From: Candidatus Limnocylindrales bacterium
GTDB lineage: Bacteria > Chloroflexota > Limnocylindria > QHBO01
Length of the DNA: 64,000 nt
Assembly (NCBI GenBank): GCA_035540715.1
Contig: DATLGA010000041.1
Span: forward strand, 17,496-81,495
Direction: 5' to 3'
Part shown: piece by piece, positions 1 to 64,000 of the stretch
How the letters are laid out: each line of letters begins with the position of its first letter
Numbering within the stretch: the first letter of the stretch is position 1
Program-made: the position numbers and the translations under genes
Notes under the pieces: generated by a model
The model's database searches: none
What the model saw: only the letters and a program-made list of their open reading frames with translations
What the model was told of the DNA's origin: nothing

Positions 1-94
1 AGGGCAGGCCGGCGATGCCAGCCGACGCCTGGCGCCGCGGGCTGGCGCGTGAGCACGTGTTGCTCGGCGCCGGCCGGCCCGAGCACGTCCTCGG

Positions 95-676
95 CTAGGA
101 AGAGATCGAGGTCGGCTCCCGGCCGATCTCCTCGCCGGGGAGGTGCAGGAGGTTCCGCACCGCCCACACGCCGGGGATCTGCTCGACGGCGGCGACGAGC
201 GAGCCGCGCATGGCCTCGTCGGGCACCTCGCCGCGCAGGACCACGATGCCGCGCTCGACGTTGATGTTCAGTGACCCCTTCGGCACGGCCGGATCACGGA
301 ACAGCTCGGTCTGGACCCGCGAGGCGAGGGTGACGTCGTCCGGGAACGGGTCCCGGTCCTCGCCACCGTGCCGCACCGCCGCCACGCGACCGCGGACGTC
401 ACTCTGCACCCGATTGGCGATGCGACCGCTGGCGCGGGCGCCCCGGCGGACCGTCGCCGCTGCCTGGTCCGCCAGGCGAGCCCGGCGTGACCGGCCACGC
501 TGCGGATCCATGAGGTAGGCAAGGCCCGCGCCGGCCAGGCCCGCGCCGAGCGCGACCATGAGCCGATCGCGCCAGCCGGCACCCCGGTCCTCGCCATGGA
601 TGGCGGCCCGGGCGCGGCGCGCCGCCTCGTTCGAAGCCTGCTCACCGCCGGTCAACAGGCGGTCGAGAATGTTCAT
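95..676 (-). CDS. BON-domain membrane protein (OsmY-like), N-terminal TM helix
   Basis: ORF track 193 aa; C-terminal BON-like motif (GIVVLRGEVPDEAMRGSLVAAVEQIPGV), hydrophobic segment LMVALGAGLAGAGLAYL; divergent from downstream peptidase. Confidence 0.6.
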   Translation of the reverse strand: MNILDRLLTGGEQASNEAARRARAAIHGEDRGAGWRDRLMVALGAGLAGAGLAYLMDPQRGRSRRARLADQAAATVRRGARASGRIANRVQSDVRGRVAAVRHGGEDRDPFPDDVTLASRVQTELFRDPAVPKGSLNINVERGIVVLRGEVPDEAMRGSLVAAVEQIPGVWAVRNLLHLPGEEIGREPTSISS

Positions 677-805
677 GTCGGTTCCTCCAGTCTCAGATCG
701 CCATGCTCCTCCGCAGGCTGCGTGCCGGACCGACGCCGGCCCCGCGGAACCCGAATTCGAGGTCGGATATACTCGGATCGGCCCTCACGGAGGTGGGCTC
801 AACCG

Positions 806-1531
806 ATGATCTTCGACCCGCTCTACATCTTCGCCGTCCTCATCCCGACGATCGCCATCACGGGGTGGGCGGCCTGGCGCGTCCGATCGACCTACGGCAA
901 GTGGGCCAAGGTCGACTCGGGCATCAACATGGATGCCTTCGACTTCGCCCGCCGGCTCCTCGACCGGCAGGGGCTGCAGCACGTTCGGATCGAACCCACC
1001 CCCGGGCAGCTGACCGATCACTACGATCCGCGGGGCAAGGTGCTGCGCGTCAGCACCCAGGTCGCCGACGCATCGGCACTCGAATCGGCGGGCTTCCGCG
1101 GCGGCACCCAGCGCCTCTCGGTCGCGGCGGCGGCGGTCATCGCCCACGAGGTCGGCCATGCCCTCCAGCACCAGGAGAACGACCCGATGATGGCGCTGCG
1201 CCAGGCGATCGTGCCGGCGGCCCAGTTCGGGTCGGGCATCGCCCCGTGGCTCGTCATCGCGGGCGTGCTCCTCCAGTTCACCGGGCTCGCCATCGTGGGG
1301 CTCATCGGCTTCGGGGCGGCCGTGCTGTTCACCTTCGCGACGCTGCCGGTCGAGATCGGCGCGTCGGGCAAGGCGCTCGCCTTCGTGAACGGCATCGGCC
1401 TCGCCGGCGAGCGGCAGGACGGCGCCCGCGCCGTCCTGAAGGCGGCCGCCTGGACCTACGTCGCGGGCGCGCTCACCGCGCTGCTGACGTTCCTCTACTA
1501 CGCGTACCTGATCTTTGGTCGGCGGCACTGA
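806..1531 (+). CDS. membrane zinc metallopeptidase (COG2738-like), HExxH
   Basis: Start ATG 806 after GGAGGTGGG; motif HEVGHALQH; hydrophobic C-terminal half; longer ORF-track start at 596 would overlap the divergent BON gene promoter region. Confidence 0.7.
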   Translation: MIFDPLYIFAVLIPTIAITGWAAWRVRSTYGKWAKVDSGINMDAFDFARRLLDRQGLQHVRIEPTPGQLTDHYDPRGKVLRVSTQVADASALESAGFRGGTQRLSVAAAAVIAHEVGHALQHQENDPMMALRQAIVPAAQFGSGIAPWLVIAGVLLQFTGLAIVGLIGFGAAVLFTFATLPVEIGASGKALAFVNGIGLAGERQDGARAVLKAAAWTYVAGALTALLTFLYYAYLIFGRRH

Positions 1532-2666
1532 GCTCACGCTCGCCGCGCCGCCCCCGGCGATCAGCGAGGTCGACCCGGCAACGCTCGCCGCGTGGCTCGA
1601 AGCCCGCGGCGAGCCGGCGTATCGGACGCGCCAGGTCCTCGAGGGCGCGCACCGGCCGGACGCGGCGGGCTTCGACGACCTGACCGAGCTTCCGAAGACG
1701 CTGCGCGTCGAGCTCGGGCGGGCCTTCCGGTTCAGCACCATCGCCGACAGCCACGTCATCGGCGCGGATGCGGGGCTGACCGCCAAGGCGGTCCACGAGC
1801 TGGCTGACGGCCAGCGCATCGAATCGGTCCTCATGCGCTACCCCGCGCGGGCACCGTCGTCGGAGCGCACGACCGTCTGCATCAGCTCGCAGGCCGGGTG
1901 CGCCGTCAACTGCCCGTTCTGCGCGACCGGGCAGGCCGGCTTCGGCCGCCAGCTGACGCCGGGGGAAATCGTCGACCAGGTGCTGCACTGGCACCGGCCG
2001 CCGTGGCGGGCGCTCGGTGACGCGTCTCGCGGCCATTACAACATCGTCTTCATGGGCATGGGGGAGCCGCTCAACAACGCCGACCGCGTCTTCGAGGCCG
2101 TGCGCCTCCTCAACGATGCGGGACGGCTCGGCATCGGCGCGCGCCACATCACCGTCTCGACGTCGGGCGTCGTCCCGGGCATGGACCGCATGGTCGAGGA
2201 GCTGCCCCAGGTGAACCTGGCCATCAGCCTCCACGCCGCGACCGACTCGCTGCGCGACGAGCTCGTACCCATCAACCGCAAGTGGCCGGTCGCCGACGTT
2301 GTGGCCGCGGGCCGGCGCTTCGCGGCGCGCACCGGGCGCCGGGTGAGCCTCGAGTACGTGATGATCGACGGCGTCAATGACACCGACGAGCAGGCCGCCG
2401 GCCTGGTGAGGCTTGCCCGCGGCTGGCGCTCGCATGTCAACCTCATCCCGCTCAATCCGACCCCGGGTTCCCGGTGGAGCGGCACGCCGCCGCGCCGGAT
2501 CCGGGCGTTCGTCGAGACCCTCGAGGCGGGCGGCCTTTCGGTCACGGTACGCGACACGAGGGGCCGCGAGATCGACGCGGCCTGCGGGCAGCTCCACGCG
2601 CAGCTGGCCGGCAAGGCGCTCCGCGAGGCGCGCGTCACGACGGGTGCCGGTGAGGGAGCGACGTGA
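1515..2666 (+). CDS. rlmN: 23S rRNA/tRNA (adenine-C2)-methyltransferase RlmN, radical SAM
   Basis: CISSQAGCAVNCPFCATGQ radical-SAM cysteine motif, conserved RlmN N-terminus (YRTRQVLEG). Confidence 0.9.
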   Translation: MVGGTELTLAAPPPAISEVDPATLAAWLEARGEPAYRTRQVLEGAHRPDAAGFDDLTELPKTLRVELGRAFRFSTIADSHVIGADAGLTAKAVHELADGQRIESVLMRYPARAPSSERTTVCISSQAGCAVNCPFCATGQAGFGRQLTPGEIVDQVLHWHRPPWRALGDASRGHYNIVFMGMGEPLNNADRVFEAVRLLNDAGRLGIGARHITVSTSGVVPGMDRMVEELPQVNLAISLHAATDSLRDELVPINRKWPVADVVAAGRRFAARTGRRVSLEYVMIDGVNDTDEQAAGLVRLARGWRSHVNLIPLNPTPGSRWSGTPPRRIRAFVETLEAGGLSVTVRDTRGREIDAACGQLHAQLAGKALREARVTTGAGEGAT

Positions 2667-3364
2667 CCCGCAATCCGCAGATCAGCGCATCGATCCTCAA
2701 CGCCGACTTCGGGCGCCTCTCCGACGAGGTGCGCCGGGCGGCCGGCGGCGGCGTCGACTCGATCCACCTCGACGTCATGGACGGTCACTTCGTCGACAAC
2801 CTGACGATGGGCCCGGTCGTGGTCGACGCGGTCCGGGCCGCCACCGACCTGCCCTTCCACAGCCACCTCATGATCGACAACCCGCTCGCGTACGCCGAGC
2901 GCTTCGCCGAGGCGGGGAGCGACCTGATCGTCTTCCACGTCGAGGCGCCCGATCCCGCGGACGAGGTGATCGGCGCGATCGTCGAGGCCGGCAAGCGCCC
3001 CGGCATCGCGCTCAATCCCGAGACGCCGGCCGAGGCGGTCATGCCGTACCTCGAGCGCGTGGACCTCGTGCTCGTCATGACCGTCAATCCCGGGTGGGGC
3101 GGCCAGTCGTTCATCGGCGAGGTGATGCCGAAGCTCGCGGGCCTCCGCGACGAGATCGATCGTCGCGGCCTGGCGGTCGATCTGGGTGTCGACGGCGGGG
3201 TGAACCGTGAGACGATCGGCCGCGCCTTCGGCGCCGGGGGAGACGTCCTCGTCACCGGCAGCGCCCTGTACAGTACCGCTGGCGACCTGGCGCCCACGGT
3301 CGCCGCGCTGCGCGAGGCTGCCCTCGCCGGCACCGACGCCGATACCGACGCCGAAAGGACCTGA
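2663..3364 (+). CDS. rpe: ribulose-phosphate 3-epimerase
   Basis: GTG start overlapping rlmN stop (GTGA); ASILNADFGRLSDEV, HLDVMDGHFVDNLTMGP. Confidence 0.9.
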   Translation: MTRNPQISASILNADFGRLSDEVRRAAGGGVDSIHLDVMDGHFVDNLTMGPVVVDAVRAATDLPFHSHLMIDNPLAYAERFAEAGSDLIVFHVEAPDPADEVIGAIVEAGKRPGIALNPETPAEAVMPYLERVDLVLVMTVNPGWGGQSFIGEVMPKLAGLRDEIDRRGLAVDLGVDGGVNRETIGRAFGAGGDVLVTGSALYSTAGDLAPTVAALREAALAGTDADTDAERT

Positions 3365-3366
3365 CG

Positions 3367-5025
3367 CTGCTGCCTCGCCGATCCCGCCTGTCCATCGTCT
3401 CCATCCTCGCGGTGGCCACCCTGGCCCTGGCAGCCTGTGGCGAGGAGGGCCCGCAGCTCCCCTTCGTCCCCACGCCGGAGCCCACGCCCGAGCAGCCGCG
3501 TGAGGTGACCATCCAGGTCGTCTCGCGAGGATCGGCGGAGCCGGTCAGCGGGGCCGAGCTCGTGGTCGACGGCACCGTCGCCGGGACGGATGCGGACGGC
3601 ACCGCGCGGCTGACCGCCATGCGCGGCGCCGCCGTGGAAGCCAGCGCGCCGGGCCATGACCCGGGCGAGGGCGTCGTCCCCGAGGAGGGCGACCTGACGA
3701 TCGAGCTGCGGCCGAACGTCGTCCGCGGCACGCTGGTCGACCGTGACGGCGAGCCGGTCGTCGGCGCGCGCGTCTTCGTCGAGGGGACCGACGCCGTCGT
3801 GCGCACCGACGACGCTGGCGCCTACGAGCTGCCCGACGTGCCCGAGGCGGGCACGCTCGTCTACAAGATGCCGGGCTACCGGCTCGGCCTCATCGAGATC
3901 GACGAGGAGATGACGAAGGACCTGGTCATGCAGCCGTTCGAGGCGCGTGCGCTGTACGCGCCGGCGGCGGTGTTCGAGGCGCCCGGACGGCTCGAAGCGA
4001 TGCTCGACCTCATCGACCGCACCGAGGTCAACGCGCTCGTCATCGACGTGAAGGAGACCGACGGCCGCCTGTTCTACGCCACCGACCTGCCCGAGGCAGC
4101 GGAGGTGGGCGCGGTGCGCGAAGCGCCGATCTTCGACCCGGCGGAGCTGCTTCCACAGCTGCGCGAGCGGGGAATCTACACGATTGCCCGAATGGTCGTC
4201 ATGAAGGACAACACCGTGGCCGCGGCGCGGCCCGAGCTGGCCGTCATGAACACCTCGACCGGCGAGCCGTGGCGCGACAACATCGGAGGAGCGTGGCTCG
4301 ACCCCGCGGCGCCCGGCGTCGCGGAGTACACCGCGGCCATCGCCCGTGACCTCGCGGACAAGGGCTTCGACGAGGTGCAGCTCGACTACATCCGGTTCTT
4401 CAGCGACGGGCCGTACGCCGTGGCCGATACGAATCTGCCGAACACCCAGTCCTTCCGTTTGCCGGCGATCCAGCGCGTCCTGCGGGTGGTGAGCGACGCG
4501 GTCGCCCCGACGCGCGCGTTCCTCTCGGCCGACGTCTTCCCGATCAGCTTCATCGTCCCCGACGACCAGGGGATCGGGCAGCGGCCCGAGGTGATCATGC
4601 CGTACGTCGACTACTTCAGCCCGATGATCTATCCGAGCCACTACGGGCCCGGCGTCTTCGGCTTCGAGGTGCCGAACAACTTCCCGTACGAGGTGGTGGA
4701 CCGGACCCTCGAGATCATGAACCGGCAGGCCGAGGGGCTCCCCATCGTGATCCGGCCCTGGATCCAGGACTTCGGCTACGGTCAGTTCCCGCCCTACACC
4801 GCGGACCAGGTGCGCGCGCAGATGACCGCGGCGGCCGACCGCGGGGCAGCCGGCTGGATGATCTGGAACGCACGCGCGGCCTTCACCGAGGCGGCCCTCG
4901 CCCCACCCCGCGACGGCGAGGGGTGGGGCCCGGTGACGACGGCGGAGCCGCCCGCCACACCGAGCCCGGAGCCCGACGCGGTGCCGACCGACGGTGCCTC
5001 GCCATCGCCCGACGCCACGCCCTGA
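3367..5025 (+). CDS. lipoprotein, putative TIM-barrel glycoside-hydrolase-like (COG1306/DUF4015-like) with N-terminal beta-sandwich (carboxypeptidase-regulatory-like) domain
   Basis: ORF-track start GTG 3412 cuts a signal peptide; upstream in-frame RRSRLSIVSILAVATLALAAC gives n-region plus lipobox LAAC, implying CTG start near 3367-3370; body matches DUF4015-type motif (EVNALVIDVKETDGRLFY...). Confidence 0.55.
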   Translation: MLPRRSRLSIVSILAVATLALAACGEEGPQLPFVPTPEPTPEQPREVTIQVVSRGSAEPVSGAELVVDGTVAGTDADGTARLTAMRGAAVEASAPGHDPGEGVVPEEGDLTIELRPNVVRGTLVDRDGEPVVGARVFVEGTDAVVRTDDAGAYELPDVPEAGTLVYKMPGYRLGLIEIDEEMTKDLVMQPFEARALYAPAAVFEAPGRLEAMLDLIDRTEVNALVIDVKETDGRLFYATDLPEAAEVGAVREAPIFDPAELLPQLRERGIYTIARMVVMKDNTVAAARPELAVMNTSTGEPWRDNIGGAWLDPAAPGVAEYTAAIARDLADKGFDEVQLDYIRFFSDGPYAVADTNLPNTQSFRLPAIQRVLRVVSDAVAPTRAFLSADVFPISFIVPDDQGIGQRPEVIMPYVDYFSPMIYPSHYGPGVFGFEVPNNFPYEVVDRTLEIMNRQAEGLPIVIRPWIQDFGYGQFPPYTADQVRAQMTAAADRGAAGWMIWNARAAFTEAALAPPRDGEGWGPVTTAEPPATPSPEPDAVPTDGASPSPDATP

Positions 5026-5030
5026 GCGCG

Positions 5031-5489
5031 GTGCGCCTCGTCGTGCAGCGCGTCACGCGCGCATCGGCCCACAGCCAGGGGACGCTCCTCGGGCGCATCG
5101 ACAGGGGGGCGCTCGTCCTCGCGGGCGTCGGGCGCGACGACACGCCGGAGATCGTCGATCGGATGGCGGACAAGCTGGTCGGCCTGCGCTACTTCGAGGA
5201 CGCCGACGGCCGCACGAACCTGTCGATCGACGAAGCCGGTGGGTCGCTGCTGGTCGTGAGCCAGTTCACGCTCTACGCCGACCTGCGCCGCGGTCGCCGC
5301 CCCGGCTTCACCCGGGCCGCGCTCCCGGAGCTGGCCACGCCGCTGATCGATCGGTTCACCGCACGGCTGCGGCAGCTCGGCGTCACGGTCGCGACCGGTC
5401 GGTTCGGCGCCGAGATGGACGTCGAGCTCGTCAACGACGGCCCGTTCACGCTCGTCCTGGACTCCGATCGCGACCTCGGGCCGGCCTGA
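5031..5489 (+). CDS. dtd: D-aminoacyl-tRNA deacylase
   Basis: GTG 5031 start; VRLVVQRVTRASAH..SQFTLYAD motifs; ORF-track N-terminal extension (from 4923) overlaps preceding gene and is not conserved. Confidence 0.85.
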   Translation: MRLVVQRVTRASAHSQGTLLGRIDRGALVLAGVGRDDTPEIVDRMADKLVGLRYFEDADGRTNLSIDEAGGSLLVVSQFTLYADLRRGRRPGFTRAALPELATPLIDRFTARLRQLGVTVATGRFGAEMDVELVNDGPFTLVLDSDRDLGPA

Positions 5490-5552
5490 GACAGCACGAC
5501 GCCCGCGTCCGGTCGGACGCGGGCGCATCGGCGCGCGGGTGGGAGGGAGAGG

Positions 5553-5744
5553 TTAGACCTTCTGGGCCGTGCGGCGGCAGCGGCTGCAGGCCTTCACCTT
5601 GGTGACCTTGCCATCGGTGGTGATGGTCATCGGCTGAAGGTTGGGCAGCCACCGGCGCAGGGCGCGCTTGCGGTTCATCCCCACCGACTGGGGATTCCAG
5701 CCGGTGATCGGGCGCTTGCCGCAGAGGTCGCAGACGCGTGCCAT
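5553..5744 (-). CDS. rpmB: 50S ribosomal protein L28
   Basis: C-terminal 63 aa of the 739-aa antisense ORF: MARVCDLCGKRPITGWNPQSVGMNRKRALRRWLPNLQ...; ATG (rc of CAT 5742-5744), stop TAA rc at 5553-5555; rest of that long ORF is antisense to recG. Confidence 0.9.
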   Translation of the reverse strand: MARVCDLCGKRPITGWNPQSVGMNRKRALRRWLPNLQPMTITTDGKVTKVKACSRCRRTAQKV

Positions 5745-5801
5745 GGTCGAGTTCGGTCTCCAATCACAAGGGAACCGGCGCGGTGCGCCGGCGCGGCCGC
5801 G

Positions 5802-7907
5802 ATGGTAGCACGCTACGATCGGCCCATGCAATCGAGCCGGGGCCTCCACGCCGAGGACCTCGACCGGCCGATCCGAACGGTGCTGCCGGAGCTCGCGCGC
5901 GGCACCGCCAGCCTCGGGAAGCTCGGCATCGTCACCCCGCGTGACGCCCTCTGGTACCTGCCCTTTCGCTACGACGACTACAGCGATCTGCGCCCGCTCG
6001 CCGAGCTCGTGCCCGACGACAAGCAGTCGGCGCGCGTCCGCGTCGAGGCCGTGCGCGTCGAGCCCGGATTCGGCCGGAGACCACAGCGGGTGATCGCGCA
6101 GGTCAGCGACGACAGTGGGAGCGCCGAAGCCGTCTGGTTCGGCCGTCGCTTCGTCGAACGGCGTTTGAGCCAGGGCGACGAGATCATCCTCTCCGGCAAG
6201 GTCAGCCAGCGCGGCTGGCGATCGCAGTTCACCTCGCCGGAGTTCAGCCCCGCAGGCCGCGAGTCGGTCCATACCGGGCGCGTCGTGCCGGTCTATCACC
6301 TGGCCGGCGGCGTGACGCAGAAGCGGCTGCGTGAGCTCCTGGCCCGAATCCTCGAGGCCGCGCTGCCGGTCGTGGAGGACCCGCTCGAGGCGGGGGAGCG
6401 GCGCGGGCTTCCCCCGCTGGCCGACGCGCTGCGAGCCGCGCACTTTCCCGAGCAGGCCGGTGACGTGACGCCGGCGCTCGACCGCCTCGCCTTCGACGAG
6501 CTGGTGGCGCTCCAGCTCACCCTGGCACAGGCGCGCGCAGCGCGGGACCAGCTGCGGGCGCCCGCCATTCGCGTCGCCGACCCCGATCGTGCCGAGATCA
6601 TCGACGCACTGCCGTTCGAGCTCACCGACGACCAGCGGAGTGCGGTCGAGGCCATCGCCGCCGACATGGCGCGTGAGCGCCCGATGCGCCGGCTTCTCCA
6701 GGGAGACGTGGGCAGCGGCAAGACGGCCGTCGCGGCGGTGGCCCTTGCGAGCGCGGTGCGCGCCGGGTGGCAGGGTGCGCTCATGGCGCCGACCGAGGTC
6801 CTCGCCCGTCAGCACCACGCCGGGCTCGCTCCGCTCCTGGATCGGCTCGGCGTGCGAGCCGAGTTCCTGTCGGGGTCGCTCACGCCGGCCCGCAAGCGCG
6901 AGATTCACGACGCAATCGGCGGCGGCCTGGCGGAGGTCGTGATCGGCACGCACGCCGTCATCAGCGAAGCGGTCGCGTTCCCACGGCTGGCCCTCGCCAT
7001 CGTCGACGAGCAGCACCGCTTCGGGGTCGGGCAGCGCGCCGCCCTGCAGGCGAAGGGCAGCGGAGGGGAGCCGCACGTGCTCGCCCTGACCGCGACGCCG
7101 ATCCCGCGGACGCTGGCGCTGAGCGTGTACGGCGACCTGGCGATCAGCACGATTCGGCAGATGCCCCCGGGTCGCCGTCCGATCCGAACCGAGATCCGCG
7201 ACCGGCGCGCGCTCCCGAAGATCCAGGCGTTCGTCGCCGCCGAGGCCGCCGAAGGGCGGCAATCGTTCGTCGTCGTGCCGCTCGTCGCCGAGTCCGACGC
7301 GCTCCAGGCCGCCAGTGCGGAGGCGGAGGCCGAGCGCCTGCGCGGGGCGCTGCCCGACCTGCGGATCGGGCTCGTCCACGGGCAGCAGAAGGCGGACGTG
7401 CGCGATGCCACGATGACCGCCTTCGCATCGGGAGAGATCGACGTGCTCGTGGCCACGACCGTCGTCGAGGTCGGGATCGACGTCCCGAACGCGAGTGTCA
7501 TGGTCATCGAGGACGCGGAGCGCTTCGGGCTCGCCCAGCTCCACCAGCTGCGCGGCCGCGTGGGGCGCGGCCTGCATCGGTCGTTCTGCATCCTCGTCTC
7601 GGACGCCACCGACGAGCTGGCGCAGCAGCGGCTCGAGGTGGTTCGCGGATCGAACGACGGGTTCGCGATCGCCGAGGCCGACCTGCAGCTGCGCGGTGCC
7701 GGGAACCTGCTCGGCACGCGACAGTCGGGCCTGCCCCCGCTGCGAGTGGCGTCGCTGTTCGAGCCGCGTCATGTCCGCCTGGCCGAGCGCGCGCGATCGC
7801 TGGCCGATCGCCTCATTGCGGCCGATCCGACCCTCGCCCGCCGGCCCGGCCTCGCGCGCCTGCAGACCGACTTCGCGGCCATGGAAGAGGAGGGGGACGC
7901 GGCCTGA
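5802..7907 (+). CDS. recG: ATP-dependent DNA helicase RecG
   Basis: GDVGSGKT Walker A, DEQHRFGV, LALTATPIPRTLAL; 701 aa. Confidence 0.9.
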   Translation: MVARYDRPMQSSRGLHAEDLDRPIRTVLPELARGTASLGKLGIVTPRDALWYLPFRYDDYSDLRPLAELVPDDKQSARVRVEAVRVEPGFGRRPQRVIAQVSDDSGSAEAVWFGRRFVERRLSQGDEIILSGKVSQRGWRSQFTSPEFSPAGRESVHTGRVVPVYHLAGGVTQKRLRELLARILEAALPVVEDPLEAGERRGLPPLADALRAAHFPEQAGDVTPALDRLAFDELVALQLTLAQARAARDQLRAPAIRVADPDRAEIIDALPFELTDDQRSAVEAIAADMARERPMRRLLQGDVGSGKTAVAAVALASAVRAGWQGALMAPTEVLARQHHAGLAPLLDRLGVRAEFLSGSLTPARKREIHDAIGGGLAEVVIGTHAVISEAVAFPRLALAIVDEQHRFGVGQRAALQAKGSGGEPHVLALTATPIPRTLALSVYGDLAISTIRQMPPGRRPIRTEIRDRRALPKIQAFVAAEAAEGRQSFVVVPLVAESDALQAASAEAEAERLRGALPDLRIGLVHGQQKADVRDATMTAFASGEIDVLVATTVVEVGIDVPNASVMVIEDAERFGLAQLHQLRGRVGRGLHRSFCILVSDATDELAQQRLEVVRGSNDGFAIAEADLQLRGAGNLLGTRQSGLPPLRVASLFEPRHVRLAERARSLADRLIAADPTLARRPGLARLQTDFAAMEEEGDAA

Positions 7908-8452
7908 TGCGCGTGATCGCAGGCTCGGCGCGCGGCGTCCCGCTCGGCGCGCCGCGCGACCGCGGCACGCGCCCGATCACCGACCGGGTCAAGGAGACGC
8001 TGTTCGCCATCCTCGGCGACCGAGTCCCCGACGCGCGCGTCCTGGATCTCTACGCCGGCAGCGGTGCGATCGGAATCGAGGCGCTCTCACGGGGAGCGGC
8101 GTCGGCCGACTTCGTCGAGCGCGCGCGCCCGGCCCTGGTGGCCCTGCGCCAAAACCTCGAGCGCACGCGCCTGGGCGGCCACGCCCGCGTCCACGCCACC
8201 GACGTCGAGCGCTTCGCCGATGCTGCGGAGGGCACGTGGGATCTCGTCGTTGCCGATCCGCCGTACGACGACGCCCGTGCTATCGTGGCGCCGCTTCGAG
8301 ACGTGGCGTCGTGGCTGGCACCCGGCGGGACGCTCGTGCTCAAGCACTTCTGGCGCGACCCGCCGCCGGAGATCGAACGGATGCGCGTCAGCCGGCAACG
8401 GCGCTTCGGCGAGACGATGCTCACCTTCATGGAGGCGGCCGACGAGTCATGA
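7907..8452 (+). CDS. rsmD: 16S rRNA (guanine966-N2)-methyltransferase RsmD
   Basis: ATG 7907 overlaps recG TGA (ATGA... 1 nt); LDLYAGSGAIGIEALSRGA, VVADPPY motif. Confidence 0.85.
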   Translation: MRVIAGSARGVPLGAPRDRGTRPITDRVKETLFAILGDRVPDARVLDLYAGSGAIGIEALSRGAASADFVERARPALVALRQNLERTRLGGHARVHATDVERFADAAEGTWDLVVADPPYDDARAIVAPLRDVASWLAPGGTLVLKHFWRDPPPEIERMRVSRQRRFGETMLTFMEAADES

Positions 8453-8943
8453 CGAGAGTGGCGGTCTTTCCCGGTTCGTTCGATCCGATGACGAATGCCC
8501 ACCTCGACGTCGCCCGTCGTGCCTCGGGCCTCTTCGACCGGCTCGTCATCGGCGTCCTCAACAATCCGAGAAAGGAGCCGCTGTTCGACATCGCCGAGCG
8601 CACCGCCCTCATCGAGGCATGCGTGGCCGACCTCGGCAGCCACGTGACGGTGGATGCGTTCGACGGCTTGACCGTGGACTTCGCCCGGCATCACGGCGCC
8701 GGCTTCATCGTGCGCGGCCTGCGCGCGGTCAGCGACTTCGAGGCGGAGCTCCAGATGGCGCTGACGAACCGGAAGCTGGCTCCCGAGGTCGACACCGCCT
8801 TCCTCATGACGGCGCTCGAGTACGGCTATGTGAGCTCGTCGCTGACCAAGGAGGTCGCGCGGTTCGGCGGCGACATCGGCCCGATGGTCCCGCCGCCGGT
8901 GGCCGCCGCGCTTCGCGAGCGGCTGGCCGAGCCGCGCGTATAA
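8449..8943 (+). CDS. coaD: phosphopantetheine adenylyltransferase
   Basis: ATG 8449 overlaps rsmD TGA; VFPGSFDPMTNAHLD (HxGH-type motif). Confidence 0.9.
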   Translation: MTRVAVFPGSFDPMTNAHLDVARRASGLFDRLVIGVLNNPRKEPLFDIAERTALIEACVADLGSHVTVDAFDGLTVDFARHHGAGFIVRGLRAVSDFEAELQMALTNRKLAPEVDTAFLMTALEYGYVSSSLTKEVARFGGDIGPMVPPPVAAALRERLAEPRV

Positions 8944-8972
8944 TCCGGCCAAGGAGGGCCGTCGCCACGGAC

Positions 8973-9506
8973 ATCATCTTCCTGGTCGAGCGACTCGAGT
9001 CGCTGGTCGCGACCGGCAAGAAGCTGCCGCTCACGAACAACGTCGTGCTCGACCAGGCCACCGTTCTCGAGCTGGTCGACCAGCTCCGGGTCTCGGTCCC
9101 CGACGAGGTGCGCCAGGCACGGCGCATCACCGAGGAGGCGGGCCGCATCACGGAGCGCGCCCGCGACGAGGGGGACCAGATCGTCGCCCGCGCCCAGGAG
9201 CAGGCGGCCCAGATGCTCGAGGAGCGGGAGCTCGTCCGCGCCGCCCAGGCCCGTGCCGCGGAGATCATCGAGCAGGCGCAGACCGAGGCGCAGGAGGTCC
9301 GGCGCGGCGCTGACGAGTACGCCGCAGGCGTCCTCATCCGGCTGGAGGGCGAGTGCATCAAGGCCCTGACGAGCATCAAGCGTGGCATCGACATGCTCGA
9401 CGAGCGGCATCGGTCCGCGTCGGACGACGGCACGCAGCCCGCCCGCAGCAGCGAGGCGATCGTCGTGGATCCGGAGGAGCAGGCCCACAGCGCCCCTCGC
9501 CCATGA
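8973..9506 (+). CDS. hypothetical coiled-coil protein (conserved position between coaD and yceD)
   Basis: Open frame continuing from strong SD AAGGAGG (8951-8957); product ATDIIFLVERLESLVATGKKLPLTNNVVLDQ... then long charged helical region; no canonical start codon in frame near the SD (first in-frame codons GCC ACG GAC ATC ATC), so start is uncertain. Confidence 0.45.
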   Translation: MIFLVERLESLVATGKKLPLTNNVVLDQATVLELVDQLRVSVPDEVRQARRITEEAGRITERARDEGDQIVARAQEQAAQMLEERELVRAAQARAAEIIEQAQTEAQEVRRGADEYAAGVLIRLEGECIKALTSIKRGIDMLDERHRSASDDGTQPARSSEAIVVDPEEQAHSAPRP

Positions 9507-10051
9507 CCTCGTTCAACGTCGCCGGGCTGCTCCACGAGCCGCCCGGGGCGACCCGCGACGCCCGACTCCGGGATCACTACGTGAACCTCGGACCCGATGT
9601 CGAGCTGGCCGGACCGATGGACGCCGACCTGCGCTTCCAGCGCACGAACCGCGGCATCCTCGTGCGCGGCAACGTTCGCGCGCCGATCCGCCGGACCTGT
9701 GCGCGCTGCAACGACCCGTACGTCGAGGAGACCGAGGTCGGCATCGAGGAAGAGTTCCTCCCCACGCTCGACCCCGAGACGGGTGCACACGTCGTGACCG
9801 AACCGGGAGACGAGGGCGCCCTGCACATCGATGCGCATCACGAGATCGCCCTCGACCGGGTCTTCCACGACGAGCTCTCCCTGACGGAGCCGATGCACCC
9901 ACTCTGCGAGCCCAACTGTCCCGGCCTGTGCGTGGACTGCGGCCAGCGCCTCGAGGGCGGCCCGCACGATCACGGGGAGGAGGAGATCGATCCACGCCTG
10001 GCCCAGCTCGCCGCGCTCCTGCGTGACCAGGATCGGACCGGCTCCGAATAG
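9503..10051 (+). CDS. yceD: YceD/DUF177 family protein (large-subunit rRNA accumulation protein)
   Basis: ATG 9503 overlapping previous TGA; CxxC...CxxC (CARC...CPGLCVDCG); canonical position upstream of rpmF. Confidence 0.8.
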   Translation: MTSFNVAGLLHEPPGATRDARLRDHYVNLGPDVELAGPMDADLRFQRTNRGILVRGNVRAPIRRTCARCNDPYVEETEVGIEEEFLPTLDPETGAHVVTEPGDEGALHIDAHHEIALDRVFHDELSLTEPMHPLCEPNCPGLCVDCGQRLEGGPHDHGEEEIDPRLAQLAALLRDQDRTGSE

Positions 10052-10123
10052 GGCAGTGGTCACCTCGGGGTCGCTCCGGCTATACTGCGGCGTCCCCATT
10101 CACATCGGTCAAGGAGTTTCCGC

Positions 10124-10327
10124 GTGGGCGTCCCCAAGCGAAAGGTATCCAAGGCGCGCCAGGGCGAACGCCGCGCCCATCTCGCGCTGAGCGCGCCGCC
10201 GCTCGTGGAGTGCGAGCACTGCCACGAGCTGAAGCGGGCGCATCACGTGTGCCCGACCTGCGGCTGGTACGCCGGTCGCGAGGCGGTCGAGATCGAGCCG
10301 GTCGCCCCGGTCGAAGGCCAGCGATAA
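10124..10327 (+). CDS. rpmF: 50S ribosomal protein L32
   Basis: GTG start after AAGGAG; MGVPKRKVSKARQGERRAH...CPTCG. Confidence 0.9.
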   Translation: MGVPKRKVSKARQGERRAHLALSAPPLVECEHCHELKRAHHVCPTCGWYAGREAVEIEPVAPVEGQR

Positions 10328-10332
10328 GCCCG

Positions 10333-11388
10333 ATGCGCATCGCGGTCGACGCGATGGGAGGCGACCACGCCCCTCGCGAGATCGTCCGCGGCGCCATCGA
10401 TTACGCATCCGCCAGCACCGACGAGATCATCCTCGTCGGTGACGTGCCGCGCCTCGAGCGCGAGATCGCGGCGTATCGGGAGGCTCCGCCGCCGAACGTC
10501 CGGCTCGTCGACGCGGCCGAGGTCATCGAGATGGGCGAGCATCCGGCGACGGCGCTTCGCCAGAAGCGGCGCGCCTCGATCGTCGTCGCCACCGACCTCG
10601 TTCGTGACGGCGACGCCGACGCGGTGGTCAGCGCCGGATCGACCGGTGCGACGATGGCCGCCGCGGTGTTCCGGCTCGGGCGGATCGATGGGATCGACCG
10701 CCCGGCTCTGCCGGCCCACATGCTCACGGCGACCGGGCCGGTCATGCTCCTCGACGTCGGGGCGAACGTCGACTCGCACCCGGAGAACCTCGTCCAGTTC
10801 GCGGCGATGGGCTCGATCTTCGCCAAGCACGTGCTGGGCGTCGAGAACCCGCGCATCGGCCTGCTCAACATCGGCGAGGAGGTGGAGAAGGGGGACTCAC
10901 TGGCCCGGGAGGCGCACGCGAAGCTCACCGGTGCCGACATCCACTTCGTCGGCAACGTCGAGGCGCACGACATGATCGCGCACCGCGCCGACGTCGTGGT
11001 CTGCGACGGGTTCGTCGGCAACGTGGTCATCAAGTTCTTCGAGGGCATCACGAGCTTCATCTTCCGAGCGCTGCGCGAGGACCTGCAGCAGGGCCCGATC
11101 GCGCCGGTTGCGCTGCTGGCGCTCAAGCCGGGGTTCGATCGGCTCAAGCGACGCTTCGATTACGAGCGATACGGCGGTGCCCCGCTCCTCGGCGTGAAGG
11201 GCGTCAGCATCGTCACGCACGGCCGCGCCAAGGCTCGAATGGTCGAGAACGCCATTCGCGTCGCGTCGGAGGCGGCGCGCGCCGGAGTGCCGGACCTCAT
11301 CGCCGAGTGGACGCGCGAGCACCCGGCCCTCGTGCATCGCGGAGTGCGCTCGCGCATCGCCGCGCGGCTGCACCGCGAGCGCACGTAG
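10333..11388 (+). CDS. plsX: phosphate acyltransferase PlsX
   Basis: MRIAVDAMGGDHAP conserved N-terminus; ORF-track upstream extension overlaps rpmF. Confidence 0.9.
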   Translation: MRIAVDAMGGDHAPREIVRGAIDYASASTDEIILVGDVPRLEREIAAYREAPPPNVRLVDAAEVIEMGEHPATALRQKRRASIVVATDLVRDGDADAVVSAGSTGATMAAAVFRLGRIDGIDRPALPAHMLTATGPVMLLDVGANVDSHPENLVQFAAMGSIFAKHVLGVENPRIGLLNIGEEVEKGDSLAREAHAKLTGADIHFVGNVEAHDMIAHRADVVVCDGFVGNVVIKFFEGITSFIFRALREDLQQGPIAPVALLALKPGFDRLKRRFDYERYGGAPLLGVKGVSIVTHGRAKARMVENAIRVASEAARAGVPDLIAEWTREHPALVHRGVRSRIAARLHRERT

Positions 11389-11391
11389 GCG

Positions 11392-11832
11392 ATGGCGGCG
11401 TCGCGTCACTCCACGCGTTCCACCGCCGGCCTGCTGGCGCGCCGGCTCGCGCTCCTCGCCCTGTTCGAGGACGAGTTCCGTCCGGGCAGCGGCGAGGCGG
11501 CCCTCGATCGGCTGGCTGACGAACGCCACGTCGAGGACGATGTGCGCGCGCACGCCGCCCGGATCGTGTCCGGGGTGGGGGAGCATCGCTCCGACCTGGA
11601 CGCTCGAATCGCGTCCGAGGCGCCTCTCATCCCGGTCTCGGAGCTCGGTCGCGTCGAACGCACGATCCTCCGGAGCGCGCTGTACGAGGTGCTATACTCC
11701 GCCGCGACCCCGAGCGGGGAGACGATGCGTGATGCCGTATCCCTCGCCCGGATCTACGCCGGCGACGCGGCGCGACGCCTTGTCAACGGCGTGCTCGGAA
11801 GCGTTTCCAGATCATCGGGTGGAGGAGCCTGA
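11392..11832 (+). CDS. NusB-family transcription antitermination protein
   Basis: 146 aa; RRLALLALFEDE, TILRSALYEVLY, C-terminal RRLVNGVLG match NusB signature regions. Confidence 0.7.
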   Translation: MAASRHSTRSTAGLLARRLALLALFEDEFRPGSGEAALDRLADERHVEDDVRAHAARIVSGVGEHRSDLDARIASEAPLIPVSELGRVERTILRSALYEVLYSAATPSGETMRDAVSLARIYAGDAARRLVNGVLGSVSRSSGGGA

Positions 11833-11835
11833 CTC

Positions 11836-12078
11836 GTGAGCGACGGGACCACGTTCGAACGACTCAAGAAGATCATCGTCGAGCAGCTCGGCGTCGACGA
11901 AGAGGAGGTCACGCCCCAGGCCTCGTTCGTCGAGGACCTCAATGCCGACTCGCTCGACCTGGTCGAGCTCATCATGAGCCTCGAAGAGGAGTTCGGCATG
12001 GAGATCTCCGACGAGGATGCGGAGCGCATCCAGAAGGTCCAGGACGCCGTCGAGTACATCGAGGAGCATCAGCAGTAA
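11836..12078 (+). CDS. acpP: acyl carrier protein
   Basis: GTG start after GGAGGAG; [21 protein letters not shown] phosphopantetheine-attachment Ser motif. Confidence 0.9.
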
Positions 12079-12091
12079 GGTCGAGCCGCCC

Positions 12092-12817
12092 ATGGACGCT
12101 CCGTCGCTCGATGAGCTGGGCGACCGACTCGGCATCGTCCTCTCGGACCCGGAGCTCGTCCGCCAGGCCTTCGTCCACAGCTCCTACTTCAACGAGAACT
12201 CGACCTCGGTCGCCGGGCACAACGAGCGCCTCGAGTTCTACGGCGACGCCGTCATCGGCCTCGCGGTGAGCCGCCTCCTGTTCGACCGATACCCCGACGA
12301 GGACGAAGGCTTCCTGACCGCCCGCCGGGCTGCCCTCGTCAACCGCGACGCCCTCGCCGCGCTCGCGCTGTCGATCGGTCTCGATCGCCACCTCCTGCTC
12401 GGGCGCGGCGAGACCGATGCGGGCGGCGCGACCCGTCCGTCGGTACTGGCCGCATGCTTCGAGGCACTGGCTGGCGCGCTCTCGCTCAGCCAGGGAAACG
12501 ACGAGACGGAACGGTTGCTCATGCGCCTGTTCGAGTCGCGCCTCGACGAGCTCAACGCCATCGCCGGCCCGCCCAAGTCGGCGAAGTCACGCCTCCAGGA
12601 GTGGACGCAGCGGCATCACGGCACGAAGCCCGTGTACCAGCTGACCGCCACGACGGGGCCCGCCCACGAGCAGCAGTTCCGGGTCGCCGTCACGCTCGAC
12701 GGACGGTCCCTCGGCGAAGGGATCGGATCGAGCCGGCAGCGAGCCGAGGAGCGGGCCGCGGCCAGCGCGCTCGCCGAGCTGCGGTCCGAGCGCATCATCG
12801 GCCCCGGGGCGCCGTGA
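12092..12817 (+). CDS. rnc: ribonuclease III
   Basis: ERLEFYGDAVIGLAVS RNase III signature; C-terminal dsRBD. Confidence 0.9.
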   Translation: MDAPSLDELGDRLGIVLSDPELVRQAFVHSSYFNENSTSVAGHNERLEFYGDAVIGLAVSRLLFDRYPDEDEGFLTARRAALVNRDALAALALSIGLDRHLLLGRGETDAGGATRPSVLAACFEALAGALSLSQGNDETERLLMRLFESRLDELNAIAGPPKSAKSRLQEWTQRHHGTKPVYQLTATTGPAHEQQFRVAVTLDGRSLGEGIGSSRQRAEERAAASALAELRSERIIGPGAP

Positions 12818-15800
12818 GCCGGCTCAGGGAGCTGCGCCTCCACGGCTTCAAGTCCTTCGCCGATGCGACGCGGTTCGTGTTCGAGCCGGGCGTCAACGCG
12901 GTGATCGGCCCGAACGGGTCGGGCAAGAGCAACATGGCCGATGCAGTGCGCTGGGTGCTCGGCGAGCAGTCGAACCGATCACTCCGCACGCGACGCGCCG
13001 ACGACGTCATCTTCGCCGGGTCGGAGCAGCGCAAGCCCCAGGGCATGGCCGAGGCGACCCTGACGCTCGACAACCACGACGGCTGGCTGCCGATCGACTT
13101 CGCCGAGGTGAGCATCGGGCGCCGCGCGTATCGGTCCGGCGAGAGCGAGTACCTGATCAACGGCGCCCGTGCGCGGCTTCGGGACGTGGTCGAGCTGCTC
13201 GGGGAGGGACGGCTCGGGGCGAACGAGCTGGTCGTGGTCGGGCAGGGGACGGTCGACGCGGCGCTGTCGCTCCGGCCCGAGGAGCGGCGGCAACTGTTCG
13301 AGGAGGCGGCCGGCGTCAAGGGGCTCCAGGTCAAGCGCAACGAGGCGTCGGTCCGCCTCTCCAGGGCGCTCGACAACCTGACGCGCGTCACCGACCTCGT
13401 CGCGGAGCTCAAGCCGCAGGTCCGCCGGCTCGCGCTCCAGGCGGAGCATCAGCAGCAGCACGACGCGCTCGGGGCGCGCGCCCGCGCCCTCGTCGTCGTG
13501 GCGCACCGGCGCCGCGAGCGCGCCGCCAGGGCGGAACTCGGTGAGGCACGACGCGAGGCCGCCGCCGCCGAGGCGGCACTCGCCGCCTTCCGCGAGTCCG
13601 AGGAGGCCAGCAGGCAGGCCATCGCCGCGGCGGAGGAGCGGTACTGGCAGGCGGAGGAGCGGGCTCGGGCGGCCGCCACAGAGCGCGAGTCCACCCGCGA
13701 GGCCGTCATCCGCGCCGAATCGCGCCTGGAGTCGCTGACCGCTCGACTCGACGAACTGCAGGCCGCGCACGAACGCGAGACGGCCGAGCTGGCCGATGCG
13801 GAGCGCTTCGTCGACGCCGGCGACGCGGACCCCGAGGACGACCCCGTCGGCGCCGCCCTCTCCGCCGCGGCGGAGGCCGACGAGGCGTGGCGAAGCGCCG
13901 TGGCCGAGCTGGCCGCCGCGGACGAGGAGCTCCTCTCGGCCGAGGAGGCCGTATCCCGCGTCCGCTCACGGGAGAGCGATCGGATCGCCGCCGCGGCGCG
14001 CGCCTCCGAGGAGGCGGCGCGCCGGCAGGCCCGGCGGGACGACGCCCTTCGGGAACGCGAGCGTGCCGGCGCCGAGCTCGAGGCCGCTCGCCGCCACCTC
14101 GCCGGCGTGACGCATGCCGCGGAGGTGGCCGCCGGGGAGGCCCGCGCGACCATCGAGGCGCTCGAGGCGGCCACGCGCGAGCGCGAGGAGGCCCAGGCCG
14201 AGGCCGACACGACGGCGCGGGTGGTCGTCGAGCTCCGCGAGCGGCTGCGCGCCATGCGGGCCGAGCTCGACGCCCTGAGCGAGCCCCATGGCGCCGAGAG
14301 CCGCGCAGGGCGCCGCTTGGCGGCGTTCGGCTGGCCGCTCCTTCTCGACCGGCTCGATGCTCCGGAGCAGGCCTGGGCCGCGATCGAGGCGGTCGTGGGC
14401 GGCGACCTCGAGGCCGCCCTGCTGTGGAGCGACGACGACCCGACCGCTGTGCTGCGCGACGCGCGCGGGGACGCACGCCTCCTGGCCGCCGGCACGGACG
14501 CAGGCCATGCCGATCGCGCGGCCGCTCTGCGCGCGATGGCCTCCGACCGGACGCTCGCCGAGTGGCTCGGCACCGGCGCCGCCCCGCGGGCGTTCCACCG
14601 CACGGTCGTGGCGCCCTCGCTCGAGGCGCTCCTGCGCGGCTGGCGCGACCTGCCCGCCGGCTGGAGCGGCGTCACGGCCGACGGCGATCTCGCCGACGAG
14701 CGTGGCGTCGTCATCCTGCGCGGTCGCGCCGACCCGAGCGGAGGCGCGGCGGTCCGCGCGCATGCGCGGCGCCGGGAGCTGGCCGATGCGGTCGGTCAGC
14801 ATGAGCGACGGCTCGCCGACGCACAGGAAACCTCGCACGCCGCCACGGCGCGGCTCCGTGCCGCGCGCGAGGCACATCTGGCCGCGCGCGAGGCGGCCGA
14901 CGAGGCGGATCACCGGCAGCGGCGGAGCCGGTCCGAGGTCGACGCGGCGCAGTCGGCCGTCGAGCGGTCGGGCGGGCGGCTGAGAGGGCTCGAAGAGGAC
15001 CTGCGTGCGCTCGAACCGGACGGCCGACCCGACGTCGCGCCCTCCGAGCCGGCCGACGCGGAGCTCACCCGGCTCCAGGCGGCGGCCGACGCCGCACGGC
15101 GTCGCCGCGACGAGCTCGCGGCCAGGCGCGACGCCACGAGAGAGCGCTGGACCGCGACACGGCAGGCTGCCCAGGAAGCCGAGACACGCACGGCGGGTCG
15201 CCGTCGCGAGCGCGCGCTGCGCGAGGCCAGGGTCGCTCAGCTGCGGGCATCCCTGCCGGCTTCGGGCGACGCGATCGTCCGCCTCGCCTCGGAGCGTGCG
15301 GAGCTCGAGGCACTCGCCGCGCAGGCGCGGACGGCGGACGGCGCGGTGCAGCAACGTGCCGTCGAGGCCGAGGCAGCCCGGACCGAGCGCCGGCGCGAGC
15401 TGCTGGCGCTCGAGCGCGACCGCGGCGGCGTCAGCGCCCGACTCGGCGAGCTCGAACGCCGCGCACAGGCCACCGCGATCGAGGCGTCGCGCCGCGACGA
15501 GTCGCTGGCGGCGCTCGCGCGGGAGCACCAGCTGGCTCTCGAGGGCCTGCCGGAAACGGCACTGGAGCCACCACTCGAGGAGGTGGAGTCACTGGAGGGA
15601 GAGGCCCTCGATGCGGAGCTGCGACGCGTTCGTCGCACCCTGGCGCAGGTCGGATCGGTCAACCCCTTCGCGGTCGAAGAGCACCGCGAGCTGTCGGGCC
15701 GGCTCGAGGAGATGTCGTCGCAGGAGTCCGACCTTCGCGAGGCGATCAGCTCGACGCAGGAGCTCATCGGCCGCCTCGACGCCGAGATCACGCAGCAATT

Positions 15801-16269
15801 CGACATGGCCTTCCGGGCGATCGGCGAGAAGTTCGACGAGTTCTGCCGGCTCCTGTTCGCCGGCGGCTCAGCCTCGCTTCAGATGGCGGATGAGGCGGAC
15901 GGTGACGCGCCCGGTGGCATCGAGATCGTGGTGCGGCCGCCCGGGAAGCGGCTCCAGCGACTGGCCATGTTGTCGGGCGGCGAACGAGCGCTCACCGGCG
16001 TGGCGCTGCTCTTCGCGATGCTCACGGTGAACCCCGTGCCGTTCTGCATCCTCGACGAGGTGGATGCCGCGCTTGACGAGGCGAACATCGGCCGGTTCGC
16101 CGAGGCGCTTCGCAAGCTGAGCGAGTCGATCGACTTCGTCGTGATCACGCACAACCGTGCCACGATCGAGGTGGCCGACACGATCTACGGCGTCACGATG
16201 ACCGATGCCGCGGTCAGCCGCGTCCTCTCGCTGCGGCTGTCGGACGTGGCCGTGGAGGTCCCCGCCTGA
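12814..16269 (+). CDS. smc: chromosome partition protein SMC
   Basis: GTG 12814 overlapping rnc stop; GPNGSGKSN Walker A, long coiled coils, C-terminal LSGGERALTGVALLFAM and ILDEVDAALD. Confidence 0.9.
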   Translation: MSRLRELRLHGFKSFADATRFVFEPGVNAVIGPNGSGKSNMADAVRWVLGEQSNRSLRTRRADDVIFAGSEQRKPQGMAEATLTLDNHDGWLPIDFAEVSIGRRAYRSGESEYLINGARARLRDVVELLGEGRLGANELVVVGQGTVDAALSLRPEERRQLFEEAAGVKGLQVKRNEASVRLSRALDNLTRVTDLVAELKPQVRRLALQAEHQQQHDALGARARALVVVAHRRRERAARAELGEARREAAAAEAALAAFRESEEASRQAIAAAEERYWQAEERARAAATERESTREAVIRAESRLESLTARLDELQAAHERETAELADAERFVDAGDADPEDDPVGAALSAAAEADEAWRSAVAELAAADEELLSAEEAVSRVRSRESDRIAAAARASEEAARRQARRDDALRERERAGAELEAARRHLAGVTHAAEVAAGEARATIEALEAATREREEAQAEADTTARVVVELRERLRAMRAELDALSEPHGAESRAGRRLAAFGWPLLLDRLDAPEQAWAAIEAVVGGDLEAALLWSDDDPTAVLRDARGDARLLAAGTDAGHADRAAALRAMASDRTLAEWLGTGAAPRAFHRTVVAPSLEALLRGWRDLPAGWSGVTADGDLADERGVVILRGRADPSGGAAVRAHARRRELADAVGQHERRLADAQETSHAATARLRAAREAHLAAREAADEADHRQRRSRSEVDAAQSAVERSGGRLRGLEEDLRALEPDGRPDVAPSEPADAELTRLQAAADAARRRRDELAARRDATRERWTATRQAAQEAETRTAGRRRERALREARVAQLRASLPASGDAIVRLASERAELEALAAQARTADGAVQQRAVEAEAARTERRRELLALERDRGGVSARLGELERRAQATAIEASRRDESLAALAREHQLALEGLPETALEPPLEEVESLEGEALDAELRRVRRTLAQVGSVNPFAVEEHRELSGRLEEMSSQESDLREAISSTQELIGRLDAEITQQFDMAFRAIGEKFDEFCRLLFAGGSASLQMADEADGDAPGGIEIVVRPPGKRLQRLAMLSGGERALTGVALLFAMLTVNPVPFCILDEVDAALDEANIGRFAEALRKLSESIDFVVITHNRATIEVADTIYGVTMTDAAVSRVLSLRLSDVAVEVPA

Positions 16270-17309
16270 TGTTCTGGCGCCGGCGTGAACCCGCGCCCGA
16301 CCAGAAACCACAGGCGCCGCAGGAGGCACACCGGCCGGCCGACGGTGCGCCGGAGCCGCCTCGCGACGATGCGGCGGCTCCGATGACGGTCGCGCGTCCA
16401 CGGCGTGAGCCGGGCGGCATGGGTCTCCGCGCGCGCCCGTCCGGCATGGGGGCGCGGCTGCGCGAGATCTTCGGCGCGGGCACGACGGCCACCGACGCGA
16501 CCTGGGACGAGGTCGAGGAGACGCTCATCGCCGCCGACGTCGGCGGGACTGCGACGCTCGAGCTCGTCGATGCCGCCCGCGAGCGGATGCGGCGCGAGGG
16601 CGGACGAAGCGGCGAGGACGCGCGCCGTGCCCTGGCGACCGAGATCCGCGACCGGCTGGCGGCCGCCGGATCGGGCCGGTTCGAGCTCGGTCCGGCCCCG
16701 TCGGTGATCCTGTTCGTCGGCGTCAACGGTACCGGCAAGACGACGACGATCGCGAAGCTCGCGGCGCGCCTCAAGGGCGAGGGACGCTCGCTGGCGCTCG
16801 CGGCTGGCGACACGTTCCGCGCGGCGGCCATCGAGCAGCTGCGGATCTGGGGCGACCAGATCGGCGTGCCGGTCGTGGCGCAGCGCACCGGCGCCGACCC
16901 CGGCGCGGTGGCCTTCGACGCCGTTGCCGCTGCGGAATCCCGGAACCTCGACGCCGTCCTGGTCGACACGGCGGGGCGGCTTCAGAACAAGCAGCAGCTC
17001 ATGGAGGAGCTGGCGAAGATCCGGCGCGTCATCGAGCGGCGGCTGCCCGATCAGCCGCGGCATGTCCTCCTGGTTCTCGATGCGACGACCGGCCAGAATG
17101 GCCTCCTCCAGGCCGAGGCGTTCAGCCGCGAGGTTGGCGTGACGGGCATCGTCCTCACGAAGCTGGACGGCACGGCGAAGGGCGGCGTGGCCCTGGCGGT
17201 CGCGGACCGGCTCGGTGTCCCGATCGTCTTCGCCGGGGTCGGCGAGGAGCTCGACGCCCTCGCGCCGTTCGAGCCCGAAGCCTTCGTCGAGTGGCTGTTC
17301 GCCGGGTGA
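16269..17309 (+). CDS. ftsY: signal recognition particle receptor FtsY
   Basis: GVNGTGKTTTIAKLA, DTAGR; start overlaps smc TGA. Confidence 0.9.
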   Translation: MFWRRREPAPDQKPQAPQEAHRPADGAPEPPRDDAAAPMTVARPRREPGGMGLRARPSGMGARLREIFGAGTTATDATWDEVEETLIAADVGGTATLELVDAARERMRREGGRSGEDARRALATEIRDRLAAAGSGRFELGPAPSVILFVGVNGTGKTTTIAKLAARLKGEGRSLALAAGDTFRAAAIEQLRIWGDQIGVPVVAQRTGADPGAVAFDAVAAAESRNLDAVLVDTAGRLQNKQQLMEELAKIRRVIERRLPDQPRHVLLVLDATTGQNGLLQAEAFSREVGVTGIVLTKLDGTAKGGVALAVADRLGVPIVFAGVGEELDALAPFEPEAFVEWLFAG

Positions 17310-17314
17310 CGTCG

Positions 17315-17343
17315 TTGCCGCCCCCGCCGGCGGCCCCTAGAAT
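17315..17343 (+). promoter_or_regulatory. candidate sigma-70-type promoter upstream of ffh (TTGCCG-17nt-TAGAAT)
   Basis: -35 TTGCCG 17315-17320, 17-nt spacer, -10 TAGAAT 17338-17343, ~50 nt upstream of ffh ATG. Confidence 0.35.
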
Positions 17344-17395
17344 GGGCAGCCGTTTGCCGCCGTCGCGGCGCTGCTGACTCCGTATCGGTCCACCC

Positions 17396-18733
17396 ATGTT
17401 CGAATCTCTCTCGTCGCGCCTGCAGGGGATCACCCAGCGGCTGCGTGGCAAGGCCCGGATCACCGAGGCCGATCTCGACGTCGCGTTGCGCGAGATCCGT
17501 CTCGCACTGCTCGAGGCCGACGTCAACTTCCGCGTCGTCAAGGACTTCGTGGCTCGCGTGCGCGAGCGTGCCGTCGGCTCCGACGTGCTGAGCGGCCTCA
17601 ATCCGGGACAGCAGATCGTGAAGCTCGTTCACGACGAGCTCGTCGAGGTCCTCGGCGGCGAGCGGCATCACCTCCAGCTGGATCGACGGCCGGCCGTGCT
17701 CATGATGGTCGGGCTCCAGGGCTCGGGCAAGACCACCACGGCCGCCAAGCTGGCCGTGCGCCTGCGCAAGGAGGGTCGCAAGCCGATCCTCGTGGCGGCC
17801 GACGTCTACCGCCCCGCGGCCGTCGACCAGCTCGTGCAGCTCGGTGACCAGATCGGAGCCGAAGTCCACACCCGGCCGATCGGCACGCCGGCGCTCGAGG
17901 TCGCCCGCTCGGGGCTCGAGGCGGCGAAGCAGCGCGGCCACGACGTCATGATCCTCGACACCGCGGGCCGGCTCCACGTGGACGACGCCATGATGGACGA
18001 GCTGGTCCGAATCTCCGGCAGCGTCACCCCGTCAGAGACGTTGCTCGTCGTCGATGCCATGACCGGGCAGGAGTCGGTGCGCGTCGCCGAGGCGTTCCAT
18101 GCGCGCCTGCCGGTCACCGGGCTGGTCCTGACGAAGATGGATGGCGACGCGCGCGGCGGCGCGGCCCTCAGCATCCGCGCGGCGACCGGCCTGCCGGTCG
18201 CGTTCCTCGGCACCGGCGAGCGCACGGACGGGCTCGAGCCGTTCCATCCCGATCGGCTTGCGCAGCGGATCCTCGGCATGGGTGACATCCTGAGCTTCGT
18301 CGAGCGGGTCCAGGAGAACGTCGACCAGACCGAGGCCGAGGCGGCGGCGAAGCGGATGATGGAGAACCGCTTCACGCTCGAGGACTTCCGCTCCCAGCTG
18401 AACCAGATCAAGAAGATGGGCCCGATCGGCCAGCTCCTGCAGATGGTCCCCGGCGCGGGGGACATGGCCGGCGCGGCACAGGCCGCGGTGGACTCGGGCC
18501 AGATGAAGCGGATCGAGGCGATCATCGACTCGATGACGCCCGAGGAACGACGCCGGCCGGACATCATCAAGGCGAGCCGGCGACGGCGCATCGCGCTCGG
18601 CAGCGGCACCTCGACCGCCGAGGTCAACCGCCTGCTGAAGCAGTTCGCCGAGATGCAGCGAGTCATGAAGATGATCAGCGGCGGGAAGATGCCCCGAATG
18701 GGTGGCGGGCTCGGCGCCCTTCTCGGGCGCTGA
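17396..18733 (+). CDS. ffh: signal recognition particle protein Ffh
   Basis: GLQGSGKTTTAAKLA, DTAGRLH, M-domain with Met-rich C-terminus. Confidence 0.95.
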   Translation: MFESLSSRLQGITQRLRGKARITEADLDVALREIRLALLEADVNFRVVKDFVARVRERAVGSDVLSGLNPGQQIVKLVHDELVEVLGGERHHLQLDRRPAVLMMVGLQGSGKTTTAAKLAVRLRKEGRKPILVAADVYRPAAVDQLVQLGDQIGAEVHTRPIGTPALEVARSGLEAAKQRGHDVMILDTAGRLHVDDAMMDELVRISGSVTPSETLLVVDAMTGQESVRVAEAFHARLPVTGLVLTKMDGDARGGAALSIRAATGLPVAFLGTGERTDGLEPFHPDRLAQRILGMGDILSFVERVQENVDQTEAEAAAKRMMENRFTLEDFRSQLNQIKKMGPIGQLLQMVPGAGDMAGAAQAAVDSGQMKRIEAIIDSMTPEERRRPDIIKASRRRRIALGSGTSTAEVNRLLKQFAEMQRVMKMISGGKMPRMGGGLGALLGR

Positions 18734-18736
18734 TCG

Positions 18737-20311
18737 ATGCATCGGCTGGTCGTCGCCCTCGTCACCCTTCTCGGCCTCACCGGCGCAGCGGTCGTCGCGG
18801 CCTACCTCCTGCTCTTCTCGGCCGGCACGGACCGGGCTGCCCGACTGGCGCCGGCCGATACGGCGTTCTACGTGAACGTCTACCTCCAGCCCTCCGCGGG
18901 ACAGCAGATGAACCTGTCGCAGCTGATCGGCCGCTTCCCCGGCTTCGCCGACGACGCGACGCTCGACGACAAGGTCGACCAGGTCGTCCAGAATCTCCTG
19001 GCCGGGAGCGGGGTCGACTACCGCCGTGACGTCAAGCCCTGGCTCGGAAACCAGGTCGCCCTCGCCGTCTGGCCCTCGGCCGGGACCGATATCGCCGACG
19101 CCCAACCGGTGGTGCTGGCGGAGGTGAAGGATCGCGAGGCGGCCGAGGCGTCGATCGAGAGCCTCGTCCCCGACGGCAGCGCGTTTCGGACGGAAACGCA
19201 CGACGGCGTCGCGCTCCACGTCTCGAGCGAGACGACCTACGCGTTCGTCGAGGAGATGCTCGTCCTGGGGCCGGACCCCGCCGGCGTGCGACGCGTCATC
19301 GACGTGAGTCGCGGGGCCGATGCGCTCGCGGACCGCGACGACTTCCAGCGCACCATGCGGGACATGCCGTCCGATCACCTGGCCTCCGCGTTCGTCGACC
19401 TGGCGGCGGTGGCCGAGGAGGCAGACGTCGCCGAGCAGCTCAGCGCGGTCTCGACCGCCGGCGCCGTCCTCGTGGCGGAGGAGGCGGGGCTACGGCTGAG
19501 CGGCAGTGCGCCATTCGACGTGGAGCGCGCCGATCCGTCGGCGCGAGCCGCGTTCGTGATGAGCCGCGAGCCCAGCAGCCTGACCGAGTGGATGCCGCCG
19601 ACCACAATCGCCGAGGTCGTCATCTTCGGCCTGCGCCAGACGCTCGAGGACGCCGAGGCAGCCGCACGGGCCACGCCGGATGGGCAGGAGCTCACGAGCG
19701 CGCTCGATACGTTCCGCGCCATCGCGGCGTTCGGGCTGGGGATCGACCTCGACGCCGACGTGCTGCCGCTGTTCGATCGCGAGGTGGCGATCGCGCTGAC
19801 CGGGTTCCGCGGCGACCTCCCGTCCGGGCAGCTCCTGCTGCGGCCCGACGACCCGGGGGCCGCCGGTGCCGGCCTGGCGCGGATCACGGAACGGCTGACC
19901 GCCGTCGGGGCGACGACCCGGGAGCACGAGATGCCGGGCGGCACGGCGACGGTGATCGGGGTCCCCGAGGTTGGGGAGGTCGCGTACGTCGTGACCGACG
20001 CGGGGATCATCATCTTCGCCTTCGGCACCGAGGACCTGGCTGCGGCGGTCGACGCCCACGACCGCGGGACCTCGCTGGCCTCCACCGAGGCGTACCGCCG
20101 CACGTTCGACACGGCCGGGATCCGCGCCGGCAACGAGGCATGGATCGATGTTCGAGCCCTCGTTGCCCTCATGCAGGCCGACGCCGAGCTCGATGCGGAC
20201 ACTCGCGATATCCTTGGTCAGATCGGGACGCTCGGCTTCACCGCCCCGTCCCGCGAGGACCACATCGAATTCCATGCGGTGCTGACGGTCGAGGAGACCC
20301 GGCCCGATTGA
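18737..20311 (+). CDS. hypothetical membrane-anchored protein (possibly DUF3352-like)
   Basis: 524 aa, N-terminal TM helix (LVVALVTLLGLTGAAVVAAYLLLF), remainder soluble; no recognisable catalytic motifs. Confidence 0.5.
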   Translation: MHRLVVALVTLLGLTGAAVVAAYLLLFSAGTDRAARLAPADTAFYVNVYLQPSAGQQMNLSQLIGRFPGFADDATLDDKVDQVVQNLLAGSGVDYRRDVKPWLGNQVALAVWPSAGTDIADAQPVVLAEVKDREAAEASIESLVPDGSAFRTETHDGVALHVSSETTYAFVEEMLVLGPDPAGVRRVIDVSRGADALADRDDFQRTMRDMPSDHLASAFVDLAAVAEEADVAEQLSAVSTAGAVLVAEEAGLRLSGSAPFDVERADPSARAAFVMSREPSSLTEWMPPTTIAEVVIFGLRQTLEDAEAAARATPDGQELTSALDTFRAIAAFGLGIDLDADVLPLFDREVAIALTGFRGDLPSGQLLLRPDDPGAAGAGLARITERLTAVGATTREHEMPGGTATVIGVPEVGEVAYVVTDAGIIIFAFGTEDLAAAVDAHDRGTSLASTEAYRRTFDTAGIRAGNEAWIDVRALVALMQADAELDADTRDILGQIGTLGFTAPSREDHIEFHAVLTVEETRPD

Positions 20312-20347
20312 GCAGTTGCTACCAACCCACACTGAGGTAAGGACCAC

Positions 20348-20797
20348 TTGGCAGTTCGCATCCGGCTGACGCGCGTCGGCGCCACGAAGCGCCCCGCCTA
20401 CCGCGTCATCGCCATCGACAAGCGGCGTTCGCGCGACGGACGCGCCCTCGAGATCCTCGGGTACTACGACCCCTTGACCGAGCCGGCGACCGTGCAGCTC
20501 GACAGAGAGAAGATCAACGCCTGGATCGGCAAGGGCGCACAGCCGTCCGAGACGGTCGTGAAGCTCATGGCCCAGGCCGATCGCGCGGCCACGGCCGGTG
20601 CCGAGCCCGAGAAGCCGAAGCGCGCGACGCGCAGCGCTGCGAAGCCGTCGAAGAAGACCAGTGCGAAGGCGGAGGCGCCTGCCGAAGCCGCACCCGCAGC
20701 CGCCGAGAGCCCCGATGGGGAGACGCCGGCCGCCGCTGAAGAGACGGCCGCCGAAGCCGACGCCGAGGCCGCCTCCGACGAGAAGGCCGACGCGTGA
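20348..20797 (+). CDS. rpsP: 30S ribosomal protein S16 with ~75-aa Ala/Glu/Lys-rich C-terminal tail
   Basis: TTG start after AGGTAAGGA; AVRIRLTRVGATKRPAYRVIAIDKR; low-complexity tail. Confidence 0.9.
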   Translation: MAVRIRLTRVGATKRPAYRVIAIDKRRSRDGRALEILGYYDPLTEPATVQLDREKINAWIGKGAQPSETVVKLMAQADRAATAGAEPEKPKRATRSAAKPSKKTSAKAEAPAEAAPAAAESPDGETPAAAEETAAEADAEAASDEKADA

Positions 20798-21033
20798 AAG
20801 AGTTCCTCGAGTACGTCGCGCGCTCGCTCGTCGACAAGCCCGACGCGGTATGGGTGGAGGTCGACGAGGAGGACGGGGACACGATCCTGACCCTGGGCGT
20901 CGACCAGGAGGACATGGGGCGCGTCATCGGTCGCGACGGGCGCATCGCCAACGCGATCCGCAGTCTCCTGCGCGTGATGGCGACCCGTGATGGCCGGCAC
21001 GTCGAGCTCGAGATCGTCAACGACGCGGAGTGA
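20794..21033 (+). CDS. KH-domain RNA-binding protein (YlqC/UPF0109)
   Basis: GTG overlapping rpsP TGA; VIGRDGRIANAIRSLLRV KH GxxG-like core. Confidence 0.8.
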   Translation: MKEFLEYVARSLVDKPDAVWVEVDEEDGDTILTLGVDQEDMGRVIGRDGRIANAIRSLLRVMATRDGRHVELEIVNDAE

Positions 21034-21520
21034 GCGCCGGCTGGCGCTCGCCCGCGTCCTCGGCGTCAAGGGCCTGCGCGGCGGCGTTCGCGTCGAGATC
21101 CTGACCGACTGGCCCGAGCGGCTGGACGCCGGAGCCTCGCTCTTTGCCGACGGCAGCGATGAGCCGCTCGTCGTGAGCAGGACGGAGGTCGGCGGTCGCG
21201 TTCCGGTGCTGTACTTCGCCGGGCGCGAGACCCGCGAGTCGGTGGAGCCGCTCGTCGGTCGGTATCTCGAGGCAGTCGCACGGCCCCTCGACGACGGTTC
21301 GTATTACTGGGAGGACCTCATCGGCCTGCGGGTCGAGGAGCCCGATGGCTCGCCGGTGGGCGAGCTGGTCGAGATCTTCCGGGCCGGCGGCAACGAGGTC
21401 TACCGCGTCGTCGGGACGAGCGGCGAGCGGCTGGTGCCGGCCCTGCGCAGCGCGGTCCTGGAGATCGACCTCGACGCCCAGCGCATCGTCGTCGCGCCGG
21501 ACGACTCCGAGACGGTCTGA
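20987..21520 (+). CDS. rimM: ribosome maturation factor RimM
   Basis: [28 protein letters not shown]; only in-frame starts are ATG 20987/20990 (47-nt overlap with KH gene). Confidence 0.75.
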
Positions 21521-21521
21521 C

Positions 21522-22244
21522 GTGATGCGGATCGACCTCGTCACGCTGTTCCCCGAGCTCGTCGGCGGACCGCTGGGGACCTCGATCATCGGGCGGGCGG
21601 CCGAGAGCGGGCTCGTCGAGTACCACGTGCACGACCTGCGGGAGCACGGGCTCGGTCGTCATCGGTCGGTCGACGACTACCCCTACGGCGGCGGGGCCGG
21701 CATGGTCATGCGTCCGGAGCCGCTGTTCGCCGCGATCGAGCCGCTCCGCGAGGCGGGCGCGCACGTCGTGCTCCTCGACCCGGCGGGGGAGCGCCTCACC
21801 GACGCCCTGGCCCGCACGCTCGCCGGGTTCCCGCACCTCGCCCTCGTGAGCGGCCGGTACGAGGGCATCGACGAGCGGGTCCGGTCGCTGGTGGACCGCG
21901 AGGTGAGCATCGGCGACTACGTTCTGACCGGCGGCGAGCTTCCAGCCCTGGTCCTCGTCGACGCGGTCGTGCGGCTCGTGCCCGGCGTGATCCAGGAGGC
22001 TTCCCACACCGGCGACTCCTTTGCCTCCGGGCTGCTCGAGCATCCGCAGTACACGCGGCCCGAGTCGTTCCGCGGCATGGACGTGCCGCCGGTCCTGCTG
22101 AGCGGCCACCACGGCGAGGTCGAGCGTTGGCGCCGCCGCGAGGCCCTGCGCCGGACGCTGGAGCGACGCCCGGATCTGCTGGGCACCGCGGCGTTGAGCG
22201 AGGACGATGACGCCACGCTCGAGGACCTTCGCCGAGGGGTCTGA
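21522..22244 (+). CDS. trmD: tRNA (guanine37-N1)-methyltransferase TrmD
   Basis: GTG 21522/ATG 21525; [12 protein letters not shown]..., [13 protein letters not shown]; ORF-track N-extension overlaps rimM. Confidence 0.9.
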
Positions 22245-22370
22245 CGCGAAGTTGTGGCCGCCCGCGCCGCGCTGCTATACTTCGCCGGTCGCGGCCGCAG
22301 CGGGCGGTCGCGTTCGTGTGTCGCAGTCATTCAACCGCGGACCGCTCCGCGAGAACGAGGTTTCCCGACG

Positions 22371-22718
22371 ATGAACGCCATCCAGGAGCTCGAGCGCGAG
22401 CAGCTCCGCACCGACGTCCCGGAGATCGCCCCGGGCGACACCGTCCGCGTCTCGGTGAAGGTGGTCGAGGGCAGCCGCGAGCGCGTCCAGGTCTTCGAGG
22501 GCACCGTCATGCGGATGCGCGGCGGTGGCCTGAACCGCCAGATCACGGTCCGGCGAATCGCCAGCGGCGTCGGCGTCGAGCGCACGTTCATGGTTCACGC
22601 GCCGCGGATCGACAAGATCGAGGTCGTCCGCCACGGCGTGACCCGCCGCGCGCAGCTGTACTTCCTGCGCGACCGGGTCGGCAAGGCCGCGACGCTGCGC
22701 GAGCGCCGCGCCAACTGA
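22371..22718 (+). CDS. rplS: 50S ribosomal protein L19
   Basis: [27 protein letters not shown]...; internal ATG of ORF 22254. Confidence 0.9.
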
Positions 22719-22756
22719 CCGCCCGGCCGGCTCGTCCCGGCCGATACACTCACGGC

Positions 22757-23479
22757 GTGTCCGCTGCGCCGCGACCCACCCGGACCCTCAAGCCGTCGAC
22801 GCGGGCCGAGCGCGCCCACTGGACCGCCGGTCGTCGCGTCGTGGTCGGAGCCGATGCGGTGGGCGTCGCCTGCCTCAGCGGTCCGGTGCTTGCCGCCGCC
22901 GTCGCGATGCCGCCCTTCGGTCGACGCGTGCCGGGCGTGCGCGATTCGAAGATGCTCTCGCGCTCACAGCGCGACCGGCTGCTTCCCCTGATCCTGCGCC
23001 GCGCCGTGGCAGTCGGCATCGGGGCAGCCAGCGTCGCCGAGATCGACCGCCTCAACATCTACCACGCCACGAATCTCGCGATGCGCCGCGCGATCTGCCG
23101 GATCGGCGACCGCGAGCACGTGCTGATCGACGGGCTGCGCGTGCATCGCTTCGAGGACGAGGTGGGGCCGTATACGGCCATCGTGAAGGGCGACGCGCGC
23201 TGCTACACGATCGCTGCCGCTTCGGTCGTCGCCAAGGTCGTGCGTGACCGCCTGATGGACCGGCTGGCGACGCGGTACCCGAACTACGGCTGGGAGCACA
23301 ACGCCGGATACGCCACGCTCGACCACCGGCGGGGGATCGAGGAGCACGGCATCACGCCGTTCCATCGCCGGTCGTTCGCGCGGGTCCGCGCCGTGGAGCT
23401 CGGCGAGCAGCTCGACCTGGAGCTCGACTTCCCCACGGCGGCCGATCGGCCCGTGAGCGAGCTGCTCCTGCCGGCCTGA
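22757..23479 (+). CDS. rnhB: ribonuclease HII
   Basis: GVDEAGRG-equivalent GADAVGVACLSGPV, DSKMLS, conserved C-terminal region; GTG 22757 in frame of ORF 22316. Confidence 0.85.
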   Translation: MSAAPRPTRTLKPSTRAERAHWTAGRRVVVGADAVGVACLSGPVLAAAVAMPPFGRRVPGVRDSKMLSRSQRDRLLPLILRRAVAVGIGAASVAEIDRLNIYHATNLAMRRAICRIGDREHVLIDGLRVHRFEDEVGPYTAIVKGDARCYTIAAASVVAKVVRDRLMDRLATRYPNYGWEHNAGYATLDHRRGIEEHGITPFHRRSFARVRAVELGEQLDLELDFPTAADRPVSELLLPA

Positions 23480-23538
23480 CTCCCGTCGGTAAGCGGGCGG
23501 TAAGCCGCCGGTACACGGGCCGCGCGTAGCGTGCCCGG

Positions 23539-23910
23539 ATGTCGGATCCACGCCACCGCCTTGGCCTCGCCGCGGAGGAGGCCACGGCCGCCTGGCTGGC
23601 ATCGTGCGGCTGGTCGGTGTTGCGGCGCCGGTGGCGGCCGGTCGCCGGTGGTGAGCTCGACCTCGTCGCGCTCGACCCGGACGGGGTGCTCGTCGCCGTC
23701 GAGGTGCGAGCCCGTCGGTCGAGCCGCGCCGGCTCGCCGGCTCAGAGCGTCGATGCCCGGCGCATCGCGCGCCTGCGCCGCTCCCTGGCGGCAACCGGAG
23801 CATCGGAGGTCGGCGCCCACACGGGCCTGCGGGTCGACCTCGTCACCGCGGAACCGGCCGCCGATGGACACGGCCGGTGGCTACTCGTCCGAATTCCCGG
23901 GATCGGCTGA
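23539..23910 (+). CDS. yraN: YraN/UPF0102 family endonuclease
   Basis: EEATAAWLASCGWSVLRRRWR...GELDLVALD...VEVRAR. Confidence 0.8.
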   Translation: MSDPRHRLGLAAEEATAAWLASCGWSVLRRRWRPVAGGELDLVALDPDGVLVAVEVRARRSSRAGSPAQSVDARRIARLRRSLAATGASEVGAHTGLRVDLVTAEPAADGHGRWLLVRIPGIG

Positions 23911-23915
23911 ACGGC

Positions 23916-24815
23916 TCAGCCTTCGAAGATGCGGATGAGCGCCTTGATCGACGCGACGTACGGCCGGCTGATCGGGTAGACGCCATGCCGGTCGGCCGCC
24001 GTCTGGCCCTGGTAGTACGCGGCCAGGACCAGGTCGACGTTGCCGTCGTACCGATCGAGGTAATGCGCGAGCAGACGGACGCCGGCACGGACGTTCTGGC
24101 GCAGGTTCGCCAGGTCGACCGGCGCCCCGAGCATGGCCTCGCCCACCCACTCGCCGGTGGAGGGCAGCAGCTGCATGACGCCGATCGCGCCGGCACGGCT
24201 GACGACGCCCTGCTGCCAGCCCGACTCCTGCCAGGCGACCGCCAGCGCCAGGGCGACCGGCACGTCGTACCGCTCGGCCTCCTCGACGATCACGCGCCGC
24301 ACCTCCGCGCGACGCTGCATCAGCGCCGCCATCGAGGCTGGTACCGAAGCCCCCGGTGACGCGCTCCCGCCGGCACCCGGAATGTTGAGCCGCTGGCCGG
24401 CGAAGATTCGGCTCGGGTTGGCGATGCCGTTCGCGGACGCGATCGCGCCGACGGTGACGTCGTAGCGGGCGGCGATGTGGGTCAGCGTCTCGCCGAGCCT
24501 GACGGTGTGCGAGCGCGCCCGTGCGGCCGGTGCCGCGGGCGCGGGAGACGGCGCCGCCGACGCCGACGCGCCGGTGACCCTTAGGCGCTGCCCGACGTAG
24601 ATGCGGTTCGGGTCGGCCAGGCCGTTCAGCTCCACGATGCGCGGGATCGGCACCCCGTGCCGCTTCGAGATCGAGGTGAGCGTGTCGCCGGGACGGACGA
24701 CGACCGGATCGGCGGCCAGGGCGCCGCCGGCGAGGATCGGTCCGGCGACGATGGCCGCGGCGAGGCTCACGGCGGGCACGAGGAGCCTGGGTCGGAGCAA
24801 GGATCGGTCCTCCAT
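23916..24815 (-). CDS. secreted LysM(x2)-lytic transglycosylase (SLT domain) protein
   Basis: Two LysM repeats (GDTLTSISKRHGV.., GETLTHIAARYDV..) plus SLT motif AWQESGW..GVMQL; signal peptide from internal Met (MEDRSLLRPRLLVPAVSLAAAIVA). Confidence 0.8.
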   Translation of the reverse strand: MEDRSLLRPRLLVPAVSLAAAIVAGPILAGGALAADPVVVRPGDTLTSISKRHGVPIPRIVELNGLADPNRIYVGQRLRVTGASASAAPSPAPAAPAARARSHTVRLGETLTHIAARYDVTVGAIASANGIANPSRIFAGQRLNIPGAGGSASPGASVPASMAALMQRRAEVRRVIVEEAERYDVPVALALAVAWQESGWQQGVVSRAGAIGVMQLLPSTGEWVGEAMLGAPVDLANLRQNVRAGVRLLAHYLDRYDGNVDLVLAAYYQGQTAADRHGVYPISRPYVASIKALIRIFEG

Positions 24816-25107
24816 CTGGCATGCGAAAGAACGCGCCGATGCTAGGAGCCATCCGGGGACGGTCAAGGTACGTCCGCATCACCTCGGGGTACTTCGGTAC
24901 CGACCGGTGCGGTCGGCCGAAGCGAGGCCCCGGCCGGCGAGGGCCGGCGCCGCCTCTGCTATACTTTTCGAGGCTCGCGCATTCGCGTGGGCGTTCTTCT
25001 CATCACACACGCTCGATTGATCCTGCCGGTCGACGGTGCCGCGACGCTCGTCGCGGTCGACCCGGGAGCCGACATCGAGCGGAGGAACAACCGGAGGTTC
25101 TATCCAC

Positions 25108-26058
25108 GTGGCTGCCACCAGCATGAAGCAGCTGCTCGAAGCGGGCGTCCACTTCGGGCATCAGACCCGGCGCTGGAACCCGAAGATGCGCGAGTACATC
25201 TTCGCGGAGCGCAACGGGATCCACATCATCGACCTGGCACAGACCGTCACCCGGCTCGAGGACGCGCTCGAGTTCGTGCGCGAGACCGTCCGCCGGGGCG
25301 ACAGCATCCTCTTCGTCGGCACGAAGAAGCAGGCCCAGGAGTCACTCGCCGAGGCCGCGCAGCGCTCCGGCCAGCACTACGTCAACAGCCGGTGGCTCGG
25401 CGGGATGCTCACGAACTTCACGACGATCAAGCGCCGCATCCAGCGCCTGGAGGCTCTCGAGGCGCGTCGCGACGCCGGCGAGTTCGAGCGCCTCACGAAG
25501 AAGGAGGCGTCGAAGCTCAACGACGAGATCGCGAAGCTCGACGCGGCCCTGGGCGGCATCCGCAAGATGCGTCGGCTGCCGGGCGCACTCTTCGTGGTCG
25601 ACCCGCACCGAGAATCGATCGCCGTCGCCGAGGCACGCCGCCTCGAGATCCCGATCGTTGCGATGACCGACACGAACTGCGATCCCGACCTCATCGACTG
25701 GGTCATCCCGGCCAACGACGACGCGATCCGATCGGTCCGCCTCATCTGCGGCCTCGTCGCCGAGGCGGCGTCGGTCGCCCAGCAGGAGCGGCAGGCACGA
25801 CTCGACGAGGAGTTCGAGCAGGCCGAGGCGATGCCGCCGGTCGACGAGACGACGCTCACCTCGGAAGCCGACTACAGCGCGGCGCTGGCGTCCGGCGAGG
25901 CGCTGATCTTCGAGCCCGAGCCCGAGGACGACGAGGAGGAGGAGCGCCGCGCCCGCGCACGCCGAGCGGCGCACCTCGAGGAGGGCGAGCCGGAGCACGA
26001 CCCCGATCGTGAGCACGAGCGCGCCATCGACGAGCACACCAAGGAGCCCCGCCCGTAG
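25108..26058 (+). CDS. rpsB: 30S ribosomal protein S2 with acidic C-terminal extension
   Basis: GTG 25108 after CCGGAGG; [22 protein letters not shown]; C-terminal ~70 aa Asp/Glu-rich. Confidence 0.9.
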
Positions 26059-26079
26059 GGCGGCGGCAGGGAAAGGAAC

Positions 26080-26712
26080 ATGACGAACACGGTGATGATC
26101 AAGCCTGAAGACGTGAAGCGGCTGCGTGAGCAGACCGGCGCCGGCATCATGGATTGCAAGCGCGCGCTCGAGGAGTCCGGCGGCGACTACGACAAGGCGA
26201 TCCTGTGGCTCCGCGAGAAGGGCCTGTCGACCGCCGCCAAGAAGGCGGGCCGCGCGGCTCGCGAGGGGCTCGTCCAGAGCTACATCCACCACGGGTCGCG
26301 CCTCGGCGTCCTGCTCGAGCTCAACTGCGAGACGGACTTCGTCGCCCGCACCGAGGACTTCCAGCAGCTGGCACGCGACATCGCGATGCAGATCGCCGGC
26401 ATGGCGCCGCTGTACGTCAGCCGGGAGGACGTGCCCGCCGACATCGTCGAGGAGCAGAAGCGCCTCTTCACGGTCGACGCAGAGCGGGACGGGCGCCCCG
26501 CCGACCGGATCCCGATGATCGTCGAGGGCAAGCTCAACAAGTGGTACGAGTCGGTCTGTCTGCTCGAGCAGCCGTACCGCGATACCGACCAGAAGATGGC
26601 CGATCTCATCACCGAGAAGGTCGCGCTGCTCGGGGAGAACATCAAGGTCGCGCGGTTCGTCCGCATGGCCGTCGGCGAGACCGCCCAGGCCGACGCCGAC
26701 GAGGCCGCCTGA
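26080..26712 (+). CDS. tsf: elongation factor Ts
   Basis: LREQTGAGIMDCKRALEE UBA-like N-terminus. Confidence 0.9.
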   Translation: MTNTVMIKPEDVKRLREQTGAGIMDCKRALEESGGDYDKAILWLREKGLSTAAKKAGRAAREGLVQSYIHHGSRLGVLLELNCETDFVARTEDFQQLARDIAMQIAGMAPLYVSREDVPADIVEEQKRLFTVDAERDGRPADRIPMIVEGKLNKWYESVCLLEQPYRDTDQKMADLITEKVALLGENIKVARFVRMAVGETAQADADEAA

Positions 26713-26715
26713 CCG

Positions 26716-27465
26716 ATGACCGATGCGGCCACCGCGTCCGCCACCGTCTCGCCCCGTCGGGTGCTCCTCAAGCTCTCCGGCGAGGCGCTGATGGGGGACC
26801 GCGAGTACGGGATCGACCCGGCGGTGGTCCGCGACATCGCGGCGCAGGTGGCCGACGCGGCATCGGGCGACACGGAGGTCGCGATCGTCGTCGGCGGCGG
26901 CAACATCTTCCGCGGGCTGGCGGCCAGTGCGAAGGGAATGGACCGTGCCACCGGCGACTACATGGGCATGCTTGCGACCGTGATGAACGGCCTCGCCATC
27001 CAGGACGCGCTCGAGCAGGCCGGCTGCCCGACGCGGGTCATGAGCGCGATCGCGATGAATGAGATCGCCGAGCCCTACATCCGCCGCCGCGCGGTTCGGC
27101 ACCTCGAGAAGGGCCGCGTGGTGGTCATGGTCGCCGGCACGGGCAACCCGTACTTCACCACCGACACGGCGGCGACGCTCCGCGCGGTCGAGGTGCACGC
27201 GCAGGTCATCCTGAAGGCCACCCGGGTCGACGGGGTGTACGATGCCGACCCCGAGAAGCACCCCGAAGCGCAGCGCTACAGCCAAGTCGGGTACACCGAG
27301 CTGCTGAGCAACCGCCTCCAGGCCCTCGACGCGACGGCCGTGAGCCTGGCCATGGACAACGAGATGCCGATCGTGGTCTTCGACATGACCGTCCCGGGCA
27401 ATATCGCCCGCGCCGTGCGCGGCGAGCGGATCGGCACGCTGATCTCAGGAGAGGAGTCCCGATGA
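26716..27465 (+). CDS. pyrH: UMP kinase
   Basis: [21 protein letters not shown]. Confidence 0.9.
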
Positions 27466-28019
27466 CGCACGAGGCCCTGACCGCCATCGAACCGAAGATG
27501 CAGCGCGCCATCGAGGCGATGGAGCGCGACTTCGCCGGCATCCGGACCGGTCGAGCGTCCACCGCCCTCGTCGAGCGCATCACGGTCGACTACTACGGCG
27601 CCCAGACGCCGCTCAACCAGGTCGCCGGCATCAGCACCCCGGACGCGCACCTGATCGTCATCCAGCCATGGGACCGATCGGTCCTGTCCGCCATCGAGAA
27701 GGCGATCACGAAGAGCGACATCGGCCTCGTGCCGAACGTCGACGGCACCGTCGTCCGCCTGAACGTCCCGCCGCTCACCGAGGAGCGGCGCCGCGAGATG
27801 GTCAAGCAGGTCCGCCGGCGCACCGAGGAGGCTCGCGTCGAGGTCCGCAACCACCGCCGCGAAGCGGCGGATCAGCTCAAGAAGGGGCTGCGCGACGGCG
27901 ATCTGTCGGAGGACGAGGAGCGGCGCGAGCTCGACAACCTGCAGAAGCTGACCGACCGCTACATCGAGGCCATCGACGCGCGAGCCGATCGCAAGGAAGC
28001 CGAGATCCTGGAGGTCTGA
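27462..28019 (+). CDS. frr: ribosome recycling factor
   Basis: Overlaps pyrH stop; [15 protein letters not shown], conserved Frr. Confidence 0.9.
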
Positions 28020-28022
28020 CGG

Positions 28023-28715
28023 GTGCCGGAGGCGATCCGTCCCCGGCACGTGGCGATCATCGCCGACGGCAACCGACGGTGGGCCCGCGAGCGCAATCTG
28101 CCGGTCCTCGCCGGGCACGTTCAGGGCATCGAGGCCATTCGGCCGGTCGTTCGGCGGGCTCGTGACCTCGGCGTCGAGACGCTCAGCGTGTACACGTTCA
28201 GCACCGAGAACTGGGCACGCCCCGACGACGAGGTCACCGGCCTGTTCGGGCTCATCGACGGGGCGGTCCGCCAATACACCGACGAGCTCGTCAGCGAGGG
28301 CGTGCGGGTGCGCGTCATCGGCAGGCTTCACGAAGCACCGGCCGACGTGCAGCGATCGATTCGCGCCGCAGAGGACCGGACGCGCGGTGGGACGCGGCTG
28401 ACGTTGAACATCTGCTTCAACTACTCCGGGCGAGCCGAGATCGTCGACGCCGCACGGGCGATGGTCGCAGCGCGCGTCGACCCGAACGCCGTCGACGAGC
28501 AGCACTTCGCCGAGCACCTCTACACGGCCGGACAGCCGGACGTCGATCTGCTCATCCGCACCGGGGGCGACCAGCGGACGAGCAACTTCCTGCTGTGGCA
28601 GGCCGCGTACGCGGAGCTCGTGTTCTGCGACCGCTTCTGGCCCGACTTCACGGTCGACGACTTCGAAGCGGCGCTCGCCGAGTTCGAGCGCCGCGAGCGT
28701 CGGTTCGGCGGCTGA
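28023..28715 (+). CDS. uppS: undecaprenyl diphosphate synthase
   Basis: HVAIIADGNRRWARERNLP, FSTENWARP, LLWQAAYAELVF. Confidence 0.9.
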   Translation: MPEAIRPRHVAIIADGNRRWARERNLPVLAGHVQGIEAIRPVVRRARDLGVETLSVYTFSTENWARPDDEVTGLFGLIDGAVRQYTDELVSEGVRVRVIGRLHEAPADVQRSIRAAEDRTRGGTRLTLNICFNYSGRAEIVDAARAMVAARVDPNAVDEQHFAEHLYTAGQPDVDLLIRTGGDQRTSNFLLWQAAYAELVFCDRFWPDFTVDDFEAALAEFERRERRFGG

Positions 28716-28718
28716 GCG

Positions 28719-29618
28719 ATGCTGCGTACCCGAATTCTGACCGCCGCTGTCCTCGTCCCGCTGATCATCGCGGTCGTCATCGTCGGCGAGCCATGGATCT
28801 CGCTGCTCGTCGGCGTGGTGGCCTTCCTGGCACTCGTGGAGCTCGTCGCTCTGCTCGACGCCGCCGGCTACGAGCCACCGCAGGTGCTGAGCATCGTCGC
28901 CGGCATGGCCCTCACCGCCGCCGGGCTCGTGACGGCGAATCAGGCCGTCGTCGGCGATCCGCTGTCGAGCGTCCTGAACGCGCTCGACCCCCCGGGACTC
29001 GTCGCCGCGACGCTCGTGGCCGTGGTCCTGCTCCTCGGGGCCGCCGGCTTCACGCGCGCCGACCCGCGGCGCGGCTTCGTGACATGGGCGATGAGCACGT
29101 TCGGCGTCGCCTACGTCGGGCTCCTCCTGCCGACGCTGGTGCTCGTCGCGCACCTCGCGCCGCCCGGCGGCACGGCTGCCACACCGGTCGGCATGCTCGA
29201 GATCCGCTCGGGAGCGGCATGGGCGTTCCTGCTCATCCTCGTGGTGTGGGGCTACGACACCGGCGCCTATCTCATCGGTCGCGTCGTCGGGAGGCGACGT
29301 CTCGTCGACCACATCAGCCCGTCCAAGACGGTCGAGGGCCTCTTCGGCGGCCTCCTGGTGGCGACGATCGGCGCAGGGGTGGGCGCGGCACTCGTCGGCC
29401 TCGAGCCGTGGCATCCGCTCGTCATCGGCCCGCTCGTGGGCCTCGCGGCGCAGGCGGGCGATTTGGCCGAATCGATGCTGAAGCGTGCCGCCGACCGCAA
29501 GGAGTCCGGCTTCCTCGTGCCGGGACACGGGGGGATCCTCGATCGAATCGACTCGTTCCTGTTCGCGGCACCGGTCCTGGCCGGCTATGCACTGCTCGTC
29601 GCCGGACGGGTGGCGTGA
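28719..29618 (+). CDS. cdsA: phosphatidate cytidylyltransferase
   Basis: Multi-TM; C-terminal SMLKRAADRKESGFLVPGHGGILDRIDS CTP-transferase signature. Confidence 0.85.
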   Translation: MLRTRILTAAVLVPLIIAVVIVGEPWISLLVGVVAFLALVELVALLDAAGYEPPQVLSIVAGMALTAAGLVTANQAVVGDPLSSVLNALDPPGLVAATLVAVVLLLGAAGFTRADPRRGFVTWAMSTFGVAYVGLLLPTLVLVAHLAPPGGTAATPVGMLEIRSGAAWAFLLILVVWGYDTGAYLIGRVVGRRRLVDHISPSKTVEGLFGGLLVATIGAGVGAALVGLEPWHPLVIGPLVGLAAQAGDLAESMLKRAADRKESGFLVPGHGGILDRIDSFLFAAPVLAGYALLVAGRVA

Positions 29619-30766
29619 TGACCGGGGTCGCCATCCTCGGGTCGACCGGGTCGATCGGCCGCCAGGCGCTCGAGGTGATCGACGCGCTCGGCGATCGGTT
29701 CCGCGTCGTGGCGATCGCGGCTGGCCACCCGGGGACGGCCTTTCGCGCGCAGCTGGGGCAGTGGCCCGAGGCACGCGCGTGGTGCCCGGGCGAGCGGCCC
29801 GAAGGCGTCGCGCCGCACCGCTGGGCGGCCGGCGGGCTCGCCGAGCTGTCGACGCTCCCCGACGCCGAGCTGGTGGTGGTTGCCACGACCGGCATGGCGG
29901 CGCTGCCCGCGGTGCTCGCGGCGTTGCGCGCCGGCCGGCGGGTGGCCCTCGCGAACAAGGAGACGCTCGTGACCGGCGGTCACCTCGTGACCGCGGCGCT
30001 CGACGAGCTCGGGGGAGACCCGCTGGAGCGCGTCCGACCGATCGACAGCGAGCACTCGGCCATCTGGCAGTGCCTCGTGGGGGAACCGATCGGGGCGGTG
30101 GCGCGTCTCGTGCTGACCGCCAGCGGCGGGCCGTTCCGGGATCTCGAGCCGATCGACCTCGTCGACGTGACGCCGGCGCAGGCCCTCGCCCATCCGACGT
30201 GGCGCATGGGACCGAAGATCACGATCGACTCGGCGACGCTGGTGAACAAGGCGTTCGAGGTCATCGAGGCCAAATGGCTGTATCGGCTTCCGTACTCTAA
30301 GATCGATGCCGTGATCCACCCGCAGAGCGTCGCCCACTCGTTCGTCGAGTTCGCCGACGGCTCCTACAAGGCGCAGCTCGGGCTGCCCGACATGCGCCTG
30401 CCGATCCAGTACGCGCTGACGTATCCCGACCGGGTGCCGTCGCGCTCGCGCGCGTCGTCGCCGGAGGACTGGGGTGCGTTGACCTTCGCGCCGCTCCGTG
30501 AGGGCGCCTTCCCGGCGTATGACGCCGTGCGCCGCGCCGCGGACGCGGGCGGCAACCGTGGCACGATCCTGAACGCCGCGGACGAGATGGCGGTCGCGGC
30601 GTTCCTGGAGGGCCGCATCCGGTTTCCGGCCATCGCCGAGACCATCGAGCGCGCCGTCGACCGCTGGGGCAGCGACGACGAGCCCACGCTCGACGACGTC
30701 GAGCGGCTCGACGCCGAGGTGCGCGCCGGCCTCGCCACGCAGCTGGGAGCCCGAGCGGGCAGCTGA
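29618..30766 (+). CDS. dxr: 1-deoxy-D-xylulose 5-phosphate reductoisomerase
   Basis: ILGSTGSIGRQALEV NADPH-binding, C-terminal conserved Dxr region; start overlaps cdsA stop. Confidence 0.9.
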   Translation: MTGVAILGSTGSIGRQALEVIDALGDRFRVVAIAAGHPGTAFRAQLGQWPEARAWCPGERPEGVAPHRWAAGGLAELSTLPDAELVVVATTGMAALPAVLAALRAGRRVALANKETLVTGGHLVTAALDELGGDPLERVRPIDSEHSAIWQCLVGEPIGAVARLVLTASGGPFRDLEPIDLVDVTPAQALAHPTWRMGPKITIDSATLVNKAFEVIEAKWLYRLPYSKIDAVIHPQSVAHSFVEFADGSYKAQLGLPDMRLPIQYALTYPDRVPSRSRASSPEDWGALTFAPLREGAFPAYDAVRRAADAGGNRGTILNAADEMAVAAFLEGRIRFPAIAETIERAVDRWGSDDEPTLDDVERLDAEVRAGLATQLGARAGS

Positions 30767-31893
30767 TGGACGTCCTCGCCACCGTTGCCGCATTCATCGG
30801 CATCCTCGTCGTGCTCGTCCTCGTCCACGAGCTCGGCCACTTCATCGTCGCCAAGCGCGCCGGCATCACGGTCGAGGAGTTCGGGATCGGCTTCCCGCCT
30901 CGCATCGCATCGGTGACGTGGCGCGGCACCCGCTACAGCTTCAACTGGATTCCGCTGGGCGGCTTCGTGAAGATGCTCGGCGAGGACGGCGACGTCGAGC
31001 TGCGTCGCCTCCGCGAGTCGGGGCTGAACGACGACGAGATCCGCCACGCCATGGCCGGTGCGTTCAATCGCCGTCCGATCTGGATCCGCCTGGCGGTCCT
31101 GCTTGCCGGCGTCGTCATGAACTTCATCCTCGCTGCGGCGCTGTTCGCGATCGCGTTCTCGATGCCCGAGCTGCATGGCGAAGGCCCGCTCACCGTGACG
31201 GAGATCCAGGCCGGCAGCCCCGCCGAGGGCAGCCTCGAGGTCGGCGACGTGATCACCGGCGTCGACGGTCAGACGTTCGAGCGGTCGGCGGCACTCACGT
31301 CGTACGTCGCCTCGCGCGGCGGCACGCCCGTCACCCTGGACGTCATGCGGGACGGCCGGGCCCTCGAGGTCGAGGTCACGCCGCGCGTCGTCACCGACGA
31401 GGACCGGCAGCGGGGCATCGGTCCGATCGGCTTCGCGTACGAGCCGCAGCGCATCGTCGAGCGGCCCTCGACGGTGGACGGGCCGGTCGACGCGGTCATT
31501 CGTGGCACTGCCACGGCCGGGCAGATCGCCATCGCCATCCCGGGCGGCCTGGCCGACGCGATCGGCAGCCTGCTCGGGCTGAATCCGGACGCGCCGGACG
31601 CCCGCGGCCCGATCGGCATCGCCCAGGAGACCGGGCGCATCCTCGAGGCGCCGCTCGTGAGCCAGCTTCTCTTCGTCGGCCTGCTCTCGGTGAACCTGGC
31701 GGTGCTGAACGTCCTGCCGTTCCCGCCGCTCGACGGCGGCCGGATCGCCGTCGTCCTCCTCGAGGGCGTGCGCCGGCGGAAGCTTCCGGCGGAGCGCGAA
31801 GCGCTCATCTACCTGACCGGCTTCGCGGTCCTGATCGCGCTCATTGTGCTCATCAGCATCCAGGACATCCAGCGGCTCATCACCGGCGGCTGA
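30766..31893 (+). CDS. rseP: RIP zinc metalloprotease RseP (site-2 protease, PDZ domain)
   Basis: HELGHFIVAKRAGI HExxH in TM1, PDZ (EIQAGSPAEGSLEVGDVITGVDGQ), NVLPFPPLDGG. Confidence 0.85.
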   Translation: MDVLATVAAFIGILVVLVLVHELGHFIVAKRAGITVEEFGIGFPPRIASVTWRGTRYSFNWIPLGGFVKMLGEDGDVELRRLRESGLNDDEIRHAMAGAFNRRPIWIRLAVLLAGVVMNFILAAALFAIAFSMPELHGEGPLTVTEIQAGSPAEGSLEVGDVITGVDGQTFERSAALTSYVASRGGTPVTLDVMRDGRALEVEVTPRVVTDEDRQRGIGPIGFAYEPQRIVERPSTVDGPVDAVIRGTATAGQIAIAIPGGLADAIGSLLGLNPDAPDARGPIGIAQETGRILEAPLVSQLLFVGLLSVNLAVLNVLPFPPLDGGRIAVVLLEGVRRRKLPAEREALIYLTGFAVLIALIVLISIQDIQRLITGG

Positions 31894-31915
31894 TCGCCGG
31901 ATCGCTGCCTCGGCG

Positions 31916-31940
31916 TTGCGTATATCCGGTATATACGCAA
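31916..31940. repeat. perfect 10-bp-arm AT-rich palindrome TTGCGTATAT-ccggt-ATATACGCAA
   Basis: Inverted repeat read directly; 46 nt upstream of the nusA -10-like box. Confidence 0.6.
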
Positions 31941-31985
31941 GCGCCTGAGCCCGCTCGGGCGGTGGCGCGGAGAAGGGCGATCGGC

Positions 31986-31991
31986 TATACT
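31986..31991 (+). promoter_or_regulatory. -10-like TATACT box (CGGCTATACT) in nusA leader; same GCTATACT motif recurs upstream of rpmF (10081-10086), rplS (22276-22281), rpsB (24960-24965)
   Basis: Exact octamer GCTATACT in four intergenic regions preceding translation-apparatus operons in a ~70% GC background. Confidence 0.35.
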
Positions 31992-32041
31992 CACGAGCGG
32001 TTCGGCCGGCCCGAACCACTGAATAGAGAACCAGGTACCAG

Positions 32042-32078
32042 GACGTGGGTCGGTTCGCCATCCCACGTCTTGTTTTTC
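32042..32078 (+). terminator. intrinsic-terminator-like hairpin + U-tract in nusA leader (attenuator)
   Basis: GACGTGGG-tcggttcgccat-CCCACGTC followed by TTGTTTTTCG; lies 20 nt before nusA ATG, downstream of a TATACT -10 box. Confidence 0.55.
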
Positions 32079-32098
32079 GTCCGGAGCGAGGAGCGGCC

Positions 32099-33226
32099 AT
32101 GAATCGAGACTTCATCGGAGCACTGCTCCAGCTGAACGCCGAGAAAGGTGTGCCGCAGGAGATCCTGATCCAGACCCTGGAGCAGGCGATCGAGTCGGCC
32201 TACCGCCGCAACGCCGACGCGCCCGAGAACGTGGTCGTCACCGTGAACCCCGAGAGCGGCGAGATCAGTGTCGCGCGCGAGTACGAGGTGGTCGCCGGCG
32301 AGCAGGAGATCGAGGATCCCGAGCTGCAGATGACGGCCGCCGAGGCACAGAAGATCGATCCGGCGACCGGCGTCGGCGGCAAGGTCCGCATCCCGGAGAA
32401 CGTCACCCAGGCGCAGCTGGGTCGGATCGCCGCCCAGACGGCGGGGCAGGTCTACCGCCAGCGGCTCCGCGAGGCGCAGCGCGACGTGGTCTTCCAGCAG
32501 TACGCCGCCCGCGAGGGCGAGATCATGACCGGGAACGTGCAGCGCACGACCGACTCGGCGGTCGTCCTCGACATGGGCAAGGACGTCGAGGCGGTGCTCG
32601 CGGTCACGGAGCAGCTTCCCAACGAGACGTACCGGATCGGCCAGCACCTCAAGGTGTACGTCATGGAGGTGCGCCGGACGACGCGCGGGCCCGTCATCGT
32701 CGCGAGCCGCACCCACCGGGGGTTCCTTCGTCGCCTGATGGAGATGGAGATTCCCGAGATCTACAACGGAACCGTCGTGATCCGCGGGATCGCACGGGAG
32801 GCCGGCAGCCGGTCGAAGGTCGCCGTCGAGTCGCGCCAGCAGGGCGTCGACGCGAAGGGCGCCGCCGTCGGCCAGCGGGGCGCCAGGATCCAGTCGATCG
32901 TCGCCGAGCTGAACGGCGAGAAGGTCGACATCGTCCTCTGGGACGAGGACCCGGCCCGCTTCGTGGCCGAGGCGCTCAGTCCGGCCGAGGTGCTCAGCGT
33001 CCGGATCGACGAGGAGCACAAGATCGCGAACGTCATCGTGCCCGAGCGACAGCTGAGCCTGGCGATCGGCAAGGAAGGGCAGAACGCCCGCCTCGCCGCG
33101 AAGCTGACGGGCTGGCGAATCGACATCCGGTCGGACGCCGGCGTCGCGACGGCCGCGGCCGGGAGCGACCATGACGCGGGCGCGGTCCAGCCGGAGGCTC
33201 CGGCGGATGCCGAAGCGACGACCTGA
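32099..33226 (+). CDS. nusA: transcription termination/antitermination factor NusA
   Basis: ATG after GGAGCGAGGAGCGG; MNRDFIGALLQLNAEKGVP..., S1 and KH domains. Confidence 0.9.
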   Translation: MNRDFIGALLQLNAEKGVPQEILIQTLEQAIESAYRRNADAPENVVVTVNPESGEISVAREYEVVAGEQEIEDPELQMTAAEAQKIDPATGVGGKVRIPENVTQAQLGRIAAQTAGQVYRQRLREAQRDVVFQQYAAREGEIMTGNVQRTTDSAVVLDMGKDVEAVLAVTEQLPNETYRIGQHLKVYVMEVRRTTRGPVIVASRTHRGFLRRLMEMEIPEIYNGTVVIRGIAREAGSRSKVAVESRQQGVDAKGAAVGQRGARIQSIVAELNGEKVDIVLWDEDPARFVAEALSPAEVLSVRIDEEHKIANVIVPERQLSLAIGKEGQNARLAAKLTGWRIDIRSDAGVATAAAGSDHDAGAVQPEAPADAEATT

Positions 33227-33465
33227 TCACATCCCGACCCGCACCTGCGCGGCCTGCCGCACCGCGCGCCCCAAGCGCGAGATGGACCGGCTGGTCCGTA
33301 CGCAGGACGGGACCGTCCACCGCGATCCGACCGGGAAGCTGGCCGGACGCGGGACCTATATCTGTCACGAACCGGCATGCCGCGATCCTCAAGGGGCCGC
33401 GGCGGCCGTCAGGCGGGCGCTCGGTGCCGAGCTCGCGCCGGGAACGCTCGAATTCGAGGTGAACG

Positions 33466-33479
<14 letters not shown>
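33207..33479 (+). CDS. ylxR: YlxR/DUF448 family RNA-binding protein
   Basis: IPTRTCAACRTARPKREMDRLVR motif; canonical nusA-ylxR-infB context; start uncertain (33171 or 33207). Confidence 0.7.
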
Positions 33480-35370
<1,891 letters not shown>

Positions 35371-35376
35371 CGACCG

Positions 35377-35733
35377 ATGAGCCAGCGAACGGATCGGCTC
35401 GACAGCCAGATCCGCGCCGAGCTGATGAAGCTCATCCAGCGCGAGATGAAGGACCCGCGAGTCGGATTCGCCACCGTCACCCAGGTGGAGACCGCCCGAG
35501 ACCTCGGGAGTGCGCGGGTCTGGGTCAGCGTGCTTGGCACCGACGAGGAGCGCAGCGACGCGATGAAAGCCATCACCGACGCGGCGCCCTGGCTGCGCCG
35601 CCAGCTGGCTGGCCGGCTGACGGTGCGCCACGTCCCGCAGCTCGTGATTCGCGAGGACGACTCCATCGCGGCGGGGGACCGAGTGTTGCGGCTCCTGCGG
35701 GAGCTCGAGGAGGAGCGTGCCGATGAGTCGTGA
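35377..35733 (+). CDS. rbfA: ribosome-binding factor A
   Basis: RLDSQIRAELMKLIQREMKDPRVGFATVTQVE. Confidence 0.85.
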   Translation: MSQRTDRLDSQIRAELMKLIQREMKDPRVGFATVTQVETARDLGSARVWVSVLGTDEERSDAMKAITDAAPWLRRQLAGRLTVRHVPQLVIREDDSIAAGDRVLRLLRELEEERADES

Positions 35734-36706
35734 GGCGGTCGCTGCCGCGATCCGTGACGCCGCGCGCGTCACGACGATCTGCCACGAGAACCCCGATGCC
35801 GACACGATGGGTTCCGCCCTGGCCATCCGGTTCGCCGCCGAACGGCTCGGCAAGCAGGCGGAAGTCGTGGCTGCCGATGGGCTGCCGCCCTTCCTGACCG
35901 GCCTGCCGGGAGGCGACGAGGTGCGGCGCACGCCCTCGCTCGAGCCGGACCTGGCGGTCGTCCTCGATGGCCCACTGTCCCGCACCGGCGGCGTGGTCCG
36001 TGACTGCGGGCCGTGGCTCGAGCGGGCGCGGATCGTGAACATCGACCATCACGTCTCGAACGACGGCTCCGAGGCCTCGGTTGCATGGGTCGACCCCGAC
36101 GCGGCTGCGACGTGCGAGATGGTGGCCGAGCTTCTGCCCGAGCTCGGCGTATCGCTCGACCAGCCGATGGCGACCGTGCTGGCCGCCGGCATCGTGCAGG
36201 ACACGCACACCTTCTCGCACCCGAACGCAACGCCGCGCACGCTGCGGGTGATGGCCGACCTCGTGGCGGCCGGCGCCCCCCTCTCCGAGCTGCACCGAGC
36301 GATCTACGCCGACAAGCCGTTCTCGACGATGCAGCTGTGGGGCCGGATGCTGAACGGCGTCGACCAACGGGCCGGCGGGCGCGTCGTGTTCAGCGCGCAG
36401 ACGTTGGGCATGCTGACGGAGACGGGCAGCGACCCGACCGCGACCGAGGGCTTCATCGACCTGCTTTCCGGCACGAGAGGCGCGGACATCACGCTCGTGT
36501 TCAAGGAGGCGTCGGCTTTGGAGGTGCGCGTGAGCGTCCGCACGGGCGGTCATGCCGATGCCGTGGCCATCACCTCGGCGTTCGGCGGTGGGGGGCATCG
36601 CCGCGCGGCCGGTTGCACCGTCGCCGCACCACTGACCGAGGCGATGGAGCGGGTCCTGGCCGAGTGCGAGCGCGAGCTCGAGCGCGCCGATGCTCGGGGT
36701 CGTTAA
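35717..36706 (+). CDS. DHH/DHHA1 phosphoesterase (NrnA-like oligoribonuclease/pAp phosphatase)
   Basis: ICHENPDADTMGS, NIDHHVSND DHH motifs, DHHA1 GGGH near C-terminus. Confidence 0.8.
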   Translation: MPMSREAVAAAIRDAARVTTICHENPDADTMGSALAIRFAAERLGKQAEVVAADGLPPFLTGLPGGDEVRRTPSLEPDLAVVLDGPLSRTGGVVRDCGPWLERARIVNIDHHVSNDGSEASVAWVDPDAAATCEMVAELLPELGVSLDQPMATVLAAGIVQDTHTFSHPNATPRTLRVMADLVAAGAPLSELHRAIYADKPFSTMQLWGRMLNGVDQRAGGRVVFSAQTLGMLTETGSDPTATEGFIDLLSGTRGADITLVFKEASALEVRVSVRTGGHADAVAITSAFGGGGHRRAAGCTVAAPLTEAMERVLAECERELERADARGR

Positions 36707-37574
36707 CCTCGACAAGCCGGTCGGGCCCACCAGCCACGACATGGTGGGGCTGCTCCGTCGCCTGACCGGCACGCGCCGGATCGGGCATGCCGGGACCCTC
36801 GACCCGCTCGCCTCCGGCGTGCTCCCGATCCTGGTCGGCGCCGCGACCCGCTTCAGCGAGGAGCTGACCGGCGGCCGCAAGCGGTACGACGCCACGATCC
36901 GCCTGGGCGCCCGGAGCGCGACGGACGACGCCGAGGGACCCATCACGCCGTCCGAAGCGACGTTGCCGGATCCGCCGTCGGTCCACGATGCGCTCGCCGC
37001 GTTCGTCGGCACGTTCGATCAGCGGCCGCCCGCCTTCAGCGCCCGGAAGCATGGCGGGCAGACGGCGCATCGCGCTGCGCGTGCCGGGGCACCGCTGGAT
37101 CTCGCCGCGCGGACCGTGACGGTCGACGCCATCGACGTCCTTGATATCGCGCGTCACGACGGGGGGCTGGATGTCCGCATCGACCTGCAATGCGGCCCGG
37201 GCACGTACGTACGCTCGATCGCCCGGGACCTCGGCGATCGCCTCGGCTGCGGCGCGTACCTTGCCGCGCTGCGACGGACCGAGGCGGCCGGGCTGCGTGC
37301 CGACGACGCGGTCACCGCGGGCCGGCTCGAGCAGCTCACCGCGGAAGGCCGGCTCGCCGAAGCGCTCCTGCCGGTCGGCGACCTCCTGCCGCTTCCGCGG
37401 GTCGAGCTCGACGCCGAAGCCGCGCGCCGCTTCACCCACGGATCGGCGGTTCCCTCGACCGGCGATCGGGGGCGGGCCGCCGTGTTCGCCGGCTCGGCGC
37501 TCCTCGGCGTCGGGCGTCTCGACGGCGGCCTGCTCCACCCCGAAAAGGTCCTCCCCGCGGTGGGATCCGCGTGA
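36690..37574 (+). CDS. truB: tRNA pseudouridine(55) synthase TruB
   Basis: GVVNLDKPVGPTSHDMV, GHAGTLDPLASGVLPI catalytic Asp motif. Confidence 0.9.
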   Translation: MLGVVNLDKPVGPTSHDMVGLLRRLTGTRRIGHAGTLDPLASGVLPILVGAATRFSEELTGGRKRYDATIRLGARSATDDAEGPITPSEATLPDPPSVHDALAAFVGTFDQRPPAFSARKHGGQTAHRAARAGAPLDLAARTVTVDAIDVLDIARHDGGLDVRIDLQCGPGTYVRSIARDLGDRLGCGAYLAALRRTEAAGLRADDAVTAGRLEQLTAEGRLAEALLPVGDLLPLPRVELDAEAARRFTHGSAVPSTGDRGRAAVFAGSALLGVGRLDGGLLHPEKVLPAVGSA

Positions 37575-38503
37575 CGGCCGTCGGCCTCGAGGCCATCCCG
37601 TCCATCGGCCCCGCGGTCGTCACGCTCGGCGTCTTCGACGGTGTCCACCTCGGGCACCGGCGGGTCATCGGCCAGACGGTGGAGGCGGCTCGCGATCGCG
37701 GAGCCTCGGCCGTGGCCCTCGTCTTCAGCCCGCATCCGGACGAGGTGATCCGGCCGGGCACCTCCGTACCCCGCCTGCTACCGCCGGAGGAGACGCTGGA
37801 TCGACTGCGCGCCGCCGGATCCGATCAGGTCGTCGAGCTGCGGTTCGATGCCGATCTCCGCTCACTGGATCCCGAGGTATTCCTGGAGCGGCTGGCGCCG
37901 GGTCTCGAGCTGCGCGCGATCGCCATGACCCCGGAGAGCGCCTTCGGCCGCGGCCGGTCCGGAACGGTGAGCCGTGTACGCGAGATCGGCGTCCGGCGAG
38001 GCTTCGACACGATCGAGGTCGAGCCGGCGGACGTCGACGGACAGCCGATCTCGTCATCGCGCATTCGAGCGTGCCTGGCGGAGGGGTCCGTCGACGAGGC
38101 GCGCCGCCTCCTCGACGGACCGCCCCTGCTTCGCGGCATCGTCGTGCCGGGGGACCGCCGGGGACGGCAGCTCGGGTTCCCGACCGCCAACCTGTCGTTT
38201 TCGTACCACGCGGCGCTCCCGGCGCTCGGCATCTACTACGGCCATGTGCGGGCCGAGGAGCGTGGCGTCGCGCGCGGTCATCCGGCCCTCGTGAGCGTCG
38301 GCGTGCGCCCGACCTTCCACGACGACGGCCGCGTGCTCGTGGAGGCGTACCTGCTCGACTGGGACGGCGATCTGTACGGCACGTCGCTCGACGTCGAGCT
38401 CGTTCGACGGCTGCGCGAGGAGCGTCGCTTCGACAGCGTGGACGAGCTCGTGGCGCAGATGCGGCGCGACGAGGACGAGGCTCGGAGCCTTGCTCGCTCC
38501 TGA
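37571..38503 (+). CDS. ribF: bifunctional riboflavin kinase/FAD synthetase
   Basis: GTG overlapping truB TGA; VTLGVFDGVHLGHRRV, riboflavin kinase C-terminal region. Confidence 0.85.
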   Translation: MTAVGLEAIPSIGPAVVTLGVFDGVHLGHRRVIGQTVEAARDRGASAVALVFSPHPDEVIRPGTSVPRLLPPEETLDRLRAAGSDQVVELRFDADLRSLDPEVFLERLAPGLELRAIAMTPESAFGRGRSGTVSRVREIGVRRGFDTIEVEPADVDGQPISSSRIRACLAEGSVDEARRLLDGPPLLRGIVVPGDRRGRQLGFPTANLSFSYHAALPALGIYYGHVRAEERGVARGHPALVSVGVRPTFHDDGRVLVEAYLLDWDGDLYGTSLDVELVRRLREERRFDSVDELVAQMRRDEDEARSLARS

Positions 38504-38575
38504 CCCGGCCGATGGCGGCATCGGTCCTGCTCTGGTAAACTCCCGAAGGTTACGGAAACGAATGTGGAGGAATAC

Positions 38576-38845
38576 GTGCCGCTCGCCAAGGACGCGAAGA
38601 GCGCAATCGTCGACGAATACGCCACGCACGAGGGCGACACGGGGTCACCCGAGGTGCAGATTGCGCTTCTCACCGAGCGGATCAAGTCGCTGACCGAGCA
38701 CCTGCGCAGCTTCCCCAAGGACAACCACTCGCGCCGCGGGCTCCTGAAGCTCGTCGGGCAGCGACGGCGGCTGCTCGCGTACCTGGTCCGCAACGACGTG
38801 GATCGGTACCGCGCCGTCATCAGCAGCCTGGGGCTGCGCCGCTAG
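38576..38845 (+). CDS. rpsO: 30S ribosomal protein S15
   Basis: GTG 38576 five nt after GGAGG; [36 protein letters not shown]. Confidence 0.9.
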
Positions 38846-38860
38846 ACACCGCTCGCGATC

Positions 38861-38890
38861 GACCCAGGGCCCGGATCGGGCACCTGGGTC
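38861..38890 (+). promoter_or_regulatory. GC-rich stem-loop in rpsO-pnp intergenic region (candidate RNase III processing/autoregulatory site or rpsO terminator lacking U-tract)
   Basis: GACCCAGGGCCCG-gat-CGGGCaCCTGGGTC, ~13-bp stem with one bulge; no downstream T-run. Confidence 0.5.
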
Positions 38891-38967
38891 TCGCACATCT
38901 ACCACCTGCCGGCATCCCCGCCACGCGATGACGCCGCGCTCCCGGAGCGCGCCACGCAGCAGACGCG

Positions 38968-41607
38968 ATGGATGCCAACGACACACTGGAGGAATCAGTG
39001 GCCATCAAGCACGAGGCCGAAATCGGCGGCCAGGTCTTCAGCATGGAAGCTGGAAAGCTCGCCGAGCAGGCCGATGGAGCCGTCATCGTTCGGCTCGGCG
39101 ACACCGTCGTCCTCGCGACCGCGGTCGCCAGCAAGGAGCCCCGCGAGGGCGTCGACTTCTTCCCGCTCACCGTCGACTACGAGGAGCGGATGTACGCCGC
39201 GGGCAAGATCCCGGGCGGCTTCATCAAGCGCGAGGCACGGCCGTCCGAGGCCGCGATCCTGGCGATGCGGCTGACCGACCGCCCGATCCGACCGCTGTTC
39301 CCGAAGGGCTACCACAACGACGTCCAGGTCGTCCTCACCGTGCTGAGCACGGACATGGAGAACGACCCGGACATCCTGGCCCTCAACGGGGCCTCGGCGG
39401 CCCTGTCGATGAGCCACATCCCGTTCCTCGGGCCGGTCGGCGCCGTCCGCGTCGGCCGCATCGACGGCGAGTTCGTCACGAACCCGACGAACAGCCAGCT
39501 CGACGACAGCGAGCTCGACCTGGTCGTGGCCGGGACCCGTGAAGCGGTGATGATGGTCGAGGCTGGAGCGAAGATCCTGCCGGAGGCGATCATGGCCGAC
39601 GCGATCGCGTACGGCCACGCCGAGCTCCAGAAGTCGATCGATCTCCAGGAGAAGCTGGTCGCCTCGGCCGGCAGCCCGAAGCGCATGCCGTTCGTCGCGC
39701 CGAAGGCCGATTCGGTCGTGAAGCTCGCGAAGCGCCTCGGTGACGGCCAGAGCGAGTTCGTCGTGTTCGACCTCGAGACGACCGCAATGAAGCCGGAGCA
39801 CGGCTACATCGTCGACATCGCTGCGCTGCGGGTGCGCGACGGGCAGGTCGTCGACCGTTTCGAGTCGCTCGTGAACCCCGGCCGCCCGATCGTCGGGCAC
39901 CAGGTGCACGGCATCAGCACCGACGACGTGGCCAGCGCACCGACGGCGTCGGAGGTCCTCGGCAACTTCGCGCAGTGGGTCGGCGACGCGCCGATCGTGG
40001 CGCACAACGTCGCCTTCGACGTGCCCTTCGTGCTCCGCCACCTGCCCAACGACGTGAAGTGGGAGCCCTCGGCGGTCTTCGACACCCTCGAGCTCGGCTA
40101 TCAGCTCTATCCCGACGCGGGCGCCTGGAAGCTCGGCGACCTCGTGCGCTTCGTCTTCGGGCGGGACCATGCAGCGGCGCATCGGGCCATGCCCGACGCG
40201 GAGGCGACCGCCGAGCTCTTCCTTCACTTCACCCAGGGCCTCGCCGAGCGGATCGATGCGGTCCGCGACGACATCGCCAGCGAGGTGCGCCGCGCCCGGG
40301 AGAGCTACAACCGCTCGGAGCAGGGTGAGCGCCTCGAGGACATCCGCCGGCGCCACGGTATCGGCTCGGCGCTCATGGACAGCCTCACGAAGTCGACGGT
40401 TCGTGAGCTCGTGCTCAGCGAGAACGTTCGCATCGACGGCCGTGACACGACCACGATCCGCCCGATCACGGTCGAGGTCGGCGTGCTGCCGCGCACGCAC
40501 GGCTCGGCAATCTTCACCCGTGGCCAGACCCAGGCGCTCTCGATCGCAACCCTCGGGTCGGCATCGAACGTCCAGCGGCTCGACACGATCAGCCCGGAGA
40601 CCGAGAAGCGCTACCTGCACCACTACAACATGCCGCCGTACTCCGTCGGCGAGGCTCGATTCATGCGCGGCCCCGGCCGCCGGGAGATCGGCCACGGGGC
40701 CCTTGCGGAGCGAGCGCTCCTCCCGGTACTGCCCGACATGGACGAGTTCCCCTACGTCATCCGCGTCGTCAGTGAGGTCGTGAGCTCCAACGGCTCGACC
40801 TCGATGGCGTCGACCTGCGGCAGCACCCTGGCGCTCATGGACGCCGGTGTGCCGATCAAGTCGCCGGTCGCCGGCGCGGCGATGGGCCTGATCACCGATC
40901 CGGACTCCGGCCGCTACGCGGTCCTCACCGACATCACCGGCAAGGAGGACGCCTACGGCGACATGGACTTCAAGGTGACCGGCACGGCCGAGGGCGTCAC
41001 CGCGCTCCAGATGGACATCAAGGTCGCCGGGATCACGACCGAGATCATGCGAGACGCGCTCGAGCAGGCGCGGGTCGCGCGGCTCTTCATCCTGGACCGG
41101 ATGACCAGCGTCATCGGCGCCAGCCGTGAGGAGCTCAGCCCGTACGCCCCCCGCATCACGTCGCTGAAGATCCCCGTCGACAAGATCCGCGACGTGATCG
41201 GCGCCGGTGGCAAGGTGATCCGCCAGATCACGGCCGAGACCGGCACGGAGATCAACGTCGAGGACGACGGCACCATCCAGATCGCGGCCACGAGCGGCGA
41301 GGCCGCTCAGAAGGCGATCAAGTGGATCGAGGGCCTGACCAAGGACGTCGAGGTCGGCAAGGAGTATCTCGGCAAGGTGACCCGGATCATGAACTTCGGG
41401 GCATTCGTCGAAATCCTTCCCGGCAAGGAGGGTCTGGTCCACATCAGCCAGCTGGCCGACTACCGCGTGCCTCGCGTCGAGGACGTGGTCAGCATCGGCG
41501 ACGAACTGATGGTGGTCGTGACCGAGATCGACCGCATGGGCCGCGTGAACCTGAGCCGGCGTGCGGCGATGGAGCGGCACATGGCCAAGTCGGGCTCGAG
41601 CAGCTGA
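38968..41607 (+). CDS. pnp: polynucleotide phosphorylase with an inserted DnaQ-like DEDDh 3'-5' exonuclease domain (879 aa)
   Basis: RNase PH domain 1 ([26 protein letters not shown]), insertion aa ~268-445 with Exo [10 protein letters not shown], Exo [14 protein letters not shown], Exo [17 protein letters not shown], then RNase PH 2 ([38 protein letters not shown]), KH ([10 protein letters not shown]) and S1 ([15 protein letters not shown]). Confidence 0.85.
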
Positions 41608-41626
41608 CCGCGCACGGCCGCGCGCG

Positions 41627-42331
41627 ATGGGCACCGCGGGCGAGCCGATCGGAGGCGCGGCGGCGCTGGCGAGCATCGCGGAGGAGATCCGCGGATGCAC
41701 GCGCTGCCGCCTCGCCACCGGCCGAACGCGAACGGTCCCCGGAGAGGGAAACCCGCTGAGCGACGTGCTCCTCGTCGGCGAGGGGCCCGGCGCGAGGGAG
41801 GACGTCACCGGCCGGCCGTTCGTCGGGCCGGCCGGGCAGCTGCTCGACGAGCTCCTCCGGTCGATCGGCTGGGAGCGGGAGGACGTGTTCATCACGAACG
41901 TGGTGAAGTGCCGACCGCCGGGCAACCGCGATCCGGAGCCGGTCGAGATCGCCACCTGTTCGGCCTACCTCGATCGCCAGGAGCATGCGCTCCAGGCCGC
42001 CGTGGTCGTGAGCCTCGGGCGGCACTCGCTGCAGCGTTACCTGCCGGGTGCGCGCATCGGCGCCGTTCACGGAAGCCTGCGTCGCTCGTACTCCGGCCAG
42101 CACGTCTTCCCGATGTACCATCCTGCTGCGGCACTGCACCAGGCTTCGCTGCGCGAGACGCTGTTTCGCGACATCCGTGGCCTGCCGGCGGCGCTGCTTG
42201 CCGCGCGCGAGGCGCTCGGCAACGCGGCGGAGCGATCGGTCGTGGCGGAGGAGGCGGTGGCCCGGGCGAGCGAGCCCGATGGCCCTCCCGACGACGCCCA
42301 ACAGATGACTCTCTTCCAGGAGCACCCATGA
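41627..42331 (+). CDS. uracil-DNA glycosylase, family 4 (UdgA-type)
   Basis: GCTRCRL Fe-S cysteine context, GEGPGAREDVTGRPFVGPAGQLL, HPAAAL; internal ATG of ORF 41561. Confidence 0.8.
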   Translation: MGTAGEPIGGAAALASIAEEIRGCTRCRLATGRTRTVPGEGNPLSDVLLVGEGPGAREDVTGRPFVGPAGQLLDELLRSIGWEREDVFITNVVKCRPPGNRDPEPVEIATCSAYLDRQEHALQAAVVVSLGRHSLQRYLPGARIGAVHGSLRRSYSGQHVFPMYHPAAALHQASLRETLFRDIRGLPAALLAAREALGNAAERSVVAEEAVARASEPDGPPDDAQQMTLFQEHP

Positions 42332-43992
42332 CCGAAACCCTGCGCATCATCCCGCTCGGCGGGGTGGGCGAGGTCGGCAAGAACATCACCGTCGTCGAGT
42401 TTGGTGACGAGATCCTCGTCATCGACTGCGGCCTCGCGTTTCCGGAGCCGGAGATGCTCGGCATCGACCTCGTCATCCCGGACGTGTCGTACCTCGCGGA
42501 GCGGCGTGACCGCGTCCGCGCCATCCTTCTGACCCACGGCCACGAGGATCACACCGGAGCGCTGCCGTACGTGCTGCCGAAGATCCCCGGCACGCCGATC
42601 TACGCGACGCGCCTCACCGAAGGCCTCGTGCAGGGCAAGCTGCGCGAGCACAAGCTGCTGGACTCGACGCCGCTCCACGTCGTCGAGCCGGCGACCGAGT
42701 TCGCGGTCGGTTCGTTCCGCGTCACACCCTTCCGGGTGAACCACTCGATTCCCGACGGCGTCGGCTACGCCGTCCGCACCCCGCTCGGCACGATCGTCCA
42801 CACCGGTGACTTCAAGTTCGACCACACGCCGCCCGACGGGCGGCGCGCCGACCTCGGCCTCATCGCCGAGATCGGCAACCGTGGCGTCGACTTCCTGCTG
42901 TCGGACTCGACGCGCGCCGAGAAGGACGGCTACACGCTCTCCGAGTCGACCGTCGGCGAGAGCCTGCATCGGCTCGTCGGAGAGGCGCCCGGACGCGTCA
43001 TCGTGGCGACCTTCGCCAGCAACATCGGCCGGGTGCAGCAGGTCATCGATGCCGCGTGGGCGCACGGGCGCAAGATGGTCGCGCTCGGGCGCAGCATGGA
43101 GCAGAACACCGCCATCGCCCTCGAGCGAGGCTACCTCGACGACCGTGGCGGGACGCTGGTCAAGAAGGACCAGCTCCAGCGGCTGTCGAAGGAGCAGCTC
43201 GTGGTCATGACCACCGGGTCGCAGGGCGAGCCGATGTCCGGCCTGACGCGGATGAGCAACCGGGACCATCGCAACATCACGATCGAGCCGGGCGACACCG
43301 TGATCGTCTCGGCCAGCCCGATTCCGGGCAACGAGGAGGCGGTCGCGAAGACGATCGACAACCTCTTCAAGGAAGGCGCGATGGTGCACTACGAGCCACT
43401 CGTGCACTGCCACGTATCCGGGCACGGGTCGCGCGAGGAACTCAAGCTCATGCTCGGTCTCGTGAAGCCGCGCCACTTCGTGCCCGTCCACGGCGAGTAC
43501 CGCATGCTCGTCCAGCACGGTCTGCTGGCCGAAGGGGCAGGCGTCGACGTCGACAAGATCTTCGTGCTCGAGAACGGGCAGGTCGTCGAGTGGGATGGCG
43601 AGCGCGCCCGAATGGCAGGCACCGTCACGGCCGGGGCGGTTCTCGTCGACGGCATCGCGGCCATCGACGGCATCGACGGCGTCGTGCTTCGCGACCGACG
43701 CATGCTGGCCTCCGACGGAGTCGTCCTGGTCGCGATCACGGTCGACACGAAGACCGGACAGCCGGTCGGCACGCCGGATCTCGTGAGCCGCGGCTTCCTG
43801 TCGGACCCCGAGGATCCGCTCCTCGGGGAGGCGCGCGATCACCTGCTCGCCGCGCTCCGGCAGCCACGTGAGGACCAGCACGCTGCGGAAGCAGGCTTCG
43901 TGAAGACGAAGAGCCGCGACACCCTCCGCCGGTTCTTCCACCAGCGCACGAAGCGGCGCCCCATGATCCTGCCGATCGTGATGGAGGTCTGA
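42328..43992 (+). CDS. rnj: ribonuclease J (metallo-beta-lactamase/beta-CASP)
   Basis: ATG overlapping udg TGA; IIPLGGVGEVGKNITVVEF, LTHGHEDHTGALPY HxHxDH motif. Confidence 0.9.
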   Translation: MTETLRIIPLGGVGEVGKNITVVEFGDEILVIDCGLAFPEPEMLGIDLVIPDVSYLAERRDRVRAILLTHGHEDHTGALPYVLPKIPGTPIYATRLTEGLVQGKLREHKLLDSTPLHVVEPATEFAVGSFRVTPFRVNHSIPDGVGYAVRTPLGTIVHTGDFKFDHTPPDGRRADLGLIAEIGNRGVDFLLSDSTRAEKDGYTLSESTVGESLHRLVGEAPGRVIVATFASNIGRVQQVIDAAWAHGRKMVALGRSMEQNTAIALERGYLDDRGGTLVKKDQLQRLSKEQLVVMTTGSQGEPMSGLTRMSNRDHRNITIEPGDTVIVSASPIPGNEEAVAKTIDNLFKEGAMVHYEPLVHCHVSGHGSREELKLMLGLVKPRHFVPVHGEYRMLVQHGLLAEGAGVDVDKIFVLENGQVVEWDGERARMAGTVTAGAVLVDGIAAIDGIDGVVLRDRRMLASDGVVLVAITVDTKTGQPVGTPDLVSRGFLSDPEDPLLGEARDHLLAALRQPREDQHAAEAGFVKTKSRDTLRRFFHQRTKRRPMILPIVMEV

Positions 43993-43998
43993 GCCGCG

Positions 43999-46425
43999 GT
44001 GGCCACCCGCCGACGCACGAGCACCACCCGCCGCCGAACGACGCGGCGCCGTCGCCAGCCGGCACCGTTCGTCGTGAGCGGCCGCTTCCTCAGGGAGGCG
44101 CTGGCCCTGATCCTCCTCTTCCTCGCGATCATCAGCGTCATCGCGCTCTTCGCGCCGGACTCCGGCGCCATCGTGCGGCCCTGGCACGGCGTGCTGTCGA
44201 CCCTCCTCGGATGGGGGATCGCGTTCGCCGCCCCGCTGCTCGTCGGGTTCGCCGTGATGCTGTGGATGAAGACGATGCCCGCCGAGCGGTGGATGGCCGC
44301 GACCGGGGCCGCTGTCTTCGCGGTGGCGCTGCTCGGGATGTTCCACCTCGCGGTCGGCGGCGGCGCGGAGGCGGTCGAGACCGGTCAGGGCGGGGGAGCG
44401 ATCGGCTTCGCGGTGAGCGCGCTGCTGACCGGAGCGATGGGCCCGGCCGGCGCCTGGGTGGTGCTCGTCCTGCTCGCCGCAGTCGGCCTGCTCCTGTACT
44501 TCAATATGACCATCGGCGACCTGGTTGCCGCGTACCTCGCCGGACGAGACGAGCGCCACGCCCAGGAGGCCGAGGCGGCCCGGCGGGCCGCGGCGAGCAG
44601 GCGAGGCCGTGCCGCAGAGGTGCCGGCAGGCGCGACCGCGAGCACCGAGGCCGAGCCGCGCACCGGGCTCATCGACCGCATGCGCGATCGCCTGGCTGGC
44701 GGCGCAGACGCGGACGACGAGCCGCCGCTCATCGTCCGACGGGAGCGTCCGGCCACCAACGGCGCCGGCGCGCGAGCCGTCGCCGCCCCGGTTCCGGTCC
44801 CAGCGCCGGTCGGTCCGGTCGGTGAACCCGGCGTGGACGAGGACGGCGCTGCGGGCGACTCGGAGGCGCGACCGGCATCGTCGGGGGAGCTCGAAGAGGG
44901 CGAGCAGCTCCATCTCGCCCAGGCCGCCGCCGACGAGGCCGCCGATGCCGCACTCGAGTCGGCCGAGCGCAGCTGGGACCTGCCGTCGCTCGAGCTGCTG
45001 GCCGATGCGCCCGAGTCGTCGGCCGCCCAGCTCGACCTGTCGGCCAAGGGCAAGCGGATCCGCGAGACGCTGGCTCACTTCGGCATCGGCGTCAAGGTGG
45101 CCCGCATCCAGGAGGGCCCGGTCGTCACCCAGTATGCCCTCGAGGTGGATCCGGGCATCAAGCTGAGCCGGATCGAGGGGCTCGCCGACAACCTCGCGCT
45201 GGCGCTCTCGGCACGGAGCATCCGGATCGAGGCACCGATTCCGGGCGAGCCGTACGTCGGCGTCGAGATCCCGAATGCGGCCTTCGACCTCGTCACGCTC
45301 AAGGAGGTGCTCGCGAGCCGCAACTTCGCCCAGATGAGCGAGCGCTCGAAGCTCGCCTTCGCGCTCGGGCAGGACGTCGCCGGCCAGCCGTTCAGCGCCG
45401 ACCTCGCGAAGATGCCGCACCTGCTGATCGCCGGCGCGACCGGGTCCGGGAAGAGCGTCTGCGTGAACGCGATCATCGACAGCTTCCTCATGAACGCGTC
45501 GCCGGCCGAGGTCAAGCTCATCCTCATCGATCCCAAGCGCGTCGAGCTGGCGCAGTACAAGGGCATCCCGCACCTGCTGACCGAGGTCATCGTCGAGCCC
45601 GACAAGGCGGTGAACGCGCTGAAGTGGACGGTCGGGACGATGGAGAGCCGATACGCCGAGTTCGCCTCGCGCGGCGTGCGGAACATCGCCGGCTACAACG
45701 AGGCGCTGCGTCCCGGTCAGCCGCGCATGCCGTACGTCGTCGTCGTCATCGACGAGCTTGCCGACCTCATGATGGTCTCGGCCTACGAAGTCGAAGCCAC
45801 GATCACCCGCATCGCGCAGCTCGCGCGCGCGACGGGCATCCACCTCGTGGTCGCCACACAGCGACCGTCGGTCCAGGTCATCACCGGCCTCATCAAGGCG
45901 AACATCCCGTCGCGCATCGCGTTCGCGATGACGTCGGGGGTCGACTCGCGCACGATCCTCGACACGACCGGCGCGGAGGATCTCCTCGGCCGCGGCGACA
46001 TGCTCTACCAGCCGATCGACGCGCCGCGTGCGGTGCGCCTCCAGGGCGTGCTCGTGACGGACCCCGAGATCGAGGCGGTCGCGCGCCACTGGCGCGCGCA
46101 GGGCGGAGCGCAGTACCGGCCGGAGATCACGGCCCCGAAGCGTGACGGCAAGGCGGGCGGCCGGCCCGGTGAGGAGGACGAGGACGATGACGCCGATGCC
46201 CTCCTCGGCCAGGCCGTCGACATCGTGCGACGATCCGACAAGGCATCGGCGTCGCTGCTCCAGCGCCGGCTGCGCATCGGCTACGCGCGTGCCGCGCGGA
46301 TCCTGGACCAGATGGAGGACCGGGGCATCGTCGGGCCCGCGGACGGCAGCCGCTTCCGCGAGGTCCTCGTGACGAGCGACGGGTGGGGAGGTGACCTCGC
46401 TCCGGACGAGGACGAGGAGGCGTGA
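43999..46425 (+). CDS. ftsK: DNA translocase FtsK/SpoIIIE
   Basis: N-terminal TM segments, GATGSGKSVCVNAIIDS Walker A, C-terminal gamma (winged-helix) domain. Confidence 0.9.
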   Translation: MATRRRTSTTRRRTTRRRRQPAPFVVSGRFLREALALILLFLAIISVIALFAPDSGAIVRPWHGVLSTLLGWGIAFAAPLLVGFAVMLWMKTMPAERWMAATGAAVFAVALLGMFHLAVGGGAEAVETGQGGGAIGFAVSALLTGAMGPAGAWVVLVLLAAVGLLLYFNMTIGDLVAAYLAGRDERHAQEAEAARRAAASRRGRAAEVPAGATASTEAEPRTGLIDRMRDRLAGGADADDEPPLIVRRERPATNGAGARAVAAPVPVPAPVGPVGEPGVDEDGAAGDSEARPASSGELEEGEQLHLAQAAADEAADAALESAERSWDLPSLELLADAPESSAAQLDLSAKGKRIRETLAHFGIGVKVARIQEGPVVTQYALEVDPGIKLSRIEGLADNLALALSARSIRIEAPIPGEPYVGVEIPNAAFDLVTLKEVLASRNFAQMSERSKLAFALGQDVAGQPFSADLAKMPHLLIAGATGSGKSVCVNAIIDSFLMNASPAEVKLILIDPKRVELAQYKGIPHLLTEVIVEPDKAVNALKWTVGTMESRYAEFASRGVRNIAGYNEALRPGQPRMPYVVVVIDELADLMMVSAYEVEATITRIAQLARATGIHLVVATQRPSVQVITGLIKANIPSRIAFAMTSGVDSRTILDTTGAEDLLGRGDMLYQPIDAPRAVRLQGVLVTDPEIEAVARHWRAQGGAQYRPEITAPKRDGKAGGRPGEEDEDDDADALLGQAVDIVRRSDKASASLLQRRLRIGYARAARILDQMEDRGIVGPADGSRFREVLVTSDGWGGDLAPDEDEEA

Positions 46426-47711
46426 CCGAGCAGGGGCCGCATCGGCTCGGCGAGGTGCTGCGGGAGGCCCGTGAAGCCAAAGGGGTCGATCTCGTCCGCG
46501 TGGAGCGCGAGACGAAGATCCGTGAGCGCTACCTCTCGGCCCTCGAGCGCGGCGAGTACCGCGAGCTGCCGGGGTCGGTGTACACGAAGGGCTTTCTGCG
46601 CAACTACGGCAGCTACCTCGGCCTCGATCCCGAATACCTCATCGACCTCTACCGCATCGAGACGACCGCCGCGGTCGAGCGTCCCCGTGTGCCGACGCCA
46701 CCGCGCCCGATCGCCGGACGCCGAAACCGCGCCTTCGTCGTCACCCCGGGCGCGATCTTCGCCGCGCTCCTGACCATCGGCGTGGGAGCCTTCATCGCCT
46801 ACCTGGCGTTCGAGATCGTCAACTTTGCGCGCACCCCGGAGCTGCGCATCACCGACCCGCCGGGGCCCGTCAGCAACTTCACCGATGACGAGATCACGAT
46901 CCGCGGCATGACGGCACCGAATGCGCGCGTCACGGTCGACAACCTGCGCGAGAACCCCGAGGTGCTCGCCGGTGACGACGGAGCGTTCGAGGTCACCGTC
47001 AGCCTTGTCCCCGGGTCGAATGTGGTCCAGCTGACGGCGAACGACCCGGTCACCGGACGCAACTCCGCCACCGAGGAGCGCACGATCATCGTCGTCACCG
47101 ATACGGCCGAGAGCCCGACGCCCGATGTTGCCGCCCTCACGCTCGAGGAGCCGGCGGAGGACGCGACCGTCACCGGCGCGGTCCCGATCCGTGGATCGGT
47201 GACGCCGGGCGCCGAGGTTCGAGTGGCTGCGCAGCTCGTCGATGTCCTCGTCACGTTCAGCGTGGCGGACGCAGCCGGAGGCGAGGTCGAGATCGATCCG
47301 GAGCCGCCCGACACCCCCGAACCGGCCACCTTCACCGCCGAAGCGACCGGCTCGTTCGGGGGCACGATCGACCTGCCGGTCGGGACGTGGGAGCTGGCGG
47401 TCGCCGCGGAAGGCTCCGACCCGATCGTGCGGACGGTGAGGGTCCGGCCCGGTGAAGGCCTGGTGGGCGTCATCGAGATCGAAGGGGGAGACTCGTATCT
47501 CGAGGTCGATCAGGATGGCGACCCGGTGACCGAGATCTGGGGCCTGAACGCCCCGGACGGCGACCGGATCGAGCTCGAGGCGGAGGAGAGCCTTCGAATC
47601 CGCTCGGGAAACGCGGGCGTCGTACGCTTGAGCGTCAATGGGGTCCGGCTGGGAACCATGGGCCAGGAAGGCGCCGTGGTGGAGTGGCGGATCGCCCGCA
47701 GCGGCGACTGA
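46422..47711 (+). CDS. RodZ-like cytoskeleton-associated protein (HTH + TM + DUF4115)
   Basis: N-terminal HTH (LGEVLREAREAKGVDLVRVERETKIRERYLSALERG), TM helix, C-terminal DUF4115-like block (VRLSVNGVRLG). Confidence 0.7.
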   Translation: MTEQGPHRLGEVLREAREAKGVDLVRVERETKIRERYLSALERGEYRELPGSVYTKGFLRNYGSYLGLDPEYLIDLYRIETTAAVERPRVPTPPRPIAGRRNRAFVVTPGAIFAALLTIGVGAFIAYLAFEIVNFARTPELRITDPPGPVSNFTDDEITIRGMTAPNARVTVDNLRENPEVLAGDDGAFEVTVSLVPGSNVVQLTANDPVTGRNSATEERTIIVVTDTAESPTPDVAALTLEEPAEDATVTGAVPIRGSVTPGAEVRVAAQLVDVLVTFSVADAAGGEVEIDPEPPDTPEPATFTAEATGSFGGTIDLPVGTWELAVAAEGSDPIVRTVRVRPGEGLVGVIEIEGGDSYLEVDQDGDPVTEIWGLNAPDGDRIELEAEESLRIRSGNAGVVRLSVNGVRLGTMGQEGAVVEWRIARSGD

Positions 47712-47727
47712 ACAGCGAGGAGGCAGC

Positions 47728-48219
47728 ATGGCAGGGGAGTCATCGTTCGACCTGGTGAGCGACTTCGACCAGCAGGAGCTCGTCAACGCGCTCGACCAGG
47801 CACGGCGCGAGATCGCCACCCGGTACGACTTCAAGGGCAGCAAGGTCGGCTTCGAGCTCGGAAAGGACGCCATCACGCTGACCGCCGACGACGAGTACCG
47901 CGCGGGCGCCGCGAAGGACCTGCTCGAGTCGAAGGCCGTCCGCCGCGGGCTGAGCCTGAAGATCTTCGACTGGGGGCGCATCGAGCCGGCCGGCGGGGGG
48001 ACGGTGCGCCAGGAGGTCCGGCTGAAGCGCGGCCTGACATCCGAGCAGGCCAAGGAGCTGTCCAGGGAGATCCGGGAGCACTTCCCGAAGACGAAGCCGA
48101 CCGTCCAGGGCGACGCCGTGCGCGTCGCGGCCAAGTCGAAGGACGAGCTCCAGGCGGTCATCGCGCATCTCAAGAGCCTCGACTATCCGGTCGCCCTCCA
48201 GTTCACGAACTACCGGTAG
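47728..48219 (+). CDS. yajQ: YajQ/UPF0234 family nucleotide-binding protein
   Basis: ATG after GAGGAGG; SFDLVSDFDQQELVNALDQARREIATRYDFKGS. Confidence 0.8.
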   Translation: MAGESSFDLVSDFDQQELVNALDQARREIATRYDFKGSKVGFELGKDAITLTADDEYRAGAAKDLLESKAVRRGLSLKIFDWGRIEPAGGGTVRQEVRLKRGLTSEQAKELSREIREHFPKTKPTVQGDAVRVAAKSKDELQAVIAHLKSLDYPVALQFTNYR

Positions 48220-48235
48220 CAGGGTCCTCCCGCCG

Positions 48236-48751
48236 ATGCCGACGCCCCGACCTCCGACCGACGACGACCTCCGCAGGGCCGCCGAGCGTCTCGGTCGCGC
48301 CCTCGTGCAGCGCGGCTGGCAGATGGCCGCCGCAGAGTCGTGCACCGGCGGCCTCGTGGGACACGTCATCACGGAGGTCCCGAAGGCGAGCGACCACTTC
48401 CTCGGCGGCATCGTGAGCTACTCGAATGCCGTCAAGGACGAGCTGCTCGACGTGCCGGAGGATCTCGTCGAGCGTCTCGGCGCCGTGTCCGCCGAGGTCG
48501 CCGAGGCGATGGCCGAGGGCGCCCTGCGACGCTTCCCCGTGGCCCGTCTGGCGGTCTCGGTGACCGGTATCGCCGGTCCGGACGGGGGATCGGAGGAGAA
48601 GCCGGTCGGACTCACGTACGTCGCCGCGGCGGTCCGAGACGGCCGAGCGGTCGTCGAGCGGCACACCTGGCCGCACGACCGGTCCGGCAACAAGCGCGCG
48701 TCCGCGCTGGCTGCCCTGGAGCTGGCGGCGTCGCTCGTGCGGGAGGGGTAG
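48236..48751 (+). CDS. CinA C-terminal domain protein (NMN amidohydrolase PncC-like)
   Basis: AAAESCTGGLVGHVIT, VTGIAGPDGG. Confidence 0.8.
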   Translation: MPTPRPPTDDDLRRAAERLGRALVQRGWQMAAAESCTGGLVGHVITEVPKASDHFLGGIVSYSNAVKDELLDVPEDLVERLGAVSAEVAEAMAEGALRRFPVARLAVSVTGIAGPDGGSEEKPVGLTYVAAAVRDGRAVVERHTWPHDRSGNKRASALAALELAASLVREG

Positions 48752-48755
48752 GGGA

Positions 48756-50168
48756 GTGGTCATAGCCGGCGAGCGCATCCACGTGATCGGCATCGCCGGA
48801 TCGGGAGCCGCCGGCACGGCAGTGCTGCTGCACCACGCCGGGGCCACCGTCGACGGCTGCGACGCCGACGCACCGTCGCCGTACACGCCGCCGCTCGATG
48901 CACACGGCATCCGATACGTCGCCGGGCACGATGCCGCGCACCTCGAGGGCATCGACCGGGTCGCGATCACCCCGGCGATCCGCTCGCTGCCGCACCACGA
49001 CGAGCTTGCCGCGGCCGAGGCCCGCGGGATCCCGGCCCAGCCCTGGCAGGCGCTCCTCGGCGAGCTCATGCGCGCGCCGAACCGTATCGGCGTGGGCGTG
49101 ACCGGGACGCACGGGAAGTCCACGACGACCGCCCTGCTCGGACATCTCCTCGTCGAATCCGGGCTCGATCCGACGGTCGAGGTCGGCGCCTTCATCCGCG
49201 CGTGGGGAGCGTCCGTCCGTCCGGGGGACGGCGCGGCGTTCGTGGTGGAGGCCGACGAGTTCGGCGACAACTTCCTGAACTACCACCCCGCGGCTGCGAT
49301 CGTGACGAACGTGGAGATGGATCATCCCGACTACTTCGCCGATGCCACCGCCGTCATGCGTTCATTCGAGCGCTTCGTCCGCGGCATGGAACCCCACCAT
49401 GCGCTCGGGGGCCGGCTCCTGGTCATCGCCGCGACCGACCCCGGTGCCACGGAGCTCGCGAATCGGCTCGGCGATTGGGAGGGGCGGATCGTCCGGTACG
49501 GCCGCGGCGGGGACGTGGAGGCCACCGACGTCGTCCACGAGCGCGCCGGAAGCTCGTTCAGCCTGTTCGATCGACGCTTCGAGACGTCGCTTGCGGGCGA
49601 GCACAACGTCCAGAACGCAACGGCGGCCCTGTTCATGGCGCGAGCCCTCGGCGCCGATCTGCATCGGCTGGCGGACGGCCTGCGCACCTTCGCCGGAGCC
49701 GGACGCCGGATGGAGCTGATCGCCGATACTCCGAGCGTGACGATCTACGACGACTACGGTCACCACCCGACCGAGGTGCGAGCCGCGCTCGCCGCCGCGC
49801 GCCAGAAGGTCGGCCCGGACCGCCGCCTGTGGGCCGTCTTCGAGCCGCACATGTACTCCCGCACCGCGCTGCTCCTGGACGCCTTCTCGACCGCCTTCGC
49901 CGATGCGGACGAGGTCGTCATCGCCGAGATCTTCGCCTCGCGCGACACCCCGCAGGCGATGGCCGCCACGTCGGCCGAGGCGCTGGCCGACGCCATCGAG
50001 CGTGCGTCGGGCATCCCGTCAATCGCGGTCGGCGACGTCGACGTGACGACCGACTACGTGGCCGACCATGTCACTCCGGGTGACGCCGTGCTCGTCATGG
50101 GAGCCGGGAAGTCGTACCGCATCGCGCGCGGCCTGGCAGATCGGCTCGCCAGCGGGGCGGCCTCGTGA
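48756..50168 (+). CDS. murC: UDP-N-acetylmuramate--L-alanine ligase
   Basis: GTG after GGGAGGGG; IHVIGIAGSGAAG, GTHGKSTTTALLGHLL. Confidence 0.9.
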   Translation: MVIAGERIHVIGIAGSGAAGTAVLLHHAGATVDGCDADAPSPYTPPLDAHGIRYVAGHDAAHLEGIDRVAITPAIRSLPHHDELAAAEARGIPAQPWQALLGELMRAPNRIGVGVTGTHGKSTTTALLGHLLVESGLDPTVEVGAFIRAWGASVRPGDGAAFVVEADEFGDNFLNYHPAAAIVTNVEMDHPDYFADATAVMRSFERFVRGMEPHHALGGRLLVIAATDPGATELANRLGDWEGRIVRYGRGGDVEATDVVHERAGSSFSLFDRRFETSLAGEHNVQNATAALFMARALGADLHRLADGLRTFAGAGRRMELIADTPSVTIYDDYGHHPTEVRAALAAARQKVGPDRRLWAVFEPHMYSRTALLLDAFSTAFADADEVVIAEIFASRDTPQAMAATSAEALADAIERASGIPSIAVGDVDVTTDYVADHVTPGDAVLVMGAGKSYRIARGLADRLASGAAS

Positions 50169-50542
50169 TCGGCGCGCGGTCGGCCGTCCTGGGAGCCATC
50201 CTCGCGATCGCCGTGGCGATCGCCTACCAGGGCGTCGTCGGCCTCGTCGAGGCATCCGGCGCACGGGACCAGCCGGCCGTGATCCTCATCCTCCTGCTCG
50301 CCGCCTTCCTGGGCGTCCTGACCGCCGTCGCGACCCGCATGCTGCGCCTGCCCGGCGCTACGGCACCGACCGTCCTGGTGCTCGCCTGGACCCTCGTGCC
50401 GGTCGTCCTCGGCGCGGTCCCGTCCGCAGCCACCGCCATGTTCGCCGGCGACGCGGCGCTCACGTCAGGACAGGCGCTTGCCCTGGCCACTGCGACGGTG
50501 GCCGCGGCCGTGACGCTCGGAGTGCCCGCCGAACGTCGCTAA
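50165..50542 (+). CDS. small hydrophobic membrane protein, translationally coupled to murC
   Basis: GTGA overlap with murC stop; 125 aa, ~3-4 predicted TM helices rich in Ala/Leu/Val; no known motifs. Confidence 0.4.
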   Translation: MIGARSAVLGAILAIAVAIAYQGVVGLVEASGARDQPAVILILLLAAFLGVLTAVATRMLRLPGATAPTVLVLAWTLVPVVLGAVPSAATAMFAGDAALTSGQALALATATVAAAVTLGVPAERR

Positions 50543-50543
50543 C

Positions 50544-53500
50544 CTAGTCGCCCTCGCCGCGCAGCTGGGCGAACGTGGGGCAGTTGTTCTGGGGGAAGAA
50601 CCTCTGGCACTCGAAGTCGCTGAATCCTCGGCTGAGAGATCGCCGAACCAGGGTCAGGAGCTCGTCCCGATCCAGCGTGACCGTCTGGACCGTGCCGCCC
50701 TGCGGCGCGACGATCAGGCGATGCTCGTCACGGAAGGCCAATCCCTGGATCTCGGCCGTCCCGAACCGGAGCTCGTGGCGGACGGCCCCGGTGTCGCTAT
50801 CGAACACTCGAACGAAGCCGTCGGACGAACCAATCGCGACGAGCGACCGGTCCGGGCTCATCGCCTGACTCTTGATCGACCCTTCCGAGATTCGGCTCGC
50901 GCTCCGGCTCGTGTCGACCGCCAGCGTGTCCACGTCCACCCAGAAGAGTCCTCCCCCCGCATCTCCAACCGACCCCCACGCGATGAACGTCGAGCCATCG
51001 AGGAAGTCGACCAGGGTCAGGTTCGTGGCATCGAGAAATCGAGGGTCGGTGCTGGCCTCCAGCGTTCGCTCCCATGCTCCGACCGAGATGCGGTCGAGGC
51101 GGCGCCCGAAGTACGTGACGATGAGGTCTGCCCCGTCCGGAGTGAAGAACGCGTCGGTGACGAAGCCACGTCGCTGGTCGACGGGCTCCGTGTACAGCAA
51201 TGCCCCGGTGTGGGTGTCCCAGACGGCGAAGTACATCCCACGTGAGACCCCGGCAAGCATCGTCCCGTCCGGAGACCACGCGAGGCGGTTCGCGTAGAAG
51301 ATGAACGGCGCTTCGGGGTTCGTTCGGCAGTCCGATGACACGATATGGAAGTCATCCCATTCACAGGTGCCCTCGAGCTGTACGAGGACCTCACCCGTCG
51401 CCACGTCCTGGATCGCGATCGGCCCGAACTGGAAATCCTTTCCGGGCAGGTGATGCGCGATCCTGCGTCCGTCGGGCGAGAGCCCGCTTGCCTGCGCCTG
51501 GTGGTCGGTGTACCGCGCAAGCACATGGAGCTGGTCGGGTTCGAGGATGAAGGTGGTCGCGGGGTCCAGCGGGCCGTCACAGGCAACCACGATGCTTGCA
51601 GTCTCCTGCCGCAACTGCAGCCCGTACGCGATCGTGAAGCCGGGACACGTGAACGATCCCGCAACCTCGCCCCGCCGCTGCGGGTCGACCACCAGCGCGG
51701 TGCGCGCCGAGAAGTCCGTGACGAGCCCTCGTCCGTCATCGGCGAGCGTCACCATGCCGGGCGCCAGCCCTGACCAGCGACCGAGCGGCTCGGCGCCACG
51801 GGCCGTCCAGTGATGGAGCGTGGCGTCGCGGCCGGTCGTCACGACGGAGTCGGCTGACGCGAATGTCCCGTACCAGCTTCCTCCGGCATGCCCGCTGTAG
51901 GAGGCCACCACCTCGCCCAGCGCGACGTCCCAGACCTCCACCGGTCGATCACCGTAGAGCAGCAACGCTCCATCGGCGCTCAGTCGCCGAACGTACGCGT
52001 TGAATTGGCCCGTGCTGTACGGGTCGATCTCGAGAAGCATGTCGCCGGTTTCAAGATCGATCACCACCGATCGAGTGGTCTCGTCGGACGCGTCGTCGTA
52101 CGCGACCACGCTGCCGTCCGCGCTGATGGCCGCAGCCCCGTCGTCCTCTCTGAGTGCATGTTCGGTCAGGACTCGGCGCTCGCCACGCTCCAGGTCGATC
52201 AGCTCGAGAGTGACGACGTCCTGGTCGAAATGGAAGCAAGACGGCGCTTCGTCGGTTGGATCGGGCAGGGTGAGCGCCAGCAGGCTCACCGCCGAAACGG
52301 CCACCACGATGCCGCCGCAGGCGCCGACATCCAGCCGGGTGACCTCCGCGCCCGTGCGGGCATCCCACACGTGGATGCCCAGGCCCTCCGGCGGCGGTGG
52401 AGGATCGACATTCGGTGGGGTCCAGTAGCTCCCCGCAAGAACGAGCGCACCATCGGCGCTGAAGTGTGCCAGGCCGATCGATCCCGACTCGTCGTCGAGC
52501 GCGTACTCCCAGAGCACTCGTCGGGTCGCCATCTCGTAGACCTCGATGCGATTGCTCGTCTCCCAGTTTTCGCCCGAGGCCGCGATGAGCTCGCCTGCGG
52601 GATCCATCACGGCACGCAGCGATGGCTCGCGCGGATCCTCCGGCCACGCGTACGTGTCCATGACGATGTCGGCCGCATGTGCCTGATGCAGCGCGGAGAG
52701 GGCCTCGAGCGGCGGGTTGTCCATCGAGGATGCGACGAGCGCGAGAAGCCGGGCGCGCATGGGGTTGTCGTCGAGCGAAGCGATCGCCGACGCCGCGAGG
52801 GCCCGACTCTGAGCCTCGGCGGCGGCCCGCTCCGCCTCGGCGGCGGCCCGCTCAGCCTCGGCTGCCTGCTGCGTCGCGAACGCCCCGGCCCCGACTGCGA
52901 CCAGCAGGAAGACCACGGCTGCTCCGAGGAGAGCCTTGAGCCGCCGGTTCGTCCGTCGCTGGCGCTCCGCTTCGGCATCGGCTTCGGCTTTGCTGGTCTC
53001 CACGAAGGCGTGCTCGGTGGCGTTCAGGTCTCGCCGGTGGCCCGCTGCCCAGTCGAGGGCAGCGGCCAGACGAGCACCCCGATAGAGGTCGTCGGATGGC
53101 TGCCCCCGCTCGGCCCACGCCTGAGCGGTGGTCGCCAGATGGAGCCGCACCTGCCGACCCGTCGCGTCGTCGGTCAACCAAGCCCGGTAGCGAGGCCACT
53201 CGCGAAGCAGAGCCTCGTGGGCGAGCTCCGCGTAGCCGTCACCCGCCACCAGGAGCCGATCCCGTATGAGGGCGTCGACAACGAGCGTCGCCCTTGAGTC
53301 CCGGTCAAGATCGAGCTCAGCGAGTGGCACGCGCCGTCTCACCACGGCGCCGCCCTCGCCCGTGCCGCTCAGGCGCAGGAACACGCCGCGCGCAACCTCC
53401 TGCTCAGTCGGCGCGAGTCGTCCGAAGGCGGACTCCGCCAGTCGTCCGACGGCTCCGTGCAGTCCGCCCGTGCTGCGATAGCCCGCGAGCGTCAGACGGC

Positions 53501-55625
53501 GCCCGTCGCGCGCAAGCCACAGCTCCAGGAGGGCGGTGGAGAGGAGCGGCAGCACGGAGGCGTCGCTGCCTGCATCGTCGACGAGCGCCGCGGTGAGATC
53601 AGGGTCGACGCGGAGTCCCACTCGCGTCGCGGGGTGCTCGATGATGGCCCGAATCTCGTCACGCTGCAGGGGTCCGACGAGCACCTGGCTCTCGCCAAGA
53701 CGCTTGGCAAGGAGAGGGTAGGCCGCCGCGTGTTCGTAATGATCCGCCCGCATGGCCACCACCACCTTGAGGCCGGAGCGCTCCGTCGTGATGATGTCCA
53801 GGAACTCCAGGCGCTCGTCCGCATCGACGTCGTTGGCGAACAGCTCTTCGAACTGGTCGACGATGAGCAGCAGCCGCTGGTGTTCCGCCAGGCTTCCCAG
53901 CATCTTCAGCAGAGCAGCACGTGGATGCTCTTCGTACATGGGGTCCAGGGAGGTAGAACGCTCGAGGGCGGCCCGCAGCTCGCCGAGCGGGCTGTCCCCG
54001 GGGCGCATGACGGCCTGGACCCACCGATCACTGGCCGGCAGCACGCCGGCCGCCAGCGCCGGCAGGAGGCCGGCGTGGAGCGCCGACGACTTGCCGCTGC
54101 CGGAGGCCCCGACCAGGCCGACGAACGAGGCGCCCACGAGACGGGCGATGAGCTCTCCGATGAGCCGCTCACGCCCGAAGAACGCGTCGGCGTCGCCGGC
54201 CTCGAACGCGGCGAGGCCCTTGTAGGGACAGACCACCACGTCGGGACCGACCTCTTCGGTCGGTCGCTCCGGTTGGTCCAGATACAGCCGAGTCCGCTCG
54301 CGTGCCCGTTCGAGCTGGACGAGGTCCTGCAACATCGCAGACTCCGCAGCCCGCAGGCCGCGCCGTTCGGCTGCGGTACGTTGGGCCGTGGCACCGAGGC
54401 GGCGAGTGGCGGCACCTCGGGCCCACTGGCTGGCGACGCGATGGACGGCGGCCGGCACTCCGCCACTCTCCTGGAGGATCATGTGCGCCGGCAGCTCCTC
54501 GGCTTCTTGCTCGCCGTACAGCCGGGCCACGGCGGCGGTCTCCTGGAGGTCGAGCGCCCCGAGGACCCGGCGCCGAGGCGCCGGGACGAGGCGTTCGATC
54601 AGGCGCATCAACGATGGCGAAGCCGGGTCGCGATGCGAGAGCACGACCAGCCGTCGTTCGTGGCCCGGCGCCAGCGCCGACATGAGCCTCCGGACATCCG
54701 TCGCCGGCAGTGCTTCGACGTCATCGATGACCACGAGCGCGGTCGCGACGGGTGCCGTCAGGTCTCCGCTTCCGCGCACGTACACCACCGCCGCGCCATC
54801 GCCGTACGCGATCCCTGCGAGCTCGGCGGCGAGGCGTGTCCGACCCATGCCGGATGCTCCGGAGAGCACGACGAGCCCGCCGTGTCCGTGGCGAGCTCGA
54901 CGCCAGTGCCAACCGAGCCATCGAAGCTCCGACGCCCGTCCGACCAGGGGAACGATCGGATCGAGCTCCGGTGCCAGGGCTGGCCGCTCGCTCACGCTGC
55001 CGTCAAACGGCTGGTGGACATGCACCTCGGTCGCCGTGATGCGTGTCGCCGGCGTCGGTGCGTCGAAGCCTTTGAGCGGCTTCCCGTCGAGCTCGGCGTA
55101 CGCCAGGCCGTCCACATGGCCGGCGAGGTGGATGAGGCTGGCTGACGCGAGGACCTCGCCAGCCGCCGCGGCCGAGCACAACCGCGAGGCCAGGTTCACC
55201 GCCGCGCCCCGGTACCCATCGCCGATGGGGACGGCTTCGCCGGCATCCAGACCGATGCCCACACGAAGCGGCAGATCCGGCACGGCGGCCGTCTCGTCGG
55301 CGAACGCCTCCTGCAGCTCGACGGCGCACCGCAGGGCCTGTCGAGCGGACTCGAATGAACAGAGCGCCTCGTCGCCTCTCAGCTCGACGAGCTCGCCGTC
55401 CCACGCCTCGACACCCTCGGCGACGACCTGCGCAAACTTCGCGGCGAGGCGAGAGGCGGCCTCGTCACCGAGCTCGTTCGTGAACCGTGTGTAGCCACGG
55501 ATATCGGCGATCAGGAAGGTCCTGATGGCGCTGGGACGCTGCGCCGCCGGCCGCTTCGGCGTCATGGCCGTTCCCCCCGGCCAAGGAGGTCGCGTAAGGC
55601 GACCTTCCCTGTCGCCACGTTCCAC
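50544..55625 (-). CDS. multidomain signalling protein: class III nucleotidyl cyclase - AAA-like ATPase (degenerate P-loop) - STAND-type NTPase - TM helix - C-terminal PD40/WD40-like beta-propeller
   Basis: Cyclase motifs FLIADIRGYT, GDEALCSF, RVGIGLDAGEAVP, GAAVNLASRL; P-loop 1 GASGMGRT; P-loop 2 GASGSGKSS with Walker B LLLIVDQFEELF; TM LKALLGAAVVFLLVAVGAGAF; repeated SxDG/PDG beta-propeller blades (AWSPDGTMLAG, FFTPDGADLIV). Alternative start at Met21 (55565). Confidence 0.8.
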   Translation of the reverse strand: MERGDREGRLTRPPWPGGTAMTPKRPAAQRPSAIRTFLIADIRGYTRFTNELGDEAASRLAAKFAQVVAEGVEAWDGELVELRGDEALCSFESARQALRCAVELQEAFADETAAVPDLPLRVGIGLDAGEAVPIGDGYRGAAVNLASRLCSAAAAGEVLASASLIHLAGHVDGLAYAELDGKPLKGFDAPTPATRITATEVHVHQPFDGSVSERPALAPELDPIVPLVGRASELRWLGWHWRRARHGHGGLVVLSGASGMGRTRLAAELAGIAYGDGAAVVYVRGSGDLTAPVATALVVIDDVEALPATDVRRLMSALAPGHERRLVVLSHRDPASPSLMRLIERLVPAPRRRVLGALDLQETAAVARLYGEQEAEELPAHMILQESGGVPAAVHRVASQWARGAATRRLGATAQRTAAERRGLRAAESAMLQDLVQLERARERTRLYLDQPERPTEEVGPDVVVCPYKGLAAFEAGDADAFFGRERLIGELIARLVGASFVGLVGASGSGKSSALHAGLLPALAAGVLPASDRWVQAVMRPGDSPLGELRAALERSTSLDPMYEEHPRAALLKMLGSLAEHQRLLLIVDQFEELFANDVDADERLEFLDIITTERSGLKVVVAMRADHYEHAAAYPLLAKRLGESQVLVGPLQRDEIRAIIEHPATRVGLRVDPDLTAALVDDAGSDASVLPLLSTALLELWLARDGRRLTLAGYRSTGGLHGAVGRLAESAFGRLAPTEQEVARGVFLRLSGTGEGGAVVRRRVPLAELDLDRDSRATLVVDALIRDRLLVAGDGYAELAHEALLREWPRYRAWLTDDATGRQVRLHLATTAQAWAERGQPSDDLYRGARLAAALDWAAGHRRDLNATEHAFVETSKAEADAEAERQRRTNRRLKALLGAAVVFLLVAVGAGAFATQQAAEAERAAAEAERAAAEAQSRALAASAIASLDDNPMRARLLALVASSMDNPPLEALSALHQAHAADIVMDTYAWPEDPREPSLRAVMDPAGELIAASGENWETSNRIEVYEMATRRVLWEYALDDESGSIGLAHFSADGALVLAGSYWTPPNVDPPPPPEGLGIHVWDARTGAEVTRLDVGACGGIVVAVSAVSLLALTLPDPTDEAPSCFHFDQDVVTLELIDLERGERRVLTEHALREDDGAAAISADGSVVAYDDASDETTRSVVIDLETGDMLLEIDPYSTGQFNAYVRRLSADGALLLYGDRPVEVWDVALGEVVASYSGHAGGSWYGTFASADSVVTTGRDATLHHWTARGAEPLGRWSGLAPGMVTLADDGRGLVTDFSARTALVVDPQRRGEVAGSFTCPGFTIAYGLQLRQETASIVVACDGPLDPATTFILEPDQLHVLARYTDHQAQASGLSPDGRRIAHHLPGKDFQFGPIAIQDVATGEVLVQLEGTCEWDDFHIVSSDCRTNPEAPFIFYANRLAWSPDGTMLAGVSRGMYFAVWDTHTGALLYTEPVDQRRGFVTDAFFTPDGADLIVTYFGRRLDRISVGAWERTLEASTDPRFLDATNLTLVDFLDGSTFIAWGSVGDAGGGLFWVDVDTLAVDTSRSASRISEGSIKSQAMSPDRSLVAIGSSDGFVRVFDSDTGAVRHELRFGTAEIQGLAFRDEHRLIVAPQGGTVQTVTLDRDELLTLVRRSLSRGFSDFECQRFFPQNNCPTFAQLRGEGD

Positions 55626-55830
55626 CCCACTTGCTCGGTGCGCGGAGTATCGGCCCCGCGGTACGTGCTGTCCAGTGTCAACGCCCGCATCGCCCCGCTC
55701 CTCGCTCCGTGCATGGAACGGTAGGGGAGCGGCGACCGCGATCCTAGCCGGCCGCAGTCAGGCCGCGTGTCGCCTCGACGACACCCTTGCATTCAGCCGT
55801 TGAGCGCTTGCTCGACCCTCCGGCCGGGGC

Positions 55831-57843
55831 ATGACCTTCGCCTCATCGCAGCCGGAGAAGCGCGCACGTAGTCTCCGGATGACTCCGCGTCGACTCCGCT
55901 CCAGCTCGAACGAGGCTCCCTTGACCCGCACGCCGTCGTCCGTCTCCCGGATCATCCTGCCGCTCATCGTGGCGGTCGCCCTCCTGCTCCCCGCTGTGCC
56001 GGTCGCGGCGTGGACCGCCAGCGCCACCGGCTACTCGACGCACGACTGGATCGTCGACCAGGCGGTGAAGGTGCTCGATGGTCGAGCCTCCGACTGGTTC
56101 AACGCGGCCGTCGCGCGGGAAGCCAGTGACGACCCGGATACCGATGGCGTCCCGGACATCTATCACGTGTATCGCGACGTCGGGAAGCGCGGGGGAGCGG
56201 TCCACCGGATCACCGAGCACTATGCCGCCGCGATGCGGCTGTACCAGGAGGGCGTGGCCGCTCGCTCCGCTGGCAACGCGTCCACGGCGTCCGCGCGCTT
56301 CCAGGCGGCCAGCCGCGAGATCGGCTGGCTGTCCCACTACTACACCGATATCCTCGTCCCGTATCACTCGCATTACGACGGCATCGGTCAGGACACGGCA
56401 CATCACCAGTACGAGGCGCTCGTCGGCCAGCAGACCCGAAAGGCAGGCGACCGACCGGATTGGTCCAGCTCGCGGCGCAGCGTCGCGACCATCAGCAGCA
56501 TCCGGACGAGCGCGATCGCCGCTGCCGCCCACTCGCGCACCTTCTACCCCGAGCTTCACTCGCTGGTCCTGGCGAGCCCGACCAAGCTCACCGCGCGAAT
56601 GTCCGAGATCACCGGACTGCTCCTCGTGCGGAGCGCGAACGATCTCGCCGACATCATCTGGTCGATCTCGGCCGGCAAGGGCAACGCCGCGCCGATCGGT
56701 TCACTGAGTGCGAGCGTGAAGTGGACGTACCCGGTCAAGAACGAGCCATGGCAGGGCGTCTTCGTGACAGCCACGGACACCGCCGGACGGCCGATGGAAG
56801 GCCTCGAGGTGCTCATCACGCTGCCCCTTCCGGTCGGGAGCACCACCACGGTGAAGGTCTTCACCGACCCGAAGGGGCAGGCGAAGTGGGCAGGCCAGAT
56901 CGGCGCGAGTGCACATCTCGTCCGCCAGGACGTGACTGCGCGCGCGACGACCGACGGACGCACCGTGACCGGCATGACATGGTGGGCGACCTCGCCGGTG
57001 CTCGCCAGCGGCAGTGATGGGTTCCGCAGCTGGGTCGACAACGCGACGCCCGTGGCGGGGGAGTACGTGACGGTCCGGTCGACCGTGCGCGACACCGCCG
57101 GCCGCGCCGTGGTCGGGATTCGCGTGAACTGGACCTGGTCGTACGGCGCCACCAAGCAGTCCACCACCGCACTCACCAACAGCCAGGGAGTGGCGGCCTC
57201 CAAGCGGCTCGTCAGCTCGAGCACGACGTTCGACACGGTGGTCATCGACGCCCACGTGCAGTCCGGCAGCGGAAACCGCTACTCGCGCGCGGCGTTCCAG
57301 CGTCAGCCCGGCGGCACCAGCGAGCCCTACAAGGGGTGGTTCACCGACATCTGGGACAGCAAGTTCCGGGACGACATCGTGTGGCTGGCCGAGGCCGGCA
57401 TCACGGTCGGCTGCTCCGCGGACCGCTACTGTCCGGACGGCCCGGTCACGCGGGAGCAGATGGCGACCTTCCTGGTCCGTGCCCTGAAGCTCCCGTCCAG
57501 CTCGAAGGACTTCTTCACCGACGACGGCGCATCGAAGCACCACGCCTCGATCAACGCGCTGGCCGCGTCCGGGATCACCAGCGGCTGCGGCGACAGGAAG
57601 TTCTGCCCCTCGGGTCGCGTGACCCGCGAGCAGATGGCCAGCTTCCTGACCCGCGGCCTGTCGCTTCCGCCGACGCAGCGGAACTACTTCAGCGACGACG
57701 ACAGCTCGAGGCATCACGCCGCGATCAACGCGTTGGCCGCGTCCGGAATCACCAGCGGCTGCGGCACCGATCGCTTCTGTCCACGCATAACGGTCACGCG
57801 CGGGCAGATGGCGGCCTTCCTCCGGCGCGCGCTGACGCGCTGA
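55831..57843 (+). CDS. secreted S-layer-homology (3x SLH) protein with N-terminal zinc-dependent phospholipase C / P1-nuclease-like domain and Ig-like middle region
   Basis: Signal peptide; WTASATGYSTHDWIVDQAVKVL (PLC Trp1/His zinc-site pattern), HYYTDILVPYHSHYDG; C-terminal three SLH repeats (FTDIWDS..., FTDDGASKHHASINALAASGITSGCG, FSDDDSSRHHAAINALAASGITSGCG). Confidence 0.75.
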   Translation: MTFASSQPEKRARSLRMTPRRLRSSSNEAPLTRTPSSVSRIILPLIVAVALLLPAVPVAAWTASATGYSTHDWIVDQAVKVLDGRASDWFNAAVAREASDDPDTDGVPDIYHVYRDVGKRGGAVHRITEHYAAAMRLYQEGVAARSAGNASTASARFQAASREIGWLSHYYTDILVPYHSHYDGIGQDTAHHQYEALVGQQTRKAGDRPDWSSSRRSVATISSIRTSAIAAAAHSRTFYPELHSLVLASPTKLTARMSEITGLLLVRSANDLADIIWSISAGKGNAAPIGSLSASVKWTYPVKNEPWQGVFVTATDTAGRPMEGLEVLITLPLPVGSTTTVKVFTDPKGQAKWAGQIGASAHLVRQDVTARATTDGRTVTGMTWWATSPVLASGSDGFRSWVDNATPVAGEYVTVRSTVRDTAGRAVVGIRVNWTWSYGATKQSTTALTNSQGVAASKRLVSSSTTFDTVVIDAHVQSGSGNRYSRAAFQRQPGGTSEPYKGWFTDIWDSKFRDDIVWLAEAGITVGCSADRYCPDGPVTREQMATFLVRALKLPSSSKDFFTDDGASKHHASINALAASGITSGCGDRKFCPSGRVTREQMASFLTRGLSLPPTQRNYFSDDDSSRHHAAINALAASGITSGCGTDRFCPRITVTRGQMAAFLRRALTR

Positions 57844-58005
57844 GTGCGACAGCCCGACCTCGTACATCACATAACATACATTTGCGGTAGTGCGACACCA
57901 GTGCGGGCTGAGTACCGAACTGGCCCTAAAGCCTGCCGCGGGTCCTACGCAGCATGCACCGATCGTCCTATGCGATCGGCCGTGCGACAGGCATAGGCTG
58001 TCCCT

Positions 58006-58248
58006 ATGGCACGCAGGTCGTGGTCGCTCGCGGTTGCCGGGCTCGCGCTCGGAGGCCTCGCCATTGCCGGCGGGACGGTCATCGGCGGTGAGCTCGGCCC
58101 ATTGACCGTTGGCTACGGTTTCCTCATCGGCCTCGCCGCACTGTACGCCCTGGCCGGCCTGGCCCTCCGGGCGCGCTTCTGGAGGCGGCTGCCGGCGCCG
58201 CGCGCCGCACAGCCGATGGAGCGGCTCGCCGGACGCCGGGTCTTCTAG
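58006..58248 (+). CDS. hypothetical small membrane protein (80 aa)
   Basis: Two predicted TM helices (LAVAGLALGGLAIAGG; FLIGLAALYALAGLAL); stop codon shares CTAG with convergent gene; weak evidence. Confidence 0.3.
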   Translation: MARRSWSLAVAGLALGGLAIAGGTVIGGELGPLTVGYGFLIGLAALYALAGLALRARFWRRLPAPRAAQPMERLAGRRVF

Positions 58249-59630
58249 GGGCGAGCGTCGCCCCGACGCTGTCGGAGGGCCTCGAACGCGATGACCGCCG
58301 CGGCACCGGCGGCCCCGAGCGCTGGCGCATCCTCCCTCCCGTATCCGATCCGAACCAGGCCGTCCGCCTCGTCCACGAACGAGCGAGTCACCCCGCGCCG
58401 CTCACCGCCGATGAGCAGAAAGACGCCGCCGCGCAGATCCGCGTCATGGACCTCGTCGGCGGAGGCGTCCGAAACGGCGCACAGGACCCGCATGCCGGCC
58501 AGGCGGCAATCGGCCGCGGCCTCGTCGGCACTGAGGCTGGTCGCCGTCGGCAGGAGCTCGCTCGTACCGGCGGAGGCGCGCAGGACCGTGCCGGTCGCCG
58601 TCTCCCAGCTCCGGCGGATGACCAGGCCGTCGACGCCGGCGGCGTAGAGGGCCCGGACCGCCTGACCGAAGTTGTATGGGTCCTCGATCCCGTCGAGCAT
58701 GACGACGAGCGACCCCTCCCCCACCTGGGCAGCGAGCTCCCGCACGGAGCGCGTGCGTCGGGCGGCGACCAGGGCGATCACGCCGCCGTGCGTCCGGCCG
58801 GCGGCAAGCTCCTCGATGAGCTCGAGCTCCACCTCGTCGATGAGAACCCCCCGCTCGCGTGCCAGGGCGCGCAGCCGGCCCAGGCGGCGATCGCCCGGAC
58901 GGCGAGCCCAGATGCGGTGGACGTGCCGTTCGCCGGCGGCGAGCACCGCCTCGACCGAGACGTGGCCCTCGACCACCATCGGCCACTGGTTGACAGGCAC
59001 GGCGCCCCGATCGGGTCCGTACGGAACGAGCTCCCCCTCGCCCAGGTACGGCGCCTCGTCCGCGACCGACGGAAGGCCGATCGCCGCGCGACGCGCCTCC
59101 AGCCCGCCGGCATCATCGACCGGCAACGGGAACTCGGGCTCGCCATCGGCCGCGAGGATGACGATCGTGCCGAAACGCTGGCGCTCGCCGGCAACCGCGG
59201 CGACCCGATCGGTCAGGTTGGCGAGATGTCGCGGATCGGCGTCTCCGCGTGCCACGGCTTCGGCGAGCATCGGCAGCCAGGTCGACCGGATCTCGTTGCG
59301 ACGGTCGGCATGCTGAGCGAGCATCCATGCCGCATCGGCGCCGTCGGCCCCGACCTGCCGCAGCCCCGGCCAACCGTGCTCCTCGATAACCTCGGCAAGC
59401 CGGTCGGCGTTGGCGGCATTGATCGACAGCAGCTCATCGGCCTCCGGGGGCGCATCCTCCCACTCGTCGAGGGCGGCGATGAGCGGCGTCGCGACACCGC
59501 CCAGCCGTCGGTCGAGCTCGCGGTCGAGGTCCGGATCGGCGGCGCAGCGGTCGAAGAAGCGGTCAGCGGCGGCGAGCTCGCGTGCGACGATCTCGAGAAG
59601 CTCGGCGCGAAGCTCCGGCAGACGCGGCAC
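58245..59630 (-). CDS. TrmH/SpoU-family RNA 2'-O-methyltransferase (RlmB-like) with ~200-aa N-terminal domain of unknown function
   Basis: C-terminal SpoU motifs (VVMLDGIEDPYNFGQAVRALYAAGVDGLVI, FLLIGGERRGV); N-terminal region with AWMLAQHAD...LTDRVAAVAGERQRFGT has no assignable function. Confidence 0.75.
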   Translation of the reverse strand: MPRLPELRAELLEIVARELAAADRFFDRCAADPDLDRELDRRLGGVATPLIAALDEWEDAPPEADELLSINAANADRLAEVIEEHGWPGLRQVGADGADAAWMLAQHADRRNEIRSTWLPMLAEAVARGDADPRHLANLTDRVAAVAGERQRFGTIVILAADGEPEFPLPVDDAGGLEARRAAIGLPSVADEAPYLGEGELVPYGPDRGAVPVNQWPMVVEGHVSVEAVLAAGERHVHRIWARRPGDRRLGRLRALARERGVLIDEVELELIEELAAGRTHGGVIALVAARRTRSVRELAAQVGEGSLVVMLDGIEDPYNFGQAVRALYAAGVDGLVIRRSWETATGTVLRASAGTSELLPTATSLSADEAAADCRLAGMRVLCAVSDASADEVHDADLRGGVFLLIGGERRGVTRSFVDEADGLVRIGYGREDAPALGAAGAAAVIAFEALRQRRGDARP

Positions 59631-59638
59631 GCGGCGCG

Positions 59639-60937
59639 TCAGCGCTGCGCCGAGGCTCGACGCCGGCCGGTGCGTGCGGCGGCGCTCACCTCGGACGCGA
59701 TCGACTCGGGAAGGTGTCCATGCACCCGCACGCCGCGCTCCTCGTACGCCTCCTCGACGTCCCCCGACGATCGGGCGCGCGCCACGAGCTCGCCGCGCTC
59801 ATACGGCACGACCTCGTCGACGGCGACCATCCCGCCACGAAGGGCGCCGGCGATCCGATCGCCCAGGGCCTCGAGGCCGCGGCCGGTCACGGCGCTCACG
59901 AACGCGGTCCGGTCACTGGCCGGCGGCGTGCCGGCGTCGACCGGCAGCAGGTCGATCTTGTTGTAGACGGTGATACGCGGCTTGTCGCCGGCCCCCAGCT
60001 CGTCGAGCACGGCCTGCACGGCGGCCTGCTGGCCGACGAAGTCGGGGTCCGACGCGTCGACCACCTCGAGCAGCAGGTCGGCCCGCATCACCTCCTCGAG
60101 GGTCGCGCGGAAGGCGTCGACGAGGTCGTGCGGGAGCTTGTTGATGAAGCCCACCGTGTCGCTGACGACCACGGCCTGGCCGGTCGGCAGGACGACCTTG
60201 CGGCTCGTCGGGTCCAGCGTCGCGAAGAGCATGTCGGCGGCGAACAGGTCGGCATCGGCCATGGCGTTGAGGAGCGTGCTCTTGCCGGCGTTCGTGTATC
60301 CGACCAGCGCCACCGTCGCGACCTCGTTCCGATCGCGCTGCCGGGCGGCCGTGGCACGGTGCCGGCGCACGGCGTCCAGCTCCGACCGCACCTTCTTGAT
60401 CTTCTCGCGGACGAGGCGGCGGTCCGTCTCGAGCTGGCTCTCGCCGGGGCCGCGGGTGCCGATCCCGCCACCGGTGCGCGAGAGATGGGTCCACATCCGG
60501 GTGAGGCGCGGCAGGTGGTACTCGAGCGCCGCGAGCTCGACCTGGAGCCGTCCCTCGCGCGTCTTCGCGTGGCGGGCGAAGATGTCGATGATCAGGGCAG
60601 AGCGGTCGAGCACCTTGCACTCGAGCAGCTTTTCGAGGCTGCGCTGCTGGTTCGGATCGAGCTCGTCGTCCACGATGAGCACGTTGAAGTCGCGCGCAAC
60701 CTTCTCGTCGACGAGCTCCGCCGCGCGTCCCTTGCCGAAGTACCACACCGGGTCGGGCCCGGATCGGCGCTGGAAGGCGCTGCCCACCACGGTCGCCCCG
60801 GCTGTCTCTGCCAGGGCGGCAAGCTCGGCCAGCGAGCGACGCACCGGCCACCGGCCATCGCCGGGATCGTCGAGGCCGATGAGGAAGGCGCGCTCGACCG
60901 GGGTGGTGAGGTCGATCATGCGGGCGCGGTCGGACAT
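59639..60937 (-). CDS. hflX: GTPase HflX
   Basis: HflX N-domain, GYTNAGKSTLLNAM G1, DTVGF, NKID. Confidence 0.9.
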   Translation of the reverse strand: MSDRARMIDLTTPVERAFLIGLDDPGDGRWPVRRSLAELAALAETAGATVVGSAFQRRSGPDPVWYFGKGRAAELVDEKVARDFNVLIVDDELDPNQQRSLEKLLECKVLDRSALIIDIFARHAKTREGRLQVELAALEYHLPRLTRMWTHLSRTGGGIGTRGPGESQLETDRRLVREKIKKVRSELDAVRRHRATAARQRDRNEVATVALVGYTNAGKSTLLNAMADADLFAADMLFATLDPTSRKVVLPTGQAVVVSDTVGFINKLPHDLVDAFRATLEEVMRADLLLEVVDASDPDFVGQQAAVQAVLDELGAGDKPRITVYNKIDLLPVDAGTPPASDRTAFVSAVTGRGLEALGDRIAGALRGGMVAVDEVVPYERGELVARARSSGDVEEAYEERGVRVHGHLPESIASEVSAAARTGRRRASAQR

Positions 60938-61086
60938 CTGTTCGACTCATGGTAGCCGATCCCCCGCCGGCGCTCGATCAGACCCACGGGTGCCGACCGG
61001 TACGAAGGTCCTGCTGCCGAACCGCGCCGGAATCTGCCATACCAGACCCGACATATCCGCCCGGGGGACCTGGAGGTAAGGCCGGC

Positions 61087-62691
61087 GTGGACGCACACCC
61101 GGATCGACGTTCTCCGCGCACCCTGAGCACCGGAGCCCTGACCCGCCGCCTGCTCGGCGGCGTCGTCGTCTCGGTGGTGGCGTTTGCGGCCACCTTCCGC
61201 GGCCTGCACTTCGCGCTGGGCGTCGACGAGCTTCCCGCGGCGGTCGTCGCGACCGCCGTGACGCTCGTCCTCGCGGCAACGGCACTCGAGGCCGTCGTCC
61301 GGCCGCTCCTCAGCGCCCAGGCCCACCTCGAGGACCGATACGCGGAGGCCCTCGCGGATGCGCTCCGTGACCCGCTCACCGGCCTCGGAAACCATCGCGC
61401 CTTCCACGAGGAGCTCGATCGCCAGGCCGAGGCGGCCCTGCGGTACGGAACCCCGGTGGCGCTGCTCCTCATCGATCTCGACGAGTTCAAGGCCGTGAAC
61501 GACCGGCTCGGCCACGCCGGCGGCGACCGGCTGCTGCGCGCGTTCGGCCAGCTGCTGAGCACGACCGTGCGACGGGCCGATCGCGCCTTCCGGGTGGGTG
61601 GGGACGAGCTGGCGGTGATCCTGCCGCACACCGACGTCGAGGGTGCTCGCGTCGTCGCCCGCCGCCTGCTGGCCGAGGCCCTCCAGCCATCGATCCGGCT
61701 GGAGGACCACGAGCCGATGTCGTTCTCCGCCGGCCTCTCCGCCATCCCGGAGCTTGCCGACGGCCGCGCGCGCCTCTACGCGCAGGCCGATGCCGCGCTC
61801 TATGCCGCGAAGCGCGGCGGACGAACGGACATCGCCGTGTTCGATCCCGCGACCGAGGTCGATCGTGCGGACGCCGGTGCGGCATCCTCGGCGATCATCG
61901 ACGTCATCGCGCGGGGTCAGCTCACGCCCGTGTACCAGCCGATCGTGGAGCTCGACACCGGACGGGTGATCGGCGTCGAGGGCCTCATCCGGCCGGTGCC
62001 GCCCGCTCCCTTCGCGAACCCCGCCGAGCTTTTCGCCGCGGCAGAAGCCGGCGGCCGGGTCACGGCGCTCGACCTCGCCTGCATCGAAGCGATCGTCGCC
62101 GGTGCGGTGGTCGACCTGGCCACCGACCGGTTCCTCAGCCTCAATCTGTCGCCCTCGACGCTCGAGGCACCCGAGTTCAGCGGCGCCGCGCTGCTCGGCA
62201 TCCTCGCTCGCCACGGGTTCGCACCGACCCGCCTCGTCGTCGAGCTGACGGAGCGCGAGACGCTGCACGACCTGGAGCGCGTTCGGTCCCGGATGGAGAT
62301 CTGCCGCCGGGCTGGCGTCCGCTTCGCGGCCGACGACGTCGGCGCCGGCAACGCCGGCCTCCGCCTCCTCGCCGAGATCAGCTTCGAGATCATCAAGGTC
62401 GACCTCGGCCTCGTTCAACGCAGTGCGTCGGGCGGTCCGTCGAGCGCCGTGCTCGGGTCGGTCGTCGAGCTCGCGTCGAGGACCGGCGCCATGATCGTCG
62501 CCGAGGGGGTCGAGGACGCGTCGCAGCTGCCTCAGCTCACGGCGATGGGCATCACCATCGGCCAGGGCTACCATCTCGGTCGCCCAGGGCGCCTCACGAG
62601 TGACTCCGCCACGGCGGAGGATCGACCCGCTGCCACCGCGACCGGCATGGCGGCCTGGCGCAGCTCGATCGGCCTGCCATCGGTCAGCTGA
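61087..62691 (+). CDS. membrane-anchored GGDEF-EAL diguanylate cyclase/phosphodiesterase-family protein (non-canonical GGDEL and EGL motifs)
   Basis: GTG 61087 after GGAGGTAAGG (ORF-track ATG 60949 also possible); TM segments; RVGGDELAVIL (GGDEL), QPIVELDTGRVIGVEGLIRP (EGL in place of EAL), DDVGAGNAGL, EGVED. Confidence 0.75.
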   Translation: MDAHPDRRSPRTLSTGALTRRLLGGVVVSVVAFAATFRGLHFALGVDELPAAVVATAVTLVLAATALEAVVRPLLSAQAHLEDRYAEALADALRDPLTGLGNHRAFHEELDRQAEAALRYGTPVALLLIDLDEFKAVNDRLGHAGGDRLLRAFGQLLSTTVRRADRAFRVGGDELAVILPHTDVEGARVVARRLLAEALQPSIRLEDHEPMSFSAGLSAIPELADGRARLYAQADAALYAAKRGGRTDIAVFDPATEVDRADAGAASSAIIDVIARGQLTPVYQPIVELDTGRVIGVEGLIRPVPPAPFANPAELFAAAEAGGRVTALDLACIEAIVAGAVVDLATDRFLSLNLSPSTLEAPEFSGAALLGILARHGFAPTRLVVELTERETLHDLERVRSRMEICRRAGVRFAADDVGAGNAGLRLLAEISFEIIKVDLGLVQRSASGGPSSAVLGSVVELASRTGAMIVAEGVEDASQLPQLTAMGITIGQGYHLGRPGRLTSDSATAEDRPAATATGMAAWRSSIGLPSVS

Positions 62692-63616
62692 GGACCGCGC
62701 GGATGCGCTCCTCGGCGGCCGCGACGACCTTCGGATCGTCGCCCGCACGCTCATCGGCGGCGATCCAGCCGATGCGGACGTCGCGACGGAACCAGGTCAG
62801 CTGCCGCTTGGCGTATTGACGGGTGCGCAGCACGGTCCGGGCGATCGCCTCGTCGAGGCTCCACTCCCCCGCCAGGTGTCGCATCGCCTCGAGATAGCCG
62901 TGCCCGGTCATCGGCGCCAGGTCGGGCCCGTAGCCGGCGTCCCGCAGTCGGCGCACCTCGTCGAGCAAACCGCCACTCGTGAACATCCGCCGTGATCGGT
63001 CGTCGATGCGGCGATGCAGCACCTCGCGTGGACGGTCGAGCGCGACAAGGGCGACCGGTCCGGTGTAGGGCATCGCCCGCGGCAGCCGCAGGTCGCCGGC
63101 CTCGGCACGTTCGAGCGCGCGAAGGACGCGGCGCGGGTTGCGCAGGTCAATCCGACCGGCGACATCGGGTGCAAGCAGGCGAAGGCGCTGCACGAGCGGC
63201 TCCACGCCGCGCTCCGCAAGCTCGGCGCTCAGCGCGTCCCGGCGTTCGGGTGACCAGGGCTGGGCGCTGTAGTCGTGTCCGTCGAGGAGGGCGGTGACGT
63301 ACAGGCCGGTCCCGCCGACGAGCACGGGGACGGTGCCCCTCGCGTCGATCTCCGGGAGGAGGCGGCGAGCTCGCTCGACCCACTGCGCGACGGTGAACGG
63401 TTGGTCGGGGTCCACGACGTCCACCAGGTGGTGCGGCACCTGCGCCCGGGCCGCGGCGTCGGGCTTGGCGGTACCGACGTCCATGCCGCGGTACACCTGG
63501 CGCGAGTCGGCGACGAGAATCTCCACCGGCACGCGCCGGGCCAGCGCCATCGCCAGCTGCGTCTTGCCAGAAGCGGTCGGCCCGACCACGCCGACCAACG
63601 CCGGCTCGGCGGTCAT
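62684..63616 (-). CDS. miaA: tRNA dimethylallyltransferase
   Basis: VGPTASGKTQLAMALA P-loop, ILVADSRQVYRGMDVGTAKP. Confidence 0.9.
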   Translation of the reverse strand: MTAEPALVGVVGPTASGKTQLAMALARRVPVEILVADSRQVYRGMDVGTAKPDAAARAQVPHHLVDVVDPDQPFTVAQWVERARRLLPEIDARGTVPVLVGGTGLYVTALLDGHDYSAQPWSPERRDALSAELAERGVEPLVQRLRLLAPDVAGRIDLRNPRRVLRALERAEAGDLRLPRAMPYTGPVALVALDRPREVLHRRIDDRSRRMFTSGGLLDEVRRLRDAGYGPDLAPMTGHGYLEAMRHLAGEWSLDEAIARTVLRTRQYAKRQLTWFRRDVRIGWIAADERAGDDPKVVAAAEERIRAVLS

Positions 63617-63619
63617 CCG

Positions 63620-63642
63620 AGGAGTATATACGGTATATACTC
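63620..63642. repeat. perfect palindrome GGAGTATATA-cgg-TATATACTCC immediately upstream of miaA start
   Basis: Inverted repeat read directly; shares GTATATAC-CGG-(T)ATATAC core with 31916-31940 palindrome; contains TATACT on the miaA strand 7 nt before ATG. Confidence 0.6.
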
Positions 63643-63649
63643 CCCCACC

Positions 63650-64000
63650 CTACACCTCGACGAGCCGCTGCACCAGTTCGATCGCCGATGCGCGGCCGGT
63701 GCCCGCATCGGCCGTGATCACGACGGCGTTGAGGGAGACCGGTCCGTCGGCGACCTGGAACCGCGTCGGCAGATGCCGCGTGAATCGTGGCAGGACGGTA
63801 TCGAGGCTGAAGCCGATGATCGAATCCCGTGGCCCGGTCATGCCGATGTCACTGATGTACGCCGTTCCACCCGGCAGCACGCGCGCATCGGCGGTCGGCA
63901 CGTGCGTGTGTGTCCCGACGACCGCGCTGACGCGGCCGTCCAGGTACCAGCCCATCGCGTTCTTCTCCGACGTGATCTCGCAATGGAAGTCGAGGATGCG
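63650..64000 (-). CDS. YmdB-like (TIGR00282) metallophosphoesterase, C-terminal part; gene continues past window end
   Basis: GWYLDGRVSAVVGTHTHVPTADARVLPGGTAYISDIGMTGP matches calcineurin-like phosphoesterase YmdB family; N-terminus outside window. Confidence 0.6.
   Translation of the reverse strand, partial: RILDFHCEITSEKNAMGWYLDGRVSAVVGTHTHVPTADARVLPGGTAYISDIGMTGPRDSIIGFSLDTVLPRFTRHLPTRFQVADGPVSLNAVVITADAGTGRASAIELVQRLVEV

Follow-up and report, generated by a model that had tools for sequence, protein, structure and literature searches.

A predicted transmembrane receptor of soil Chloroflexota that couples a class III nucleotidyl cyclase and an nSTAND1 NTPase to external WD40 propellers

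The protein described here, from a soil Chloroflexota bacterium, appears to be a single-pass membrane receptor with its N-terminus inside and its C-terminus outside, built on an nSTAND1 STAND-NTPase chassis; we hold this reading, together with the mechanism that we infer for it, with moderate confidence. Its domain order is a divergent class III cyclase, a minimal AAA_16 P-loop module, a long helix, the nSTAND1 NTPase and a basic patch with a transmembrane (TM) helix, followed by a helical stalk, two seven-bladed WD40 propellers and a tail with a pair of cysteines. An earlier note on the window (the whole 64-kb stretch of DNA that was analysed) had proposed a propeller sensor outside the membrane, joined by one TM helix to two P-loop modules and a cyclase in the cytoplasm, and profiles, models and conservation support that reading. 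The features are listed below with their basis in brackets.

50544..55565 (-): probable coding sequence, Met21 to stop, 1673 aa plus stop
55646..55674 (-): sigma-70-like promoter match TGGACA-17-GATACT, upstream of the start (consensus match only)
55056..55529 (-): class III nucleotidyl cyclase domain, aa 33-190 (PDB phmmer, NCBIfam, conserved residues)
54456..54950 (-): first P-loop module, AAA_16-type, aa 226-390 (Pfam AAA_16, AF2, Foldseek)
54282..54455 (-): single long connector helix from AAA_16 to nSTAND1, aa 391-448 (AF2, residues 187-244 of a 266-aa model)
53094..54227 (-): nSTAND1 STAND NTPase domain, aa 467-844 (Pfam PF20703)
52941..53093 (-): post-NTPase helical region ending in the basic patch ERQRRTNRR, aa 845-895 (family-wide consensus)
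52875..52940 (-): predicted single TM helix LKALLGAAVVFLLVAVGAGAFA, aa 896-917, N-terminus inside and C-terminus outside (hydropathy)
52665..52874 (-): predicted extracytoplasmic helical stalk of three helices, aa 918-987 (AF2 ectodomain model, helices 2-26, 31-42, 49-61)
51675..52664 (-): WD40 beta-propeller 1, about aa 988-1317, seven blades, variable Cys pair 1103/1130 (AF2, Foldseek)
50676..51674 (-): WD40 beta-propeller 2, about aa 1318-1650, seven blades, Cys pairs 1327/1349 and 1421/1433 (AF2, Foldseek, Pfam)
50547..50675 (-): C-terminal helical tail, Cys1673/Cys1682, ECQRFFPQNNC (conserved Cys pair)

The gene itself is confirmed. The maximal open reading frame (ORF) runs from 50544 to 55625 on the reverse strand with a GTG start and 1693 aa, exactly as first reported, and every motif quoted at that time is found in the translation, for example FLIADIRGYT at residues 37-46 and ELRGD at 81-85. 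Length alone does not prove that an ORF is coding, because the 71% GC DNA of the same window also holds a 1340-aa ORF antisense to ftsK. This ORF is taken as coding because of its codon-position GC (0.75/0.51/0.82, uniform over all 17 blocks of 100 codons), a full-length nSTAND1 match, an identical database protein and more than 100 full-length homologues. Translation probably begins at Met21 (ATG at 55565), as called by NCBI, where the N-termini of the homologues and the family alignment begin. The product from Met21 is 100% identical to NCBI HVM24559.1 (1673 aa, 'AAA family ATPase', Candidatus Limnocylindrales). Limnocylindria are an abundant but uncultured lineage of soil and freshwater. 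For the putative sigma-70-like promoter, one consensus match was found against 0.3 expected.

More than 100 proteins of 1,600-1,750 aa have the whole architecture, with 36-50% identity across 98% of the length. Among 1.84 billion representatives searched, 719 matched at E<=1e-30, the top hundred or so being mostly 1,570-1,900 aa long or contig fragments. Residue conservation was counted over 112 homologues. Mean pairwise identity is 0.60-0.64 in the cyclase and nSTAND1 domains, the cyclase being the most conserved (0.64), versus 0.27-0.29 in the propellers, a low value that suggests sensor-like divergence.

The N-terminal domain has the relatives and the residues of a class III cyclase. Its closest PDB relatives, at E about 1e-17, are structures of Ma1120 (phmmer, E 8.9e-18 to 1.3e-16, the best over 153 residues), headed by the K101E/D157G/A167Y mutant (PDB 5D0G, EGY); further matches were LipJ, Cya2 (E 1.7e-7), CyaB, CyaC and Rv1264. 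The cyclase part of LipJ was also matched in NCBIfam (E 4e-13), and Pfam Guanylate_cyc (PF00211) scored 18.7 bits, under its cut-off of 21.9. All catalytic residues are retained, and the domain is predicted to be catalytically competent: Asp41 (in FLIADIRGYT, the beta1 motif F-x-D-I-x-G-[FY]-T) and Asp85 (in LRGDE, the G-D motif), which align with the metal-binding Asp residues of Ma1120, occur in 110/112 (the other two being gapped) and 112/112 homologues, respectively, and the transition-state residues Asn144 and Arg148 (N-x-A-[AS]-R) in all 112.

The specificity pair Glu81/Gly137 is equally constant (each 112/112), Glu81 aligning to the adenine-specifying Lys101 of Ma1120 and Gly137 to its adenine-specifying Asp157. 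Glu at the first of these positions and a small or neutral residue (Cys, Ser, Thr or Gly) at the second are the marks of GTP-specific class III cyclases. The ELRGD site had been correctly singled out in the earlier note, but the verdict that the product was unclear can be narrowed: because this invariant pair is that of the guanylyl cyclase Cya2, the predicted product is probably cGMP, or cAMP and cGMP both, although two residues alone are no reliable predictor of class III cyclase specificity. The signature D-E-D-G-N-A-R was found in 149/156 nSTAND1-type relatives, 27/31 of the TPR type and 6/6 of the TM-ectodomain type. The E-G pair is present in Cya2, and the best guanylyl cyclase activity of Ma1120 was obtained with K101E/D157G (PMC4215837); the Glu contact has been described as the main determinant of GTP recognition (PMC7384201). 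The Tyr that boosts guanylyl cyclase activity in Cya2 is absent, the position of Ma1120 Ala167 being Ser147 here and Ala in 106/112 homologues.

The first P-loop module matches Pfam AAA_16 with 39 bits (cut-off 32.6). Its AF2 model (pLDDT 88) consists of a five-stranded P-loop core and a small helical lid, and Foldseek matched this model to generic AAA+ proteins and plant NLR NB-ARC domains (E 1e-6 to 1e-7). Walker A reads GASGMGRT (256-263), with Arg262 where Lys is expected, and Walker B VVIDD (Asp301, Asp302). The substitution had been pointed out before and is present in this protein, but 'non-hydrolytic' does not describe the family, because Lys is the norm at the Walker position (97/112, with Arg in 15/112).

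The second P-loop NTPase, previously assigned to the bacterial STAND type, matches the nSTAND1 profile PF20703 over its full length (E 8.5e-112, 375 bits versus a cut-off of 27.1, model positions 1-378 of 379). Its Walker A is GASGSGKSS (residues 506-514, Lys512) and its Walker B LLLIVDQFEE (Asp590, Glu593, Glu594), the motif as originally quoted, LLLIVDQFEELF, spanning residues 585-596. Lys512, Glu593 and Glu594 were each found in 112/112 homologues and Asp590 in 111/112. Ahead of the TM helix, the consensus R-Q-R-R-x-N-R-R-L-R is kept across the family.

A single TM helix with the propeller region outside had been anticipated, and three features agree with it. The segment has a Kyte-Doolittle mean of 2.48 over 19 residues, and a segment above 2.0 stands at the equivalent relative position in 112/112 homologues; a hydropathy scan of the cytosolic TPR-type relatives (1,100-1,200 aa) found no such segment. 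Lys and Arg average 5.9 in the 15 residues before the helix versus 2.3 after it. The number of cysteines is even after the helix in 111/112 homologues versus 55/112 before it, and cysteine columns are gained and lost pairwise. Hydropathy, charge bias and cysteine parity thus support a predicted type II single-pass topology (N-in, C-out) in which the propellers are extracytoplasmic.

The C-terminal beta-propeller of about 700 aa reported in the earlier note was folded by AF2 as two WD40 propellers. The ectodomain model has a pLDDT of 93, a pTM of 0.91 and 14 four-stranded blades in total, with the boundary between propellers 1 and 2 estimated from the strand list. Foldseek matched the ectodomain to tandem seven-bladed WD40 propellers in the PDB (2ymu, Apaf-1, Aip1; E 1e-28 to 1e-21, down to 5.8e-28), and Pfam run on the ectodomain alone gave WD40 at 27.7 bits (cut-off 27) and PD40 at 25.6 (cut-off 20.9). 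Cys1421 and Cys1433 co-occur, both being present in 74 sequences, neither in 37 and one of them in 1. In the tail, Cys1673 is found in 102/112 homologues and Cys1682 in 110/112, and nSTAND1-TM-WD40 proteins of Streptomyces, Anaerolineae, cyanobacteria and Bacteroidota have a similar ending with two cysteines.

The receptor gene stands alone in a window that otherwise carries housekeeping genes only. Its divergent neighbour (55831-57843) had been described as an SLH-anchored, Zn-phospholipase-C-like protein; SLH holds (E 5e-18, together with Big_1), but the Zn_dep_PLPC match, 22.6 bits, is under the cut-off of 26.8. The proposed envelope module of the two genes is not supported by comparison: the pairing is conserved neither in the closest orthologue (50% identical), which keeps the downstream synteny and has a methyltransferase and a pirin upstream, nor in four other family members, among which no shared neighbours were found. 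No effector with a cNMP-binding domain, the partner expected in a Pycsar or other cyclase-based anti-phage system, adjoins the cyclase gene in the window or in six homologous loci. No cGMP receptor or phosphodiesterase was seen within the 64-kb window. PADLOC reported PycC at E 2e-6, its matches being generic and at the level of the fold.

A mechanism can be proposed by analogy. The two WD40 propellers, fast-evolving and predicted to be external and disulfide-bonded, would bind an external ligand, and the signal would reach nSTAND1 by way of the stalk, the TM helix and the basic region next to the membrane. This domain may then exchange nucleotide and self-associate, as other STAND/NLR switches do, clustering the N-terminal cyclase domains. 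Clustering should switch on cNMP synthesis, because class III cyclases must dimerize to be active, their active sites lying at the interface. The first P-loop module may be a reduced remnant of the cyclase-AAA_16-TPR STAND type and probably serves as an adaptor or a second nucleotide-dependent latch. As to the biological role, the gene stands by itself among core housekeeping genes, and this location speaks for sensing of the envelope or the environment rather than for phage defence.

Three alternatives concern the molecule itself. Whether the long ORF arose artificially, from separate genes joined by mis-assembly or a frameshift, is a fair question for a metagenome-assembled genome (MAG), the more so as in one Gaiellales MAG (L007) a cyclase ORF lies about 1 kb apart from an ORF with the remaining domains. 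This refuting scenario, raised in the earlier note, is nevertheless so improbable as to be negligible, because the complete architecture recurs in more than 100 proteins, on independent contigs from JGI, ENA, NCBI and Logan; moreover, the identical 1673-aa protein is found on a second contig and codon-position GC is even along the whole gene. It is also very unlikely that the cyclase-like domain has lost catalysis and serves as a scaffold or nucleotide-binding regulator, with oligomerization or the NTPase modules as the output. The subthreshold Guanylate_cyc score, the altered Walker A of the adjoining P-loop in the present protein and reports of inactive cNMP cyclase domains in some vWA-linked conflict systems (PMC7159879) would fit such a scaffold; yet the metal-binding Asp residues, Asn144, Arg148 and both specificity positions are invariant in 110-112 of 112 homologues, no other domain is as conserved, and the nearest solved structures belong to active enzymes. 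We consider it just as improbable that the hydrophobic segment is no membrane helix and that the protein is a soluble STAND of the cytoplasm, like Apaf-1, with propellers that detect a ligand inside the cell. Apaf-1 (a NOD with a double WD40 propeller) is one of the best structural matches of the C-terminal region, and characterized STAND/NLR proteins are mostly cytosolic. Against this stand the strength and constancy of the segment and the conserved Arg-rich patch before it, the even cysteine parity after it and random parity before it, and the negative result of the identical scan in cytosolic relatives; in addition, most nSTAND1 ORFs, taken from several phyla, show a basic patch with a TM-like segment, and complete ORFs with such a segment commonly end in a two-Cys tail.

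A fourth alternative keeps the molecule and changes its role, to an Avs/NLR-like defence receptor that would sense phage or a competitor at the cell surface, its cyclase messenger triggering a separately encoded effector and hence growth arrest or death, in the logic of Pycsar or CBASS. Such a role has several points in its favour: the paper that defined nSTAND1 placed it among STAND systems that counter invaders (PMC8195603), conflict systems are known to use cNMP cyclases as effector domains (PMC7159879), caspase, CHAT and trypsin effectors occur in sister architectures, the sensor propellers diverge quickly, one metagenome sample contains several family members, and PycC was weakly matched. 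We regard it as unlikely, though as a serious contender, since the gene has a core housekeeping location with its 3' synteny kept in the closest orthologue, six loci have no adjoining effector or cNMP-binding gene, the PADLOC matches are only generic, and other sister architectures combine a kinase with LuxR- or OmpR-type DNA-binding domains, like ordinary signal transduction.

A wider proposal is tentative. The whole nSTAND1 clade might consist of transmembrane NLR-like receptors with external, disulfide-stapled double WD40 propellers, a STAND switch and interchangeable outputs (kinase, caspase, CHAT, trypsin, cyclase), with the Limnocylindria family as a STAND-gated receptor guanylyl cyclase. 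If true, this would be a bacterial outside-in cGMP receptor with no counterpart described. STAND/NLR proteins are textbook cytosolic sensors, and external propellers joined to a cyclase-driving switch in a large conserved family would carry that paradigm to outside-in signalling. To our knowledge, few bacterial guanylyl cyclases have been confirmed, and the invariant Glu-Gly pair in hundreds of relatives predicts many more bacterial cGMP enzymes. The database name 'AAA family ATPase' conceals the cyclase, the STAND switch and the predicted external propellers alike. The literature searched contained no description of a cyclase-plus-AAA_16 cassette in the N-terminal slot of nSTAND1 proteins, nor of a membrane-spanning nSTAND1 topology with external WD40 propellers.

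Several known systems share parts of this design. The nSTAND1 clade (PF20703) was described by Kaur, Iyer, Burroughs and Aravind in 2021, with emphasis on FGS/lectin sensors and on EAD, TIR, caspase and kinase effectors (PMC8195603). Our protein shares with it the GxSGSGKS and hhhhDQFEE motifs and the arrangement of a variable N-terminal output, a central NTPase and a C-terminal repeat sensor. As one block, residues 447-1637 (nSTAND1-TM-WD40) have homologues in Streptomyces and other phyla, and other nSTAND1-TM-propeller proteins hold Pkinase, caspase, CHAT or trypsin in the N-terminal slot; nSTAND1-TM-propeller is a widespread chassis. With Apaf-1/NLR receptors and bacterial Avs/bNACHT proteins it has in common a P-loop NOD switch ahead of a repeat sensor, and an N-terminal output expected to be activated by oligomerization; the double WD40 propeller of Apaf-1 is a top structural match (E about 1e-24). 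In those proteins the sensors are cytosolic, whereas here the TM helix would place the propellers outside; our protein also has two P-loop modules in tandem, a cyclase in place of the CARD, TIR, nuclease or protease output, and no defence-island context.

On the cyclase side, the cyclase-AAA_16-TPR_MalT proteins (about 1,100 aa), of which the mycobacterial Rv0386 type is the known example, contain the same cyclase subtype (50-53% identical over the cyclase and the start of the P-loop), likewise directly followed by an AAA_16 P-loop. The specificity positions of Rv0386 itself are reported to be Gln/Asn. These proteins are cytosolic, without TM, with a full AAA_16 NOD and TPR repeats at the end, whereas in the present protein AAA_16 is cut to the core, lid and one helix, with a second, complete STAND NTPase, the TM helix and WD40 after it. 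Cya2 of Synechocystis (PDB 2W01) is a class III fold relative with the same Glu-Gly pair; it differs in being a small protein with another sensor and in having the activity-enhancing Tyr (Ser147 here, Ala in the family). Sibling proteins of about 1,050 aa join the same cyclase subtype (59-61% identical) to one TM, a beta-propeller and an extracellular solute-binding domain (SBP_bac_5), in the same orientation as our protein. Mycobacterial PknD has the order kinase-TM-beta-propeller. Like receptor-type cyclases and kinases in general, the protein would cross the membrane once, with a ligand-binding domain outside the cytoplasm and, inside it, a catalytic output acting as a dimer. Animal receptor guanylyl cyclases have the opposite orientation, the N-terminus here being inside, and what sets our protein apart from receptor-type cyclases and kinases is the 650-aa double NTPase switch between cyclase and membrane.

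The open reading frame claimed at 50544..55625 on the minus strand (the target) exists, with 1693 residues from a GTG, and every motif quoted for it in the earlier note was found where it had been placed. Length is weak coding evidence here, because the GC content of the window is 71% and a 1340-aa ORF (42067-46089, minus strand) is antisense to the genuine ftsK gene (43999-46425, plus strand). This spurious frame is a reminder that very long non-genuine ORFs occur in DNA of such composition. The target is coding, as indicated by its codon-position GC (0.75/0.51/0.82), its strong domain matches and a 100% identical public protein of 1673 aa, HVM24559.1, already deposited under the generic name "AAA family ATPase [Candidatus Limnocylindrales bacterium]". 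Its GC3 is somewhat below that of its neighbours (0.82 versus ~0.90). Since the N-termini of homologues align to Met21, the ATG at 55565 is the likeliest start of translation; residues are numbered from the GTG. A sigma-70-like sequence upstream (55674-55646) is a consensus match only.

Pfam analysis of the target returned matches above cut-off for AAA_16 and for full-length nSTAND1, a clade of STAND NTPases (PF20703). The domain layout of this minus-strand gene product is as follows.

Residues 33-190: class III nucleotidyl cyclase (PDB-sequence and NCBIfam matches; Pfam PF00211 below cut-off)
Residues 226-390: AAA_16 P-loop module (Pfam, 39 bits versus a 32.6 cut-off)
Residues 391-448: one long helix (AF2)
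Residues 467-844: complete nSTAND1 STAND NTPase (E 8.5e-112, 1-378 of 379 model positions)
Residues 845-895: helical region ending in ERQRRTNRR (family alignment)
Residues 896-917: hydrophobic helix (hydropathy)
Residues 918-987: three-helix stalk (AF2)
Residues 988-1650: fourteen four-stranded blades (AF2 and Foldseek)
Residues 1651-1693: short helical tail with two Cys (alignment and AF2)

This architecture defines a family. A word-indexed search retrieved more than 100 proteins of 1,600-1,750 aa, 36-50% identical over 98% of the target and sharing its Pfam set; at JGI they are called "class 3 adenylate cyclase/WD40 repeat protein", and their few named sources are Limnocylindria/Chloroflexota. 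The existence of these full-length homologues, together with the codon-position GC, refutes the fusion by assembly error considered in the earlier note; the GC pattern is kept in every 100-codon block, a uniformity that also speaks against a frameshift or chimera. When residues 21-470 were searched exhaustively against 1.84 billion representatives, 719 matches had E<=1e-30, and the best ~100 of them are mostly 1,570-1,900 aa long or contig fragments. Pairwise identity averages 0.64 in the cyclase, 0.60 in nSTAND1, 0.44 in AAA_16 and 0.27-0.29 in the propellers, values that fit a conserved output and switch combined with a diversifying sensor.

Several variants were seen. P0137 (1897 aa) and P0184, homologues of 1897-1899 aa, carry an extra N-terminal Ser/Thr protein kinase ahead of the cyclase-AAA_16-nSTAND1-TM-WD40 series, as do P0100, P0102 and P0105. 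Three members from sample ERZ25039554 (L001, L002 and L003, on contigs of 420, 634 and 917 kb) are 55-61% mutually identical; they may be paralogues encoded by a single genome, or orthologues from related species. Tetranucleotide correlations, at 0.96-0.99 among all Limnocylindria-like contigs, did not discriminate between the two. The GTDB genomes were scanned with two back-translated patterns that are generic nSTAND1 motifs, so that the scan returned mostly other nSTAND1 proteins and is no census of the family. Among the matches listed, one copy of the target's architecture comes from a Gaiellales MAG (Actinomycetota; L007, 3116-9336), the sole one found beyond Chloroflexota. Between its cyclase ORF (3116-4018) and an AAA_16-nSTAND1-TM-WD40 ORF (5101-9336) lies ~1 kb with an opposite-strand ORF; the gene is possibly interrupted or split.

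The earlier proposal of a transmembrane helix followed by an extracytoplasmic propeller gained support from the alignment of 112 members. A 19-residue window with a Kyte-Doolittle mean >2.0 is found at the same relative position in 112/112 proteins, preceded by a conserved R-Q-R-R-x-N-R-R-L-R patch; the 15 flanking residues contain 5.9 Lys/Arg before the helix versus 2.3 after it. The same hydropathy scan gave no match in cytosolic relatives of 1,100-1,200 aa, used as a control. After the helix the number of cysteines is even (2, 4, 6, 8 or 10) in 111/112 proteins, whereas before it parity is mixed (55/112 even). Cysteine columns are gained and lost pairwise: positions 1421 and 1433 are both Cys in 74 sequences, neither in 37 and only one in 1, and the 1673/1682 pair is complete in 102 of the 112. 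Such parity and pairing would be expected if the domains were disulfide-bonded and extracytoplasmic. The target and its family thus carry the sequence signatures of a single-pass, N-in/C-out topology. The AF2 model of the ectodomain (residues 925-1693; pLDDT 93, pTM 0.91) bears out the proposed C-terminal beta-propeller, with its fourteen blades, and Foldseek matched it to tandem seven-bladed WD40 propellers (Nostoc 2ymu, 5.8e-28; Apaf-1, Aip1 and EML-like proteins).

In nSTAND1, the Walker A Lys512 and the Walker B Glu593 and Glu594 are present in 112/112 members and Asp590 in 111/112. The first P-loop has the family consensus GxxGxGKT, with Lys in 97/112 and Arg in 15/112. The Arg noted earlier in the target's Walker A is indeed there, but it is a minority state and no family hallmark, and the Arg variants keep the remainder of the loop as well as Walker B. 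In its AF2 model (pLDDT 88), this AAA_16 module has a core of five strands and a small lid of helices. Foldseek matched it about equally to classical AAA+ and plant NLR NB-ARC domains, and a finer subtype assignment was dropped.

The portion from nSTAND1 onwards appears to have a much wider distribution. Among the GTDB matches listed, nSTAND1 ORFs come from Streptomyces, other Actinomycetota, Anaerolineae, cyanobacteria, Bacteroidota and Proteobacteria, and most have a basic patch and a TM-like segment 365-450 residues past Walker A, followed by 400-750 residues. By tblastn, target residues 447-1637 align as a single block, and two-Cys tails are common in the complete ORFs. We therefore regard nSTAND1-TM-propeller, on these sequence features, as a widespread chassis. 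Many complete nSTAND1-TM-WD40 ORFs at loci L008-L055 (Streptomyces, Anaerolineae, cyanobacteria, Bacteroidota) close with a short two-cysteine tail, frequently of the form C-x(5-8)-NLT-x2-EW-x2-Y-x-P...C, which suggests that a disulfide-stapled C-terminal element is conserved across the whole chassis. The N-terminal slot holds a Ser/Thr kinase (sometimes with a LuxR or OmpR/BTAD DNA-binding domain), caspase, CHAT or trypsin in these relatives, and a cyclase plus AAA_16 cassette in the target's family.

The target's cyclase subtype in turn occurs in cytosolic cyclase-AAA_16-TPR_MalT proteins of ~1,100 aa and in one cyclase-AAA_16-NB-ARC-like-TPR protein. A sibling family of ~1,050 aa (P0229, P0240, P0245, P0250, P0252 and P0238) has the same subtype at 59-61% identity, with the signature D-E-D-G-N-A-R. 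Beyond the cyclase they have one TM segment at ~aa 211-235, then a beta-propeller of the YNCE/Vgb_lyase type and an SBP_bac_5 solute-binding domain. The siblings resemble simple receptor cyclases that share the target's inside-out orientation, and probably carry the GC-type specificity pair.

The 64-kb window around the target carries core housekeeping genes, among them smc, ftsY/ffh, rpsP-rimM-trmD-rplS, rpsB-tsf-pyrH-frr-uppS-cdsA, rseP, nusA-infB, truB, pnp, ftsK, a rodZ-like gene, cinA, a Mur ligase gene, hflX and miaA. No cNMP receptor was seen in the window, most of which was covered by Pfam-scanned ORFs that proved to be housekeeping. The 879-aa PNPase-like protein (38968-41607, plus strand) has two RNase_PH domains, KH and S1, and a full-length RNase_T/DEDD exonuclease (PF00929, aa 265-418, E 1.4e-23) between the RNase PH domains, a place taken by an all-alpha domain in ordinary PNPases. 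A GGDEF-EAL c-di-GMP turnover protein (60949-62691, plus strand), 5 kb from the target and past a SpoU methylase and hflX, is a second nucleotide-second-messenger enzyme nearby; nothing here ties it to the target.

Downstream, where the Mur ligase operon ends, a 125-aa ORF (50165-50542, plus strand), without a match in Pfam or PADLOC, overlaps the end of the Mur ligase gene and converges on the target, their stops being 1 nt apart. The locus of the closest homologue, P0002 (50% identical), retains this 3' synteny, including a counterpart of the 125-aa ORF (L005, 7069-7446). Upstream, across a divergent spacer of 205 bp (maximal ORF) or 265 bp (Met21), lies a gene (55831-57843, plus strand) for a secreted protein with an N-terminal signal/TM-like segment, Big_1, three C-terminal SLH repeats and a region weakly similar to Zn-phospholipase C (22.6 bits, below cut-off). 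The earlier note had joined this gene and the target in an envelope-linked module. We reject it as a functional partner: the P0002 gene is preceded by a methyltransferase and a pirin gene and no SLH gene, and four more distant family loci share no neighbours with the target. Assignment of the target to a defence system by PADLOC was also discarded, the matches being weak and generic (PycC 2e-6, mad8 1e-6). The unconserved upstream neighbours and these weak matches therefore identify the target as a stand-alone gene.

Sequence, profiles and models establish the architecture, its conservation and intact catalytic and Walker residues. In the mechanism we propose, an external ligand would bind the propellers, and the stalk, TM helix and basic juxtamembrane segment would relay the signal to nSTAND1, which, by analogy with STAND switches, would swap nucleotide and self-associate. 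The N-terminal cyclase domains, which must homodimerise because one chain carries all catalytic residues, would thereby be drawn into contact and produce cGMP, alone or with cAMP. Probably inherited from the cyclase-AAA_16-TPR lineage, the AAA_16 module in its reduced form may act as an adaptor or second latch. As to the biological role, the published associations of the nSTAND1 clade speak for surface-level immunity, the main rival; because of the genomic context, we tentatively prefer environmental or envelope sensing.

All the domains are already known, as is the logic of variable output, STAND switch and repeat sensor. In the literature searched, we found nothing specific on the tandem-NTPase cyclase architecture or on TM-containing nSTAND1, and no account of a large clade that shares the GC-type specificity pair. 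The boldest reading, tentative and rather doubtful, is a class of NLR-like receptors that span the membrane, in which this family would be a STAND-gated receptor guanylyl cyclase.

Comparison with characterized cyclases bears on the product, which the earlier note had left unclear. PF00211 scores 18.7 bits on the target, just under its 21.9 cut-off, and the NCBIfam LipJ model matches in its cyclase part (4e-13). Against PDB sequences, the domain matches Mycobacterium avium Ma1120 over 153 residues (E 9e-18 to 1e-16), and also LipJ/Rv1900c, Cya2, CyaB, CyaC and Rv1264; the top-scoring chain is the Ma1120 K101E/D157G/A167Y mutant, 5D0G. Asp41, Asp85, Asn144 and Arg148, the catalytic residues, are invariant in the MAFFT alignment of 112 full-length members, and the D-E-D-G-N-A-R signature is also found in relatives with other architectures. 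In the HMMER alignment to Ma1120, Glu81, the Glu of the ELRGD motif, falls on Lys101 and Gly137 on Asp157, each being present in 112/112 members. K101 and D157 specify the substrate in Ma1120, where K101E/D157G gave the best GC activity, and the E-G pair is present in the bacterial guanylyl cyclase Cya2 (PMC4215837). For GCs, specificity depends chiefly on the contact of this Glu with guanine N1/N2, and the second residue is variable (PMC7384201). On these grounds, the target is predicted to be a GTP-using or dual-specificity enzyme, yielding cGMP or both cAMP and cGMP. The family thus resembles Cya2 in its specificity pair, but lacks the tyrosine of that enzyme, the position being Ala in 106/112 members and Ser147 in the target.
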